From a virus: a DNA stretch of 42,730 nucleotides. The notes under the pieces are model-generated. The model worked only from the letters and a program-made list of their open reading frames with translations. It was not told the origin of the DNA and searched no databases. The DNA lies in IMG/VR virus record IMGVR_UViG_3300036846_000608, positions 1-42,730 of that record. One strand, given 5' to 3'. The position numbers and the translations under genes were made by a program. Below are positions 1 to 42,730 of this stretch, one piece after another (within the stretch, counting starts at the first letter, position 1; the number at the start of each line of letters is the position of its first letter).

Positions 1-127
1 AGGGAAGCATCACATGCGTACCATCGAGAACACCGACCACCTGACCGAACTGGTCTGCGAGACCATCGACTGCCCCAAATGGGCGAACCGCTGCAGCGAG
101 TGCGGCGACACCGCGCCCGGCGACCAG
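1..127. repeat. terminal direct repeat copy 1 (identical to 42604..42730)
   Basis: Read directly. agggaagcatcacatgcgtaccatcgag...gcgcccggcgaccag occurs at both ends. The repeat cuts through ORF 14..241. Confidence 0.95.
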
Positions 128-241
128 TTGCTGATCTACATCACGGTGCGCGGGGCACACCGCCGCGTCCACAACGGCGCGTTCTGCAGCAAATTCTGCC
201 ACGACTGGTTTCACGGGCTCAAGCCGCGGAAGGCGAACTGA
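14..241 (+). CDS. small Cys/His-rich (zinc-ribbon-like) protein, unknown function
   Basis: ATG preceded by aggga. 75 aa with several CxxC / CxxxC-H spacings. High third-position GC. Confidence 0.7.
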   Translation: MRTIENTDHLTELVCETIDCPKWANRCSECGDTAPGDQLLIYITVRGAHRRVHNGAFCSKFCHDWFHGLKPRKAN

Positions 242-242
242 G

Positions 243-383
243 ATGACCAAACCTCTGTCCACACGTGCAAAACGCCGCCGCGTCGAGATCATCAAGATAC
301 TGAGCGATATGTCGCGCGACTGGTCGCGCTGGACTGCCGACGACTGGCGACCCCTAGAACAGGAACTGGACCAACTATCATGA
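243..383 (+). CDS. 46-aa basic/acidic small protein (below ORF-track cutoff)
   Basis: ATG lies 2 nt after the previous stop. Its TGA overlaps the recombinase ATG (ATGA), indicating translational coupling. Confidence 0.55.
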   Translation: MTKPLSTRAKRRRVEIIKILSDMSRDWSRWTADDWRPLEQELDQLS

Positions 384-1015
384 AACCGATCATCGCCTAC
401 ATCCGCGTCTCGACCCAGAAGCAGGGCAAGTCCGGTCTCGGCATCGAGGCGCAGCAGGCTGCCATCGCGCAGTTCGCCGCCGGCAATTTCGAGATCATCG
501 ACACCTATGTCGAGATCGAGACCGGCAAGGGCTCCGACGCGCTGACCACGCGCCCGCAATTGGCAAGTGCCATCGAGATCGCCCGCGTCACTGGCGCGAT
601 CGTGGTATCAGCCAAACTCGACCGCATCACCCGCGACGTTCATTTCGGCTCAGGCCTGTTCAGCCGCACCGACGTGTCGTTCAAGATCGTCGACATGCCG
701 CATGCCGACAATTTTCAACTCAACATCATGCTCGCGGTCGCGCAGTTGGAACGCGAGATGATTTCCACACGCACCAAGGCGGCCTTGGCGGCGGCCCGTG
801 AGCGCGGCACCAGGCTGGGCTCGCCGACGGGCCCGGCCTTGCAGCGCAACCGCTCGCTGGCCTTCGCTGCCAGCCTGAAGAGCATCGTGATGCCGATCAT
901 CGATCAGTCGTCGCGCGCGATTGCCGCGCATCTCAACGCATCAGGCATCAAGACCGCAACCGGCGGTGCATGGTCGTCGATGACCGCGCTGCGGCTGGTC
1001 GAGCGTCTGCGATGA
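380..1015 (+). CDS. small serine recombinase (resolvase/invertase family)
   Basis: N-terminal IAYIRVSTQKQ..SGLGIEAQ catalytic-serine motif. SAKLDRITRD and LEREMISTRTKAALAAAR E-helix-like segment. Short C-terminal HTH-like tail. 211 aa. Confidence 0.9.
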   Translation: MKPIIAYIRVSTQKQGKSGLGIEAQQAAIAQFAAGNFEIIDTYVEIETGKGSDALTTRPQLASAIEIARVTGAIVVSAKLDRITRDVHFGSGLFSRTDVSFKIVDMPHADNFQLNIMLAVAQLEREMISTRTKAALAAARERGTRLGSPTGPALQRNRSLAFAASLKSIVMPIIDQSSRAIAAHLNASGIKTATGGAWSSMTALRLVERLR

Positions 1016-1206
1016 CCGCGAACCAGTTCAACAAGGCGCTCGATCGGCTCGGCTACAGCCAGTCGAGCCTCGCGCGTCAGATCGGCAAGAGCGATCGCAT
1101 GGTGCGCAACTGGGCCGCCGGCAAATGGCCGGTCCCGACCGAGATCGCGCTGCTGCTCAACCTGATGCTCGACACCAAGTCGAGCATCGATCAACTGAGA
1201 AGCTGA
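1012..1206 (+). CDS. XRE/Cro-like helix-turn-helix protein
   Basis: ATGA overlap with the recombinase stop. LGYSQSSLARQIGKSDRMVRNWAAG is a typical HTH_3-like signature. Confidence 0.8.
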   Translation: MTANQFNKALDRLGYSQSSLARQIGKSDRMVRNWAAGKWPVPTEIALLLNLMLDTKSSIDQLRS

Positions 1207-1290
1207 TGCGCGCGGAACGATGTGGGCAGGGTATGAGGCGCTGTCTGATCGCCCCGCGCGCAATCGGCTTCGCTCCACCGATTGAAAAAC

Positions 1291-1320
1291 AAAAGCCCGG
1301 CGGTGCAAGCCGGGCTTTTG
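1291..1320 (+). terminator. rho-independent terminator hairpin between convergent operons (A-run before, T-run after: bidirectional)
   Basis: aaaaGCCCGGcggtgcaaGCCGGGCtttt read directly. Confidence 0.7.
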
Positions 1321-1419
1321 CCTGTGCCGTGGACATCCACCAGCAAGAAAGGGGAACTCGCTTCTGTGTGGGACGCGCCGCCAGCAGCTAGCAAAAAATG
1401 CGTCCAAAACGGCCCGCTG

Positions 1420-2031
1420 TCAACGGCGCTGTCGTTCCTCCCAGAATTTCGCCAGCCGGTAGCCGGCCTCGCCGAGTAGCCGGCCCGCCCGCTCCCGGCC
1501 ATGCCGGGGACTGGCATAGCCCAGCATGAAACCGACATCGAGCAGTGAACAATTACAGCACACCACCATGTCGGCGACAAAACCAAGGTGCTCACCGAGC
1601 CGCTCTTTGGCGGCATGGTAGGCGTCACGGTGATCCTGCTGGTGTTCGGTTTTGGCCACCCCGCTCATCGATTGCGGATCGAATGCGTAAATCCGGTTGA
1701 GGTCGACACTCTGCAATGGCGATTGCAGCCCACCAGATGACCAGTGGTGCGCGTATCGCTTCAGGCCGAAGTATTCCTCATCGGAAATTTTTCGACGCAC
1801 CCACGCCCTTCCCAGGGCGTCGTCGTACATGGTGTAGCGGCGAGAAGATTTTGAGTGACCCGCGAGATCGAAGAAACTTTGCGCCTGCTTGAGACGCTGC
1901 AGCGTGGGACCGCTGGTGTCATCGGGCTGTGGACGGGGCATCGGCAATGTTTGAGACCGGCACACTGCGTCGTCAAGCTCACATTGCCAAGCCACTTTGC
2001 CAGTTGCGAATGCATGTGCATCAGTGTGCAT
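1420..2031 (-). CDS. hypothetical protein, last gene of the leftward early operon, with a C-terminal HTH-like segment
   Basis: 203-aa ORF with good GC3 bias. Internal starts are possible. No confident family call. Confidence 0.7.
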   Translation of the reverse strand: MHTDAHAFATGKVAWQCELDDAVCRSQTLPMPRPQPDDTSGPTLQRLKQAQSFFDLAGHSKSSRRYTMYDDALGRAWVRRKISDEEYFGLKRYAHHWSSGGLQSPLQSVDLNRIYAFDPQSMSGVAKTEHQQDHRDAYHAAKERLGEHLGFVADMVVCCNCSLLDVGFMLGYASPRHGRERAGRLLGEAGYRLAKFWEERQRR

Positions 2032-2074
2032 TCGCTGTCTCTAACAGCATAGAAGGTAGTAGTTATTCTTTTAG

Positions 2075-2092
2075 TTTGGTTAGCATACCAAA
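2075..2092. promoter_or_regulatory. palindrome TTTGGT-tagcat-ACCAAA in an AT-rich 82-nt intergenic spacer
   Basis: Read directly. Flanked by 13-bp direct repeats ATGCATGTGCATC at 2010-2022 and 2098-2110. Confidence 0.3.
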
Positions 2093-2113
2093 TGGATATG
2101 CATGTGCATCGGA

Positions 2114-2470
2114 TTAGTGCTGTGGTTTCAATCGTCCATTCCAGCGAACCTGCGCAGCGAGCGCTCTTTTGCGCCGGACGTCCTGCACTTGCATCCAGGT
2201 GTCGGTGAGGCGTTTTTGCGAGACCTGACCCTCAGCAATTGTCATGGGACGCATGACCTTCTCCTTGATTTCGCGCCAGCGTTCCAGCGACACACCGCCG
2301 ATCATCGCCATCTCGCGGTCGTCATCCATCAGCCGACCGCGCTGCCGCCACATCACGAACAGCAGGCGGCAGTAGACGCCGAACTCTTCCGCCGACAGGT
2401 GCATGGTGTCGGACAGAATGGCATCGGTCTTGACCGGCAGGATTGGTAGCTCTGCCATGGCCGCGCTCAC
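2114..2470 (-). CDS. DUF1376 (YdaU-like) family protein, replication-module associated
   Basis: LSAEEFGVYCRLLFVMWRQRGRL resembles the DUF1376 core. GTGA coupling to the upstream ORF. Alternative ATG at 2458. Confidence 0.7.
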   Translation of the reverse strand: MSAAMAELPILPVKTDAILSDTMHLSAEEFGVYCRLLFVMWRQRGRLMDDDREMAMIGGVSLERWREIKEKVMRPMTIAEGQVSQKRLTDTWMQVQDVRRKRALAAQVRWNGRLKPQH

Positions 2471-2685
2471 ACCTCGTTGTTTTCGACAATCCGCAGCCAG
2501 GAATATTTCGCGACCCTGGTTTGCTTCTTCGCGCTGTCGAAGATCGAGTGCTTCAGCGTCAGCGTCTTTTGCCCCAGCGCCTTGCGTATCGTCTCCGGGT
2601 CGCTATCGACCTGCGCCAGTTCGACGTCGTGGTCGCTACCGAACTCGCGGCCCCAGATCGAGTAGCGGCGTTTCACCATGCTCAT
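2467..2685 (-). CDS. hypothetical 72-aa protein
   Basis: Internal ATG of track ORF 2467..3009. ATGA overlap with the stop of the upstream gene. Confidence 0.65.
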   Translation of the reverse strand: MSMVKRRYSIWGREFGSDHDVELAQVDSDPETIRKALGQKTLTLKHSIFDSAKKQTRVAKYSWLRIVENNEV

Positions 2686-2879
2686 CCCTGTTTGATCTTG
2701 CGTAGTTGCGCCGGCGCCGAGGATCGCGCCTCCATTCGCTCCTGCCAGGCGACCATCACCTCGCTGATCAATTCGAGCCAGGCGATCAGGTCGTCGACCT
2801 CTTCGACCGAGGCGCACTCGATCCAGACCTCGACGCTGTGGCTCATGTCTTTTTCGCGAATTAATTTCAGGCTGTTCAT
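2682..2879 (-). CDS. hypothetical 65-aa acidic protein
   Basis: MNSLK start preceded by ggaggag. ATGA coupling on both sides. Confidence 0.7.
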   Translation of the reverse strand: MNSLKLIREKDMSHSVEVWIECASVEEVDDLIAWLELISEVMVAWQERMEARSSAPAQLRKIKQG

Positions 2880-3067
2880 GGTCTCCTCCACCGGGTGACA
2901 GCATCGATCGACTCGACGTGCAGAGGCCATGCCAGCACCCACCGCTCCAGATCGTCATCCCAATAGACTTTGATCGCCAGCGTGTACGGCACCACGATGT
3001 CCGTGCCATCCTTCGGCGGCTTGTCGAGGCGATATTTGGTGCGAATCGAGGGACGCTGTCTCATCAT
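2876..3067 (-). CDS. hypothetical 63-aa protein
   Basis: ATGA overlap with the stop of 3064..3339. Coding bias present. Confidence 0.65.
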   Translation of the reverse strand: MMRQRPSIRTKYRLDKPPKDGTDIVVPYTLAIKVYWDDDLERWVLAWPLHVESIDAVTRWRRP

Positions 3068-3339
3068 GACGGCACCTGGTACTGCATCGACAGCGCGAAC
3101 GGATCGAGCCCGAGGGAGGCCCAGAACTGCGCCTCGCCGGTTGCGTGACATTGATCGTGATGACGCCGGCACAGCGGGACTGCCCAGCGGTCGGATGATT
3201 TCTGGCCCATCCCTGCAGCCAGCTTGCCATCCCCGATCGAACCGACCCTGATGTGATGGGGATCGACGTCGATGCCGCCGCACACGCAACAGGGTTGCTC
3301 GCGGATGTAGCGTAAATATCGCTCGTCGCGATCAGCCAT
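3064..3339 (-). CDS. zinc-finger / HNH-like nuclease-family protein (DUF968/NinG-like pattern)
   Basis: YIREQPCCVCG..DPHHIR....GQKSSDRWAVPLCRRHHDQCH pattern of Cys/His ligands. Confidence 0.6.
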   Translation of the reverse strand: MADRDERYLRYIREQPCCVCGGIDVDPHHIRVGSIGDGKLAAGMGQKSSDRWAVPLCRRHHDQCHATGEAQFWASLGLDPFALSMQYQVPS

Positions 3340-3823
3340 GCTCCTTGACCTTCCAGGCCTGGAATTTGGTGTCGAGATCGAACCACAGGATGCGCTGATC
3401 GCCGAAGCCGGGTTTGCCGAGATCGGAGCGCGTCAGCACGTTGCAGATGTCACGCACCGCTTTTGCCGCCGCCTCTTCAACGTGGACCGGCCAGTGATGA
3501 CTTTCACACTCGCGCAGGAACGCCCAGAACAGCGGGTCTTTGCATCTGATGGCGGCCTGCTGGGCCGGTCCCAATGCGCGCCACTTGTCGCGATCAACAG
3601 CCTGGTGGTCGACCGGCTCCTCGTCGTCGTTGATCTCGACCAGCGCGCATTGATAGCGGGTGCCCATCGCAGCCGTGGTGATGTGCTGGTTCATGTCGAC
3701 CGCGGCGACCGTCAGCCGCAGCACCCAGTCGCCGCTCTGGCGCTGCTGAAGGCCATCCTTCTTGACCTCCATCGAGATCGCGTTGGCGCGGGCTTTGCTG
3801 GCTATTCGGTCGGCTCCATGCAT
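3332..3823 (-). CDS. hypothetical 163-aa protein
   Basis: Long ORF in operon frame with strong GC3 bias. Confidence 0.8.
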   Translation of the reverse strand: MHGADRIASKARANAISMEVKKDGLQQRQSGDWVLRLTVAAVDMNQHITTAAMGTRYQCALVEINDDEEPVDHQAVDRDKWRALGPAQQAAIRCKDPLFWAFLRECESHHWPVHVEEAAAKAVRDICNVLTRSDLGKPGFGDQRILWFDLDTKFQAWKVKEHG

Positions 3824-4005
3824 GGCGGTTCATCCAGCGGCAGTTCCGGCTGCGCCGGTCCCATGCGGCGCGCGGTGATCTCGGCCTTGATCTTGCTAGT
3901 GTGCCAACCCGCGATATCGAAATGCTCGCCATCGATGATCAGGTAACCCTGGATTTGCGGTTGCTCTTTCGAGAACAGCAACACGCCGGTCATTTCCTTC
4001 ATCAT
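3802..4005 (-). CDS. hypothetical 67-aa protein
   Basis: ATGA coupling with the upstream gene. Confidence 0.65.
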   Translation of the reverse strand: MMKEMTGVLLFSKEQPQIQGYLIIDGEHFDIAGWHTSKIKAEITARRMGPAQPELPLDEPPCMEPTE

Positions 4006-4316
4006 GGTTTCCTGTATTCCTGGATCGCCCGCGCGTGGCTCTTCTTTGCTTTTGGTGTGCGCATATAGCCGGTCTTGCTGAGAAGGCCGCGCCGGAATGC
4101 GCCGTTGGCGGCAGCGCCCCAGGCGTTGGGGTGGTTCGGTTCACCGATGATAGGCGCCGCACGTCGGCGAACGTGTTCAGCCGTGAAGACAATACCGGAG
4201 GGGATTTTGGTTACGAAATCATAATAGCGACTGAGCCACACCGGATTGTGCGCACCCACCCGCTCGATGCCATCGTCTCGCCCCTTGCGGGCTTTTTTGA
4301 TGCTGAACTCGCTCAT
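4002..4316 (-). CDS. hypothetical 104-aa basic protein
   Basis: ATGA coupling with the upstream gene. Confidence 0.75.
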   Translation of the reverse strand: MSEFSIKKARKGRDDGIERVGAHNPVWLSRYYDFVTKIPSGIVFTAEHVRRRAAPIIGEPNHPNAWGAAANGAFRRGLLSKTGYMRTPKAKKSHARAIQEYRKP

Positions 4317-4960
4317 GCGATTTCCTTCTTTGCCCGCTGCCGGAGATGCTTGCCCATCATCGGCGGCATTCGCTCGACCAGCGGCATGTTGGCGTTGATG
4401 AATGTCTCGCGCGCCTCCGGCGGCATCCGGTCGAGATCGGCGAGCAGTAGACGATAAGCCATCACGCCGCTCTCGTCGCCCCAGCCGGCCTTGCGCGCAT
4501 ATTCTTCATGCAGTGTGCGCAGCCTGGCGTGATCGGCCTCGCGAATGTTTTTCTTGGCGTCGAGGTCGAGCCAGGGCGCATGCACCTCGTAGAGATAGCG
4601 CCCCACACCCCAGCGCACGCCGGCCCTTTTGAAGGCATCACTCAATGTGCCCTTGTCCGCTTCCATGTCGGTGGCGCCGGCACCATCAGCTTTCCAAATC
4701 CAGTCGCCGGCAATGCGAACCCCGATGTTGCAGACGATCGAGGTGCCGACGCCGGGCGTGTAGTTGCACTGCCAGCCGTCGAAACCGCAGACGCTATCGA
4801 AACGATCCATCACCGTGCGCGCATCGACATAGCACAACGGCTGACCACGGAACGGCTCGTCAGGACCCTTGCGTTTCTCGTTGGTCGGGCCGACGCGCCA
4901 GCTTATCTCCTCGATTGGAAATGGCTCGCACAGCGCGGTGAATAACTCCATGGTGTCCAT
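4313..4960 (-). CDS. Rad52/Sak-family single-strand annealing recombinase
   Basis: YVDARTVMDRFDSVCGFDGWQ ... KGTLSDAFKRAGVRWGVGRYLY matches the Rad52/22 signature. Start MDTMELF follows ggaggtgacgatc. Confidence 0.8.
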   Translation of the reverse strand: MDTMELFTALCEPFPIEEISWRVGPTNEKRKGPDEPFRGQPLCYVDARTVMDRFDSVCGFDGWQCNYTPGVGTSIVCNIGVRIAGDWIWKADGAGATDMEADKGTLSDAFKRAGVRWGVGRYLYEVHAPWLDLDAKKNIREADHARLRTLHEEYARKAGWGDESGVMAYRLLLADLDRMPPEARETFINANMPLVERMPPMMGKHLRQRAKKEIA

Positions 4961-5013
4961 GATCGTCACCTCCGGCCACGCCGCCAACATTGCGGCGCGG
5001 CCCCGCGGTACAT

Positions 5014-5241
5014 CTAGCTGGCTGCCGGCTGATCAGCCGGCATCGTTTCGTTGTTTTGGATACCCTCATCTCCAGTGATGAGTGTCATCGCCTGCTTGAT
5101 GCGTTCGCAATAATCAGCTTCTGCTCGTCTCATTTGCTGAAGGTAAATCTCGCGCGCGCGATCATGCGCATCAAAGACCTTGCGGACCGTCGAGGTGGCG
5201 GTCCTCAGTTCCTTTGACGCCTTGACTACTGTCGTTGTCAT
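5014..5241 (-). CDS. hypothetical 75-aa protein
   Basis: ATGA coupling with the upstream gene. Confidence 0.65.
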   Translation of the reverse strand: MTTTVVKASKELRTATSTVRKVFDAHDRAREIYLQQMRRAEADYCERIKQAMTLITGDEGIQNNETMPADQPAAS

Positions 5242-5831
5242 ACAAACCTCCTTGTTGCGGCGATCTCTTTCAGTTCATCGCGGACGGTATTGAGGCGCGA
5301 CATGGCGTCTCTCGACCCTCCTTGATCAGGGTGAAGGCGTGTCGCCATTGCGCGATAACCCAAGTCGACAAGTTGAAGAGCTATGTCCCGATGCAGTTTG
5401 ATTTCTTCCTCACGGGACTGTCGTTCGTCGGATAGGCGTGTGACGTTGACCTTGTCGACAACGTCGAACAGTGATTTCAATTTGTTTTTCCTGGTGATGG
5501 ACTTGATGGTACGGGGGTCTCTGCCGACCGCTTCATCGATAGTTGTAAGGCCAGCCTTACAACCAGGGTCTTCTTCAACCTTGCGGGCAATCCGCATATA
5601 GTCGTTTGCCGTGATGCGACTTATGTGGAAATGTTCTTTTACCCAGCGTCCCCACGAACCGTATGCGACTTGCCCGCTATCCCTCGCTTCGTTGAGCATC
5701 CTTCCGGCTTTGATGTAGTGATCCATACCGGCCTCATTGCCGGCGATCAGTTCTTGCTGAATTAGCGGCACCAGTATTTTGAGAGGCCGCGCGACTTGCG
5801 ATCCGGGGCTGCGAACGATGGCCACATTCAT
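5238..5831 (-). CDS. DUF3102-like N-terminal domain fused to a C-terminal J-domain
   Basis: N-terminus: IKAGRMLNEARD...YGSWGRWVKEHFHISRITANDYMRIA. C-terminus: GYRAMATRLHPDQGGSRDAMSRLNTVRDELK, containing an HPD tripeptide. Confidence 0.75.
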   Translation of the reverse strand: MNVAIVRSPGSQVARPLKILVPLIQQELIAGNEAGMDHYIKAGRMLNEARDSGQVAYGSWGRWVKEHFHISRITANDYMRIARKVEEDPGCKAGLTTIDEAVGRDPRTIKSITRKNKLKSLFDVVDKVNVTRLSDERQSREEEIKLHRDIALQLVDLGYRAMATRLHPDQGGSRDAMSRLNTVRDELKEIAATRRFV

Positions 5832-5856
5832 GGCTTATTCCTTTCTGATAGCTCCA

Positions 5857-6366
5857 TCATCGGGGATACGTCGCCAGGTGAGGTTCGGCGTTCGACAGCA
5901 CATAGCCTGCCACCTCGCCGCCTTCCTGCAGGCGCTCCTTGATTTTTGTCAGGTTTGGTTCACGCGTGATCTTGCACAGATCATCCGACAGCGTTTCGGG
6001 ATCGGCGCCGCCCAGCACCCTGGGTGCGCCTGGCCGCACCGACAAGGTGGCCTTCGGCAGTTCGATCTTCTTCAGGCCGGCATGCGCCAGTATCTTGAGG
6101 ATCATCGCGTTGAGAAAATCAATTCGCATCTGGAAGCGAGCGTGCCTGGCTCTGCAGTCATCGATCTCCTGCTTGGCGCCGTCGCGCAGCGCCTTGGCTT
6201 CATTGATGCCGCGCAGGATAGCTGTCAGAAATTCCTGGAGGTTTGTGGCGCCCTCCAGCGTGTCGATCCGCAAGGTTTGGTCCCCGAGCAGTTCGGGAAA
6301 CTGCAGATACAGGTTGGCGATTTCCTGCTGCAGCACCGCGGCGCCCTGGCTGAAATTGTTAGACAT
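5857..6366 (-). CDS. Gp157-family protein (commonly linked to phage annealase modules)
   Basis: Pattern ...GLKKIELPKATLSVRPG...PNLTKIKERLQEGGEVAGYVLSN. Start MSNNF; alternative ATG at 6375. Confidence 0.6.
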   Translation of the reverse strand: MSNNFSQGAAVLQQEIANLYLQFPELLGDQTLRIDTLEGATNLQEFLTAILRGINEAKALRDGAKQEIDDCRARHARFQMRIDFLNAMILKILAHAGLKKIELPKATLSVRPGAPRVLGGADPETLSDDLCKITREPNLTKIKERLQEGGEVAGYVLSNAEPHLATYPR

Positions 6367-6544
6367 CCTTGCCATCCGCCTTGTCGAGCATTCGTGAAAA
6401 TGTGTCGCGCATCGCCTCGACGGCGTCGTAGGCCGTCCTGATCTCGGCAATGGAAAGATCGCGCACTCGCAGTGTGTCCTTCAGCATCCGCGTCAGCAGT
6501 TGCTCCGTCATGACGGGCAATTCGGTCTTCACCAGCTTCAGCAT
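6359..6544 (-). CDS. hypothetical 61-aa protein
   Basis: ATG at 6544 gives a 7-nt overlap with the upstream stop. The track start at 6583 is a TTG with a 46-nt overlap. Confidence 0.55.
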   Translation of the reverse strand: MLKLVKTELPVMTEQLLTRMLKDTLRVRDLSIAEIRTAYDAVEAMRDTFSRMLDKADGKDV

Positions 6545-6981
6545 TGCGCGCTGCCGTTCGGTCGCATCAAGAGTTTTTCGCAAATCCGCAATCGCAGCAG
6601 ATCGAGATCGTCGGCGACCAGCGGTCTGGTGATCGCGTATTGCTCGATCCGCCGAACCCCATGCCAGGCGGTAGTGTGATCGGCATAGCCAACCCGCAGC
6701 CGGATCGCATTGAGGCTGGTGCGGGCATATCTGTAGGACAGATAGCAGAACACCTGCCTGGCAAAGGTGACGCTACGCTTGCAACTCTCGCCTTCAAGTT
6801 CGTCGCGTTTGATCAGGTAGAAATCGCAGATCACCTGCTTGATTTCAGCCATCGTTGGTCGCGCATGGTCGAGGTAGTAGAACAGCCTGTCGACGGCGTC
6901 GGTGTCTTCCGGTATCTCCAGCCGCTGCATCACCATCGCACGCTTGAGAGCCCGCGGCGCTAATCCGGTGCAAACATCCAT
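6538..6981 (-). CDS. DnaA domain-IV-only protein (DnaA-box-binding HTH, no AAA+ domain)
   Basis: IKQVICDFYLIKRDEL...KRSVTFARQVFCYLSYRYARTSLNAIRLRVGYADHTTAWHGVRRIEQ aligns by eye with the DnaA C-terminus (..SRSVARPRQMAMAL..DHTTVLHACRKIEQ). Start MDVCTG follows gggagagg. Confidence 0.8.
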   Translation of the reverse strand: MDVCTGLAPRALKRAMVMQRLEIPEDTDAVDRLFYYLDHARPTMAEIKQVICDFYLIKRDELEGESCKRSVTFARQVFCYLSYRYARTSLNAIRLRVGYADHTTAWHGVRRIEQYAITRPLVADDLDLLRLRICEKLLMRPNGSAQC

Positions 6982-6995
6982 CGGCACGCCTCTCC

Positions 6996-7229
6996 CTACT
7001 TGTTGTTGGCTTTTGGCTTCTGGCGCCACAATTCTGGGGGCGCCCTGGTGTTGCGGCGCTTCAACTCATCGTTCATGACTTTGAAAAGGCGCGCCGGAAA
7101 ACTTTTGGCCACGCTGGTCCAGCCATAAGCCGCCTTGAATTTGGCGCCGGTCAATTCACAGACCGCGGGAAATCCACCCAGCGCCTCGACTACCTCTCGA
7201 ACATCACGAGCATAACGAAAGCGCCGCAT
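6996..7229 (-). CDS. Cro/YdaS-like small DNA-binding protein, first gene of the leftward early operon
   Basis: Position at the divergent control region. VVEALGGFPAVCELTGAKFKAAYGW is HTH-like. Confidence 0.55.
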   Translation of the reverse strand: MRRFRYARDVREVVEALGGFPAVCELTGAKFKAAYGWTSVAKSFPARLFKVMNDELKRRNTRAPPELWRQKPKANNK

Positions 7230-7309
7230 GATTTTTACTCTGACAAAGGGGATTTCCGGGTTGGGAATGGTTCTCTACCGAACGATCCGATACGTTAGTC
7301 CAACTTATT

Positions 7310-7328
7310 TTGTTGGCAATACCAACAA
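7310..7328. promoter_or_regulatory. palindromic operator candidate TTGTTGG-caata-CCAACAA
   Basis: Read directly in the AT-rich divergent intergenic region. Confidence 0.4.
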
Positions 7329-7374
7329 ACTACGCAAAAATTTTCGCCCTTACGATCAATGACGCGATGATGTT

Positions 7375-7402
7375 CAACCGTTGATGAGTCCGACAACCGT
7401 TG
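7375..7402. promoter_or_regulatory. two copies of palindromic CAACCGTTG, 19 bp apart (operator candidates)
   Basis: Read directly at 7375-7383 and 7394-7402. Confidence 0.4.
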
Positions 7403-7531
7403 TAACTGAAGACTTTTTTGATTTGAGAACGAAGGAGCGAAGCACTGTCCTATTGCGTAGTTTCTGCGCGTTGCGATTTCAAAAAAAATATGACTATCGT
7501 CGTGGCCTCCAGCAACAACGAGGGGACGACC

Positions 7532-7900
7532 ATGAACGTGCAGCAAAAGATTGATGCATCCAATGCCGCGCAGCGGGCCTTGGATGAGGCGTTCGAGGAC
7601 AACGCGTCACACCAGCGCAACAAGCTCGCGCCACGACAGGAGGTAACGCCGCCAACCTATGGAGGTCCGCAGCGCGATGCCATCAACTCCGTTGTCGACG
7701 GCATTATCGGCGACATCTGCGGCAGGATCGGCGATTTGCGGAAGACGCTCGACGACATCGAGCATCAGGTACTGCAGAGCGCGGCGAAGTCGAAGCATGC
7801 ATTGAACGAACACGTGTCAGTGTGTGTTCGCATCAACGACGAAATCCGCCACATGCAGGAAGTGGTCGCCGACCTCAAGGCCGAGAGCCATGAGCCTTAA
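7532..7900 (+). CDS. hypothetical 122-aa coiled-coil protein, first gene of the rightward operon
   Basis: MNVQQ start follows gaggggacgacc. An ATG at 7490 is also possible but has no SD. Confidence 0.7.
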   Translation: MNVQQKIDASNAAQRALDEAFEDNASHQRNKLAPRQEVTPPTYGGPQRDAINSVVDGIIGDICGRIGDLRKTLDDIEHQVLQSAAKSKHALNEHVSVCVRINDEIRHMQEVVADLKAESHEP

Positions 7901-8132
7901 CCTCGACAGGATGCTTTATCTGGTGATCTCGGACCACAAGGACGGGCCGATCATCTGGGAAATCCAACTCCACCGCATGGACCTGGTGCAGGTCACGAAA
8001 GATATCATGCATGGCCAGTACGATGGTGAGGTGCTGGCCGTGATCGAGATGAACCCCGAGGAAGGCATCTGCCGGGAGGTTACCAGTGATTTTGAAACGC
8101 TCCTCCCTGATCGAGACGCTGATCGCACATGA
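7890..8132 (+). CDS. hypothetical 80-aa protein
   Basis: The ATG overlaps the end of the previous gene. Good coding bias. Confidence 0.65.
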   Translation: MSLNLDRMLYLVISDHKDGPIIWEIQLHRMDLVQVTKDIMHGQYDGEVLAVIEMNPEEGICREVTSDFETLLPDRDADRT

Positions 8133-8301
8133 ATATGACGACCTGGTCGGCGCCATCGAGATCAATGTCGCCGAGGCACTGCTTCGGATCGCCGCCGCGA
8201 TTGAGCGCCTCGCTGCCGCCCAGGAGGCCAGCATGTTGCAGCACACAATCGAAAACGCCGATATTGTTCCAAAGGACAATGATGACGGCGGCCACGCATG
8301 A
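8086..8301 (+). CDS. hypothetical 71-aa protein (GTG start)
   Basis: GTG preceded by gggagg at 6 nt. Confidence 0.6.
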   Translation: MILKRSSLIETLIAHEYDDLVGAIEINVAEALLRIAAAIERLAAAQEASMLQHTIENADIVPKDNDDGGHA

Positions 8302-8522
8302 TGCCGCTCGACCAGTGGTGCTGGGAAATCGACCGCCATCTTGATCGGATCGAGGCCGGCGCCGACATGTGCCTGCGCCACGTCGAGCAATTGCCGCTGC
8401 GGCCCGGCTTTGAGAGCAAGGCTGAAGACGTGATGCGACGGTGCGAGAGCACGCTGCGGCAAGCGCTGATCACCGTGCGCCGGGCCAGGCAGGTCTACCA
8501 GCGGAAGGAGATCGGGACATGA
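8298..8522 (+). CDS. hypothetical 74-aa protein
   Basis: ATGA coupling with the upstream gene. Confidence 0.7.
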   Translation: MMPLDQWCWEIDRHLDRIEAGADMCLRHVEQLPLRPGFESKAEDVMRRCESTLRQALITVRRARQVYQRKEIGT

Positions 8523-8764
8523 CCGACGAGCCGCGCCGCATGCTGACCGTCACCCAGGTGCTGGAGATCGTACCGGTGCGGCGCACGACGCTTTTCAAGA
8601 TGGAGCGCGACGGCAAGTTTCCGGTCAGCCACTACGCCAGTCCGAACCGACGGTTCTGGTTCGCCGACGAGGTCGCCGCCTGGCAATTAAACTTACCGCC
8701 GAACCGTCGCATTACCCGCAAGCATGTTCAGGCCGGTTCACCCAACCACGAGGCTGGTGACTAG
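8519..8764 (+). CDS. AlpA/excisionase-family HTH protein (putative Xis or regulator)
   Basis: MLTVTQVLEIVPVRRTTLFKMERDGKFPVSHY..RRFWFADEVAAWQ is a classic AlpA/Xis pattern. ATGA coupling. Lies just upstream of int. Confidence 0.75.
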   Translation: MTDEPRRMLTVTQVLEIVPVRRTTLFKMERDGKFPVSHYASPNRRFWFADEVAAWQLNLPPNRRITRKHVQAGSPNHEAGD

Positions 8765-8780
8765 GGCCTATCTAGGGCCC
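8761..8780 (+). promoter_or_regulatory. two direct CTAGGGCC repeats 11 bp apart (candidate Int arm-type or Xis sites)
   Basis: ctagggcctatctagggccc read directly. A third copy lies at 9003-9010. Confidence 0.4.
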
Positions 8781-9002
8781 AGCGGTTTCCTGGCCTTTTT
8801 CGTTCCTTCCAGCAAAATTTAAAAAACCCCCGTCGTTATTGGCTTACTTGCATTTTTTGCGAGCGAGGAAATCACCTTGACCGCATCACAGAACGACAAT
8901 ACAATAATGTCAAGTTGAACCGGGATGAACAGACAAAGCCCTTTATAAATAGGCACTTCTCGGTAGGCTCGTTTAGACCGGTTCAGCCTGATTTCACCGT
9001 TT

Positions 9003-9010
9003 CTAGGGCC
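9003..9010 (+). promoter_or_regulatory. third CTAGGGCC copy, 33 bp upstream of the int start
   Basis: Read directly. Confidence 0.4.
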
Positions 9011-9042
9011 CGGCCCTACAACGCCAGCAAGGGGAAAAACCA

Positions 9043-10380
9043 ATGCCGAAGCTGATCACCACCAACCTGGTCACCACCAGGGTCGCCAAGCGGACCAAGG
9101 TCTACGACACCAAGTGCCCTGGCTTCTTCGCCAGCATCCTGCCGCCGAAGGGTGGCGCTGTCCGCGCGACGTTCTCGCTCAAATACTGGAACAAGAGCAG
9201 CCGCAAGCAGGAGCAGGTCGAGATCGGCGTCTATGATCCTGATGGATGGACCGTCGAACTCGCCCGTGGCCGGGCGCAAGACCTCAGTGCCCAGGCCAGC
9301 CGGGGCATCGATATCAAGAACGCCGTCAGGGTGCAGAAGACGATCAGCGGCGCGACCGTAGACAAGCTGATCGACGACTTCATCGCCGAGGTCAGCGCGC
9401 TGGAACGGAAGGCCGACGGCGAGAAGCGCCCGGTGCTCGAAAGCTGGAAAAACGTCGCGGGCTTTTTGAACAACGAGGTGCGCCCCGCCATCGGCTGGAT
9501 GGCTTGCACCGATGTCACCAACAACGAGATCGCCGCGATCCAGCAGAACATCGCCAAGCGTTCGATCAGTGGCGCGCGGCAGACCCGCAGCGCCATGAAG
9601 CGCCTATTCTCCTTCGGCGCCGAGGCCGGTCGCCTCTACGGCCTGGCCTCGAGCCCGGTTCACAATCTTCCCAAACTCAGACCGGAGCATCCGCGCCGGC
9701 GCGTTCTCGACGTCGATGAAATTCGCACTCTGTGGTGGGGCCTCGATCGCCCCGATCTGCCCGTCACCAGGGCAGTCGCCCTCGGCATCAAGTTCGAACT
9801 GGTCACGATGCTCCGCACCAAAGAATTTCGCGGCGCTCGCCGCTCCTTCATTGCCGGCTACGGTACTGCGAAGCCGGTGCTCCGCGTTCCACTCAAGTTC
9901 GTGAAAAAGCGCCGCGTGATCGAACAACCGCTCAACGGCCTGGCCGTCGAGATCGTCGACGAGGCCGTCGCCTCGCATTCCAACGACGTGATCTTCTCGC
10001 CCCGCTCGCTCGACCCCGATGCGGAGTTGACCCGCAACGCATTCAGCCATGCTCTGGTCGGGAAGAAAGACAAGAAAGGCAAGACTACGCGCGTGGGGAT
10101 TATCGAGTTTCTGGGCATGAAACATTTCACGCCGCACGACCTGCGCCGCACCGCCGCCTCGTTGTGTGGTGACATTGGTCTCAGTGACGCCCAGATCGCG
10201 AAATGCCTCGACCATCAGAAGGGCGCTGGCGAGAACGTCGCGGAGACGCCGAGTGTCACCGGGCGGGTCTATGTGCAGTCGAAACGGCTCGATGAGAAGC
10301 GCACCGTCCTCGATGCGCTCGACAAGGCGCTACGTGAGATCATCGGCAAGTCGCCCAGGAAGCTGCGCCTGGTTGCCTGA
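9043..10380 (+). CDS. int: tyrosine integrase, P4-like, with an N-terminal arm-binding (DUF4102-like) domain
   Basis: C-terminal HFTPHDLRRTAAS ... LDHQ ... GRVY catalytic pattern (R..HxxR..Y). N-terminal VYDTKCPGFFASI...FSLKYW. 445 aa. Confidence 0.9.
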   Translation: MPKLITTNLVTTRVAKRTKVYDTKCPGFFASILPPKGGAVRATFSLKYWNKSSRKQEQVEIGVYDPDGWTVELARGRAQDLSAQASRGIDIKNAVRVQKTISGATVDKLIDDFIAEVSALERKADGEKRPVLESWKNVAGFLNNEVRPAIGWMACTDVTNNEIAAIQQNIAKRSISGARQTRSAMKRLFSFGAEAGRLYGLASSPVHNLPKLRPEHPRRRVLDVDEIRTLWWGLDRPDLPVTRAVALGIKFELVTMLRTKEFRGARRSFIAGYGTAKPVLRVPLKFVKKRRVIEQPLNGLAVEIVDEAVASHSNDVIFSPRSLDPDAELTRNAFSHALVGKKDKKGKTTRVGIIEFLGMKHFTPHDLRRTAASLCGDIGLSDAQIAKCLDHQKGAGENVAETPSVTGRVYVQSKRLDEKRTVLDALDKALREIIGKSPRKLRLVA

Positions 10381-10414
10381 AGACGTCCAGGCGAACTGAC
10401 CTAAGCCTTTGAGA

Positions 10415-10452
10415 GGCCGGGCGATGTGGATCGCCCGGCTTCTTGTCCTTTG
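10415..10452 (+). terminator. rho-independent terminator after int
   Basis: GGCCGGGCGA-tgtgga-TCGCCCGGCt stem followed by tcttgtccttt. Confidence 0.65.
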
Positions 10453-10459
10453 GGGCACG

Positions 10460-10488
10460 TTGACGCCAGCAGCACTATTCCGTAGGTT
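10460..10488 (+). promoter_or_regulatory. sigma70-like promoter candidate TTGACG-N17-TAGGTT for the cargo operon
   Basis: Read directly. Lies 33 nt upstream of the ATG at 10521. Confidence 0.4.
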
Positions 10489-10520
10489 CCGTCGCACTTA
10501 TTCAGCAAAGGGGAAATTTA

Positions 10521-11210
10521 ATGCCAAAGCCACCACCGGTTGACTACTTTCGGATCACCTGCGTCTCTTCCAAGGAGGCTCTGGGCGAGACCGTCGCCGC
10601 CTTGATCAAACTCGGTCACACCGACATCCACCACGAACTCGTCACCGACGTCAGAGCGTTTGCGAGAAATTCAAAACCAGAAATTTCCTCGCGAGAATTG
10701 CTGACGGCCTGGGTCCAAGATCATCCGACCTTCGGAGCCATCGAGGCGGTGAAATATTTCCGCGAGCAGGGTCGCACCAACAACTCAGCCTATCCGGCGA
10801 TCGGCGACCTGGTCGAGAAGGGCATCTTGAAAAAACTCGGCCCTGGGCGCTATGCCCGCGCCGATGTCAAGCATCTCGCCGCCCCGAAGCAGAAGACTCG
10901 AGCCAAGACGTCGCCCAAGACTTTCGAAAAGACCGCCGAGGAGGTTCTGCTGTCTTATGCCAAACGTAATCACGGTCGTCTCAACACCGCCAGGCTGACC
11001 GAGTTCTTCACCAAGGAAGGTCGTTCCAAGGCTTCGGTCTATACTGCGCTGCATGTTCTGGTGAACCGCAAGCAGATCAAACGGGTCGGCGATGCGGGGT
11101 CGGGACAGTACGTTCTTCTGAACGGGCCTGCGAAGAAGCTGGCAGCAAAGAAGAAGCCCGCAGTGTCGGCAACAAAGACCAATGGCGGCGCGGAGGTGAC
11201 CCATGGCTAG
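10521..11210 (+). CDS. protein with two winged-helix-like repeats (candidate repressor or regulator), Lys-rich tail
   Basis: 229 aa. Two segments end ..GILKKLGPGRYARAD and ..RKQIKRVGDAGSGQYVLLNG, typical of wHTH wings. SD caaaggggaa. Confidence 0.7.
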   Translation: MPKPPPVDYFRITCVSSKEALGETVAALIKLGHTDIHHELVTDVRAFARNSKPEISSRELLTAWVQDHPTFGAIEAVKYFREQGRTNNSAYPAIGDLVEKGILKKLGPGRYARADVKHLAAPKQKTRAKTSPKTFEKTAEEVLLSYAKRNHGRLNTARLTEFFTKEGRSKASVYTALHVLVNRKQIKRVGDAGSGQYVLLNGPAKKLAAKKKPAVSATKTNGGAEVTHG

Positions 11211-11562
11211 TGCGAGAGGATGGGCGTCGAGAAGCTATAACTTCATCGACAAAGACCCCGAGATTGATGTGTTCAGAACGCTCTGGCAGCGGGAGCGCAT
11301 CAAGGAAGCCGATCTCGCAGTGCTCGCCGGCCTCGCGGTTGCCACCGTCAAGAACATGTTCGGCGGCGAGACCCGACGACCCGCCCACACCACCTACGCC
11401 AAGATGGCGGGTGCGATGGGCTACACTTACAAGGCGGTGCGCGACGATACTCCTGACTACCAGAGCGAACTTCCCAAGGCGCGCGAGGAGTTCAAAGCGC
11501 ACAAGGCGGCGCTCGCCAGGAAGCGGGCGCGCATGAACGGCAAGAGGAAGAAGAATGAGTGA
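11203..11562 (+). CDS. HTH-like small protein with a basic tail
   Basis: SD ggaggtgaccc. ADLAVLAGLAVATVKNMFGGETRRP is HTH-like. Overlaps the neighbouring genes. Confidence 0.7.
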   Translation: MASARGWASRSYNFIDKDPEIDVFRTLWQRERIKEADLAVLAGLAVATVKNMFGGETRRPAHTTYAKMAGAMGYTYKAVRDDTPDYQSELPKAREEFKAHKAALARKRARMNGKRKKNE

Positions 11563-12202
11563 ATTGAACGAGCGTATCCGCGACATCCCGATCCCGCCGC
11601 GCATGGCGCGGCTGCCGATCTCCGCAACCGGCTACCCTGTGCCGAAATTCGTGCACTGGGAAAATGGCGCGCCCGACTTCCGGGTGATCGAGCCGGGCTT
11701 TGTCGCGAAATGTTTTAACGCGCGGCTGTGCTGGCTGTGCGGCCAGCCGATGGGAAAATTTTTGACGTTTGTGATCGGGCCGATGTGCGCGGTCAACAGA
11801 GTGTCGAGCGAGCCGCCATCACACCGCGAGTGTGCGCTGTATGCGGTGCAGGCCTGTCCGTTCCTGTCGCAGCCGCGCATGCGCCGCAACGAAAAAGACA
11901 TGCCCGAAGACGGCTATACCGTAGGCAATGCGGTGATGCACAACCCCGGCGTCTCGCTGGTCTACACCTGCCACAGCTATCACCCGGTCAGCGATGGTCG
12001 CGGTGGTACGTTGTTCGAACTGGACAAGCCGGTCGCCTGCGAATTTTATCGGGAGCGCCACCCGGCCAGTCGCGACGAGGTGTTGGGCGCCATCAACAAG
12101 GGATTACCGATCCTGAAGGACATGGCCCAGAGCGAAGGCCGCGAAGCCGTTGACGAACTAAACCGGCGCATCCGCGATGCGATGGAGCTAATACCAGCAT
12201 GA
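11555..12202 (+). CDS. Cys-rich protein of unknown function
   Basis: 215 aa. CWLCGQP...GPMCAVNRVSSEPPSHRECALYAVQACPFL suggests metal ligands. SD aagaggaag. Confidence 0.8.
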   Translation: MSELNERIRDIPIPPRMARLPISATGYPVPKFVHWENGAPDFRVIEPGFVAKCFNARLCWLCGQPMGKFLTFVIGPMCAVNRVSSEPPSHRECALYAVQACPFLSQPRMRRNEKDMPEDGYTVGNAVMHNPGVSLVYTCHSYHPVSDGRGGTLFELDKPVACEFYRERHPASRDEVLGAINKGLPILKDMAQSEGREAVDELNRRIRDAMELIPA

Positions 12203-12375
12203 GCCAAGTTCTCCTGGTCGCGCTGTTCGCATTGGTGATGCTCGCCAACGTCTTTGTGTTAGTGCGGCACTGGCAGATGATGCGGATGATGCACTTTCTC
12301 CTGACGAACCTGATCGAAAGCCAAAAGCAATTCAACGAGATCATGGAAGCAGAGCAGCGGAAGCGAACGCCATGA
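12199..12375 (+). CDS. 58-aa single-pass membrane protein (below ORF-track cutoff)
   Basis: MSQVLLVALFALVMLANVFVLV... ATGA overlaps at both ends fit it exactly between the neighbouring genes. Confidence 0.6.
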   Translation: MSQVLLVALFALVMLANVFVLVRHWQMMRMMHFLLTNLIESQKQFNEIMEAEQRKRTP

Positions 12376-12698
12376 GCTATGTGATCCGGCAAATCCACCC
12401 GCCCGGCAAATCGGCCCGCGCCGACGAAGCCAACACCGTCGCGCTCACCAAAGCCGCTGCGCTGGGCGAACTGGTGTACGGCGACTATCTCGAATGGTCG
12501 GACCCCAACGCCAACTGGGGCCGCGGCGATGACCGCTGGACCCACGACCTCGCCAAGGCCAAACGCTTCGCCAGTTTCGAAGAGGCCAGCAAATGCTGGA
12601 AGGCGCAAAGCACGATCCGGCCCTATCGCGACGACGGCAAACCCAACCGACCGATGACCGCCTATAGTGTTTCGATCGAGCAGGCACCGGGCACATGA
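12372..12698 (+). CDS. hypothetical 108-aa protein
   Basis: ATGA coupling on both sides. Coding bias present. Confidence 0.8.
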   Translation: MSYVIRQIHPPGKSARADEANTVALTKAAALGELVYGDYLEWSDPNANWGRGDDRWTHDLAKAKRFASFEEASKCWKAQSTIRPYRDDGKPNRPMTAYSVSIEQAPGT

Positions 12699-12970
12699 CC
12701 GGCATGGCCGACATGCTCGAGACACTGGCGATGGCGATCGAGAGCCGTGGCATCAAAAACCACAACGAGACCTTCGTCCTCAACCTGGCGCAGCGCGAAT
12801 GGATATCGACCTCGCTGCGCCATGAGGCGACCCGGTTGCGGGAGAAATCCGCCTGGAATGTTGCCATTAAAGAATACGCAGAATTTCGAGATGATGAATA
12901 TATAGATCGTTCTGAATTGATAAGCGCAGGATTGCTGCGTCGTCTCTCGTTCGAGAAGCCCAAAAAATAA
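12695..12970 (+). CDS. hypothetical 91-aa protein (AT-richer 3' half)
   Basis: ATGA coupling upstream. Last gene of the coupled series. Confidence 0.7.
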   Translation: MTGMADMLETLAMAIESRGIKNHNETFVLNLAQREWISTSLRHEATRLREKSAWNVAIKEYAEFRDDEYIDRSELISAGLLRRLSFEKPKK

Positions 12971-13177
12971 TTTTTGGCGATCCGTGCATCGATGCCGCAG
13001 GCACTTCTTGCATCTGCAGCAATGAAATCAATGCGACTTGTGCCTGATACTCCCCAAGTCAACCCCCTCTCGGCACGATAGAAACCGTTGCGGCACAGGG
13101 CTAACTTACAACGCGATCAGACAAGATCGAAAAAACCGTGGACCCCTCATGCTAGGATGTCTCCACTCAAACGAAAA

Positions 13178-13210
13178 GCCCCGCGCCCGACCGAAGTCGG
13201 AACGCGGGGC
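13178..13210 (-). terminator. strong GC hairpin with a U-tract on the minus strand only
   Basis: GCCCCGCG-c-CCGAC-cgaa-GTCGG-aa-CGCGGGGC. The plus strand is preceded by cgaaaa, which reads uuuucg after the hairpin on the minus strand. Confidence 0.5.
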
Positions 13211-13238
13211 ACCCCTACAAGCAACAGGAGACTATACC

Positions 13239-13655
13239 ATGAATAAACTCGAAGCCAACGCCATCGCACTGAAGAGGTGGCGCACCAGACTGAAGCGGGC
13301 GCTGACCGCGATCGACAAGCTGGAACGACAGCGCAAGCGGTTAGAGACCAGGGCGCGCAACGATCTCGCCATCGCCCCTGTCGGCAGCAAGCCACCGGCG
13401 CCCAAGCCTTTGCCGGTGGAGAGCCTGCTCGATGGGCTCGACAAACTTGCGCCCGCCGACGACCTGGCGATCCCGACCTTCTTGCAACGCCGGAAACTCG
13501 ACCCGGTCGCGGAGCAGATCAAGAGCGAGCAGGAAGAGACCAAGCGCAAGAAGGCGCAGGGCCGCATTGCCAAGATGAAGGCGAAGGCGCGCGGCGATCT
13601 CAAGAAGATGCCGCTGACCGGCAAGGCGGCGCTGGAGGCGATCCGCCAGGGTTGA
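13239..13655 (+). CDS. coiled-coil / Lys-rich 138-aa protein carrying a DDLAIPTFLQRR motif
   Basis: MNKLE start follows caggagactatacc. The longer track ORF from TTG 13038 would run through the hairpin. Confidence 0.7.
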   Translation: MNKLEANAIALKRWRTRLKRALTAIDKLERQRKRLETRARNDLAIAPVGSKPPAPKPLPVESLLDGLDKLAPADDLAIPTFLQRRKLDPVAEQIKSEQEETKRKKAQGRIAKMKAKARGDLKKMPLTGKAALEAIRQG

Positions 13656-13698
13656 TCAACAGCCCTTGCAAATCGGTGGCGGCGGCGGCAGTGGCGGA

Positions 13699-13926
13699 TC
13701 AGTGTCCGAGGCGGGGAAAGTGGATGTCGCCGCCGCCTCCTGCGATCAGCGACAACAGAGCTATCAGCACCAGGATCAGGACAATCAGCCACACCGCCTG
13801 CTCGACCCGAGGCGGGATCGGGATCGCCATCACCGAGCGTAAAACATAAAATACAAAATAAATCACCGCGCAAATGATGATGACGCCGATGAGTATCCAC
13901 AGAAGACTGATTGCAATCGAGATCAT
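13699..13926 (-). CDS. two-TM small membrane protein, holin candidate
   Basis: 75 aa with two hydrophobic spans (ISLLWILIGVIIICAVIYFVFYVL and VWLIVLILVLIALLSLIA). SD aggaggcgacc. Last late gene, next to the endolysin. Confidence 0.65.
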   Translation of the reverse strand: MISIAISLLWILIGVIIICAVIYFVFYVLRSVMAIPIPPRVEQAVWLIVLILVLIALLSLIAGGGGDIHFPRLGH

Positions 13927-13940
13927 GGTCGCCTCCTAAT

Positions 13941-14027
13941 TTACGGGCACACCGGCACCCAGATCGCAGCCGCCACCACCAGTGCCGTGATGCCGAGGAC
14001 GGCGATGACCACCCACTGCCCGCTCAT
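13941..14027 (-). CDS. 28-aa single-TM peptide (below ORF-track cutoff), lysis-cassette member
   Basis: MSGQWVVIAVLGITALVVAAAIWVPVCP. Its ATG overlaps the endolysin stop (ATGA). Confidence 0.5.
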   Translation of the reverse strand: MSGQWVVIAVLGITALVVAAAIWVPVCP

Positions 14028-14950
14028 GCGATGAACTGCCAGTCTACGGTCCCCATACCATCAATGCCGAGCGCCCTGGCCAGCGCAGGGCTCAAATCGA
14101 TGCCGGCGCCGTTGGTGGTGCGCCCGGTCATGTCGGTGCCGCTCTCGGCCTGCGGTCGCTCGCCCGTGACCCAGTAGGGGTCATCGATATTCCAGGGACC
14201 GACGTCCCAGATTTCAGAAACCTCTGTCGCGCCAGTCTCGCGATTGATCACCAGCACTCGCGGTCGCACACTCTCGAAGCGATCCGGCAGAGCGATGTAG
14301 AAACTGTCGTCATCCAGTACCTTGGTTTCATCGTAGGCCGAGACGTTGTAGTCATCCTCACCGCCGAATACGGATGCAGTGATCCGCTTTTGGTTGTCGG
14401 GAATGCCGTCGTTGTCCCGCACCAGCACGTCACCGTCCAGGGTCAGCACCAGTGCCGCCGCGATCAGCCGGCAGACTGCCTTGAACCGTTGCTGATATAA
14501 CGTGGAGTCTGCCTCGCTGTCGACGAAGCACACCTCAACCAGGATCGCCGGCGCCTCGGTATTGTTGAGAAAATACAGATCGTCACGATATTTGGCGCCG
14601 CGATTGATGAAGCCTGCCTTGGCAATGGCGTTGACGACATGCGCGGCGTGGTTGGCCGCCGTCAGGTACAACACCTCGGTGCCCATCGGTTTGTCGGTGG
14701 GGGTGTAGGCGTTGAAATGTACGGAAACGTCGAGATCGCGCGGCTGCTGATTATGATACTCGACGATGGTCTCCAGGTTGTCGCTCTGCGTGGTCGAGAC
14801 GTCGTCGTGAAACGACTGCACACCGAAGCCATGCTTTTCTAATAGATCGGCCACGGCCTCGACCACCTTTCTGCTTTCGTCGACTTCGTCGAGGAAACCG
14901 CTGGCGCCGCGCACCTGCAGGCCATGGCCGGAACTGATCACAATCCTCAT
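14024..14950 (-). CDS. endolysin: N-acetylmuramoyl-L-alanine amidase (Amidase_3-like) with a C-terminal RlpA/DPBB-like domain
   Basis: MRIVISSGHG...DVSVHFNA...GTEVLY...PAILVEVCFVDS is an amidase_3 pattern. The C-terminus VFGGEDD...VINRETG...VSEIWDVGPW...GIDLSPALARALG resembles a double-psi beta-barrel. Start follows gagggagcacca. Confidence 0.75.
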   Translation of the reverse strand: MRIVISSGHGLQVRGASGFLDEVDESRKVVEAVADLLEKHGFGVQSFHDDVSTTQSDNLETIVEYHNQQPRDLDVSVHFNAYTPTDKPMGTEVLYLTAANHAAHVVNAIAKAGFINRGAKYRDDLYFLNNTEAPAILVEVCFVDSEADSTLYQQRFKAVCRLIAAALVLTLDGDVLVRDNDGIPDNQKRITASVFGGEDDYNVSAYDETKVLDDDSFYIALPDRFESVRPRVLVINRETGATEVSEIWDVGPWNIDDPYWVTGERPQAESGTDMTGRTTNGAGIDLSPALARALGIDGMGTVDWQFIA

Positions 14951-15171
14951 TGGTGCTCCCTCAACAGTTTGCGAACGGTTTCGCAGTCCTCGACCACGGC
15001 AACAAACTTGCCGTCGGCGAGGTTGAGCAGGCATTTGGCCTGCTCGGTGAAATGCTGGTTCTTCTCGCCTGGTGCGCCGCGCATGGTCGTCACCGTATCC
15101 GGGTGGACATAGACCGCGCCGCCGTTCGGATCGTGCAGCAACACTAGCTCAAGTGCCAGCAACGATATCAT
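14947..15171 (-). CDS. hypothetical 74-aa protein
   Basis: The internal ATG of the track ORF abuts the fibre-gene stop. ATGA overlap with the endolysin start. Confidence 0.6.
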   Translation of the reverse strand: MISLLALELVLLHDPNGGAVYVHPDTVTTMRGAPGEKNQHFTEQAKCLLNLADGKFVAVVEDCETVRKLLREHQ

Positions 15172-16865
15172 CACTGCGAACAGTACTCGGTGATGATGAC
15201 CACACCGGGAGCACCACTGCCTCCAGCGAATGCCCCTGAACCAGTAATGGCCGCCGCTCCGCCGCCGCCCGAGCCCAATGCGGCACCGTTGGTGCCGCCA
15301 CCAGATGATGTTTGTCCATTGCCGCCACTCCCAAAGAAGCCAGCACCGCCCGAGCCGCCAGCGCATACGTAAGTGCCGGCGCTCAGAGACGCAGCACCAG
15401 TGGCGCCATTACCTCCGCTCGATACAACATCACCCGTGCCTGAAGAACCCAAACCACCGGGTGCGCCTATGCTAACAGATTGAGAAGCAGCAATACTGGC
15501 GCCATTGCCACCCTTCGCTACGCACAAGGTACCGAGGCTGCTATCGCCGCCAGCGGTGCCATTGCCACCAGCCAAGCATGTACCACCGGCCCCGACTGTG
15601 ACGGTCTTTGACGCACCGATAGCCGAGGCGGCCACTATCTTTCTTGAATAAGCACCACTGCCACCACCCCCGGCTGCGGCGGATGCAGTGCCACTAAGAG
15701 GAGGTGTCCCGCCACCCGCGCCGCCGCCGCCGATGCATTCGATCTGGCAGTAGACCATGTGCGAATTAGGCGTGTAGGTATAGGTACCGCCTGCCCCAGC
15801 GAACGTCTGTATCCTCGGCACGGCAATAAGATTTGGAGTAACAACATTGCCGGCGACAGTGAGCGGTCCTCCGTTCAGAGCGAACTGGGTTCCGTCGTAA
15901 TACAGATACGCCGAGCCGCTGTTGCCGAAGCGAATGGCGCCGTTGTTGCCTCCTTGCCCAAGCGTCATATTGGGGTCGTTCACATAAAGCGGGCCGCCAG
16001 TCAGAGTAAAGGCGCTGCCGTTGTACTGCAGAGAAACCGTGCCGCTGTTGCCGAAATAGTAACTACCGGTGGTCGCCGTCACTTCTGACGTGATCGCGCC
16101 CGCGACGTCGAGCATCGAGGCCGGAACTGCCTTGCCGATGCCGACATAGCCCCCACTCTCGGCGAGCGTGATGTTGCGAAAGGCGATGCCTTGCTCGACA
16201 CAGCCGATCTGAAGGCGTCGGTTTGCTGCGATAGGGTCTGTGAATAAAAAAGCCCATCCAAAAAGCTGGCTCGCAGCAAGATCGTTTGATGAAATCTGAA
16301 AGCCCGAGTTTCCTGCGGTTGCCTTGGGCAGGCCGCCCACATTCACGCCATTGCTGATGGCTGTGTTGGCGTTATAGTAGAACTGACCATAGGCCGACAC
16401 CGACAAGCTGCCAGTGCTCGACAGGCCGGTAGCCGTCAGTGCGCCGCTCCATGCGCCCCACACGCCGCCACTCATGACGCGGTAGTAGACTGGATACGTG
16501 GTATCGGTTAAATCGCGCGCCTCAAGCACCATGTTGGAAGCATCAGCGGCATAGCAGATACCGGCAAAGGCGTGGCTTGCTACCGGGCCACCGGTCGCCG
16601 TCGTCGCGGCGTAGAACGAACCGGCTGCGAAGGTGGCGCTGGCAAAATTGGTGATGACCTGCTTGGCCTGCTCGCTGCCGAGATTGGTCAGCGCCGCCGT
16701 GGCCGACGATGCCCCGGTGCCACCGGCCACGATGGGACGCGGCGTGTTGAGGTCGGTCTCGACGTCGTGGACATTGGTATTGTAGGCCGTGCTCGAAATG
16801 GTGGTGTTGCTGACCGCATCGGTGCCTGAAGGCGTGTGATAGATATTCGAACCGTCACGGGGCAT
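15171..16865 (-). CDS. tail fibre with a C-terminal glycine-rich domain
   Basis: N-terminus: MPRDGSNIYHTP...IVAGGTGASSATAALTNLG, typical of alphaproteobacterial phage fibres. About 195 C-terminal aa are IGGGGAGGG/GGGGSG/AGGNG repeats. SD ggagtagcggca. Confidence 0.8.
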   Translation of the reverse strand: MPRDGSNIYHTPSGTDAVSNTTISSTAYNTNVHDVETDLNTPRPIVAGGTGASSATAALTNLGSEQAKQVITNFASATFAAGSFYAATTATGGPVASHAFAGICYAADASNMVLEARDLTDTTYPVYYRVMSGGVWGAWSGALTATGLSSTGSLSVSAYGQFYYNANTAISNGVNVGGLPKATAGNSGFQISSNDLAASQLFGWAFLFTDPIAANRRLQIGCVEQGIAFRNITLAESGGYVGIGKAVPASMLDVAGAITSEVTATTGSYYFGNSGTVSLQYNGSAFTLTGGPLYVNDPNMTLGQGGNNGAIRFGNSGSAYLYYDGTQFALNGGPLTVAGNVVTPNLIAVPRIQTFAGAGGTYTYTPNSHMVYCQIECIGGGGAGGGTPPLSGTASAAAGGGGSGAYSRKIVAASAIGASKTVTVGAGGTCLAGGNGTAGGDSSLGTLCVAKGGNGASIAASQSVSIGAPGGLGSSGTGDVVSSGGNGATGAASLSAGTYVCAGGSGGAGFFGSGGNGQTSSGGGTNGAALGSGGGGAAAITGSGAFAGGSGAPGVVIITEYCSQ

Positions 16866-18390
16866 TGCCGCTACTCCGGTTTTCATAGGGGATATTGAGT
16901 TGATCCCAGATGCCGGCGCCGGCCTGTCTGGCTTGCGGGATCATGGCGTAGGCAATGGCATCGCGGCGCATCGCCATCGGATCGGTGATCGGCGGCGTGC
17001 GCGCGGCGCGTGCCACATATTCCGGTGAGTTGCGGCGGATCAGGTTGGCGACCTCGGTGGCTGCGGCGCGGGTGCGCGCATCGGCAGCCGCGCGCAGTCC
17101 CGATCCGCCGAGGATGACGCCGCCGGTCGCCATGGTGCCGATGGCGCCGCTGCTCAGGGGATCAAGGCCCAGCGCCACGCCCGCGGCGGTGCCGGCGCCG
17201 CCACCAATCGATGAGGTCGCCGCCTGGCCCCAGCCGCCGCCGCCGCCGAGAAACTTGCCACCGTAGCGCTGCGCATTGGTGAGCCAGTCGCCAGTGGCGG
17301 CTTCTTCTATCGCCTGCTTTTCAGCGGGCAAGGCTCCGGGGATCGCGCGCTGTCCGGTCTTGGTCTTGATGAGCGCGGCGAGATATTGTCGAGTGGTGTT
17401 GTCGAGGTTTTTTCCAGAATTGGCAATGGCGGCCTGGATGGCAGAGGTATCGATCTTGCCCTCGACGGCATCCGCCGTTTTATACGCGCGCCAATTGCCG
17501 CGAGCAGTTTCGAGATCACGACCGAGAGTATCAAGGTCTTGCCTGGTTCCACTGACAAGATGCTGTGGAGGCGGGTTCGCCATGTGGCGATCAAGGAGGT
17601 CAACCGCGAGCCCTCCGGCGAAACTATCCTGTGTGCCCGGCACACCGCCGCGTAGTTGCTGTCGTAAGGTGTCGAGGTCGTCGGGGGTGACGATGGCACC
17701 GCGCGGCTTCGGGGCGCTGGCGGCATCGAGGACGCCGAAGGTGCTGGGGGCTTTGGCAGGGTTCAATCCTCTCCGGGTCAACTCGACGCGCATGTTGTTG
17801 ATCATGTCATCCAGCATCGATGGATGGTACACGACCGGGCTGTTCCTTACCGCATCGTAGGCCGTATCGGAAGCAACCTTGAGTTGGTCCACGCCCGGCT
17901 CATAACGGTTGGCGCGGGTCACCCCAGGCACCTCGGCCATCTCCGCCGTCGGCATGCCCCTGATCAGACGTCTGCCGGCGATCGCACCGGGCAACACTCC
18001 CAGCGCATCGAGCGCCGCGTGTCCATAATTGCCACGACCGACATCGTAGATCAGATCGCCACCCGACAGCACCGATCCGATTGGAGGCGCGAGCGTACCG
18101 ATGCCGACTGCGCCCTCGGACAAATGCCGCGCCCGGTAGGGCTCGACGCCGGCCTTCATCAGCACGTCCTGGCCGATATCTGTGACCCCTTGTGTGAACG
18201 ATGGGTCGTAAGGTTTCAGTTCGCCCAGCGGCTGATTGTATTTGCTCCAGTCGACGCCGGTCGTTGCCGGCGGCGCGGCGTCGAACTGATCGAACACATT
18301 GACCGGCGGTGCTGCCGGCGGCGCGCCAGGTTCTGCAGGCGAGGGTGCCGCGGGCGACGGTGTGTCGAACTGGTCAAAGATATTCGCCAT
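16855..18390 (-). CDS. virion (tail or ejection-associated) protein, unknown function
   Basis: 511 aa. N-terminal duplicated N(I/V)FDQFD motif separated by a Pro/Ala linker. Gly-rich hydrophobic C-terminal segment. Confidence 0.8.
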   Translation of the reverse strand: MANIFDQFDTPSPAAPSPAEPGAPPAAPPVNVFDQFDAAPPATTGVDWSKYNQPLGELKPYDPSFTQGVTDIGQDVLMKAGVEPYRARHLSEGAVGIGTLAPPIGSVLSGGDLIYDVGRGNYGHAALDALGVLPGAIAGRRLIRGMPTAEMAEVPGVTRANRYEPGVDQLKVASDTAYDAVRNSPVVYHPSMLDDMINNMRVELTRRGLNPAKAPSTFGVLDAASAPKPRGAIVTPDDLDTLRQQLRGGVPGTQDSFAGGLAVDLLDRHMANPPPQHLVSGTRQDLDTLGRDLETARGNWRAYKTADAVEGKIDTSAIQAAIANSGKNLDNTTRQYLAALIKTKTGQRAIPGALPAEKQAIEEAATGDWLTNAQRYGGKFLGGGGGWGQAATSSIGGGAGTAAGVALGLDPLSSGAIGTMATGGVILGGSGLRAAADARTRAAATEVANLIRRNSPEYVARAARTPPITDPMAMRRDAIAYAMIPQARQAGAGIWDQLNIPYENRSSGNAP

Positions 18391-20408
18391 CAGCGCCCTC
18401 CGAGAATGCTCTGGGCGAGGCCGGGCGTGCGATATTTCTTGTTGAACTGGGTGATCACCTCGGGTGTCGGCTGCGAGCGAAGCAGATCAATCGCCTGGCG
18501 CGGAACGACGTTCTCCATTGGCAGGCCGTAGACACCGAACAGCGCCGCCTGACGCTGCGGATCGTCACCGGCCATGGTCTCGAGTTTTTTCTGATGCGAG
18601 ACTGCGGTTGCGGTGTTGATGCGTTCGAGCGCGCCGAGGATGCTGATGATGGAAGTGCGATCCAGCTTGATGTCACCGCCGACCGCAGCCTTGGCGATGT
18701 TCATGTCGCTATCGGAGATGTTGGCACCGCCGACCAGCGCCTGCCGCGCCGAGGCCAGCACCGGAGAGATCATGGCGCGAAATTCTTCGGTGGCATTGAT
18801 GCGTGGATCGGTCGGGAAGCCTGCCGCCGACATGATTTTTTTCAGCGACAGATTGGTCTCGGCAGCGGAGCCGGTGAACATCTTGCCCTCCAGCGCGGCC
18901 TGGCGCGCATTCTGGATTGCCATTTGCGCCATCGGGATCGACTTGTTCATCTCATGGCTCTTGCCGATCTCCTCGAACAATTTGCCCTGGTCGAGACCGC
19001 CGAATGCACCAGCCTTGGCGATCTCGATCTCCTTGGCCTTGCGTTCCAGTTCGCGTTCGGGCGCGCCACGTTCGAAGGTCTCGCGCGACGTCACCTGCTG
19101 ATTGTAGAGTTGCAACTGCGCCTCATAGGCTCGCATCCGCGCATCGTATTCCTGCTTCCGCTGCGCGGCGCCGTAGGTGATCATGTTCTTGGCGGCCTCG
19201 GCGTAATTCGGATCGCCGGGATGCAGCGCCAGCATTCGGTAACCGCGCTTTTCGTCCTCACTCATCGGAGGGTCTTGCGGCTGCACCGGCTTGTCGGGCG
19301 GCGCGGTCACGACCGGTGGCGGCGTCGGGCGTTGTGGCAGACCGGTGAGCGGTGCTGTCGGCGCCGGCATGATATCGGTGACAACACCGGGCTTCTGCGC
19401 CTGCGCCAGTTGCGGATTAGGCCCACCACCAGGGAGCGAAATAGTCGCTCCCTGCTGCGTAGGGTTTGGCTGCGGCACCCCCGGTACCGGCGCGCGATTT
19501 GGCTGCATGAGAAGTTCACGCGCGATGTCGTCGCGCTGCTGCATGGTGTCGGCGGCGGCGGCGCCGACACCCGGACTGATGCCGGTGATCGGTGGCGCAT
19601 CGCTTTGGATGTCGCCGCTGCGCGAGGCTGTCGGCGCATAGGAATAGGCCCCGGTCGGACCGCCCTTCATGCCCGTGACATCGGCAAGCCTGGCATCGGC
19701 GACCGCATCTGCCGGCGCGTAGGATGGGCGCGATCCAACCTGTCCCGGCGCAAATCCCGGTGCTGGCTGGTAGGGATCGAACGCGCCGGCAAATCTCGTC
19801 GATTGAGTGTCGGCGTTGGGCGGCTCCAGGCCCCTACCGGGCGCCATGGATGTAGCACGTCTCGCGGCATAAGCCTGCATCGCCTCTGGCGATAGCGCCG
19901 CAGCAGGAGAGGCGGCTGGCGGCGCTGGTGATGGTGCTGCCGGCGGCGGAATAATATAGGCCTGCTGGCGCGGCAGCGGCGCTGCAGGCGGTGCCTGTGG
20001 CGGCGTCTCCGGCGGCGTCTCCTGTGGCGGCGGCGTCTCCGGCGGTGCCTCGGGCGGCGTCACGGCGGCGATGACCGGGTTCTCGTCGTCGGCGGCGGCG
20101 GTCGTCGTCGCAGGCTCGGCTGCGCTCTGCGGGCCTGGTCGCGCCTCGCCTGGCACCATGCCAGGCGCCTCCTTCTCAAGCTGGCGCTGGTAGGCGGCCT
20201 CCTGCGCCATCAGCCGGCGATAGGTCATGCCCTCGCCGATGGCATCGCCGACCGCCGACAATCCCTCGCCCAGCGTTTTCGGATATCCCTTGCGGCTGTT
20301 CTGCGCCAGCATCGCCAGCGCGATCTTGCGACGCATTTCGAGCGCCGGATAGTTGGTGTTGCCGCCGGGATCGGAGAAGAATGAAAACAGTGAACCGGTG
20401 TCTGCCAT
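18390..20408 (-). CDS. large virion protein with a central Pro-rich linker
   Basis: 672 aa from the ATG (a GTG lies one codon upstream). TGATG junctions with both neighbours. Confidence 0.8.
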   Translation of the reverse strand: MADTGSLFSFFSDPGGNTNYPALEMRRKIALAMLAQNSRKGYPKTLGEGLSAVGDAIGEGMTYRRLMAQEAAYQRQLEKEAPGMVPGEARPGPQSAAEPATTTAAADDENPVIAAVTPPEAPPETPPPQETPPETPPQAPPAAPLPRQQAYIIPPPAAPSPAPPAASPAAALSPEAMQAYAARRATSMAPGRGLEPPNADTQSTRFAGAFDPYQPAPGFAPGQVGSRPSYAPADAVADARLADVTGMKGGPTGAYSYAPTASRSGDIQSDAPPITGISPGVGAAAADTMQQRDDIARELLMQPNRAPVPGVPQPNPTQQGATISLPGGGPNPQLAQAQKPGVVTDIMPAPTAPLTGLPQRPTPPPVVTAPPDKPVQPQDPPMSEDEKRGYRMLALHPGDPNYAEAAKNMITYGAAQRKQEYDARMRAYEAQLQLYNQQVTSRETFERGAPERELERKAKEIEIAKAGAFGGLDQGKLFEEIGKSHEMNKSIPMAQMAIQNARQAALEGKMFTGSAAETNLSLKKIMSAAGFPTDPRINATEEFRAMISPVLASARQALVGGANISDSDMNIAKAAVGGDIKLDRTSIISILGALERINTATAVSHQKKLETMAGDDPQRQAALFGVYGLPMENVVPRQAIDLLRSQPTPEVITQFNKKYRTPGLAQSILGGR

Positions 20409-21913
20409 CACGCTGCCCTCAATATGCCGCCCATCACTCTCTGGGGGTCGATGTATTTGATGCCGCCGCGCTGCGCGACCGCACCGGGATCGATCTGCTC
20501 AACGTCCTGCGCCATCGGACCGACATGACGCTGACCTGGATCGTGCTTGTAGGAGTATTCGTAGATCGGCAATTTTTCGCGCTCGCCGTCCTCGTTGGTC
20601 GAGAACACCGTGCCGATTTGATCGATGTCCTGCTTGGTCCTGACATCGGACATCATCATTCCCTTCGCCGCGCCGGCACCGAGACCGAGAATGCCGCCCA
20701 TTAACGACTGGTAGTTGGCATTCTGCTGCTGGTAGATGCCCATCTGCTGGCTGAACTGGTTGTTGATCAGACCGGCGACGTCAGTGGTCGGAATTTGCGC
20801 GCCGGGGGTCGAGACGAAATTCGGCTGCGTCACCTGCGACTGACCGAGCAGCGCGCTGATCTCGTTGATCGGCTGATTGCGCTGTGCGTACTGCTCCTGC
20901 ATGTACTGATTGCGCGCGGCCTGCGCGGCGTTGAAGCCGGCCTGCTGCTGCGCCATCTGCTGCGCCAACCCGGCGTTCTGGAAGGTTGCCGCCGCCTGGT
21001 TCTGCTGAAACTGCTGCCCAACTGCCTGATTGGCGAACACGCCGGCGCCCAGGTTCTGCTGAAACTGCTGCCCGGCTGCCTGGTTGGCGAACGTGCCCGC
21101 GCCCAATGATTGCTGGTACGCCTGCTGCTGCGCGGCGTTCGCAAAACCCGCCTGCTGCGCGGCGATATCCATCAGGGTCTTTTCCTGGCCGGTGGCGCCC
21201 GTGATCGCCTGCAGCCACGCATTGTTCTGCTGCTGGCCGAACGGCATCATGGCGTTGTTGTAGGCCTGGCTGCCGGGGCGAACGCCCTGGTCGGCCAGTT
21301 GCTGCTGCAGGTTGGCTTTCTGGATATCGAGTTGCGGATTGATCTGGCCCATCAGCGCCTGCTGCACCTGTTGGGCGTAGGCGGTGGGATCACTGGGGCC
21401 ATAGCTTGAAGTGATATTGCCGGCATTGGCGAGGCCGCTTGTGTCGAGCGAGGTCTGCACCGGGGCGGAAGCATCGATCGCGGCGTGCACCGGTTGCTTG
21501 TTGAACGTGGTAGCGGCACTGGGCACGTCAGTAATGGCACTGGCCTGACCGCCCGCAGGCGCGGAGCCGGTCGGATCGAACGGGGTCGACAGCATGCTGG
21601 AAATCCGCTGCGACTGGGTGTTTGCCATGCCGGCCAGATTTGTCTGCGCAGCCTGGGTCTGGGTCTGGATCGCCTGTTGCTGTGGCGACAGCGTCTGTGT
21701 CGCCGTGAACCTGGGGATGGTGTAGTTCGAGCCCGTGGTCGGATCGGTCCAGCTATAGCTATCGGTCGGCGCGTAGCTCAGAGACCCGGTCGGCGTGACC
21801 TGGTTGGTGTCATTGAGGAACGCGTTGGCGATCGCGGTCGAGACATTGGTGCCGGTTGCGAGGCCTGCGGTCTGGACCGGGTTGGGTGGCGTTGGTGCGT
21901 CTGGCTTACCCAT
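20408..21913 (-). CDS. tail fibre/spike protein with a Q-rich repeat region and a C-terminal Peptidase_S74 intramolecular-chaperone domain
   Basis: C-terminus: [15 protein letters not shown]...[11 protein letters not shown]...[17 protein letters not shown]...YIDPQRV is the S74 autoproteolytic chaperone signature. Confidence 0.85.
20998..21105. repeat. two tandem 54-nt units encoding LGAG(T/V)FANQA(A/V)GQQFQQN
   Basis: Read directly inside CDS 20408..21913. Confidence 0.85.
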
Positions 21914-22334
21914 AGGGCTGACCCTGGTTGAACATCATCGACATCGGCGAGGCCTGCGGAGATAATCCCGCGCCCAACCCCGTTGGCATCGCGCTGGGCA
22001 TTCCACCCGGCATCGCACCCGGTGCGCCACCCGGCATGCCCGGTGCGCCACCGGGCATTGCACCGCCCGGCATTCCGCCGGGCATCGGCATTCCACCTGG
22101 CGGCATTCCGCCCGGCATTCCACCGGGCATCGCACCAGCGCCGGGCATCGTCGGCCCGCCTGGCAGGCCCTGCGCGTTGATGCCGCCGGGGCTCTGCATC
22201 GGCTGTTGCATCGGTTGCTGTTGCATCGGTGGCTGCATCGGCATTCCCGCGCTGGGAAGACCGCCCAACTGCCGCTGCGCCATGATCGCCTGCGCAATCG
22301 AATTGCGACCCATCATTGAATTGCCGTAAGGCAT
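21906..22334 (-). CDS. Met-Pro-Gly low-complexity protein
   Basis: 142 aa, largely (G)[12 protein letters not shown] repeats plus PMQQ repeats. In operon frame with coupled junctions. Confidence 0.7.
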
Positions 22335-22816
22335 CACGCAGCCTCCTCTATTGCCTCACCCATCAGGTGATGCTTCAGTCGCTTGTTGAAACGATTGTTG
22401 ATCCAGTCTTCATAGGTCAGCGAGCAGATCACGCCGTCGCGCTCGCGACCGAACAGCCGCGGCACGGTGACGAAGCTGTAGCCATAGGCCGCCAGCATTC
22501 CCAACAGACGCTCATCGTCGGCGGGCGTCCGCTGCACCACCATCTGGCAGTGACACTGCAGGAACGGATACTGGTACATCACGCGCAGCGTGTCGCGCGT
22601 CAGCCATGGCACTTTCGGCATCGCCGCGCCCGCGATCTCGATGATCTCGGCCTCGGGATCGTAGTTGTAGTAGACGATGCCGGCGAGCAGACGACCCGTG
22701 CGGTCGATCACGCCGATGGCCTTGCAGTGCGGACCAAAGCCTCGGCGACAATGCGGGATCAATTCCGCGACGAACTCGGCGACGATCTGATCATGGCCGT
22801 AGACGTAGTCGAGCAT
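22334..22816 (-). CDS. GNAT-fold (RimJ/RimL-like) acetyltransferase-like protein
   Basis: 160 aa. The pattern ...[74 protein letters not shown] resembles Acetyltransf_3. Assigned by eye only. Confidence 0.55.
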
Positions 22817-22825
22817 GGCGCACCA

Positions 22826-24640
22826 CTATTCTGGGATCGGATAAATCTGAACTGGATTATAGCCAGGGGGGTTGGCGTCCCAGGCCGGACCGCCGCCGCC
22901 GGTGAAAGTGCTTCCAGAGTAACCTGGATCAGACAGCCCGCCGCCTGGCTGATAGCCCGGCGAACTGTAATCACCTTGGCCTTGACCGCCTTGATAAGTC
23001 GAGCCCGGCCAGCTACCACCGCCGGGTGGCGGCACATATTGACCCTGAGCCTGCGGCTGGGTGACATATCGAAAACCACCCGCCGGGACAAATCCCGGCT
23101 GCATCAGCGAATACCAGCCACCCGCATCGCTGCCCCAGCCGATTTGGCCCTGAAGCCATGTCGCCTGGGCCGGAAGATAGCCTTGGGTGAGGTACGGACC
23201 TTTGATGCCTCCCGGTACGGCCTCGCCCCATGCCGTAGGGCCGCTCGATGCTGGAGCCGGCCCGCCCTCCCCGGCTGTGCCCGGTGCAAACGCTGTCGCC
23301 AACTCAGCGTCGGTGGGATAGCGACCGTAGCGCGACAGATGCGCCTGCCGGTAATCCTGCTGCGCCTGGCTGTATTGGCTTGCGGCGCGGTCCGCAGGTG
23401 TCAGCGTGTCCTGGCTGGGAGGCGGCGCTGGTGCTGGTGCTGGTGCTGGTGCTGGCCCGCCCTCGCCTGGTGCCCCCGGCACAAACGCAGCAGCCAGGTC
23501 GGCGGCGGTGGGATAGTAGCCATAGCGATCAAGATGTGCCTGCCTGTAGGATTGCTCTGCCGGCGTGTAGTTGGTGGTGTCAGGGGCACCCTGGTATAGG
23601 CTGGGCGGCCCGACGGGACTGCCCGTGTCCGTCGACGTCGCCATCTGGTTTTGAAGATTGCTGCCGTAGCCAAGGCGAAGGGCGTTCTGTGCATCTTGCA
23701 TGGCGGTCGAGGCGCCGCCCTCTCCGGGTGCACCCGGAGCAAATGCGGCAGCCAGGTCGGAGGCGTTGGGGTAGTAGCCGTAGCGGTCGTAGTGCGCCTG
23801 TCTGTAGGACTGCTCTGCCGGCGTGTAGCCACTTTGACCCGTCGCGGCGTCGATGGTGCCCAATGTCTGTTGCAAATCAGAGATGGCCTGTTGCTGATCG
23901 AACATCGGTGGCATCGAGGAGGTGTTGTAGCGATCAGCAAAAGATGGGCCAGGAGCCGGTAGTGCTCCCGGTAACCTGCCGCCTGGGCCGTAGTCCTGAT
24001 CCCAACCACCGCCTGGATTAAAATAATTTGCAGGCGGCGGCTCTCCGTACCGCTCAAGATGTGCCTGCGCGTAGGCCTGCTGCGCCGGCGTAAGTGGCTG
24101 CGTCGGATTTTGTGCGACCGAACTTGACCCGCCTTCCTGGTACGGAAAGGTCGGCGGTGAATAGGTGCTGGGATTGTACGACGTCGCCGGATAGCCACCT
24201 CCGAACGGACTGGTCATCCAACCACCTTCAGGTGTGTAAAATTGACCAGGACTGCCGCCACCTTCCCAAGGGCTCGGAGGACTGGGCGTTGCGCCGTATG
24301 AGGGTGGCATCGAGGTTTGCGGGCCGATCTGTTGGTCGATTGCTTGCGATGCCGGATTTGGCACGCCGGAATTTGATGGAAAATAACTTGGGTCACTGAA
24401 TGAACCAGGATCGAAAGTGCCACCCTGCGCGGCGCTGAACCTGTCAGTAAACGTCGGGGCTGGAGCGCCGCCGGCCCCGAACGGAGGGTCCATCCAGCCG
24501 CCTTCGGGCGTGTAAAATTGGCCAGAACTACTGATACCGGGACTGGCAGGAGGGTTCATCAGTCCCTGCGCGATCCGGTTGCGCATTGCCTCGTTGACTG
24601 CCTCTATCGATTGAGGATCGAGAGGAGACGGATCAGCCAT
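22826..24640 (-). CDS. Pro/Gly/Tyr-rich repeat protein (virion or ejection protein candidate)
   Basis: 604 aa. Four copies of (Y/L)TPA(E/Q)Q(S/A)Y(R/A)QAH(L/Y)(D/E/S)RYG.. units, two copies of GQFYTPEGGWM, and a (PA)n tract. Confidence 0.8.
   Translation of the reverse strand: MADPSPLDPQSIEAVNEAMRNRIAQGLMNPPASPGISSSGQFYTPEGGWMDPPFGAGGAPAPTFTDRFSAAQGGTFDPGSFSDPSYFPSNSGVPNPASQAIDQQIGPQTSMPPSYGATPSPPSPWEGGGSPGQFYTPEGGWMTSPFGGGYPATSYNPSTYSPPTFPYQEGGSSSVAQNPTQPLTPAQQAYAQAHLERYGEPPPANYFNPGGGWDQDYGPGGRLPGALPAPGPSFADRYNTSSMPPMFDQQQAISDLQQTLGTIDAATGQSGYTPAEQSYRQAHYDRYGYYPNASDLAAAFAPGAPGEGGASTAMQDAQNALRLGYGSNLQNQMATSTDTGSPVGPPSLYQGAPDTTNYTPAEQSYRQAHLDRYGYYPTAADLAAAFVPGAPGEGGPAPAPAPAPAPPPSQDTLTPADRAASQYSQAQQDYRQAHLSRYGRYPTDAELATAFAPGTAGEGGPAPASSGPTAWGEAVPGGIKGPYLTQGYLPAQATWLQGQIGWGSDAGGWYSLMQPGFVPAGGFRYVTQPQAQGQYVPPPGGGSWPGSTYQGGQGQGDYSSPGYQPGGGLSDPGYSGSTFTGGGGPAWDANPPGYNPVQIYPIPE
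23427..23456. repeat. hexanucleotide microsatellite (GCTGGT)x4 plus one imperfect unit, encoding (PA)n
   Basis: Read directly. Confidence 0.9.
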
Positions 24641-24651
24641 CGCTCATTCCC

Positions 24652-26319
24652 TCACACGTTGACGCCGAGAACCTCGTAGGTCGCAGCAATCGCAATCAGT
24701 TCGACGTTTGGTTTCCCCTGCTGCGCCACCGTCACCTGCACGACCGGCGCATGCGAATAACCGGTTAAGCCAATCGAGACCCAGCCGGTGCTGCGCACCG
24801 GAGGCATCGAGGCGTAGGGCTGGTCCCATTTCGCCACATCCCATAATCCCTGATCCCAGACATCCGCCGGCCCCGGATCGGGACCGGCCATCGGTGGCGG
24901 CGGCAGCGTCACCAGATAATCGGTAACCGCCGATAGCTGCGGCTGGAACGGGTCTCGATTGGAGGCCGCAAACGAAGCCCGCGCCTGGTGCCAGACCACG
25001 GTCTGCGGCGGCGCCTGGAACATCTCCCAGCCGCCGACCAGCACCGCGGTGTAGGGCATGCCATCGTCATAGCCGGTGCGATCGGCCTGCATCACGATGC
25101 CGTCCTGGTTGCCGAAGAACATGTCGGCGCGCATGCGGATGAAACAGGTAGCGTCGTAACCGACGAAGCGCGCCCAGGCGCCGGTCGCGGTATTGATGCC
25201 GGCACAGTAACGGTTGCCGGGCGCGCCTCCCGGCCAGGTGACGAAGATGCCGCCGTACTCGTCCCACCGCTTCATGGTCCACGACCAGGAACGCTTGGCG
25301 GCGACCTCGTCGCGCCACATCGGCTTGATCGGTGTCGTCAGCAAGCTGAGATCGAGTTGCTCGCTTTCCTTGGTAATCGCCGCCGACATCGGCGTGATGC
25401 CGTCGACGGTGGCAATCAAGAGATCGCCACCGATGCTGAGATGGGCATTCATGCCCATCGGCGCACCGATGCCGTAGCGCCCCTCCTGGCGCCAGTTCGC
25501 GGCGTTGGAGGGATCGGTGCCGGTAAAGATCAGCAGTTCGCCCTGATCGGTGCCGAACACGCATTTTTCGTCGATGCCATCACCGGCATCGAGCGACCAG
25601 GTCGCACCCCATAACAATTTGCCGCCCTTGGTCGCGGCGCCTGACAGCGGCACCAATTCAAGCTGACCCTGAATGGCGTTGAGTGGCAGGTACCATGCAT
25701 TCATGGTATCGCCCTCGAGGAAGAAGTAGCGGTTGCGATACTTCCAGACATAAGTAAGGTTCTGGCCGGTGGCACAGGATGGCGGCGGCGTTATCGCGGG
25801 GTCGGTAGTGATCTGGCTCGCGTTCAGCGTGGTCCAGGTTGAGCCGTCGAAGCGCAGTGGATAGTCGCCGGCATCGTTGACCACCATCAAATAGTCGCCG
25901 GAAGCGTTCGCCAGTTGCGAGGCGCAGTAATTGCCCGACAATTGCCCCGACTTCACCAGCACCGGGGTAACAGCACTGACATCGAATAGCTTGGTGTCCT
26001 GTCCGGCAAACATTTTTTGCACGTTGGCGCTGACATACTCGAACGCCGAGATCACCGGCTTGCGCAAGGTCGAGGGCACCGGCGGCACCGGAGTGTCAAG
26101 CGCATGCAGATCGCAGTAGCGGATGCAGCCGCCGCGCAACTGCACGCCGCGCAGCGTAGGTATCCAGTTGTCGCAGATGATGGCTCCGCCCGGCTTCATG
26201 TAGGCGAAGTTCTCATTCAGAATAATGCCGCGGGTCGGCGCCGGCAGCGTGATCGCCCGCAGTTGCTGCGCCGCCTGTTGCGGCACCGCCTGGCGACGAA
26301 AGGCCTGGTGCATACTCAT
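24652..26319 (-). CDS. large tail structural protein (tail-tubular-B/nozzle-like by size and position)
   Basis: 555 aa from MSMHQ (ATGA coupling). The position after an adaptor-sized gene follows a T7-like order. No motif-level proof. Confidence 0.55.
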   Translation of the reverse strand: MSMHQAFRRQAVPQQAAQQLRAITLPAPTRGIILNENFAYMKPGGAIICDNWIPTLRGVQLRGGCIRYCDLHALDTPVPPVPSTLRKPVISAFEYVSANVQKMFAGQDTKLFDVSAVTPVLVKSGQLSGNYCASQLANASGDYLMVVNDAGDYPLRFDGSTWTTLNASQITTDPAITPPPSCATGQNLTYVWKYRNRYFFLEGDTMNAWYLPLNAIQGQLELVPLSGAATKGGKLLWGATWSLDAGDGIDEKCVFGTDQGELLIFTGTDPSNAANWRQEGRYGIGAPMGMNAHLSIGGDLLIATVDGITPMSAAITKESEQLDLSLLTTPIKPMWRDEVAAKRSWSWTMKRWDEYGGIFVTWPGGAPGNRYCAGINTATGAWARFVGYDATCFIRMRADMFFGNQDGIVMQADRTGYDDGMPYTAVLVGGWEMFQAPPQTVVWHQARASFAASNRDPFQPQLSAVTDYLVTLPPPPMAGPDPGPADVWDQGLWDVAKWDQPYASMPPVRSTGWVSIGLTGYSHAPVVQVTVAQQGKPNVELIAIAATYEVLGVNV

Positions 26320-27029
26320 GGCGTCGGCACAGGCCACGGATAAGCGACACCGACAGTCGACTGTGCCGAGATCGGCGCGCGGTCGACCAGGATCGGCGAC
26401 GGCTTGTCGGCGCCCTCGGCTACTACCAGCGCATCGGCGAAGGTGCCCATGTCCTCGGCGTAGGCCGACCCCTTCGACGCCTTCCACTGCCAGATCATGC
26501 CGAGTTTCAATAGCCGCTCATCCAGCGCAAAGCTGTCGTTGTCATTCATAAAACTGTCGCCGAGGCCGCCAGCGTTCAACTTGACGCAGTTCTTGTCGAG
26601 GTAGGCAAAACTCGCGGTGATGCCGGCGCCGAGGATCGGCCAGAACAGCATCTGACCGCCGATCATGATCCACTCGCCCCAGGGCGAGAACCGGTTCAAC
26701 ATCCTCCGCTGCATCCACTCGTCGGTGTCGGAGATGAACCGCATCGGATGAATGGCCGAGGTCGAGCGCCAGACATTTGATGTCTTCAGCATCCGCTTGT
26801 AATTGGCCGGCAGGCTGAAGGCCTGGGTGGTGCCGTCGCCGGTGAATATCTGGGTCTTCTGCAACAGCGTCCACTCTCTGGTGTCGTAGGCGATGCGCTG
26901 CGCCATCTCGTTGGCGAGCGAGGCCATCTCCTGCATGGTGCGGTTGCCTGTGAGGTTTGAGAACACCGAGGTCGGCACCGGGGTGCCGACGCCGGCGCAG
27001 ACATCCTTCACCACCGACAGCAGCGTCAT
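26316..27029 (-). CDS. tail adaptor / tubular-A-like structural protein (by position)
   Basis: 237 aa with ATGA coupling on both sides. Confidence 0.5.
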   Translation of the reverse strand: MTLLSVVKDVCAGVGTPVPTSVFSNLTGNRTMQEMASLANEMAQRIAYDTREWTLLQKTQIFTGDGTTQAFSLPANYKRMLKTSNVWRSTSAIHPMRFISDTDEWMQRRMLNRFSPWGEWIMIGGQMLFWPILGAGITASFAYLDKNCVKLNAGGLGDSFMNDNDSFALDERLLKLGMIWQWKASKGSAYAEDMGTFADALVVAEGADKPSPILVDRAPISAQSTVGVAYPWPVPTP

Positions 27030-27736
27030 GCGGCGCGCTCCTTGTTTTCCTTTTTGACGTCTTCCGCCATCCGCAACAGGGTCTTGCGGTTGAGCGAGCC
27101 GGCGGGCTTCTGACCGGTGTTGGCGATGATGTATTCGCGCAATTGCTCTTCGCTCATGCCGGCGAACTCATCGGCGGGGATCAGGGTCTTGAGCCGTTCG
27201 GTGTCTTCTTCCAGCAGCGCGTTGCGGGCACGCAGCGCCTCCAGTTCGGCGGCCATCTGTAAGTTCGGCGCGGCGCGGTTGCTTTCCTCGATGTAGGCTT
27301 CCGCGGCGTTCTTCATGTCGCGTCCGCCGGGACCGAGGTTCTTCAGTTCCTGGCCGTCGATGCCGGCGAGTTGCTCGACGGTGTAGATGTTCTGCGCCCG
27401 CAGTTCGGCGCGGCGCGCCTCGGTCAGGAACGGCGCATGTGCCAGCGGCGTGCCGCTCTTGGTCTGCACCGTCTGCATCTTGAATTGCTGATACTGACGC
27501 GCGAAGCGTTCGGCGTAGGACAGTGGCGTCTGCTCGCCGGTCTCGGGATTGTCGACCCACATCGAGATCGCGGTCGCCGGATAGACGCCGGAGTTTTTCG
27601 AGCCGGGCATGCGGATTTCGCAGACCTCGATATCATCGAAGATCGGGCGGCCCGCCGTTAACGACTTGGCCTTGTTCTGGATCGCCAGGTGCTTGAAGAT
27701 CGGCACCAGTTGAGCGTCGGGGTCTCTGGTCGGCAT
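27026..27736 (-). CDS. virion-module protein, unknown function
   Basis: 236 aa. First gene after the post-capsid hairpin. Confidence 0.75.
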   Translation of the reverse strand: MPTRDPDAQLVPIFKHLAIQNKAKSLTAGRPIFDDIEVCEIRMPGSKNSGVYPATAISMWVDNPETGEQTPLSYAERFARQYQQFKMQTVQTKSGTPLAHAPFLTEARRAELRAQNIYTVEQLAGIDGQELKNLGPGGRDMKNAAEAYIEESNRAAPNLQMAAELEALRARNALLEEDTERLKTLIPADEFAGMSEEQLREYIIANTGQKPAGSLNRKTLLRMAEDVKKENKERAA

Positions 27737-27747
27737 CGATGTCTCCG

Positions 27748-27775
27748 TAAAAGCGGAGCCGCCAGTGGCGGCTCC
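27748..27775 (-). terminator. hairpin plus short U-tract directly after the major capsid gene (partial terminator or attenuator)
   Basis: GGAGCCGCC-act-GGCGGCTCC then gcuuuua on the minus strand. Confidence 0.55.
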
Positions 27776-27794
27776 AGGTGACTGCGACCGGGCG

Positions 27795-28817
27795 TTAGGC
27801 CGCAGGATTGCTGTCGTAGAAGCGCCAGTTGAACAGCGGATTGGTCATGGTCAGTTCGCCCATCCAGCCGATGAATTGCGCGATAGCGTCTTTGTCTATC
27901 GGCATCATTCCCTCCCCATCGAACACTTTGTCGAAGTTGCGGTTGGGGTGATAGCGCAGCCGCAGGCTGTCGGTGTTAATCCCCATCGTGGTGTTGGACG
28001 GCATGTTGGAGCCGATGCCGCCATCGAGCACGATCTCGGCGCGCTTGCCGCCGCCGATATACTCCAGCGCCGTGAACCCGAGTTGACCCAGCGAGGTCTC
28101 GTTGGTCTGGCGCTGGATCGCGACGGTGGCGGCGTCGTAGGCCGAGTAGTGTTCCGGCGACATGATCAGGAGATCGGCATATTGCTTGCCCCTGCTCTGC
28201 TTGATCATGATCTGGTTGAGGTAGGGCCGGATGGTGGTCGCGGTGACCTGGGTGCCGATGGTTGGGAACGCCGAATTGGCATCGTAGGTCTGGGTGCGCC
28301 AGATCACGGCGGTGCCGCGGTCGATGCCGCCGTAGACGCCGGAAGTATTGACGATTGGTATCGCGGTGGCGAGCCCGGTGATCTGTTTTCCGCCGTTGGC
28401 GGTGCCGTCGGAGTACAGGCCGGCATCCATGGTGTCTTCAAGGGCGCGTTCGGCAGCGTCGATGTAGCTGTCGTAGACGTCCATCAATTGGGCTTCGCCC
28501 TCGTTGTTGAGAATTTCCTGCATCGACAGGATCACCGGCACCACGACCATCTTGGGGTCGAAGTACGCATCGTTGAACAGATCGAGCGCGGGGTTGAGCA
28601 GTTGGTCGTAGCCGGAATACCACTGCGCGACCTGTTTGCTGATCTGAAGCGTCTGGCGGATGCGGGGACCGCTATAGGTATGCCACAGTCCCTTGCGGCG
28701 CATCACCGCAAGCAGTGCGTTGTTGTTGGAGACGAGGTCTTGGTAGCCCTTGGACCGGTCTTCCAGCGCCAACGAAAGTATCTGCTGATAAGCAGCATTA
28801 GTATTGATGTTTGGCAT
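27795..28817 (-). CDS. major capsid protein (HK97-fold expected)
   Basis: 340 aa with a strong SD (gggagagg). Immediately downstream of the scaffold-like gene and followed by a hairpin. Composition is typical of coat proteins. Confidence 0.7.
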   Translation of the reverse strand: MPNINTNAAYQQILSLALEDRSKGYQDLVSNNNALLAVMRRKGLWHTYSGPRIRQTLQISKQVAQWYSGYDQLLNPALDLFNDAYFDPKMVVVPVILSMQEILNNEGEAQLMDVYDSYIDAAERALEDTMDAGLYSDGTANGGKQITGLATAIPIVNTSGVYGGIDRGTAVIWRTQTYDANSAFPTIGTQVTATTIRPYLNQIMIKQSRGKQYADLLIMSPEHYSAYDAATVAIQRQTNETSLGQLGFTALEYIGGGKRAEIVLDGGIGSNMPSNTTMGINTDSLRLRYHPNRNFDKVFDGEGMMPIDKDAIAQFIGWMGELTMTNPLFNWRFYDSNPAA

Positions 28818-28845
28818 GATGCCTCTCCCAAAACGGTTTCAGGTT

Positions 28846-30093
28846 TCAGAGGCCTCCATTGACGCGCCGGATGGCGCTCTGGATGGCCTCGCGTCGACCG
28901 ACAGGCTTCTCGGATCGCGACGTCCCGTTTGAGGGGCTGTCGGGGGCTCCGTGAATGCTTTTGTCGGCAGGTCGGGTCTGAGCCGATGGGGTGCGGGTCT
29001 GAGCCGCGTGGGTGGTGCTGCGGGTCTGAGCCGCGTGGGTGCCGGGCCGGAGTAACTCCGCCCGGCGATAGGCGGTGTCGAGATCGAACCCGCGTTTGAG
29101 TTCGTCCTCGATGATGTCGCCTAATTCATCGAACCTCGGATGCGTGGCGGCGTACTGGTCGACCGCGCTCCTGGTGTAAGTGAACTGCTGCGCAGTATGC
29201 ATCTGATGCAGGTGCTGCTGCAAGCCCGCTATCTGCTGATGCAGCGCGCCAATCTGGTGGCTTTGCGCGCCCTGGGCGTTGGCGGTCTGCATGGTCCTGA
29301 GTTGCTCCGGCGACTGGCTCAGGACGTGATAGGCGATGTCGCGAAAGGTAAGTTTCTGCCCGTTGGGGGAGCGCAGATTGAGATTGTTGACGATGACGTC
29401 GAGGCCGCCGACCGGGTCTTGTCTTAGCCGCTGCTCCATCGAGACGTAGTTGGTCAGCGCCTTTTGCAGCGTGGTGCCGTGCTGGGTCGCCATGTCGTGA
29501 AACTGGCGGATCGAGTTCATGGTCTCATGGTCACCGCGATAATAGCGATGGGCGGCGTCGAACTCCTGCGCCATGCGGTAGACTTCGCCGCGCACACTCT
29601 CGGGCGCGGCATGCCATTCCGCCTTGGCGTGATCAGCCATCCGCGGCGGCGGCGCGCGGTAGGGTGTGCCCTCCGGCAATTGCTTGTGCGGCGCTCGCTG
29701 GCCTTGTGGTACCCGCTGCTGGTCCGGTTGGGGGTTCTGCTGCCGCGGCGCGAACTGACCGCGATCACCGCGCGGCTGCTCGGCGGGCCGCTTCTTGAGA
29801 TCGAGTTTTTCGGTCGGCTCAGGCGGATTGTTGTGACCAGGTTTGGCGTCGGCGACCGGCGCCGGCTTCTCGGCGTGCCGCTCCGGCTTCGGCGGCGGAT
29901 TAGAGGCGCGCTCATAGGCCTTCTGGATCGCCTCGCGGCGGCTCTCGGCGCGATGCTCCGATCCCTTGAAATCGGGACCGACCGGCTTACTGGGTGCCTG
30001 CTGGCCGACCGGGGTCGGGCTGGCGACGGGTTCTGGATTGATCGCAACTTCGCTGGCGCCGCCCGCTGGAGGGGCAACGGTGGTGTCGGTCAT
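28846..30093 (-). CDS. scaffolding protein candidate
   Basis: 415 aa from MTDTT (SD aggagatcgat). Pro/Gln-rich and helical, directly upstream of the capsid gene. Contains THAAQTR repeats and two RREAIQ motifs. Confidence 0.55.
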   Translation of the reverse strand: MTDTTVAPPAGGASEVAINPEPVASPTPVGQQAPSKPVGPDFKGSEHRAESRREAIQKAYERASNPPPKPERHAEKPAPVADAKPGHNNPPEPTEKLDLKKRPAEQPRGDRGQFAPRQQNPQPDQQRVPQGQRAPHKQLPEGTPYRAPPPRMADHAKAEWHAAPESVRGEVYRMAQEFDAAHRYYRGDHETMNSIRQFHDMATQHGTTLQKALTNYVSMEQRLRQDPVGGLDVIVNNLNLRSPNGQKLTFRDIAYHVLSQSPEQLRTMQTANAQGAQSHQIGALHQQIAGLQQHLHQMHTAQQFTYTRSAVDQYAATHPRFDELGDIIEDELKRGFDLDTAYRRAELLRPGTHAAQTRSTTHAAQTRTPSAQTRPADKSIHGAPDSPSNGTSRSEKPVGRREAIQSAIRRVNGGL

Positions 30094-30106
30094 ATCGATC
30101 TCCTGG

Positions 30107-30271
30107 TTAGCCGCGGACCTTGCGGATCGCTTTCTTGATGCTGTCGCGGCGCTGATCGGCGCGGTTGAACTCGCGCGCCACGGTCTGGCTGATGCCAACC
30201 TTTTTCGCGAAGACGGCGTCGTGCGCCGCCGCCGCCATGAAGCGTTTCTGCTTGGGTGATTTACTTGGCAC
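30107..30271 (-). CDS. DUF3008-like small protein (GTG start)
   Basis: PSKSPKQKRFMAAAAHDAVFAKKVGISQTVAREF resembles the DUF3008 SKAQQRFM.. pattern. The upstream part of the track ORF looks non-coding. Confidence 0.5.
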   Translation of the reverse strand: MPSKSPKQKRFMAAAAHDAVFAKKVGISQTVAREFNRADQRRDSIKKAIRKVRG

Positions 30272-30452
30272 GGTGTCCTGCCCGATATTTTTCGATTGCG
30301 CTTCTGATCGATTGCCGGCGCGATTGTTTTGACGGTCTTGCCAGGGCCGCAAGATGGTAAGACGTTTCCAGACCAAGCCCCGCCTGGACCAACACTTCGA
30401 TAACCCCACCAAGTTCATCAAACCGGGGGTGCGCCTTGGCGAACCGATCCAC
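30261..30452 (-). CDS. mini-paralog of the scaffold C-terminal region (GTG start; alternatively the +1 continuation of 30469..30780)
   Basis: FAKAHPRFDELGGVIEVLVQAGLGLETSYHLAALARP..RRQSIRSAIEKY parallels scaffold YAATHPRFDELGDIIEDELKRGFDLDTAYRRAELLRP..RREAIQSAIRRV. Confidence 0.5.
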   Translation of the reverse strand: MDRFAKAHPRFDELGGVIEVLVQAGLGLETSYHLAALARPSKQSRRQSIRSAIEKYRAGHRAK

Positions 30453-30468
30453 GTCCGCTCGTATCTGT

Positions 30469-30780
30469 TTAAACCCTGCGCCCCGCCCTGAACTCGGAGA
30501 TGGTTTTGCCAATCGTCTCCCGACGCTTTCTTTTGAATTGCGGGTCATCGGTCGTTCGCGTCTTTGGCTTGAACTTTTCATTGCCAACCTCAGTAAGACC
30601 GAGCGCGCGACCGACGGCACGGAACGCGCGCTTCGATGTGTAGAAGACGCCGTCGACCTGCTCGGTCGGTGGCATGATGTCAGAGATCACATAGGGCAGC
30701 GGCAGATCGGAGCGCGCCGGTTTGAGTTTAGGTCTATGGACGCGCCACTTGTTCGGCTCGACCTCGACCAATCGGATCAC
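30469..30780 (-). CDS. hypothetical 103-aa protein ending in an RRETIGKTISEF motif (GTG start)
   Basis: GTGA coupling with the upstream 56-aa ORF. Confidence 0.6.
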   Translation of the reverse strand: MIRLVEVEPNKWRVHRPKLKPARSDLPLPYVISDIMPPTEQVDGVFYTSKRAFRAVGRALGLTEVGNEKFKPKTRTTDDPQFKRKRRETIGKTISEFRAGRRV

Positions 30781-30947
30781 AATGGCGGTCCCACAAAGAC
30801 CACGGGGATGCCGCCCGTGGTCACCTGGGTCACTGCCACGCCCTTGCCGTTGGCGGCCTCCGTAACCGGCAGGCCGATCTTCAGCGTCCCCGTCACGTTA
30901 ATCACGGGCATGCCGCCCGAAGCCACGGTCACCACAGGCATGCCCAT
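30777..30947 (-). CDS. 56-aa protein with G(G)(M/I/L)PV repeats (below ORF-track cutoff)
   Basis: MGMPVVTVASGGMPVINVTGTLKIGLPVTEAANGKGVAVTQVTTGGIPVVFVGPPL. Starts 2 nt after the upstream stop, and its stop overlaps the next start. Confidence 0.55.
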   Translation of the reverse strand: MGMPVVTVASGGMPVINVTGTLKIGLPVTEAANGKGVAVTQVTTGGIPVVFVGPPL

Positions 30948-30949
30948 GG

Positions 30950-31156
30950 TTATTTGTGCTTCCTGGTTTCGTGCTCGCCCTTGTCGTGCTCGGCGGGCTT
31001 CTTCGGCTCCTCCTGCTTCGGCTCCGGCCTGACATTGCTGCCCGGCGGCTCGTTGATGCTCGGCGGAGTGTTGGTGTCGATGCTGGGCGGGGTGCTGGTA
31101 TCGACGGGCTTGTCGTCGTCGGCCTTGGGATGATCGCTCTTGGGATTGTTGCTCAT
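30950..31156 (-). CDS. 68-aa Pro/Lys/Asp/Glu-rich disordered protein
   Basis: MSNNPKS start in an ATGA overlap with the upstream stop. Confidence 0.6.
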   Translation of the reverse strand: MSNNPKSDHPKADDDKPVDTSTPPSIDTNTPPSINEPPGSNVRPEPKQEEPKKPAEHDKGEHETRKHK

Positions 31157-31899
31157 GTGAATGTCCATGTTTGCGGGGCGGTGGTAACGGCTCCTCCGGT
31201 GATGACGGTGACGGGCCAGGTGCCCGCCGAGGCTTTCTTGTTGACGGTCGCTGTCAGCGAGGTCGCGGAAACGAAGGTGGTGACCTGCGCCACGCCGTTG
31301 ACGTAGATCACCGACTGCTTGGTGAAGTTGGTGCCGGTGCAGGTCAGCGCCTGGGTGCCGGCGCCCGACACCGTCGAGGTCGGCGAGATCGAGGCCAGCG
31401 CCGGATTGGTCGCCGGCGACAATGACGAGGGGTGGGTCTGGTTCGGCACGGGCATCGTGCCTGCTGTCAGCGCCGGGCCGCAGCCAACGGTCTGCAACTG
31501 ACCGAACGGGCTCGGGTTGGGCACACTGGCGGTCGCCAGGGTCTCGGTGCCGGCGCCCTCATGCGCAACACTTGATGAGGCCGGCGTAGCGCCGACATTG
31601 TTGACATTGGCATAAGCACTGCCGCCGCCAGGATAAGTGTTCTCGGTGCCGCCGGCGGTCGCGCCCGATCCCGACGCCAGTGCCGCCACGTTGGCGGCGA
31701 ACACCAGGCCCGATGCGGCAGTGCCCTTATCGAAATACGGTGGCGGGAAGTCTTTCGGGTTAACCGAACTCCAGTTCTTGGGGTCGTTCATGGTGTTCTT
31801 GGTGAAGTTTGGCGGGTTGGGGCCGGTTACCCCGGTGAAGGCGAAATTGGTCGGCGGCGTCGGGTTGGGCGGGGTGACGGTGACGGCACTTTGAGCCAT
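31153..31899 (-). CDS. virion-surface protein candidate with a C-terminal Ig-like (IPT/TIG-like) domain
   Basis: C-terminus: ISPTSTVSGAGTQALTCTGTNFTKQSVIYVNGVAQVTTFVSATSLTATV...WPVTVITGG. SD ggagaaagtaca. Confidence 0.75.
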   Translation of the reverse strand: MAQSAVTVTPPNPTPPTNFAFTGVTGPNPPNFTKNTMNDPKNWSSVNPKDFPPPYFDKGTAASGLVFAANVAALASGSGATAGGTENTYPGGGSAYANVNNVGATPASSSVAHEGAGTETLATASVPNPSPFGQLQTVGCGPALTAGTMPVPNQTHPSSLSPATNPALASISPTSTVSGAGTQALTCTGTNFTKQSVIYVNGVAQVTTFVSATSLTATVNKKASAGTWPVTVITGGAVTTAPQTWTFT

Positions 31900-31945
31900 T
31901 GTACTTTCTCCTCGGGGTTGTTAAATTCGTAGTTTGTAAGAGGAT

Positions 31946-31951
31946 TATAAT
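31946..31951 (+). promoter_or_regulatory. perfect TATAAT hexamer just upstream of the opposite-strand gene
   Basis: Read directly. No well-spaced -35 element was found, and it overlaps the SD spacer of the TTG start. Confidence 0.25.
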
Positions 31952-31952
31952 C

Positions 31953-32246
31953 TTGAGCACCAAGGCCCATCACATCGAAATCGACGACGGCGACCCCAAT
32001 GAGGTTTTCGTCCACGTCACGATCAACGCCGAGGACAACAGCGTCATCGACATCATCGAGATGTATCTGATCGAGAGACGCGAGAGCGCCTACGCCATGG
32101 CACATCGGCTTGCGAAAGCACTCGACTTGCCGCTGACCCTGATCGATGGCTACGGCAGCGAGCCAAAATCCGTTACTGTCGGGCAAGATCGCCCATCCGG
32201 TTTGCCTCCTGCCACCGCGAAAGCCGCTCAACCCACTGAGGCGTAG
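31953..32246 (+). CDS. acidic 97-aa protein encoded antisense to the late operon (TTG start)
   Basis: TTG preceded by aagagga at 8 nt. Strong GC3 bias in the plus frame through the 273-nt gap between the minus-strand genes. The 3' end overlaps the convergent gene by 74 nt. Confidence 0.6.
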   Translation: MSTKAHHIEIDDGDPNEVFVHVTINAEDNSVIDIIEMYLIERRESAYAMAHRLAKALDLPLTLIDGYGSEPKSVTVGQDRPSGLPPATAKAAQPTEA

Positions 32247-33561
32247 CCTTCTGCAGCATCGGCACGTCGCCGCCGGCCTTCATGAACATGGACAGGTGTG
32301 CGGCGTTCCGCGCCTCGGGCGACAGCAATCTCATATCCGGTCGCGCTGCCAGATGGGCCGCCGTGAGGTCGGGAAACATCACATCGACGGGAACGTGGCC
32401 AAACTGCCCCTGATAATCGCCGCCCATGACCGAACGGTAGGTACGATGTCGCGGCAGGAAATCCTCATTCACACGCTCGCCGGTCAGGCGAGACACTGAA
32501 CCCCCGGAAGCCGCTAACGGCACGTCGACCAGCCCAGGATCGGTCGCCGCGAAGCGAGCCTGATCAACCCGTGGGAAACCAGCATCACGGTATTCAGCCT
32601 TGTCCATTTCCTTGGCCAGTTTGACGCGCAGGCCGCCCGGCGCGCTCGCCAGATAATCCTGGGCGCGGTGCGACAGGATGCCTGGCCAGTTCGGATCGGT
32701 CTCGCGCATGACAGCGTCAAACCTGGCAAGCCCGCTATCGGTGATCGGCGCGTGCTGTGCCATGCTGACGAGCGTGTCGGAGACATGGTGCGAAAAATCA
32801 ATCGAGCGTTCGCCCATCGCCGAGTAAACGCCGTAGACCGGTGCGTCAGCTTCCTGGGCACGGTTCAACAGCCGCGTGACGGCAGGTTTCTCCGAAGCCC
32901 ACGCTGCACCCTTGCCAGCCATCTCCAGTGGATAATCCCGACCACCCTGCAGCCATGTCGGCATCTCGAACCGCTGTCCGCCGATGCCGAGAATGTCGCC
33001 CATGGCCGCGGCACGGTCGCCCGCGAGCGGCAACAGGTACGATCCCTCAACCGCAGCCGCAGGCAATTCTGGTCGCTGCACGTTGCGCAGCCGCATCGCG
33101 TATTCGGTGTCATGCACTGGTGAGGTGTGGCCTATCTTCGAAAACGGGCTCGAAAACAGTCTCGCCTTCCCGGCCTGCGCCTCGTCGGGATCAAGTGCGG
33201 CGCCAGCAGCGAGTGCAGCCATTCGCACTGGAATATTGCCGCCGCCGGTTGCAATGGTCAAACCAACGTCGAGCGGCGACGTCGGAATTAACTTGGCACC
33301 AACATCGGCGGCGACTGTGCCCGCCGTGCGCTGCGGCGGATCGGCGCGCCAGGCCGAGAACGGCACTAGCGGGTCCGGTTTTTCCTGCGGTGCCGGCGCC
33401 CTGGCATTGGGGTCAGGCCACATCGTGCCTTGCGGCTCGTAATGTAGTTGCTGCGCCAGCGTACCCATCGCCCATGGCGGCAGACCCTGGGTCGGGTCCG
33501 GCTGTTCTGCCAGTCCGCCCATCGGCAGGCCGCTCATCGGATCGTAGTAAGTGTCGCTCAT
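32173..33561 (-). CDS. 462-aa protein of unknown function, coupled to the upstream ART-like gene
   Basis: ATGA coupling. Long ORF with coding bias. Confidence 0.85.
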   Translation of the reverse strand: MSDTYYDPMSGLPMGGLAEQPDPTQGLPPWAMGTLAQQLHYEPQGTMWPDPNARAPAPQEKPDPLVPFSAWRADPPQRTAGTVAADVGAKLIPTSPLDVGLTIATGGGNIPVRMAALAAGAALDPDEAQAGKARLFSSPFSKIGHTSPVHDTEYAMRLRNVQRPELPAAAVEGSYLLPLAGDRAAAMGDILGIGGQRFEMPTWLQGGRDYPLEMAGKGAAWASEKPAVTRLLNRAQEADAPVYGVYSAMGERSIDFSHHVSDTLVSMAQHAPITDSGLARFDAVMRETDPNWPGILSHRAQDYLASAPGGLRVKLAKEMDKAEYRDAGFPRVDQARFAATDPGLVDVPLAASGGSVSRLTGERVNEDFLPRHRTYRSVMGGDYQGQFGHVPVDVMFPDLTAAHLAARPDMRLLSPEARNAAHLSMFMKAGGDVPMLQKATPQWVERLSRWQEANRMGDLARQ

Positions 33562-34487
33562 GGCGACACCTGATCTTGCGGCTGATACTGATCCTGCGCC
33601 GCCAGCGCACCCAAGGTGCCGGTAGGGGCGCCGACCACGCCGTATTTTTTCATGATGTCGACCATGCTGATCGGACTGTTGGGATCGAACACCACGTAGT
33701 TGTGGGTGGGTGGTGGATAGGATGACGAAAGCACGTCACCACTGGGCGATGTGGTAAGCGCCGGTCTGGCATTGCGGCTGCCTTCATCGAGATAGCGGAT
33801 GCCGGGAACGCCGGCCTCACGCAGCATGTTGCTCGATGCCTCTGCATTTTGCGTGAGACCGCCGATCCCCGAATAAAGCCTGCCGCCAGGCGATGTCGGC
33901 GCAATGCCCATGCGTTCAGCGATGATGTCGGGGTCTCCGATTTTGGCATCCCAGTGCGCCCGCAGCGCGTCATAGGCTTTTTGCTGCGCAATCGGCTTGT
34001 CCCAATCCAGAAACTGCGACGGGTCGGCATTGATGTTGACCTCGTACATCCGACCGGCGGGCTTCAACGGAACGCCGCTCTGGTATTGCTCGATGCCTTT
34101 GACGACATTCTGGATGCCTGGAATGTTGGCTTCGACGTTCCACGGTTGTACCGTGTTCGGATCGGCCACCTGCCTGCGCATCTCGTCGAGCCGCCCGCGA
34201 AAATCTTTCAGCAGTTCTTCCGGGTTGTATCCGGCCTCCAGCGAGTTGCCGACCCAGTATGGCAGTCGCTCACCGGTTTCGAGATAACGGTCCTTGAGGT
34301 CCGACAGTCGGTTGCGATAGCCCCTCGCGACGTCCTCGTTGCCGGCAAAATACAGTCCGTGGCCGTAGGCTTGCGCGCCCTCGCCGGTACCAATCTTGCC
34401 GATGTCAAAACGCTCGAAATCGTGCGGGCTACCGTGATAGGCACGGATGCCGGTGATCGTCCGCGCGATGGCATCGCGCCAACTCAT
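33558..34487 (-). CDS. polyvalent-protein-type domain protein, possible ADP-ribosyltransferase (H-Y-E class)
   Basis: N-terminus: AYHGSPHDFERFDIGKIGTGEGAQAYGHGLYFAGNEDVARGY. C-terminus: GVPGIRYLDEGSR...NYVVFDPN. From memory it resembles ART-PolyVal-like domains of phage polyvalent proteins. Not verified. Confidence 0.8.
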   Translation of the reverse strand: MSWRDAIARTITGIRAYHGSPHDFERFDIGKIGTGEGAQAYGHGLYFAGNEDVARGYRNRLSDLKDRYLETGERLPYWVGNSLEAGYNPEELLKDFRGRLDEMRRQVADPNTVQPWNVEANIPGIQNVVKGIEQYQSGVPLKPAGRMYEVNINADPSQFLDWDKPIAQQKAYDALRAHWDAKIGDPDIIAERMGIAPTSPGGRLYSGIGGLTQNAEASSNMLREAGVPGIRYLDEGSRNARPALTTSPSGDVLSSSYPPPTHNYVVFDPNSPISMVDIMKKYGVVGAPTGTLGALAAQDQYQPQDQVSP

Positions 34488-34750
34488 TGTCCGACCCCGC
34501 GACGGTAAGCGTTCAGCACCAGCGCACGGTCGAGATCAAATGCGCCAAGGTCGTTCGCCAGCCGCGTGACCGGCGGGATCGTTGCCCCGAGGCCGCCCTG
34601 CATCTGATAACCCAGTAGCTGCCGGCCCAGTTGCGGGACATCTGCGCGCATGATCGGCGGATCGTTGCGGCGGTCCTCGATCGGCGCCCGCCGCATCTGT
34701 TCCCAGTCCATTAGTTGCGCGGTGATGCGGTCTCTGACGTCATCGCTCAC
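34484..34750 (-). CDS. hypothetical 88-aa protein (GTG start)
   Basis: SD aagagg at 8 nt. ATGA coupling with the downstream gene. Confidence 0.65.
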   Translation of the reverse strand: MSDDVRDRITAQLMDWEQMRRAPIEDRRNDPPIMRADVPQLGRQLLGYQMQGGLGATIPPVTRLANDLGAFDLDRALVLNAYRRGVGQ

Positions 34751-34777
34751 GGATCGACCTCTTGTCGTATCATCGCA

Positions 34778-35635
34778 TCACCATCGATTGGGAATGACGA
34801 AAACACGCCGTCCAAAATTGAGTACGCCAGGCGGCACCTCAATAACGACTTGATCGGCGTGGCCGATAAAGGCGGCTCTATCACTTGCTTCGATTGCTGC
34901 CAACACGCCCGAGATCGCTCCCGCGACCGAGCCCGCAAAGGCAGCAATATCCCCTGCTTCCGTCGAGGCCCACGCCGCGGTGATCCTGACATCACCGGCG
35001 AAGCCCACAGTGTCGCCGGTCTCAACCGCGGCGAGTGTGCCGGAAATGGTCGGGAAAGTACCGGCGCCAGCGAACGCGGCAATATCCGTATTCTCTATCG
35101 CCGCGAGCGCACCTGAAACGATCAGGCTTCCGGCAAATAGAGCGCTGTCACCTATTTCAGTCGCCGCCAATGTGCCGGCAATGACGACCTGGCCAGCGAA
35201 GGCGACTACATCCTTCGCCTCGGTCGAAGCCAGCGCGCCGGAGACGACGACTTGACCGGCAAAGGCCGCGACGTCCCTGGCCTCGGTTGCGGCCAGTGCG
35301 CCGGAGGCGCCAACGGCACCGGTAAAGGCTGCGGCGTCCTTCGCCTCGGTAACAGCCAGTGCGCCGGAGACAATGACATTCCCGGCAAAGACCGCATGGT
35401 CCTGGGTCTCGGTGACAGCCAGTGCGCCGGAGACAACGACACTGCCGGCAAAGGCCGCGACATCTCTTGCTTCAGTCGTCGCTAACGCTGCACTTAGAAC
35501 AACCTGGCCAGTAAAAGCCGCACGATCCTGCGCCTCGGTGACCGCCAGTATTGCTAACTGACCATCCCAGAGCGCCTGATCCCAAAGACCGCTATCCCAA
35601 TATTGCGGTGGCGGTACGCCTCTGGGGTCTTCCAT
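34778..35635 (-). CDS. tandem-repeat protein: 11 x about 21 aa (ALAxTExxDxAAFAGxVxVSG)
   Basis: Repeats read directly from the translation. N-terminal Trp-rich QYWDSGLWDQALWDG. Confidence 0.85.
   Translation of the reverse strand: MEDPRGVPPPQYWDSGLWDQALWDGQLAILAVTEAQDRAAFTGQVVLSAALATTEARDVAAFAGSVVVSGALAVTETQDHAVFAGNVIVSGALAVTEAKDAAAFTGAVGASGALAATEARDVAAFAGQVVVSGALASTEAKDVVAFAGQVVIAGTLAATEIGDSALFAGSLIVSGALAAIENTDIAAFAGAGTFPTISGTLAAVETGDTVGFAGDVRITAAWASTEAGDIAAFAGSVAGAISGVLAAIEASDRAAFIGHADQVVIEVPPGVLNFGRRVFVIPNRW
34847..35557. repeat. coding tandem repeat array, period 63 nt, about 11 units
   Basis: ctcggt..gccagtgcgccggag recurs every 63 nt (for example 35282, 35345, 35408). Confidence 0.85.
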
Positions 35636-35646
35636 TCAAACGACAC

Positions 35647-36063
35647 CTAGCCATGCGTGATGGTTCCCGAGGTCACCGTCACGGTTTGCCCCGAAGTAAT
35701 TGAGGTCGAGGTCAGGTTAATGTCGGAACCGGAGGTGCCGACGGTCAAACCGGAAACAACGGTGGTGCCGGTATTGGTTCGCAGTTCGGCCTTGGCGGCA
35801 GTGCCGGTGGCCGAGGCCGCCACCGACAACGGCACGCCGGCCAGCGTTGCGATCACGGTGCCAGAGCCGGAGACGGTAAACGGCGCAGTAGTCAGCGCAA
35901 TAGTAGCGAGCACACCGACCGCACCGGCCAGCGAAGCAGTGCCGATCACCAATTGTCCGGCAGTCGCTGAACCGGTGGAAGCGGTAAAGGTCTTGCCCGC
36001 GACCTCGTCACTCATCAACTGCATGCGGTTGGTTTTCAGGGTGTCGTTATAGACGACGGCCAT
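35647..36063 (-). CDS. 138-aa Thr/Gly/Ala/Ser-rich beta protein downstream of the portal
   Basis: MAVVYNDTLKTNRMQL... then ..TVGTSGSDINLTSTSITSGQTVTVTSGTI. A recurrent phage family of unknown role. Confidence 0.8.
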   Translation of the reverse strand: MAVVYNDTLKTNRMQLMSDEVAGKTFTASTGSATAGQLVIGTASLAGAVGVLATIALTTAPFTVSGSGTVIATLAGVPLSVAASATGTAAKAELRTNTGTTVVSGLTVGTSGSDINLTSTSITSGQTVTVTSGTITHG

Positions 36064-36078
36064 GATGTCGTTCCCTTC

Positions 36079-38340
36079 TCATGGGATGAAGCCACCCTTC
36101 GGCATCTTGAACTGCTGGCTGGCGCGCCGGTCAGCCGCCTGTTGCGCGAACTGACTGGCCTGTTGCTGCTGCGCCCGCTCTTGCGCCTGCATCCTGGCGA
36201 TCTCCAGGGCGGTATCGACCTGGTGCTCGCGCATATCCTGATTGCTCTCCTGCTGGGTGGCCATCGCCCTGGCGTTGATCTCCTGCACCCTGGCTGAATG
36301 CTCCTGGTTGCGGCCCTGCACTTCCATCGCAGTGGAGACGCTGTCGGACTGGATTTTGGCAGCATCGGTCCTGCCCTTCTGATCGAACTGCTGGACTTTC
36401 AGTTGACGGTCGGCATTGTCGCGCTCTCTTTGATAGGCAATCTTCATCTGCTCGATCTGGATCGCGGCCTTGTTCTGCGCAGTGGCGGGGTCGTCGCCCT
36501 TGCCCTGGCCGGCCTTGCTCTCCATTATTTGCACCAGGCCGTCGATGGCGCCATCGAGGCTTCGTGAAACCCGGAACGGCGCCACCGAGAATTTCAGCAG
36601 TTCGCCGCAGAAGCCCGCGGTCTGCGGCTCGGCGGCGGCCATCTGCGCCAGTTGCGGCATCAATTGTCCGAGCATGCCGACGAACTCGGCCCTTCGTTGC
36701 TTCTCGGCATTCTCGTCGGCCTGGATGGTGCTATCAGTCTCGATGTCGAGCACAAACGACTTGGCGCGATTGTCTTTCAGAAACCTCAACACCGCTTCGA
36801 TGGTCGGCTGCTGCTGCAACTGCTGTATCTGCTGCTGCACCTGGGCCATCACCTGCTGCGCCAGTTGCGGGTTCGCTTGCGCCCGTTGCATCAATTGCGG
36901 GTTTTGCATGGCCTGCTGTGCCTGCTGCTGGATGCCAGCGATCTGCTGTTGCACCATCGCCTTCGTCGGCAGTTGGGTCTGGCTCATCTCGATGATGGTG
37001 ACGGGATTGAACTTCTCGGTGATGATCTCACTGGCTATTTCCACCAGGTCGCGCGCGATCCTGACGATCTCGGCCTGCTTGTCGCGGATACGAGAAGAAC
37101 CGTACTGGGTCTTCAACTGCTGGGCACCGAGGGTCTCCTGCGGATCGGTCGAGCCGCGCATGATGTCGGCCATGCCGGTGATCTGGTAGATGTCATCGAT
37201 CATCTTGCTCCTGAGATCGACCAGGTTCGACACCGTGGTGGCGATCATGTCGATCGGCATCCAGATGATGACTTCCTTGGTGCCGCCGAACGCCGCCCAG
37301 TTCGAGATCGGCACCATCACTCTGCCAGGAGTCTTGATCTTGATCGCGGCCTCGATCGCATCGCCGATCTCGGCACCGCCTGCGGGATAGAAACCCTTGA
37401 CCTCCAGCGCATCACTGAGCGCGTGGATTCTCGAGGTCAGCATATTGACCTCTTCCAACTGGTCCTTGTACTGCAGCACGTCGGGCACCGGCACCAGCGA
37501 GCCGCGCTGGCAGGTGCCGTAGGCCGGCTTTGGGCATGGAAAGAAATTCTGCAAGTCCAGGTGCGGATCGTCCTCGTCGAGGATCAGATCGCAGCCCTTG
37601 GCGACCCAGGCCACGCGACGGTCGGTCTTGCTCCAGATTTCCCAGAACTTGGCGCGCTCGCGTCGATCGGCGCCGCCGATCTCCTTGCTTTCCTTGTCGA
37701 CGCGATACTCGGCCTTCTGATATTCATCGCCGCTGGTTTTGCGGAAGCGTTGCCGCGCCTCGGATCGCGTCAGGTAAGAGGCGGCGGCAACCCAGGTCAC
37801 CTCGTACCAGCACCTGGAAATCGAATGCAGAAAATCCCTGCGGTGCTTGAAGTCGATGCAGACCCGTTCGCTGTCGTAGTAATTGTCATCACTACCGCTG
37901 TCATAGCGGCACCAGGCGACACCTCTACCGATCAGCGAGAGGTCGTCGCGGATCAGCATCATGATGTCGTCGATGCGGGCGAGATCGAATGAAACCACCG
38001 CGCAGCGCTCCATCACTTCGGAGGCCGCCTGGTAGATCGGTCGGCGATCCTTGAACTTCGGCACCACCACCGGGATCGGCGGGCGAGCATAGATCGAAGG
38101 CTTGATCACCTCGCAATTGGCCCAGAAAATCTGAAACTCCTTGTCGCGCGACAAGGTGGACAGGCGTTCCAGCGAGGCGAATTGCTTATCGATCTTGTCG
38201 CAGTGGTCGTGCCATTTCTCGAAGGCGTCTTCACTCTCCTGCAACAGGTTGAGCCAGGCCCTGGCCTTCTTCGGTTCGATGGTCGGATTGTATTCCTGGT
38301 CGTCGGTGCGGAGGTCTTCGTTAACCGGCGCGTCGTTCAC
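36079..38340 (-). CDS. portal protein
   Basis: 753 aa. GTGA-coupled directly to TerL. Long Q-rich helical C-terminal region. Assigned on position and size only. Confidence 0.75.
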   Translation of the reverse strand: MNDAPVNEDLRTDDQEYNPTIEPKKARAWLNLLQESEDAFEKWHDHCDKIDKQFASLERLSTLSRDKEFQIFWANCEVIKPSIYARPPIPVVVPKFKDRRPIYQAASEVMERCAVVSFDLARIDDIMMLIRDDLSLIGRGVAWCRYDSGSDDNYYDSERVCIDFKHRRDFLHSISRCWYEVTWVAAASYLTRSEARQRFRKTSGDEYQKAEYRVDKESKEIGGADRRERAKFWEIWSKTDRRVAWVAKGCDLILDEDDPHLDLQNFFPCPKPAYGTCQRGSLVPVPDVLQYKDQLEEVNMLTSRIHALSDALEVKGFYPAGGAEIGDAIEAAIKIKTPGRVMVPISNWAAFGGTKEVIIWMPIDMIATTVSNLVDLRSKMIDDIYQITGMADIMRGSTDPQETLGAQQLKTQYGSSRIRDKQAEIVRIARDLVEIASEIITEKFNPVTIIEMSQTQLPTKAMVQQQIAGIQQQAQQAMQNPQLMQRAQANPQLAQQVMAQVQQQIQQLQQQPTIEAVLRFLKDNRAKSFVLDIETDSTIQADENAEKQRRAEFVGMLGQLMPQLAQMAAAEPQTAGFCGELLKFSVAPFRVSRSLDGAIDGLVQIMESKAGQGKGDDPATAQNKAAIQIEQMKIAYQRERDNADRQLKVQQFDQKGRTDAAKIQSDSVSTAMEVQGRNQEHSARVQEINARAMATQQESNQDMREHQVDTALEIARMQAQERAQQQQASQFAQQAADRRASQQFKMPKGGFIP

Positions 38341-39698
38341 AGCACAATCCCTCGTCGTGGTTCAGCCGGCGGCGGAATGATGATGCCTTGCGGTCTGACA
38401 ACCGGTTTGACTTCGCGGAGCGAGGCCTGCTTGCGGGCCAGAGCGAGGTAGCGAAACGCATCTGCGGGATGCGAGGTCCAGTCGTGGACCGCGTTCGCCC
38501 GGAACGCCTTCTTGTCGTCGTCCCACTCTCTCCGATATTGTTCGAGTGCGGCGATGCCGTCCTCGCATCTGGGATCGAACACGCACAGCGGCAACAATCG
38601 CCTCGCCGCGTTGATGCCGTCCTGCATGGTGGCTGAAGGTACCAGCATCGGATGCAGGCCGAGTTCGACCATGGTCTCGACCCTGGTCTTGCCTGATCCA
38701 AATTCCCTGATTTTGGCATCGTGAGGGACGTAGTCGTTGCCGCGCTTCCAGCCGTATTTCAATTCCCGGGCTTCGATCTCGGCGAGGTAGTAGTCGAGCC
38801 CGACACCGGACTGCGCGAGATGATCGAGGATGAACACTTGCGCGCCAACTCTCTGGAACCACCAGATCGAGGTGTCGTCCTTGACGCCCAAATCCCAGGC
38901 GCGATGCACCAGTTGATCCCCCAGTGCCGTGATCTCTGTGATGCGCTGCTCATTTCTGACCTGCGCCATTTCCAGCGAGTAAAATGAACCGAGGATGGCG
39001 GCGTTGAACGAGCAGAGATATTCCTGCTCGAACTGGGCACGGCCCACGTCATCACCGAACAGGGCTGTATATTCCGCCAGCGCCTGGTCGAGTTGCAGAT
39101 CACTCAGCGCCCCGGTGTCGCGCGCGGTCAGCAGTTCGCAGAACCAATTTTGAGCTCTGACGGCGTGGTCGTACATCGCCTTGGCGTGGTTGTGACCACG
39201 TGGAGTAGTGATGAAGGCGGCCCAGCCGTTGTTCTCCTGCAGAATAGGTCTGTGGTAGCCCCAGGCACTGGGGTTACTGAGCGCCCATTCGGAGTAGGTG
39301 ATGCCGGCGACCCCTGAGCCCAGGGTGGCGTCGTAGCGGTCCGAGCCCACCACCTGCCAGGTCGAGCCGTTGACAAAGCGGATGAACATCTCGTTGTCGT
39401 TGACGTTCTCGCGCATCGCTTCGGGGAAGGCCTCGTCGATCCTTCGCCTGCCGGTGTGGGAGTTGACCGCGTTCCAGATTGCCTTTCGGCCCTGGTTGTA
39501 TTCCGGCAGGCAGGTCCAGTAGTTGCCGGGGCGCTTGATGGCTGAGACAGCAGTGTGGTGCAGGCAGACCTCGTCCTTGCCGGCACGTCGATGCCAGACG
39601 GCAAGCGCACGATCGCCGCCGGCCTGTAAAAATTCCCACAGCCGCATCTGGTGCGGCCTGGGCATCCAGTTGTTGTGCGGCAGTGAGATGTCGGGCAA
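38337..39698 (-). CDS. terL: terminase large subunit
   Basis: ALAVWHRRAGKDEV is a Walker-A-like segment. FITTPRGHNH. Nuclease-domain pattern AWDLGVKDDTSIWWFQ ... HD. TTG start with a gagg SD; in-frame ATG at 39668. Confidence 0.9.
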   Translation of the reverse strand: MPDISLPHNNWMPRPHQMRLWEFLQAGGDRALAVWHRRAGKDEVCLHHTAVSAIKRPGNYWTCLPEYNQGRKAIWNAVNSHTGRRRIDEAFPEAMRENVNDNEMFIRFVNGSTWQVVGSDRYDATLGSGVAGITYSEWALSNPSAWGYHRPILQENNGWAAFITTPRGHNHAKAMYDHAVRAQNWFCELLTARDTGALSDLQLDQALAEYTALFGDDVGRAQFEQEYLCSFNAAILGSFYSLEMAQVRNEQRITEITALGDQLVHRAWDLGVKDDTSIWWFQRVGAQVFILDHLAQSGVGLDYYLAEIEARELKYGWKRGNDYVPHDAKIREFGSGKTRVETMVELGLHPMLVPSATMQDGINAARRLLPLCVFDPRCEDGIAALEQYRREWDDDKKAFRANAVHDWTSHPADAFRYLALARKQASLREVKPVVRPQGIIIPPPAEPRRGIVL

Positions 39699-39723
39699 GA
39701 TCGGGCCTCAAAGGGGAACGACG

Positions 39724-40164
39724 ATGAAACTCAGCTTCGACAAGCGCAGCGGCAGCTTCGGCTTCCACGAATGGAACCTGGAGGCGATGGAGGAATTTCA
39801 GGGGCTCCTGAAAAAGATGATCCGCGAGGGACTGCAACTCGCCAGCGAGCAATATCCCTGCAACGCCCACTTCCCGATCGAGTGGATCGACAGCGACGGC
39901 CATGACGGGCCGCCACCAGCCGACCCCTCCACCATCTATGTCAGCTTTCAACTCGGCGAGAACGAGGATGACGATGCGGGCTGGACCTTCACCCTGACCG
40001 ACCTGATCAGCAACACCATCGAACTGCACGAATATGGCGAAGGCGGTCCGATCGCCGGCAAAGCCAGACCGATGTTCGAAGGCCTGGCCACTAGCCTGCG
40101 AGGTCTCGCTGACGTGCTGGACGCGGCGCTGCAGCGGCCCGTCGCGACCCGCCGAAAGGAGTAA
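39724..40164 (+). CDS. acidic 146-aa protein encoded antisense to the late operon, divergent from terL
   Basis: ATG follows caaaggggaacgacg. Very strong GC3 bias in the plus frame. Asp/Glu-rich. Confidence 0.75.
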   Translation: MKLSFDKRSGSFGFHEWNLEAMEEFQGLLKKMIREGLQLASEQYPCNAHFPIEWIDSDGHDGPPPADPSTIYVSFQLGENEDDDAGWTFTLTDLISNTIELHEYGEGGPIAGKARPMFEGLATSLRGLADVLDAALQRPVATRRKE

Positions 40165-40245
40165 AGCGCGGGACCACGGGCTCTCGACTGTTGTTGCCGA
40201 CACCTGTCGAGTGGTCGGGCCGCAGCGGAACTGATAACACCGCGG

Positions 40246-40431
40246 CTAGTTCAGCCGACGCTCCATCCTGAGAATGTCGGCCAGAATTTCGGTGTGATAG
40301 CGTTCAAACTCTTTCGCGTCATCCGCAAACATGTCAGCCAGCATATTGGCCCTGACATGGGGATCGGTGATCTTCCTGCCGTCGATCGTCAAATCCTCGG
40401 TCCAGTCGAACCGCTGCCACCATTTTTCCAT
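40246..40431 (-). CDS. hypothetical 61-aa protein
   Basis: Start overlaps the upstream stop by 1 nt. Confidence 0.6.
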   Translation of the reverse strand: MEKWWQRFDWTEDLTIDGRKITDPHVRANMLADMFADDAKEFERYHTEILADILRMERRLN

Positions 40432-40733
40432 CAGGCCTTGTCCCTCAGTTCACGCTGTCGAGCCCGCAGCTTCCTTGACCGCTCGGTTGCCGTCATCGGT
40501 ACAGGCTTCACGGTCTGCGGTGTTGCACTGAGTTCAGCCCTGAGACGCGCGACCTCAAGACGCAACAGTTCATTCTCGCGTTCCAGATCGCTCATCAGGA
40601 AATTGGACACCGGTTTCTCGTTCACTGATTGAAGTGCAACATCCTCGTTGCGTGCAACGGGTTTCGTTGCAACATCGTTGCAAAGCCGGCTCCAGTGCCT
40701 GGTGCCACAGGTGCGACAGACCGGGGCGTCCAT
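40431..40733 (-). CDS. Zn-ribbon plus coiled-coil plus basic-tail protein (100 aa)
   Basis: CRTCGTRHW..C at the N-terminus, LERENELLRLEVARLRAEL, and C-terminal TATERSRKLRARQRE. Confidence 0.7.
   Translation of the reverse strand: MDAPVCRTCGTRHWSRLCNDVATKPVARNEDVALQSVNEKPVSNFLMSDLERENELLRLEVARLRAELSATPQTVKPVPMTATERSRKLRARQRELRDKA
40634..40684. promoter_or_regulatory. cluster of GTTGC/GCAAC half-sites, including the palindrome GTTGCAAC, inside a CDS
   Basis: gtGCAAC..cGTTGCgtGCAACg..cGTTGCAACatcGTTGCAA read directly. Confidence 0.35.
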
Positions 40734-40782
40734 GCGATTTCCTCGCGCGTTGAGATGAGAAGCGGGGGGATGGAGGGTCCAT

Positions 40783-40796
40783 GGGTACCGGTACCC
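40783..40796. promoter_or_regulatory. perfect 14-bp palindrome GGGTACCGGTACCC in a 181-nt non-coding spacer
   Basis: Read directly. Confidence 0.4.
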
Positions 40797-40914
40797 GAGG
40801 CCTATTCAATCCCGACCTTACCACCCGGAGGCTCACCCACCCCTGGATACCACCCACAGAGAGTGCCAGCGATATCAATGGCTTAAGCCCACGATCGCAA
40901 CACCTTAACGGTCG

Positions 40915-41202
40915 TTATGATGTTGCATCCTTACCATTGCCATCCAGATGCTCGATCAACCCTGGCTCAGTTTCCACAGCATTTGCAATGATTTGCCGGA
41001 TGGTGATGCGAATGTCTCCGCCATCCTCACCTGTAAGTTGCTGTGGCGCCTTGCCCCAACCTCGATCGAACAATTCCTTGATTGCAATGACGCGGGCGGC
41101 TGCCGGTGCTTTCGACGATCCCACGATCTGCGCCAACACCTTGATCCCGGTCTCGGTATGCGCTCTTGCTAAAGATCGAATATCTGCTGCTGCCTTCGCC
41201 AC
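40915..41202 (-). CDS. terminase small subunit candidate (GTG start)
   Basis: AARVIAIKELFDRGWGKAPQQLTGEDGGDIRITI resembles the ..RKWALARMNPRKYGDKV..GKDGGAIQIE segment of Sf6-type TerS. SD gaggtga. Only 95 aa. Confidence 0.45.
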   Translation of the reverse strand: MAKAAADIRSLARAHTETGIKVLAQIVGSSKAPAAARVIAIKELFDRGWGKAPQQLTGEDGGDIRITIRQIIANAVETEPGLIEHLDGNGKDATS

Positions 41203-41239
41203 TTAACTCACCTCACATTCTCTTCATTTCACACAGAAA

Positions 41240-41464
41240 TTACTGCAACGGCTCCGCCGAAACCTCGCCGCGCTCAAACGCTTCAAGTGCGTTCTCGACA
41301 CTACCGAGTTGCGCGACGATCTCACCGAGATGTCGCATCAGTTCCACCAGGTCGACGTCGGGCATGATGTCGACCATCTCCAGGATCAAACGGCCCAGCG
41401 GATCGAGCCGGCTGTCGCGGCGCGCGGCCTTCATGTTCTGGGTGCGAAGGGCGATCTTCATCAT
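41240..41464 (-). CDS. hypothetical 74-aa protein
   Basis: ATGA coupling with the upstream gene. Confidence 0.6.
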   Translation of the reverse strand: MMKIALRTQNMKAARRDSRLDPLGRLILEMVDIMPDVDLVELMRHLGEIVAQLGSVENALEAFERGEVSAEPLQ

Positions 41465-41658
41465 TTCGGTCCCAGATTAGGGTCATGCGGATCGAATGGT
41501 GCAGGCTCTTCGCTGTGCTGATCAACGCGCGGCGCCCGTTTCACACCCCTGGTCTTTCTCAATGGTGATCTGCCGCTCCGCTTGATTGCCTTCAGCTTCG
41601 AAGCGGTGGCGCGTTTGGTTGCCGGCTTCGCATGCTTCGTTCGCCTGGTCTTGCCCAT
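41461..41658 (-). CDS. 65-aa highly basic protein
   Basis: SD gaggagtgagcc. Lys/Arg-rich N-terminal two thirds. Confidence 0.65.
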   Translation of the reverse strand: MGKTRRTKHAKPATKRATASKLKAIKRSGRSPLRKTRGVKRAPRVDQHSEEPAPFDPHDPNLGPK

Positions 41659-41748
41659 GGCTCACTCCTCAGGGTGTGATAAGTTGTCATCGGCAACGCG
41701 GCTAGGGGTCGCCCGAAAAGCTGGTTTCGCAACCGGCCTGTCGCGTTG

Positions 41749-41961
41749 CTACTTGCGTAGAGTTTCGACCTCGCGCTCCAGCCGCTCGATCTTTGCCTTC
41801 AGTGGCAACACCGCATTCCCAACCGCAGTTCCGATCGCGCGCCCGATGGCCTCGCGCTCCGCTGCCAGGGCCGCATAAAGGTCTTGCGCCAAGGCCTGGC
41901 GCTCAACCTCAGCTTCCCGCCTCGCACTGTCGATCAGTGGTCGTATCTTCCCCTCGGACAT
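41749..41961 (-). CDS. 70-aa coiled-coil protein
   Basis: SD ggaggcaactc. Confidence 0.65.
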   Translation of the reverse strand: MSEGKIRPLIDSARREAEVERQALAQDLYAALAAEREAIGRAIGTAVGNAVLPLKAKIERLEREVETLRK

Positions 41962-42166
41962 GAGTTGCCTCCGTCAGATGGCCTGGTGTCAGGTGGCTGA
42001 ACAGCACGTTGCAAGCCCCGCAGCGCCAGTAGATGAGGCTGGCGCCGCCGCACAGCGTGCCGCCGCGCATGAACCGCTCAACCGCGCCCAATAGCGAGCC
42101 ACAGCGCGGGCACGGCAGCCTCGTCGTGACCCCTTCCAGCAACGCTGATTTTTTCTGCGCTTTCAT
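41909..42166 (-). CDS. Zn-ribbon protein (CPRC...CGAC), first ORF of the late strand
   Basis: Two CxxC pairs about 27 aa apart. Start uncertain (ATG 42166 or GTG 42175). The 3' end overlaps the next gene. Confidence 0.5.
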   Translation of the reverse strand: MKAQKKSALLEGVTTRLPCPRCGSLLGAVERFMRGGTLCGGASLIYWRCGACNVLFSHLTPGHLTEATHVRGEDTTTDRQCEAGS

Positions 42167-42177
42167 GTGAAACACCG

Positions 42178-42207
42178 TTGACTTCAGCTAGGAAATGGTT
42201 TCCTAAT
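42178..42207 (+). promoter_or_regulatory. sigma70-like promoter candidate TTGACT-N18-CCTAAT with an embedded palindrome AGGAAA-tgg-TTTCCT (42190-42204)
   Basis: Read directly in the 66-75-nt divergent spacer (width depends on the late-gene start). Confidence 0.4.
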
Positions 42208-42241
42208 GCGTCCAGGCAATCACGCCTCAAGGGGAACTCAC

Positions 42242-42526
42242 ATGACCAAATACATCGCCCGCCTCGACAACGAGATCGTCGGCAAGCGCACCAGCAAGGA
42301 CCGCGTCTACACCCACGCCATTGTCGTCCACAACTGCAACGGCCCGCACGTCGCCACCTGGTGCGGTCGTCTCGATCTCGCACTGGGCGAGAAGCGCAAA
42401 CGCGAACGCTCCGGCTTCCCCGCGACGATCGTGCCTGTCGAGATCGCGCCCAGCAACGCCCGCACCGCCAAGGCGCTCAACGACAGCGGCGTGTTCGCGC
42501 CGTTCACCGTGATCGGCACCGACTGA
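42242..42526 (+). CDS. hypothetical 94-aa protein, first gene of the recombinase operon
   Basis: MTKY start follows caaggggaactcac. The track start at 42206 lacks an SD. Confidence 0.7.
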   Translation: MTKYIARLDNEIVGKRTSKDRVYTHAIVVHNCNGPHVATWCGRLDLALGEKRKRERSGFPATIVPVEIAPSNARTAKALNDSGVFAPFTVIGTD

Positions 42527-42603
42527 TCCCACCAACATCACCTCACGCCGGGCGGTCGCAAGACCCACCCGGCTTGGGGCTGTAGGAGCATCCAGGCTCC
42601 AAT

Positions 42604-42730
42604 AGGGAAGCATCACATGCGTACCATCGAGAACACCGACCACCTGACCGAACTGGTCTGCGAGACCATCGACTGCCCCAAATGGGCGAACCGCTGCAGC
42701 GAGTGCGGCGACACCGCGCCCGGCGACCAG
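42604..42730. repeat. terminal direct repeat copy 2; contains a truncated duplicate (42617..42730) of CDS 14..241
   Basis: Exact identity to bases 1-127, read directly. Confidence 0.95.

Follow-up and report, generated by a model that had tools for sequence, protein, structure and literature searches.

Why should several consecutive genes of a phage head module end in the same short peptide? The window analysed here, a 42,730-nucleotide (42.7-kb) stretch of viral DNA (IMG/VR record IMGVR_UViG_3300036846_000608), belongs to a P22-like podophage of the Mx8/Brucella-phage lineage. Its putative scaffold gene lies directly upstream of the major capsid protein (MCP) gene, and the order portal...scaffold-coat is common to the window, RHph_I3_18 and Brucella phage Tb; the portal of the window is of family phrog_12082. 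The MCP, which has more than 2500 homologs, matched the major head protein family phrog_9953 (E 5.5e-80), and its homologs in Brucella phages are annotated 'major head protein'. Single-sequence searches of the PDB with the coat and scaffold proteins returned nothing useful; a three-sequence coat profile returned the Mic1 capsid protein (6j3q, E 5.6e-5) as its sole PDB match. The putative scaffold, to which we assign this role from synteny and composition, belongs to phrog_25516 ('virion structural protein', head and packaging); it matched nothing in Pfam or the PDB, and the assignment draws on no homology to a characterised scaffold. No prohead protease was found among the head-module proteins scanned. 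The adjacency of scaffold and coat, the gene order and the lack of a protease among the scanned proteins are all features of the P22-like podophage structural module, to which both P22 and the present phage belong (PMC10386132). The features discussed below are listed in Table 1.

Table 1 Features of the head module and of the recurrent peptide (positions in the window)
Feature	Position	Strand	Remarks
MCP gene	27795-28817	minus	340 aa; putative receptor of the tag
MCP residue D116	28470-28472	minus	in segment LMDVYDSYIDA, 28455-28487
Putative scaffolding protein gene	28846-30093	minus	415 aa; ATG 30093-30091, AGGAGA 5' of the ATG
Scaffold C-terminal tag	28849-28899	minus	GRREAIQSAIRRVNGGL, then stop; core RREAIQSAIRRV at 28861-28896
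Scaffold N-proximal copy	29905-29940	minus	RREAIQKAYERA; about residues 52-63 of 415
54-aa protein gene	30107-30271	minus	GTG start; MPSKSPKQKRFMAAAAHDAVFAKKVGISQTVAREFNRAD plus tail QRRDSIKKAIRKVRG, then stop; tag core 30116-30151
mini gene	30261-30452	minus	63 aa if the start is the GTG at 30452; tail SRRQSIRSAIEKYRAGHRAK, then stop; tag core 30285-30320
p103 gene	30469-30780	minus	103 aa; conserved small head-module protein, phrog_21669
p103 tag	30490-30525	minus	RRETIGKTISEF; within C-terminal helix, residues 80-98, nt 30487-30543
ART N-terminal peptide	34446-34481	minus	WRDAIARTITGI; gene 33558-34487; candidate N-terminal tag variant

A preliminary description of this DNA had listed six copies of an RR(D/E/Q)xIxxxI peptide, and all six were present on the minus strand. 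The strict pattern RR[DEQ].I...I matched exactly four times in the six-frame translation of the whole window, each time 5-10 residues before the stop codon of one of four consecutive minus-strand genes: the scaffold, the 54-aa gene, mini and p103. The claimed recurrence is confirmed, although the N-proximal scaffold copy escapes the strict pattern because in RREAIQKAYERA a Y replaces the second I. When each of the 50 predicted proteins was shuffled 5000 times, an average of 0.026 matches arose over all proteins and 0.0026 within their last 25 residues; the maximum was 1. A similar frequency in shuffled proteins had been named beforehand as grounds for discarding the motif; 0.026 matches were expected and 4 observed. 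An independent HMM, trained solely on p103-homolog tails from other contigs, was used to search 935 six-frame segments of the window. First came p103 (E 8.5e-10), second mini (E 3.4e-9) and third the 54-aa protein (E 0.0019); the scaffold followed in fourth place (E 0.12), with matches to both the N-proximal copy and the C-terminal tail, and the next-ranked match had an E of 0.47. These results exclude a chance origin of the clustering.

Within the window the copies differ from one another in their codons, and codon identity at identical residues was not elevated within genomes (37.4%, against 34.7% between genomes), so the similarity lies at the protein level. For the same reason we rejected gene conversion as the cause of the within-genome likeness, and likewise the idea that the motif stems from a repeat in the DNA itself, such as a promoter or terminator. 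The clade consensus of the peptide is x-R-R-[DEQ]-[AST]-I-x-x-A-I-x-[RK]-[VYF], with hydrophobic residues that recur at i, i+3/4 and i+7. The peptide is predicted to form an amphipathic helix of 12-16 residues followed by a short Gly-containing end, the helix being predicted in the p103 model described below. No report of the motif or of p103 was found in the literature.

The small proteins that carry the peptide differ in their history. A Pfam search placed none of p103, mini, the 54-aa protein and the scaffold in a family. p103 is universally syntenic with the scaffold in the lineage and has 989 homologs, none of which is named or carries a Pfam domain. Over 120 of these homologs the conservation profile of the tail reads RRx[SA][IL]xxA[IV]xx[YF][KR]AGxR, and the tail is as conserved as the core of the protein (R 98%, aliphatic 100%, A 94%). 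An AF2 model of p103 (pLDDT 85.8) consisted of a small beta core, an extended linker, a confident helix at residues 80-98 and then five non-helical residues; Foldseek comparison of this model with the PDB and BFVD gave no informative match and no fold match.

The 54-aa protein had been labelled DUF3008-like, a label we withdraw: it had no PF11450 match and no match to any Pfam family at E ≤ 0.1, and it belongs instead to phrog_16759 (E 6e-21). Its core recurs widely, in phiKZ 165.1, in BUCT555 and at the N-terminus of a virion protein of PBECO4, and the RRxxI tail was found only in this clade, in part of its members. Since the core widely occurs without the tail, the tail is a clade-specific add-on. 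The body of mini was confirmed as a paralog of scaffold residues 311-350 (BLASTP 50% identity, E 1e-12), so that the carriers are not all 'otherwise unrelated', as they had been called. By the p103-tail HMM the mini tail is of the p103 type. None of the 80 closest IMG/VR loci has the mini gene; the nearest relative, L160, does have it, and there its tail before the stop codon reads SRREAIRRAIGRLTRT. A programmed +1 frameshift that would join p103 to mini was considered; re-initiation is the simpler reading because a conserved GTG lies 17 nt after the p103 stop codon.

Among about 235 related loci, the peptide was confined to three families: the scaffold, at its C-terminus and in an N-proximal copy; the p103 protein of about 100 aa, encoded upstream of the scaffold; and the 54-aa protein, only in this clade. 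The scaffold-fragment paralog mini was a fourth carrier only here and in one relative. When a tag HMM was run on 159 related loci, its 253 matches were all on the coding strand, with 0 on the other, and every one fell in the scaffold, p103 or 54-aa families. At E ≤ 0.01, 181 of 183 matches lay no more than 12 residues from the stop codon. The scaffold tail is conserved as GRREAIxxAIxRVNGxx, followed by the stop codon, in nearly all close relatives, and the N-proximal copy occurs at the equivalent place and co-varies with it.

The copies within a genome change together. Clade variants are common to the scaffold C-tail, N-copy and p103 tail (RREAI/RREAI/RRQSL versus SLDEAL/SLDDSI/GIDQAV, in that order), and all three shift in the same direction, from RR in this clade to [LI]D in another. 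Among 71 representatives with less than 60% tail identity, the scaffold C-tail scored 25.4 against its own N-region and 20.75 against its own p103 tail, compared with 20.1 (sd 0.56) and 17.1 for permuted partners; 0 of 10000 permutations reached the observed score in either comparison. The observations support regarding the peptide as a genuine, modular terminal element under selection, common to the scaffold and small head-module proteins. That it is instead a functionless remnant of duplication or recombination, or a chance resemblance, is largely refuted and extremely improbable. Phage head modules are mosaic and mini did arise by partial duplication of the scaffold, but chance is excluded by the shuffling and by the independent HMM, the tail is strongly conserved in the 120 p103 homologs and remains so as far away as Brucella phage Tb, at an MCP identity of 39%, and the proteins co-vary without gene conversion.

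The peptide is strongly basic in this clade (RR...R/K...R/K), and P22 scaffold is described as regulating its own translation. An arginine-rich motif that binds nucleic acid, for translational autoregulation of the head operon or for DNA contacts inside the head, would fit these facts. The homologous peptide of sister clades, however, is neutral or acidic (SLDEALDRAFG, MRELLEDELKRL), yet occupies the same places and still co-varies, and what is conserved is the hydrophobic stripe and the Ala, not charge alone. We regard a nucleic-acid role as very improbable.

A receptor for the peptide was sought in the coat protein. At position p2 of the tag (the second Arg of the scaffold tail), a basic residue goes with an acidic MCP residue 116, and an acidic residue with K, A, S or Q at 116. 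In Rhizobium phage RHph_I3_18, for instance, the tag reads TR-EAL and the coat has E116. Across 17 phylogenetically independent contrasts, which were based on UPGMA trees and on tags anchored by a regex that puts some tails out of register, 8 were concordant and 0 discordant (8/8 informative). Column 116 ranked first of about 340 MCP columns, with a family-wise permutation p of 0.006 for a column that was found by exploration. The same column was top or joint top for the p103 tails (4:0) and the N-copies (5:1), and p2 of p103 was never basic in the 11 K116 genomes; taken alone, these two signals were underpowered and not significant (family-wise p 0.39 and 0.64). The p103 signal points the same way, to the coat as a possible receptor of the small carriers. 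Residue 116 falls in a long predicted helix, 108-135, within the region aligned to the Mic1 capsid protein; the helix comes from an AF2 coat model built with 51 close homologs (pLDDT 33.7), which was used with caution and for the helix alone. The net charge of the tag and that of coat helix 106-121 were weakly complementary (PIC r -0.35), and no other window of the coat protein did better. A simple rule by which the two net charges complement each other was rejected, as it fails in the Tb-like clade. Other coat differences that define the clades, D87 and D308/K309 among them, were inseparable from phylogeny.

Both the covariation of the copies and that of the scaffold tail with MCP 116 are predicted by a common docking site on the coat. 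We therefore favour, at about an even chance of being right, a reading in which the peptide is a shared docking handle for the inner face of the MCP during procapsid assembly. The scaffold would dock through the peptide onto this face, and with its N-proximal and C-terminal copies one scaffold could bridge two coat subunits. Small proteins encoded just upstream have the same peptide at their C-termini: throughout the lineage p103 does, in part of this clade also the 54-aa protein, and in this phage and its nearest relative mini as well. The peptide would give them the docking specificity of the scaffold and draw them to the same site on the shell, where they may act as auxiliary scaffold-like or internal proteins. 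Physical binding to the coat, an Arg(p2)-Asp/Glu116 contact and the recruitment of small proteins into procapsids are what we infer from these sequence patterns. The coat- or scaffold-docking signal first proposed is partly supported, as a modular terminal tag whose copies co-vary and whose scaffold copy co-varies with MCP 116, while the small proteins' own signal was not significant.

The copies could instead bind one another, or another part of the scaffold, in mixed helical bundles, so that the small proteins would join the scaffold core and not the coat, much as T4 capsid-targeting sequences send proteins to the core. In favour of this, amphipathic helices that resemble one another are able to co-assemble, the scaffold itself contains two such copies, which co-vary, and the covariation of the small-protein tails with the coat is not significant alone. 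Against this, all copies shift the same way, from RR to [LI]D, as expected for mimics of one ligand and not for charge-complementary partners, and the scaffold tail co-varies specifically with coat residue 116. We consider such core targeting unlikely.

A shared docking site on the coat has a solved precedent. The scaffold gp46 of phage 80alpha and the SaPI1 protein CpmB have a common C-terminal 'helix-and-hook' of about 16 residues, an amphipathic helix with a short end, which binds the coat N-arm and a cleft beside the P-domain (PMC5644958). That the scaffold touches the N-arm and the spine helix of the coat is established for both 80alpha (PMC5644958) and P22 (bioRxiv 10.1101/2022.12.13.520362). 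As in 80alpha and CpmB, the present peptide is at the extreme C-terminus of a scaffold and of small, different proteins (p103, the 54-aa protein and mini), and the predicted p103 helix at residues 80-98 with its five non-helical residues resembles their helix of about 11 residues and short hook. The present tails differ in having no RIIK motif and no sequence similarity to theirs, and the scaffold matched no PDB sequence, 6B0X and 6B23 included. Coat binding is solved for 80alpha; here it is putative, and p2 co-varies with a residue of the long predicted coat helix (8:0, family-wise p 0.006). Moreover, the 80alpha mimic is encoded by a satellite and the present mimics by the phage itself, and unlike 80alpha this system has two to three carrier families and a second copy inside the scaffold.

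Of the analogues solved by experiment CpmB is the closest, and it acts as a competitor of the 80alpha scaffold (PMC5644958). This favours a further reading: the small proteins may use the same docking site as regulators or competitors of the scaffold, not as cargo, and leave with it. Possible actions are the capping of coat sites, an adjustment of scaffold:coat stoichiometry or of capsid size, and help in releasing the scaffold. The origin of mini as a scaffold fragment and the universal synteny of p103 with the scaffold agree with such a role; the 54-aa core, which forms the N-terminus of jumbo-phage proteins annotated as virion structural, hints at virion association instead. The present data fit such a role and retention inside the head alike. 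Overall, a regulatory role seems to us improbable, though a credible minority reading.

Other systems resemble the docking-handle reading in part. The coat-binding domain of P22 gp8 is a helix-turn-helix at its C-terminus, and the protein has a secondary coat-binding site (bioRxiv 10.1101/2022.12.13.520362; PMC9965877). The present scaffold has no homology to gp8 detectable in Pfam or PDB searches, and the helix-turn-helix is a feature of P22. In lambda (C/Nu3) and herpesviruses (UL26/UL26.5), a common scaffold C-terminus arises by in-frame nested translation of one gene. Several head-interior proteins there likewise carry the coat-binding C-terminal end of the scaffold, but here each copy belongs to a gene of its own, and the copies have diverged in sequence and differ in their codons. 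For P22, we know of no other phage protein with a copy of the scaffold's coat-binding element. The comparisons drawn earlier with encapsulins and T4 survive as functional analogies and fail on the defining features. The encapsulin cargo-loading peptide is also a short C-terminal peptide on a flexible linker that directs a protein inside an HK97-fold shell, a shell binding that is putative here; its consensus differs from RRxxIxxAI, encapsulins have no scaffold whereas a scaffold gene is present here, and the present carriers are small proteins, not enzymes. The T4 capsid-targeting sequence is likewise a short terminal peptide common to several head-interior proteins. In T4 this peptide sits at the N-terminus, directs proteins to the scaffolding core and is cleaved off by the prohead protease, whereas five of the six copies here are C-terminal or internal and no protease was found among the scanned head-module proteins.

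The sixth copy lies at the N-terminus of a 309-aa protein with an ART-PolyVal ADP-ribosyltransferase domain: residues 15-95 match PF18760 with 34.1 bits, above the gathering cutoff of 31.2, and E 5.7e-8. The peptide WRDAIARTITGI is at the site first described, but as a copy of the tag it was not detected by the p103-tail HMM (E 8.7). About 30 of 120 ART homologs begin with M-x-x-RDxIAKx[IL], and in the two of these whose contigs were inspected, both from phages of the present lineage, the ART gene directly follows that of the portal. That the ART peptide is an N-terminal variant of the tag is possible but unproven. In a broader form, scaffold mimicry would be a general, transferable capsid-loading system of this soil podophage lineage, in which proteins tagged at the C-terminus (p103, 54-aa, mini) or by an N-terminal variant (ART-PolyVal, next to the portal gene) dock at the scaffold's site on the coat, enter the procapsid and are delivered with the DNA; we hold this extension to be distinctly unlikely.

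To our knowledge, scaffold-coat recognition is known at residue level for few phages, and we know of no structural or genetic data for the Mx8/Brucella-phage branch of the P22-like podoviruses. For a lineage with thousands of metagenomic members, the present analysis supplies a candidate docking peptide that the scaffold contains twice, a small partner protein universal in the lineage that bears the peptide (p103), and a specific, testable contact proposed between tag Arg p2 and coat residue 116, for which charge-swapped variants exist in nature. Should the small proteins be competitors, the CpmB-type strategy would also be used by phages on their own scaffolds. If they are loaded by way of the peptide, nature would have provided a portable tag for phage-head interiors, of use for effector delivery and capsid nanocontainers. 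Should general loading prove true, the peptide would be a phage counterpart of the encapsulin cargo-loading peptides, and the Arg p2-Asp/Glu116 contact could be re-engineered.

The 42,730-bp window is an entire metagenomic contig, and its late genes lie without exception on the minus strand. By identity of the major capsid protein (coat), the closest isolates are Rhizobium phage RHph_I3_18 (63%) and the Brucella Tb/Pr phages (39%), and the lineage is the Mx8/Pr branch of the P22-like podoviruses (PMC10386132). No prohead protease was detected among the head-module proteins scanned.

Head region of the window, with genes in transcription order
Feature	Position	Strand	Remarks
Terminase large subunit-like	38337-39698	-	Placed upstream of portal; phrog_2472, unknown function
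Portal	36079-38340	-	phrog_12082, E 2e-179
Inserted genes	30777-36063	-	Between portal and p103
285-aa protein	34778-35635		Inserted block
Tandem repeats of 285-aa protein	35211-35469		21-aa repeats, 63-bp period, about 4 copies (TRF)
ART-PolyVal protein (ART)	33558-34487	-	Pfam E 5.7e-8
G-x-L-A-x-Q peptides	32176-32193, 33448-33465, 33502-33519, 33585-33611		Also in related loci L241, L242
248-aa protein	31153-31899		RRRTRR-type tails end some homologs
72-aa protein	30950-31168		Homologs end in extremely Lys/Arg-rich tails, e.g. KPKKKTKKAKAKPNGKRKIKAKQKRRRR
p103 (103 aa)	30469-30780	-	phrog_21669
Overlap of mini ORF with p103 end	30449-30480		mini in +1 frame; 1555-1585 in L160
mini	30261-30452	-	Paralog of scaffold segment
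54-aa protein	30107-30271	-	phrog_16759
Putative scaffold	28846-30093	-	phrog_25516
Scaffold linker repeats	28973-29042		Three 7-aa repeats (T/HAAQTRx), 21-bp period
Major capsid protein	27795-28817	-	phrog_9953, E 5.5e-80
Coat D116	28470-28472	-	Within LMDVYDSYIDA
SU10-type adaptor, 237 aa	26316-27029	-	SU10_adaptor match, E 3.6e-7

All six tag peptides of the preliminary description were found at their positions. The pattern RR[DEQ].I...I had four matches in the complete six-frame translation of the window, ending 5-10 residues before the stops of four consecutive genes, and codons differ between the copies. Chance recurrence had been named as one possible objection; 0.026 matches were expected, and the maximum in 5000 within-protein shuffles was one. 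A 21-position HMM, trained solely on tails of p103 homologs from other contigs, was searched against 935 six-frame segments of the window. Its top four matches were p103, mini, the 54-aa protein and the scaffold, where both the N-proximal copy (N-copy) and the C-terminal copy (C-tail) were covered; the fifth-best match had an E-value of 0.47.

None of the 989 p103 homologs bears a Pfam domain or name. They share a conserved core (PxPYVISDxMxPTEQVDGxFYTSKRAFRAVGRALGLTEVGNEK), followed by a variable basic linker and the tail RRx[SA][IL]xxA[IV]xx[YF][KR]AGxR, which is as conserved as the core. In an AF2 model of p103 (pLDDT 85.8), a small core of beta structure is joined through an extended linker (60-79) to the helix (80-98) that corresponds to the tag, and Foldseek matched the model to no known fold. 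In mini, a body paralogous to scaffold residues 311-350 (E 1e-12) is fused to a p103-type tail. The gene was not found in the 80 closest IMG/VR loci; the nearest relative, L160, does have it, there with the scaffold-type tail SRREAIRRAIGRLTRT at its stop. An in-frame GTG 17 nt past the p103 stop is conserved in the window and L160, and no clear Shine-Dalgarno sequence accompanies it. Translation of mini is more simply explained by termination-reinitiation than by the alternative, a +1 shift at AGG GTT TAA A. The scaffold linker repeats directly precede the C-terminal tag, and AQTR repeats occupy the same position in relatives.

The 54-aa protein had been labelled DUF3008-like, a label that did not hold, as a Pfam search showed no DUF3008. 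Its core, MPSKSxxQxxxMAAAAHxPxFAKKxGIxQxVAxEFxxAD, is widespread, occurring in phiKZ 165.1, Stenotrophomonas phage BUCT555 and the N-terminus of the PBECO4 'virion structural protein'. It forms either a stand-alone gene or the N-terminus of larger jumbo-phage proteins annotated virion structural (phrog_22033, phrog_25121), as in PBECO4 gp454 (locus L084, 3001-3792), suggesting a tag-independent, virion-associated role. Among the homologs compared, the RRxxI tail was absent from proteins with this core outside the window clade, and inside the clade it is present in some genomes and lost in others.

About 235 related loci were collected from three IMG/VR scans. On 159 of these, the tag HMM gave 253 matches on the coding strand and 0 on the opposite strand, confined to the scaffold, p103 and 54-aa families or their contig-end fragments except for one weak match (E 0.16) in an unassigned ORF. 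The expected enrichment at protein termini was borne out, with 181 of 183 matches at E<=0.01 within 12 residues of a stop. The architecture of a two-copy scaffold with a tailed p103-like protein just upstream is kept from the window clade to the Tb-like clade.

Clade-specific tag variants are common to the scaffold C-tail, the N-copy and the p103 tail: RREAIxxAIxRV, RREAIQKAFER and RRQSLKKALERY, respectively, in the window clade; SLDEALDRAFG, SLDDSIDRAIA and GIDQAVERAAA in a second clade; and NREALQRAMARA, SEAVKRAM and DRKAIKESVQKA in a third group. Copy similarity was assessed in 71 representatives (<60% tail identity) with 10000 partner permutations that left phylogenetic structure in. The C-tail scored 25.4 against its own N-region versus 20.1 (sd 0.56) against permuted partners, and 20.75 against its own p103 tail versus 17.1 (sd 0.55); 0 of 10000 permutations reached the observed score in either comparison. 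Gene conversion was ruled out as the cause because codon identity at identical residues was 37.4% within genomes and 34.7% between them. Unrelated proteins stay alike by undergoing the same substitutions. The change from RR to [LI]D runs in the same direction in every copy, a behaviour more in keeping with mimics of one ligand than with mutually pairing partners. Bundling of the copies within the scaffold core is a less likely rival reading. A nucleic-acid-binding motif and an inert duplication are both poorly compatible with the acidic variants and the observed conservation.

Among coat columns, residue 116 best predicted the charge class of p2, the tag residue directly before [DEQ]-A-[IL], which in the RR form is the second Arg. 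Of 99 unique genomes with a basic p2, 90 carry D or E at residue 116; genomes with an acidic p2 carry K, A, S or Q there and in no case an acidic residue. Both superclades, RHph-like and Tb-like, show the pattern repeatedly, across many separate coat clusters. Column 116 was concordant in 8 and discordant in 0 of 17 phylogenetically independent contrasts, ranking first of about 340 columns (runner-up net 3; family-wise sign-permutation p 0.006). It shared first place for p103 tails (4:0; family-wise p 0.39) and ranked first for scaffold N-copies (5:1; family-wise p 0.64), and p103 p2 was basic in 0 of 11 K116 genomes. The surrounding coat segment is KPVLKSYMMAAE in the [LI]D clade versus MDVYDSYIDAAE in the window clade, so that charge is locally inverted there as it is in the tags. 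Net-charge complementarity between tag and coat (PIC r -0.35, the best window in the protein) is not general, failing in the Tb-like clade. Even a poor AF2 coat model predicts a long helix (108-135) that contains residue 116; from its position after the E-loop strands, we take this helix to be the HK97-fold spine helix. The region around residue 116 aligns to the capsid protein of cyanophage Mic1 (6j3q), which the coat profile matches at E 5.6e-5, and some near-identical coat homologs are annotated as SU10_MCP in Pfam; these links, with SU10_adaptor, could serve as structural templates.

A related tag had also been proposed at the ART N-terminus. The peptide WRDAIARTITGI is present there, but was not recovered by the p103-tail HMM (E 8.7). 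About 30 of 120 ART homologs start M-x-x-R-D-x-I-A-K-x-[IL]-x-G directly ahead of the ART core GIRAYHGSP, the others having long unrelated N-extensions. Two such genes were inspected and both directly follow the portal gene, in phages of the window's lineage; the ART N-terminus of related locus L015, WRDSIAKTISEG, resembles the window p103 tail RRETIGKTISEF. Judged from these sequences, it may be an N-terminal tag variant or simply the N-terminal helix of the ART family.

The inserted block, which includes the 285-aa, ART and 462-aa proteins, spans about 5.3 kb, versus one gene in RHph_I3_18 and two or three in Tb. It differs between close relatives (ART, 462-aa protein, LPD23-domain proteins, TIG-domain protein) and looks like a variable cassette of effectors or internal proteins. 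Another terminal peptide, G-x-L-A-x-Q(-D-x-Y), recurs as well: it ends ART (LGALAAQDQYQPQDQVSP) and occurs in the 462-aa protein twice in the N-terminus (MGGLAEQPD, MGTLAQQLHYEP) and once at the extreme C-terminus (MGDLARQ). Many ART homologs terminate in KYG[IL]AG...GALAAQDxY, and in relatives the protein after ART bears similar peptides at both ends. In packaged 'polyvalent'-type effectors, such a peptide could mark a junction or signal cleavage or targeting. The 285-aa protein (repeat ...VVSGALAxTEAKDVAAFAG...) weakly matches phrog_38872, a family of unknown function, and its conserved C-terminal end, FGRRVFVIPNRW, recurs in homologs from related loci. The basic tails of the 72-aa and 248-aa homologs are as would be expected of DNA-contacting internal proteins.

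The best-supported reading is that the tag is the scaffold's coat-docking helix, also borne by small head-module proteins. The docking signal originally proposed is supported in part: the case for a shared docking element is good, and the coat is its likely receptor. The 80alpha scaffold ends in 16 residues that form an 11-residue amphipathic helix plus hook, and this stretch and the last 16 residues of SaPI1 CpmB engage the coat N-arm and adjacent cleft alike (PMC5644958). This is a close parallel to the docking proposed here, a coat-docking helix common to scaffold and small protein. Scaffold mimicry of this type is already known and would here extend to an unstudied lineage. Three features are not described for the analogues compared: a second copy inside the scaffold, mimics that the phage itself encodes, in up to three families, and a candidate contact at residue level. 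Two tag copies per scaffold would permit cross-linking of coat subunits, and the small carriers may act as cargo, auxiliary scaffolds or competitors.

Follow-up and report, generated by a model that had tools for sequence, protein, structure and literature searches.

The window, the whole 42,730-nucleotide stretch analysed here, is the complete genome of a temperate podophage of the Mx8/Pr (Brucella Tb-like) lineage, about 42.6 kb assembled as a circle with an exact overlap of 127 bp between the contig ends. It encodes both an integrase and a serine recombinase. Kinship to Rhizobium phage RHph_I3_18 and Brucella phage Pr follows from portal, capsid and adaptor matches, the portal being 36–45% identical to those of RHph_I3_18 and Brucella phages. 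Twelve ORFs lie at 30107–36063, between the portal (38340–36079, minus strand) and the scaffold (30093–28846), at the coordinates given by the first-pass annotation. Separate gene calling on an identical Logan contig also places 12 ORFs in this interval, with a 45-aa opposite-strand ORF in place of the mini-scaffold ORF. The features, from portal to capsid gene, are:

36079–38340, minus: portal, 753 aa (phrog_12082 portal, E 1.9e-179), upstream anchor of the block
35647–36063, minus: g138, Thr/Ala/Gly/Ser-rich, N-terminal helix and beta-sandwich (phrog_3758 'virion structural protein', 4e-9)
34778–35635, minus: g285, repeat protein, N-terminal motif WDxGLWDxxLWD, C-terminal FGRRVFVIPNRW
34484–34750, minus: g88, small protein, first cassette gene, degenerate N-terminal B-like motif VRDRITAQL
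33558–34487, minus: g309, ART-PolyVal ADP-ribosyltransferase (PF18760), motif B N-terminal, motif A C-terminal
34455–34481, minus: motif B copy WRDAIARTI at the ART N-terminus (motif search)
33585–33614, minus: motif A copy LGALAAQDQY at the ART C-terminus (motif search)
32173–33561, minus: g462, disordered N-terminus, uncharacterised domain of ~310 aa, C-terminal motif A MGDLARQ
31953–32246, plus: convergent small ORF, 97 aa, 3' end overlapping that of g462 (called on the Logan contig)
31153–31899, minus: g248, low-complexity N-terminal half, C-terminal Ig-like (IPT/TIG, CoaZ-type) domain
30950–31156, minus: g68/72, disordered Pro/Lys/Asp/Glu-rich protein, PSINEPPGS motif (Logan gene call)
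30777–30947, minus: g56, mini-protein, four G(M/L/I)PV motifs
30469–30780, minus: g103, basic, lineage-conserved (phrog_21669, 3.5e-10), C-terminal motif B RRETIGKTI
30261–30452, minus: g119, probably 63 aa from GTG 30452, C-terminal motif B RRQSIRSAI
30107–30271, minus: g104, basic, really ~54 aa from GTG 30271, C-terminal motif B RRDSIKKAI
28846–30093, minus: scaffold-like protein, 415 aa (phrog_25516, 1e-16), directly before the major capsid gene
27795–28817, minus: major capsid protein, 340 aa (phrog_9953, 5.5e-80), downstream anchor

Relatives were collected from IMG/VR by their major capsid protein (155 found; 80 kept, 83–89% identical), and the comparison of synteny and variability suggested by the first-pass annotation showed the interval to be accessory and highly variable. 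The distance from the portal end to the major capsid gene is 7.3 kb in the window phage, ranges from 3.2 to 9.5 kb across 28 IMG/VR relatives (capsid protein 83–89% identical), and is 2.0–2.4 kb in RHph_I3_18 and Brucella Pr. The Brucella phages Tb and Pr (Perisivirus) and RHph_I3_18 share the order portal, small genes, scaffold, capsid gene, but their interval holds only 2–3 small genes (about 0.8–1.1 kb) and lacks the ART, g462, the repeat protein, g138 and the Ig-like gene. A single insertion of ~6 kb, as first proposed, is rejected, because g248, g72, g56, g103 and g104 are clade-conserved. The interval is instead a plastic accessory region within the late head operon, with three layers. 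A hypervariable slot directly after the portal comprises g88, the ART, g462 and the small convergent gene, a second layer consists of the probable outer appendage proteins g138 and g285, and a clade-conserved layer adjoining the scaffold comprises the Ig-like, PSINEPPGS and GMPV proteins, g103 and g104. Among relatives the post-portal slot holds at least four large proteins without mutual relation, and in some it is empty; in one relative, L081, it contains an HNH endonuclease, a truncated remnant and Gly-rich fibre-like proteins.

The cassette genes are tightly packed. The g88 and ART genes overlap stop-to-start, and the ART stop and g462 start overlap by 4 nt. No family match for g88 was found in Pfam, PHROG and NCBIfam profile searches; its positional counterpart in the relative L015 (C39) begins MSWRDSIVRAL. 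The protein first described as ART-like is confirmed as Pfam ART-PolyVal, scoring 34.1 bits where the gathering cut-off is 31.2, and its residues H18 and Y46 do not vary among 53 homologues. ART homologues occur in 75 viral loci, and in several phage clades the portal is their nearest large upstream ORF (at least 20 of 43). In g462, an N-terminal region of ~148 aa that is disordered in the AF2 model carries two motif A copies and is found again on proteins with other C-terminal domains. The domain that follows has no PDB fold match and no recognisable catalytic fold, and g462 matches only uncharacterised phage proteins in BFVD. Its family has 2069 representatives, many of them within proteins of 1,000–2,800 aa that also carry InPase, ART-PolyVal, Amidase_2, Hydrolase_2 (cell-wall hydrolase) and LPD23 domains. 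In P0037, one such chain, the g462 domain is joined by an ART, by the domain of an L015 slot protein and by a second ART, with a repeated linker peptide of its own between domains. Since the g462 domain is fused elsewhere with ART, InPase and cell-wall hydrolase domains, in proteins of 1,300–2,800 aa, ART and g462 look like a split polyvalent protein.

The ORF convergent with g462 had been noted as an antisense acidic gene. It is a real conserved ORF with a homologue in the relative L052 (52–59% identical, GC3 0.87), but its acidity is mild (pI 5.2 for a 115-aa version starting at 31899). Of 9 contexts of g462 homologues, 5 have a small convergent ORF behind the homologue. The window ORF is a candidate partner or antidote of g462, or an extra gene expressed from the prophage.

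Two short peptides mark the ends of these proteins. Motif B, (R/W)R(D/E)xIxxAI, is C-terminal on the scaffold, g103, g119 and g104 and N-terminal on the ART; motif A, MGxLAxQDxY, forms the ART C-terminus and flanks g462 and, in relatives, unrelated slot proteins. A six-frame search of the window finds RR(D/E)xI exactly five times, always at a protein end in or beside the block. The shared RR(D/E)xI tag first proposed thus holds for the small basic proteins and for the ART, where it is a variant at the N-terminus, but is absent from g462, which carries motif A. Against residue shuffles of the window and 80 related loci, motif B gave 95 matches versus a mean of 0.75 (90 within 15 aa of a stop codon) and motif A 56 versus 0.6 (31 C-terminal, 17 N-terminal, 8 internal), each about 100-fold above chance, with counts inflated by the common ancestry of the loci but motifs nonetheless on unrelated proteins. 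Every match lies on the coding strand, and the arrangement of A and B holds across non-homologous families. The third codon positions of the copies are free to vary, indicating that the peptide and not the DNA is conserved. Strict motif A is present in 7 of 162 g462-family representatives and is therefore a lineage-specific tag, not part of the domain.

The scaffold has motif B at its end (RREAIQSAI) and another, B-like copy, RREAIQKAY, near its N-terminus. The mini-scaffold paralogue g119, as first named, is 49% identical to the scaffold over 47 aa (E 1e-13) and, from this alignment, is a diverged copy of the scaffold C-terminal domain. The two share no DNA repeat; g119 is missing from relatives and is omitted by the automatic caller on the Logan contig. 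The g103 homologue in RHph_I3_18 is 37% identical, and in Brucella Pr gp15 occupies the position of g103 and has a similar basic C-terminal tail, ending in KKRREDIKRAISEV. For g104 the label DUF3008-like was not confirmed: Pfam gives no such match at E ≤ 0.1, and the protein instead matches phrog_16759 (3e-19). Its N-terminal module also heads phrog_22033 (845 aa) and phrog_25121 (263 aa), both 'virion structural protein'. Because g103, g119 and g104 end in the basic amphipathic peptide of the scaffold, they probably share its binding partner, which they would meet inside the procapsid; we infer that this partner is the capsid protein. The C-terminal coat-binding domain of P22-type scaffolds and the cargo-loading peptides of encapsulins are cases in which a short terminal basic or amphipathic peptide is enough to bring a protein into an HK97-fold shell, and motif B is comparable in being the scaffold's own C-terminus. 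In a different clade that carries an ART (L124), the enzyme's leader is unlike the C-terminus of that phage's scaffold, so mimicry of the scaffold is not general.

We favour, with about an even chance of being right, a three-layer accessory region from which ART and g462 effectors are loaded into the procapsid by tags and injected. Domains that are fused in giant polyvalent proteins elsewhere would here be made from separate, translationally coupled genes. Terminal address peptides (on the ART, B N-terminal and A C-terminal; on g462, A at either end) would bring the enzymes into the procapsid and might also dock them to one another. When the DNA is ejected, ART and g462 would go out with it and modify targets in the host as soon as infection begins, the ART through ADP-ribosylation, and the convergent gene may neutralise g462 in the producing or lysogenic cell. 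The cargo-loading and co-injection system first envisaged is thus retained for an accessory variable region with an ART class predicted to be packaged and end peptides shared with the scaffold, but not for g138 and g285, which do not look like cargo. Two points count against the loading reading: the phage already encodes separate ejection-type proteins in its tail module (20408–21913), and g462 shows no recognisable catalytic fold.

The first-pass annotation did not recognise the block as a described module. The concept is in fact known from polyvalent proteins, MuF toxins and T4 internal proteins, and it is the present form that is undescribed. Packaging and injection have been predicted for ARTs of the ART-PolyVal (Tox-ART-HYD2) clade in polyvalent proteins (Iyer, Burroughs, Anand, de Souza and Aravind 2017; PMC5512222). 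The window shares ART family and partner domain with these long fused proteins, and it too encodes them among portal, terminase and head genes; unlike them, its domains are separate coupled genes, each with lineage-specific terminal peptides, and neither an MPTase-type peptidase nor another hub domain was detected. The T4 internal proteins IpI–III and Alt are also unrelated proteins from a variable genomic hotspot, sharing only a short terminal peptide, the capsid-targeting leader (PMC12373910), and Alt too is an ADP-ribosyltransferase, although of the R-S-E clade, the window ART being H-Y. They have no sequence similarity to the window proteins, and the T4 prohead protease cleaves their leaders; profile searches of the window phage found no gene for such a protease, making T4-type processing unlikely. 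The window further differs from T4 in having two motifs, N- or C-terminal, one of them in common with the scaffold. MuF (SPP1 gp7) polymorphic toxins (Jamet et al. 2017; PMC5576092) are likewise encoded immediately downstream of the portal and combine a conserved N-terminal part with a variable C-terminal effector and possibly a cognate small partner gene. A Pfam search of the window proteins finds no MuF domain, and the conserved part here is a disordered region of ~130 aa with short motifs, not a folded domain. What is new is the separate-gene, end-peptide-tagged form of a known injected-effector idea.

It is unlikely, in our estimate, that the four cassette genes, from g88 through ART and g462 to the antisense gene, are unpackaged hotspot accessories acting in the producing or lysogenic cell, with end peptides left over from cassette exchange. 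Roles of this kind include superinfection exclusion, late host takeover and a toxin–antitoxin pair. The phage is temperate, the counter-operon gene recurs beside g462 homologues in the fashion of an immunity gene, a Bradyrhizobium prophage has its g462 homologue upstream of the terminase gene, away from the head genes, and the L081 hotspot contains the endonuclease and the remnant, all of which fit such accessories. Set against this, ART and g462 share the orientation of portal and scaffold and overlap the stop codons of their neighbours, in a setting with no enrichment of promoter- or terminator-like sites. The motifs are conserved as peptides strictly at protein ends, with synonymous sites free, the scaffold itself has motif B, and the ART follows portal genes in several clades.

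A little less probable still is that A and B are linker, cleavage or joint sites of a polyprotein-like system, the cassettes deriving from one polyvalent protein; the motifs may alternatively be short homology patches for cassette swaps between co-infecting relatives. The eight internal motif A matches, which separate modules in some slot proteins, agree with this, as do the repeated linker of the fused P0037 and the spacing of only tens of bases between a copy at one gene's C-terminus and that at the N-terminus of the gene after it. The head module has no protease gene, however, and synonymous differences between the copies, both in the window and among relatives, make them ill suited to homologous exchange. 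Motif B stands at the extreme C-terminus of the scaffold, g103 and g104, where it can have no linker role.

Procapsid loading of ART and g462 would leave part of the block unrelated to cargo, since g138 and g285 look like external fibre or garland-type proteins. The Thr/Gly-rich beta protein of the first reading, g138 (T 21%, A 14%, G 12%, S 11%), has a beta-sandwich AF2 model (pLDDT 93.7) and more than 3000 homologues; the top PDB match of the model is 9rkv_A of the phage 7-7-1 tail-fibre complex (E 1.3e-4, prob 1.00, TM 0.58), suggesting that g138 is probably an external fibre-associated virion protein. The repeats of g285 were counted again as eleven units of ~21 aa (ALAxTEAxDxAAFAG) by eye, nine by a strict regular expression. 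It weakly matches phrog_38872 and a minor tail protein family, shares its WD motif with a 611-aa nozzle-like protein, keeps its C-terminal motif in versions of 420–924 aa in relatives, and is probably a fibre. The Ig-like domain of g248, found in most relatives, is borne out by the NCBIfam CoaZ repeat NF058597 (63.7 bits, cut-off 30); a Pfam search of the window protein returned nothing, and PF01833 TIG/IPT is found on homologues at 56–73% identity. It is probably a surface or decoration protein, and the g285 repeats, g138, g248 and g56 would probably all lie on the outside of the virion.

That the entire block is external head or neck decoration and fibres, with ART and g462 as structural or enzymatic appendage parts, is improbable: the 7-7-1-like g138, the repeat fibre g285, the Ig-like domain of g248 and the Gly-rich proteins in the L081 slot would suit it, but the ART keeps the invariant H and Y of an NAD-using family tied to intracellular targets (PMC5512222), InPase and other domains that act inside cells accompany the g462 domain, and neither ART nor g462 has fibre-like repeats or beta-helix features.

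The two mini-proteins are as first described: g56 has its four G(M/L/I)PV motifs and in one relative is the N-terminal module before an extra domain of ~170 aa, and g68/72 belongs to a clade-wide PSINEPPGS family with charged tails. Relatives of g285 appear, on reading their sequences, to carry a LamG-like domain.

Identical sequence is found at both ends of the window over exactly 127 bases (1–127 and 42604–42730), and we therefore consider it a circular assembly and a complete genome of ~42.6 kb. A tyrosine integrase and a serine recombinase, in a genome that also encodes an Erf-like annealing protein, indicate that the phage is temperate. Judged by its portal protein, the phage is closest among sequenced phages to Rhizobium phage RHph_I3_18 (45% identity), followed by the Brucella Tb/Pr group (36%), and thus falls in the 'Mx8/Pr' podovirus lineage (PMC10386132). 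At the DNA level no close sequenced phage was found, as a megablast search with 13 kb against 50,697 phage records returned no match, and a search for lysogens with the capsid protein in the GTDB representative genomes found none, with one 38% match in an Actinomycetota MAG. A 7.5-kb segment spanning the portal–scaffold block was found identical in a Logan assembly, and G+C is uniform through the block (0.61–0.63).

Recombination genes, and late genes in their order:
380–1015: serine recombinase
9043–10380: tyrosine integrase
39698–38337, minus strand: large terminase, first of the late genes
38340–36079, minus strand: portal, after the large terminase and before the block
30093–28846, minus strand: scaffold-like protein, after the block
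28817–27795, minus strand: major capsid protein, after the scaffold
After the major capsid gene, minus strand: a 236-residue protein, then an SU10-type adaptor, then a 611-residue nozzle-like protein

Three large proteins (501, 673, and 511 residues) are encoded downstream of the tail genes on the minus strand (16855–21913). One of them matches 'virion structural / DNA ejection protein' families, and the phage thus has a separate ejection-type set.

The first-pass annotation had placed twelve ORFs between the portal and the scaffold (30107–36063), and the same number results when genes are called independently on the identical Logan contig. Its descriptions of most products are borne out. Thr accounts for 21% of the Thr/Gly-rich protein g138, and the total for Thr, Ala, Gly, and Ser is 58%. 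The 11-repeat protein g285 has eleven units of ~21 residues by eye, nine of which are recovered by a strict regular expression. The ART-like protein g309 scores above the Pfam gathering threshold for ART-PolyVal (34.1 versus 31.2 bits), and its stop codon overlaps the start of the 462-residue protein g462 by 4 bases, which agrees with the coupling proposed for the pair. The Ig-like protein g248 has a C-terminal repeat that matches NCBIfam NF058597 (63.7 bits, cut-off 30), and PF01833 is recorded for many of its homologues; a Pfam search with g248 itself returned no family. The mini-protein g56 contains four G(M/L/I)PV motifs. The mini-scaffold g119, overlooked by the automatic gene caller and most likely starting at the GTG at 30452 (63 residues), is a diverged copy of the scaffold C-terminal domain (E = 1e-13; 49% identity over 47 residues); it has no DNA repeat in common with the scaffold gene, and a recent duplication as its origin was rejected. 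The DUF3008 label given to g104 had to be dropped, as this protein of about 54 residues (GTG start at 30271) matches no Pfam family at E ≤ 0.1 and matches phrog_16759 instead.

The block had been described as a single 6-kb insertion, which comparison with relatives does not support. A search of IMG/VR with the capsid protein gave 155 relatives, of which the best 80 (83–89% identical) were kept. The distance from the end of the portal gene to the capsid gene is 7.3 kb in the window. Across the 28 IMG/VR loci with both anchors it spans 3.2–9.5 kb, while the capsid proteins of these loci stay 83–89% identical, so that the interval is highly variable. In RHph_I3_18 and Brucella Pr, where just two or three small genes occupy the interval, the same distance is 2.0–2.4 kb. 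The scaffold-side genes recur in the clade: g248, g56, g103, and g104 are present in most relatives, and g103 has a homologue in RHph_I3_18 and a counterpart in Brucella Pr gp15, which lies at the matching position and resembles it in the C-terminal tail. The small protein g72, of the PSINEPPGS family, is also widespread among the relatives. In this family (window 30950–31156; L016 ~6897, L030 ~8201, and L005 ~4702 in relatives) an invariant PSINEPPGS-type motif is followed by highly divergent charged tails that are poly-Lys, acidic, or helix-extension-helix-like. The portal-side part is variable; among the relatives compared, g138 and g285 recur only in locus L081, the ART gene in L015 and L052, and a close form of g462 only in L052, and g88 and g119 are found only in the window. 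Therefore, what is strictly accessory is the portal-proximal ~3.9 kb plus g119.

In most relatives the Ig-like gene is preceded by one large protein of 430–710 residues, which belongs to mutually unrelated groups. Among the 28 loci with both anchors, 17 have a DUF7178-containing protein and 4 a member of the g462 family; three further groups also occur. The slot is empty in some loci, such as L011, and in some relatives smaller cassettes stand ahead of the large protein, namely ART-PolyVal proteins, an ART-like 182-residue protein, and a 299-residue protein. When ten slot proteins from relatives were searched against Pfam, the only matches were to DUF7178 and, weakly, to ART-PolyVal. In L081 the slot holds a g138 homologue, an HNH endonuclease, two very Gly-rich proteins, a short repeat protein, and the truncated remnant of a DUF7178 protein, which is the behavior of a recombination hotspot; the features at 2761–5503 and 6443–6748 of that locus are signs of active gene turnover. 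Further enzyme types occur in the same neighborhood of L159, a relative of the window whose g138 is 91% identical: a protein with a weak 2OG-Fe(II) oxygenase match and a DUF6817 protein lie ahead of a 529-residue protein with a faint DUF7178 match (1290–3934). The block thus combines three components: small head-module genes that are conserved in the clade, probable fibre genes, and a cassette array that is hypervariable.

The g309 protein is a predicted ART-PolyVal ADP-ribosyltransferase. The Pfam match (PF18760) spans residues 15–95, and the catalytic His and Tyr of the H-Y-(E/D) type (H18 and Y46) are 100% conserved across 53 aligned homologues, the third acidic residue being uncertain. ART homologues are present in 75 viral loci; 43 loci were examined for their upstream neighbor, and in at least 20 of them the closest large ORF on that side encodes a portal. 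PDB sequence searches with the ART, g248, and g138 were empty or gave chance-level matches. A parallel layout occurs in L124, which is from a different phage clade, where 9700–15050 encodes a portal, an ART-PolyVal protein, two Ig-like proteins, an acidic protein, a small protein that starts MPAKSKAQ like g104, the scaffold, and the capsid. The arrangement of portal, ART, and scaffold is therefore widespread outside this lineage.

The g462 protein matches no family in Pfam, PHROG, NCBIfam, or PADLOC. In the structural model the N-terminal 148 residues are disordered and an alpha/beta core is predicted with moderate confidence; the core has no fold match in the PDB, and its BFVD matches are uncharacterized phage proteins only. 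A family profile nevertheless gathers 2,069 cluster representatives, many of them 1,000–2,800 residues long, which places this large uncharacterized family in a context. Five of the six long members scanned contain InPase, ART-PolyVal, Amidase_2, Hydrolase_2, or LPD23 domains, and the sixth has a sub-threshold VanY match only. In P0037 a single chain combines the g462 domain, an ART, a domain homologous to the 299-residue cassette of L015, and a second ART, separated by a repeated linker peptide. Four slot proteins of relatives (P0012, P0014, P0016, and P0017) have the disordered N-terminal region of g462 but a C-terminal domain unlike that of g462.

Polyvalent proteins carry two to fifteen effector domains per polypeptide, and capsid packaging and injection were predicted for the phage-encoded members, including this ART clade (Iyer et al. 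2017; PMC5512222). The block resembles them in its domain repertoire, with ART-PolyVal and a g462 domain that co-occurs with InPase, LPD23, Amidase_2, and Hydrolase_2, and in its location amid virion genes, here between portal and scaffold. It differs from them in that the ART and g462 each have an ORF of their own, the two overlapping by 4 nt, rather than sharing a single polypeptide, although fused versions exist elsewhere. The ART and g462 appear to be pieces of a polyvalent protein that is split into genes.

Two terminal peptides mark these proteins. Motif B, (R/K/W)R(D/E/Q)(A/S/T)Ixx(A/T)(I/L), has five matches in the six-frame translation of the window, each of them terminal in its protein: it closes the scaffold, g103, g119, and g104 and opens the ART (WRDAIARTI). 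The shared RR(D/E)xI tag of the first-pass annotation holds for these proteins, in the ART as an N-terminal variant. The Ig-like, GMPV, repeat, and g138 proteins have neither motif. An additional B-like copy lies near the scaffold N-terminus. Motif A, MGxLAxQDxY, is found at the ART C-terminus, twice in the g462 N-terminal region, and at the g462 C-terminus. Across the window and the 80 relatives, motif B has 95 matches compared with a mean of 0.75 in residue shuffles, 90 of them within 15 residues of the stop codon, and motif A has 56 compared with 0.6 (31 C-terminal, 17 N-terminal, and 8 internal), all on the coding strand; these counts are inflated by the common ancestry of the loci, but the motifs nevertheless occur on non-homologous proteins. 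In the scaffold, three tandem copies of a 21–27-nt unit (28971–29041) encode THAAQTR-like repeats in the linker between the conserved C-terminal domain and the terminal motif B, a linker that g119 lacks.

The two motifs follow a grammar. The ART, the ART-like protein, and the 299-residue protein, all small cassettes, start with B and end with A. The large slot proteins, whether g462 or members of the DUF7178 group or of two other groups, carry A at both termini, and in the scaffold, g103, g104, and g119 motif B is C-terminal. Gene order is constant, from B-type cassettes to the A–A protein to the Ig-like gene. Third codon positions inside the motifs vary nearly as much as the flanks, and the copies within the window show synonymous differences from one another. 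Conservation therefore lies in the peptide and not in the DNA, and on the same grounds repeats at the DNA level were rejected as the origin of the motifs. Only 7 of 162 g462-family representatives have motif A in its strict form, which is therefore a lineage-specific addition outside the domain proper. We thus observe a plastic post-portal slot with polyvalent-type enzyme cassettes and two lineage-specific terminal peptides, one of which is common to the scaffold.

A small gene converges on g462.

Convergent gene:
31953–32246, plus strand: 97-residue ORF overlapping the 3′ end of g462

The antisense acidic gene noted earlier is real and conserved, but its acidity is only mild (pI 5.2 for the 115-residue ORF from 31899). 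The 97-residue ORF is conserved in L052 (2972–3202) with 52–59% identity and a GC3 of 0.87. A small opposite-strand ORF follows the g462-family gene in five of nine contexts, from different phage types, and is absent from the other four; those that have it include a Bradyrhizobium prophage and two other contigs. Such an ORF lies at 11292–11510 in L161 and at 7527–7712 in L163. The window and Bradyrhizobium ORFs are weakly similar (E = 0.026), too weakly to claim homology across phage types, and we treat the association as positional only. A promoter and terminator scan of 28.8–38.4 kb found sites no more frequently than in shuffles, so a promoter of the antisense gene's own is not established. 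The arrangement recalls toxin–immunity pairs, and purely as a hypothesis the product of the convergent gene might be an antidote.

The hypervariable cassette array most likely encodes tagged, packaged effectors. In P22-type phages, the scaffold C-terminus binds the coat protein. Motif B would bind the procapsid partner of the scaffold C-terminus, and B-tagged proteins would thereby enter the procapsid; motif A would dock cassettes to a common site or to one another, and the enzymes would exit with the DNA and act early on host targets. A more specific and rather unlikely reading is a two-peptide address system that builds a non-covalent polyvalent protein inside the capsid. Here the N-terminal copy of the scaffold C-terminal helix (motif B) would bring the first enzymes into the procapsid, and the C-terminal A of one cassette would dock to the N-terminal A of the next, chaining interchangeable enzyme cassettes for co-injection; the convergent gene would supply an antidote against the g462-type effector in the producing cell. 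Counting against the proposed mechanism are the lack of a protease gene among the head-module genes, the separate ejection-type proteins in the tail module, and the absence of tag mimicry in another ART-bearing clade, as the ART leader of L124 is no copy of that phage's scaffold tail.

The closest functional analogue of packaged, tagged effectors is the internal-protein locus of T4, whose unrelated injected proteins have only a capsid-targeting leader in common (PMC12373910). Both have a short terminal peptide on unrelated proteins and a variable locus, the peptides here being motifs A and B. Unlike in T4, a prohead protease to remove the leader was not found, with no protease family match among the head-module proteins. 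As in MuF toxins (SPP1 gp7), the gene lies directly downstream of the portal and the C-terminal domain is variable, in that slot proteins differ between relatives; in contrast to them, Pfam detects no MuF domain (PF04233) in any block protein or in the ten slot proteins of relatives. The general concept has been published before, whereas the split-cassette form and the two-peptide grammar are not described in the literature searched. How proteins are chosen for the capsid in short-tailed phages without a prohead protease is poorly understood, and here one tag copies the scaffold's own tail and both tags are on interchangeable enzyme cassettes. If the packaging reading is correct, natural peptide tags would explain the fast swapping of effector repertoires in the arms race with host defences, and two peptides of ~10 residues would provide a handle for testing and engineering cargo loading into phage capsids.

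The proposed cargo module fits the tagged polyvalent-type cassettes, but the features of g138, g285, and g248 probably fit surface appendages or decoration rather than cargo. The g138 protein belongs to another large uncharacterized family that gains a context here, with more than 3,000 homologues of 135–140 residues. Its model (pLDDT 93.7) best matches in the PDB the 139-residue chain 9rkv_A of the phage 7-7-1 tail-fibre complex (E = 1.3e-4, probability 1.00, TM 0.58), a structure that comprises long and short fibres and a small 'garland' protein (PMC12796354). The g285-type repeat proteins of relatives are 420–924 residues long and all end in FGR(K/R)xxxIP(G/N)RW, and some have an N-terminal domain that reads as LamG-like. 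The WDxGLWDxxLWD motif of the g285 N-terminus recurs near the C-terminus of the 611-residue nozzle-like protein, and this repeated motif may be a common attachment or trimerization element. The WDxGLWDxxxWD sites lie at 35560–35600 in g285 and at about 24820–24860 in the 611-residue protein.
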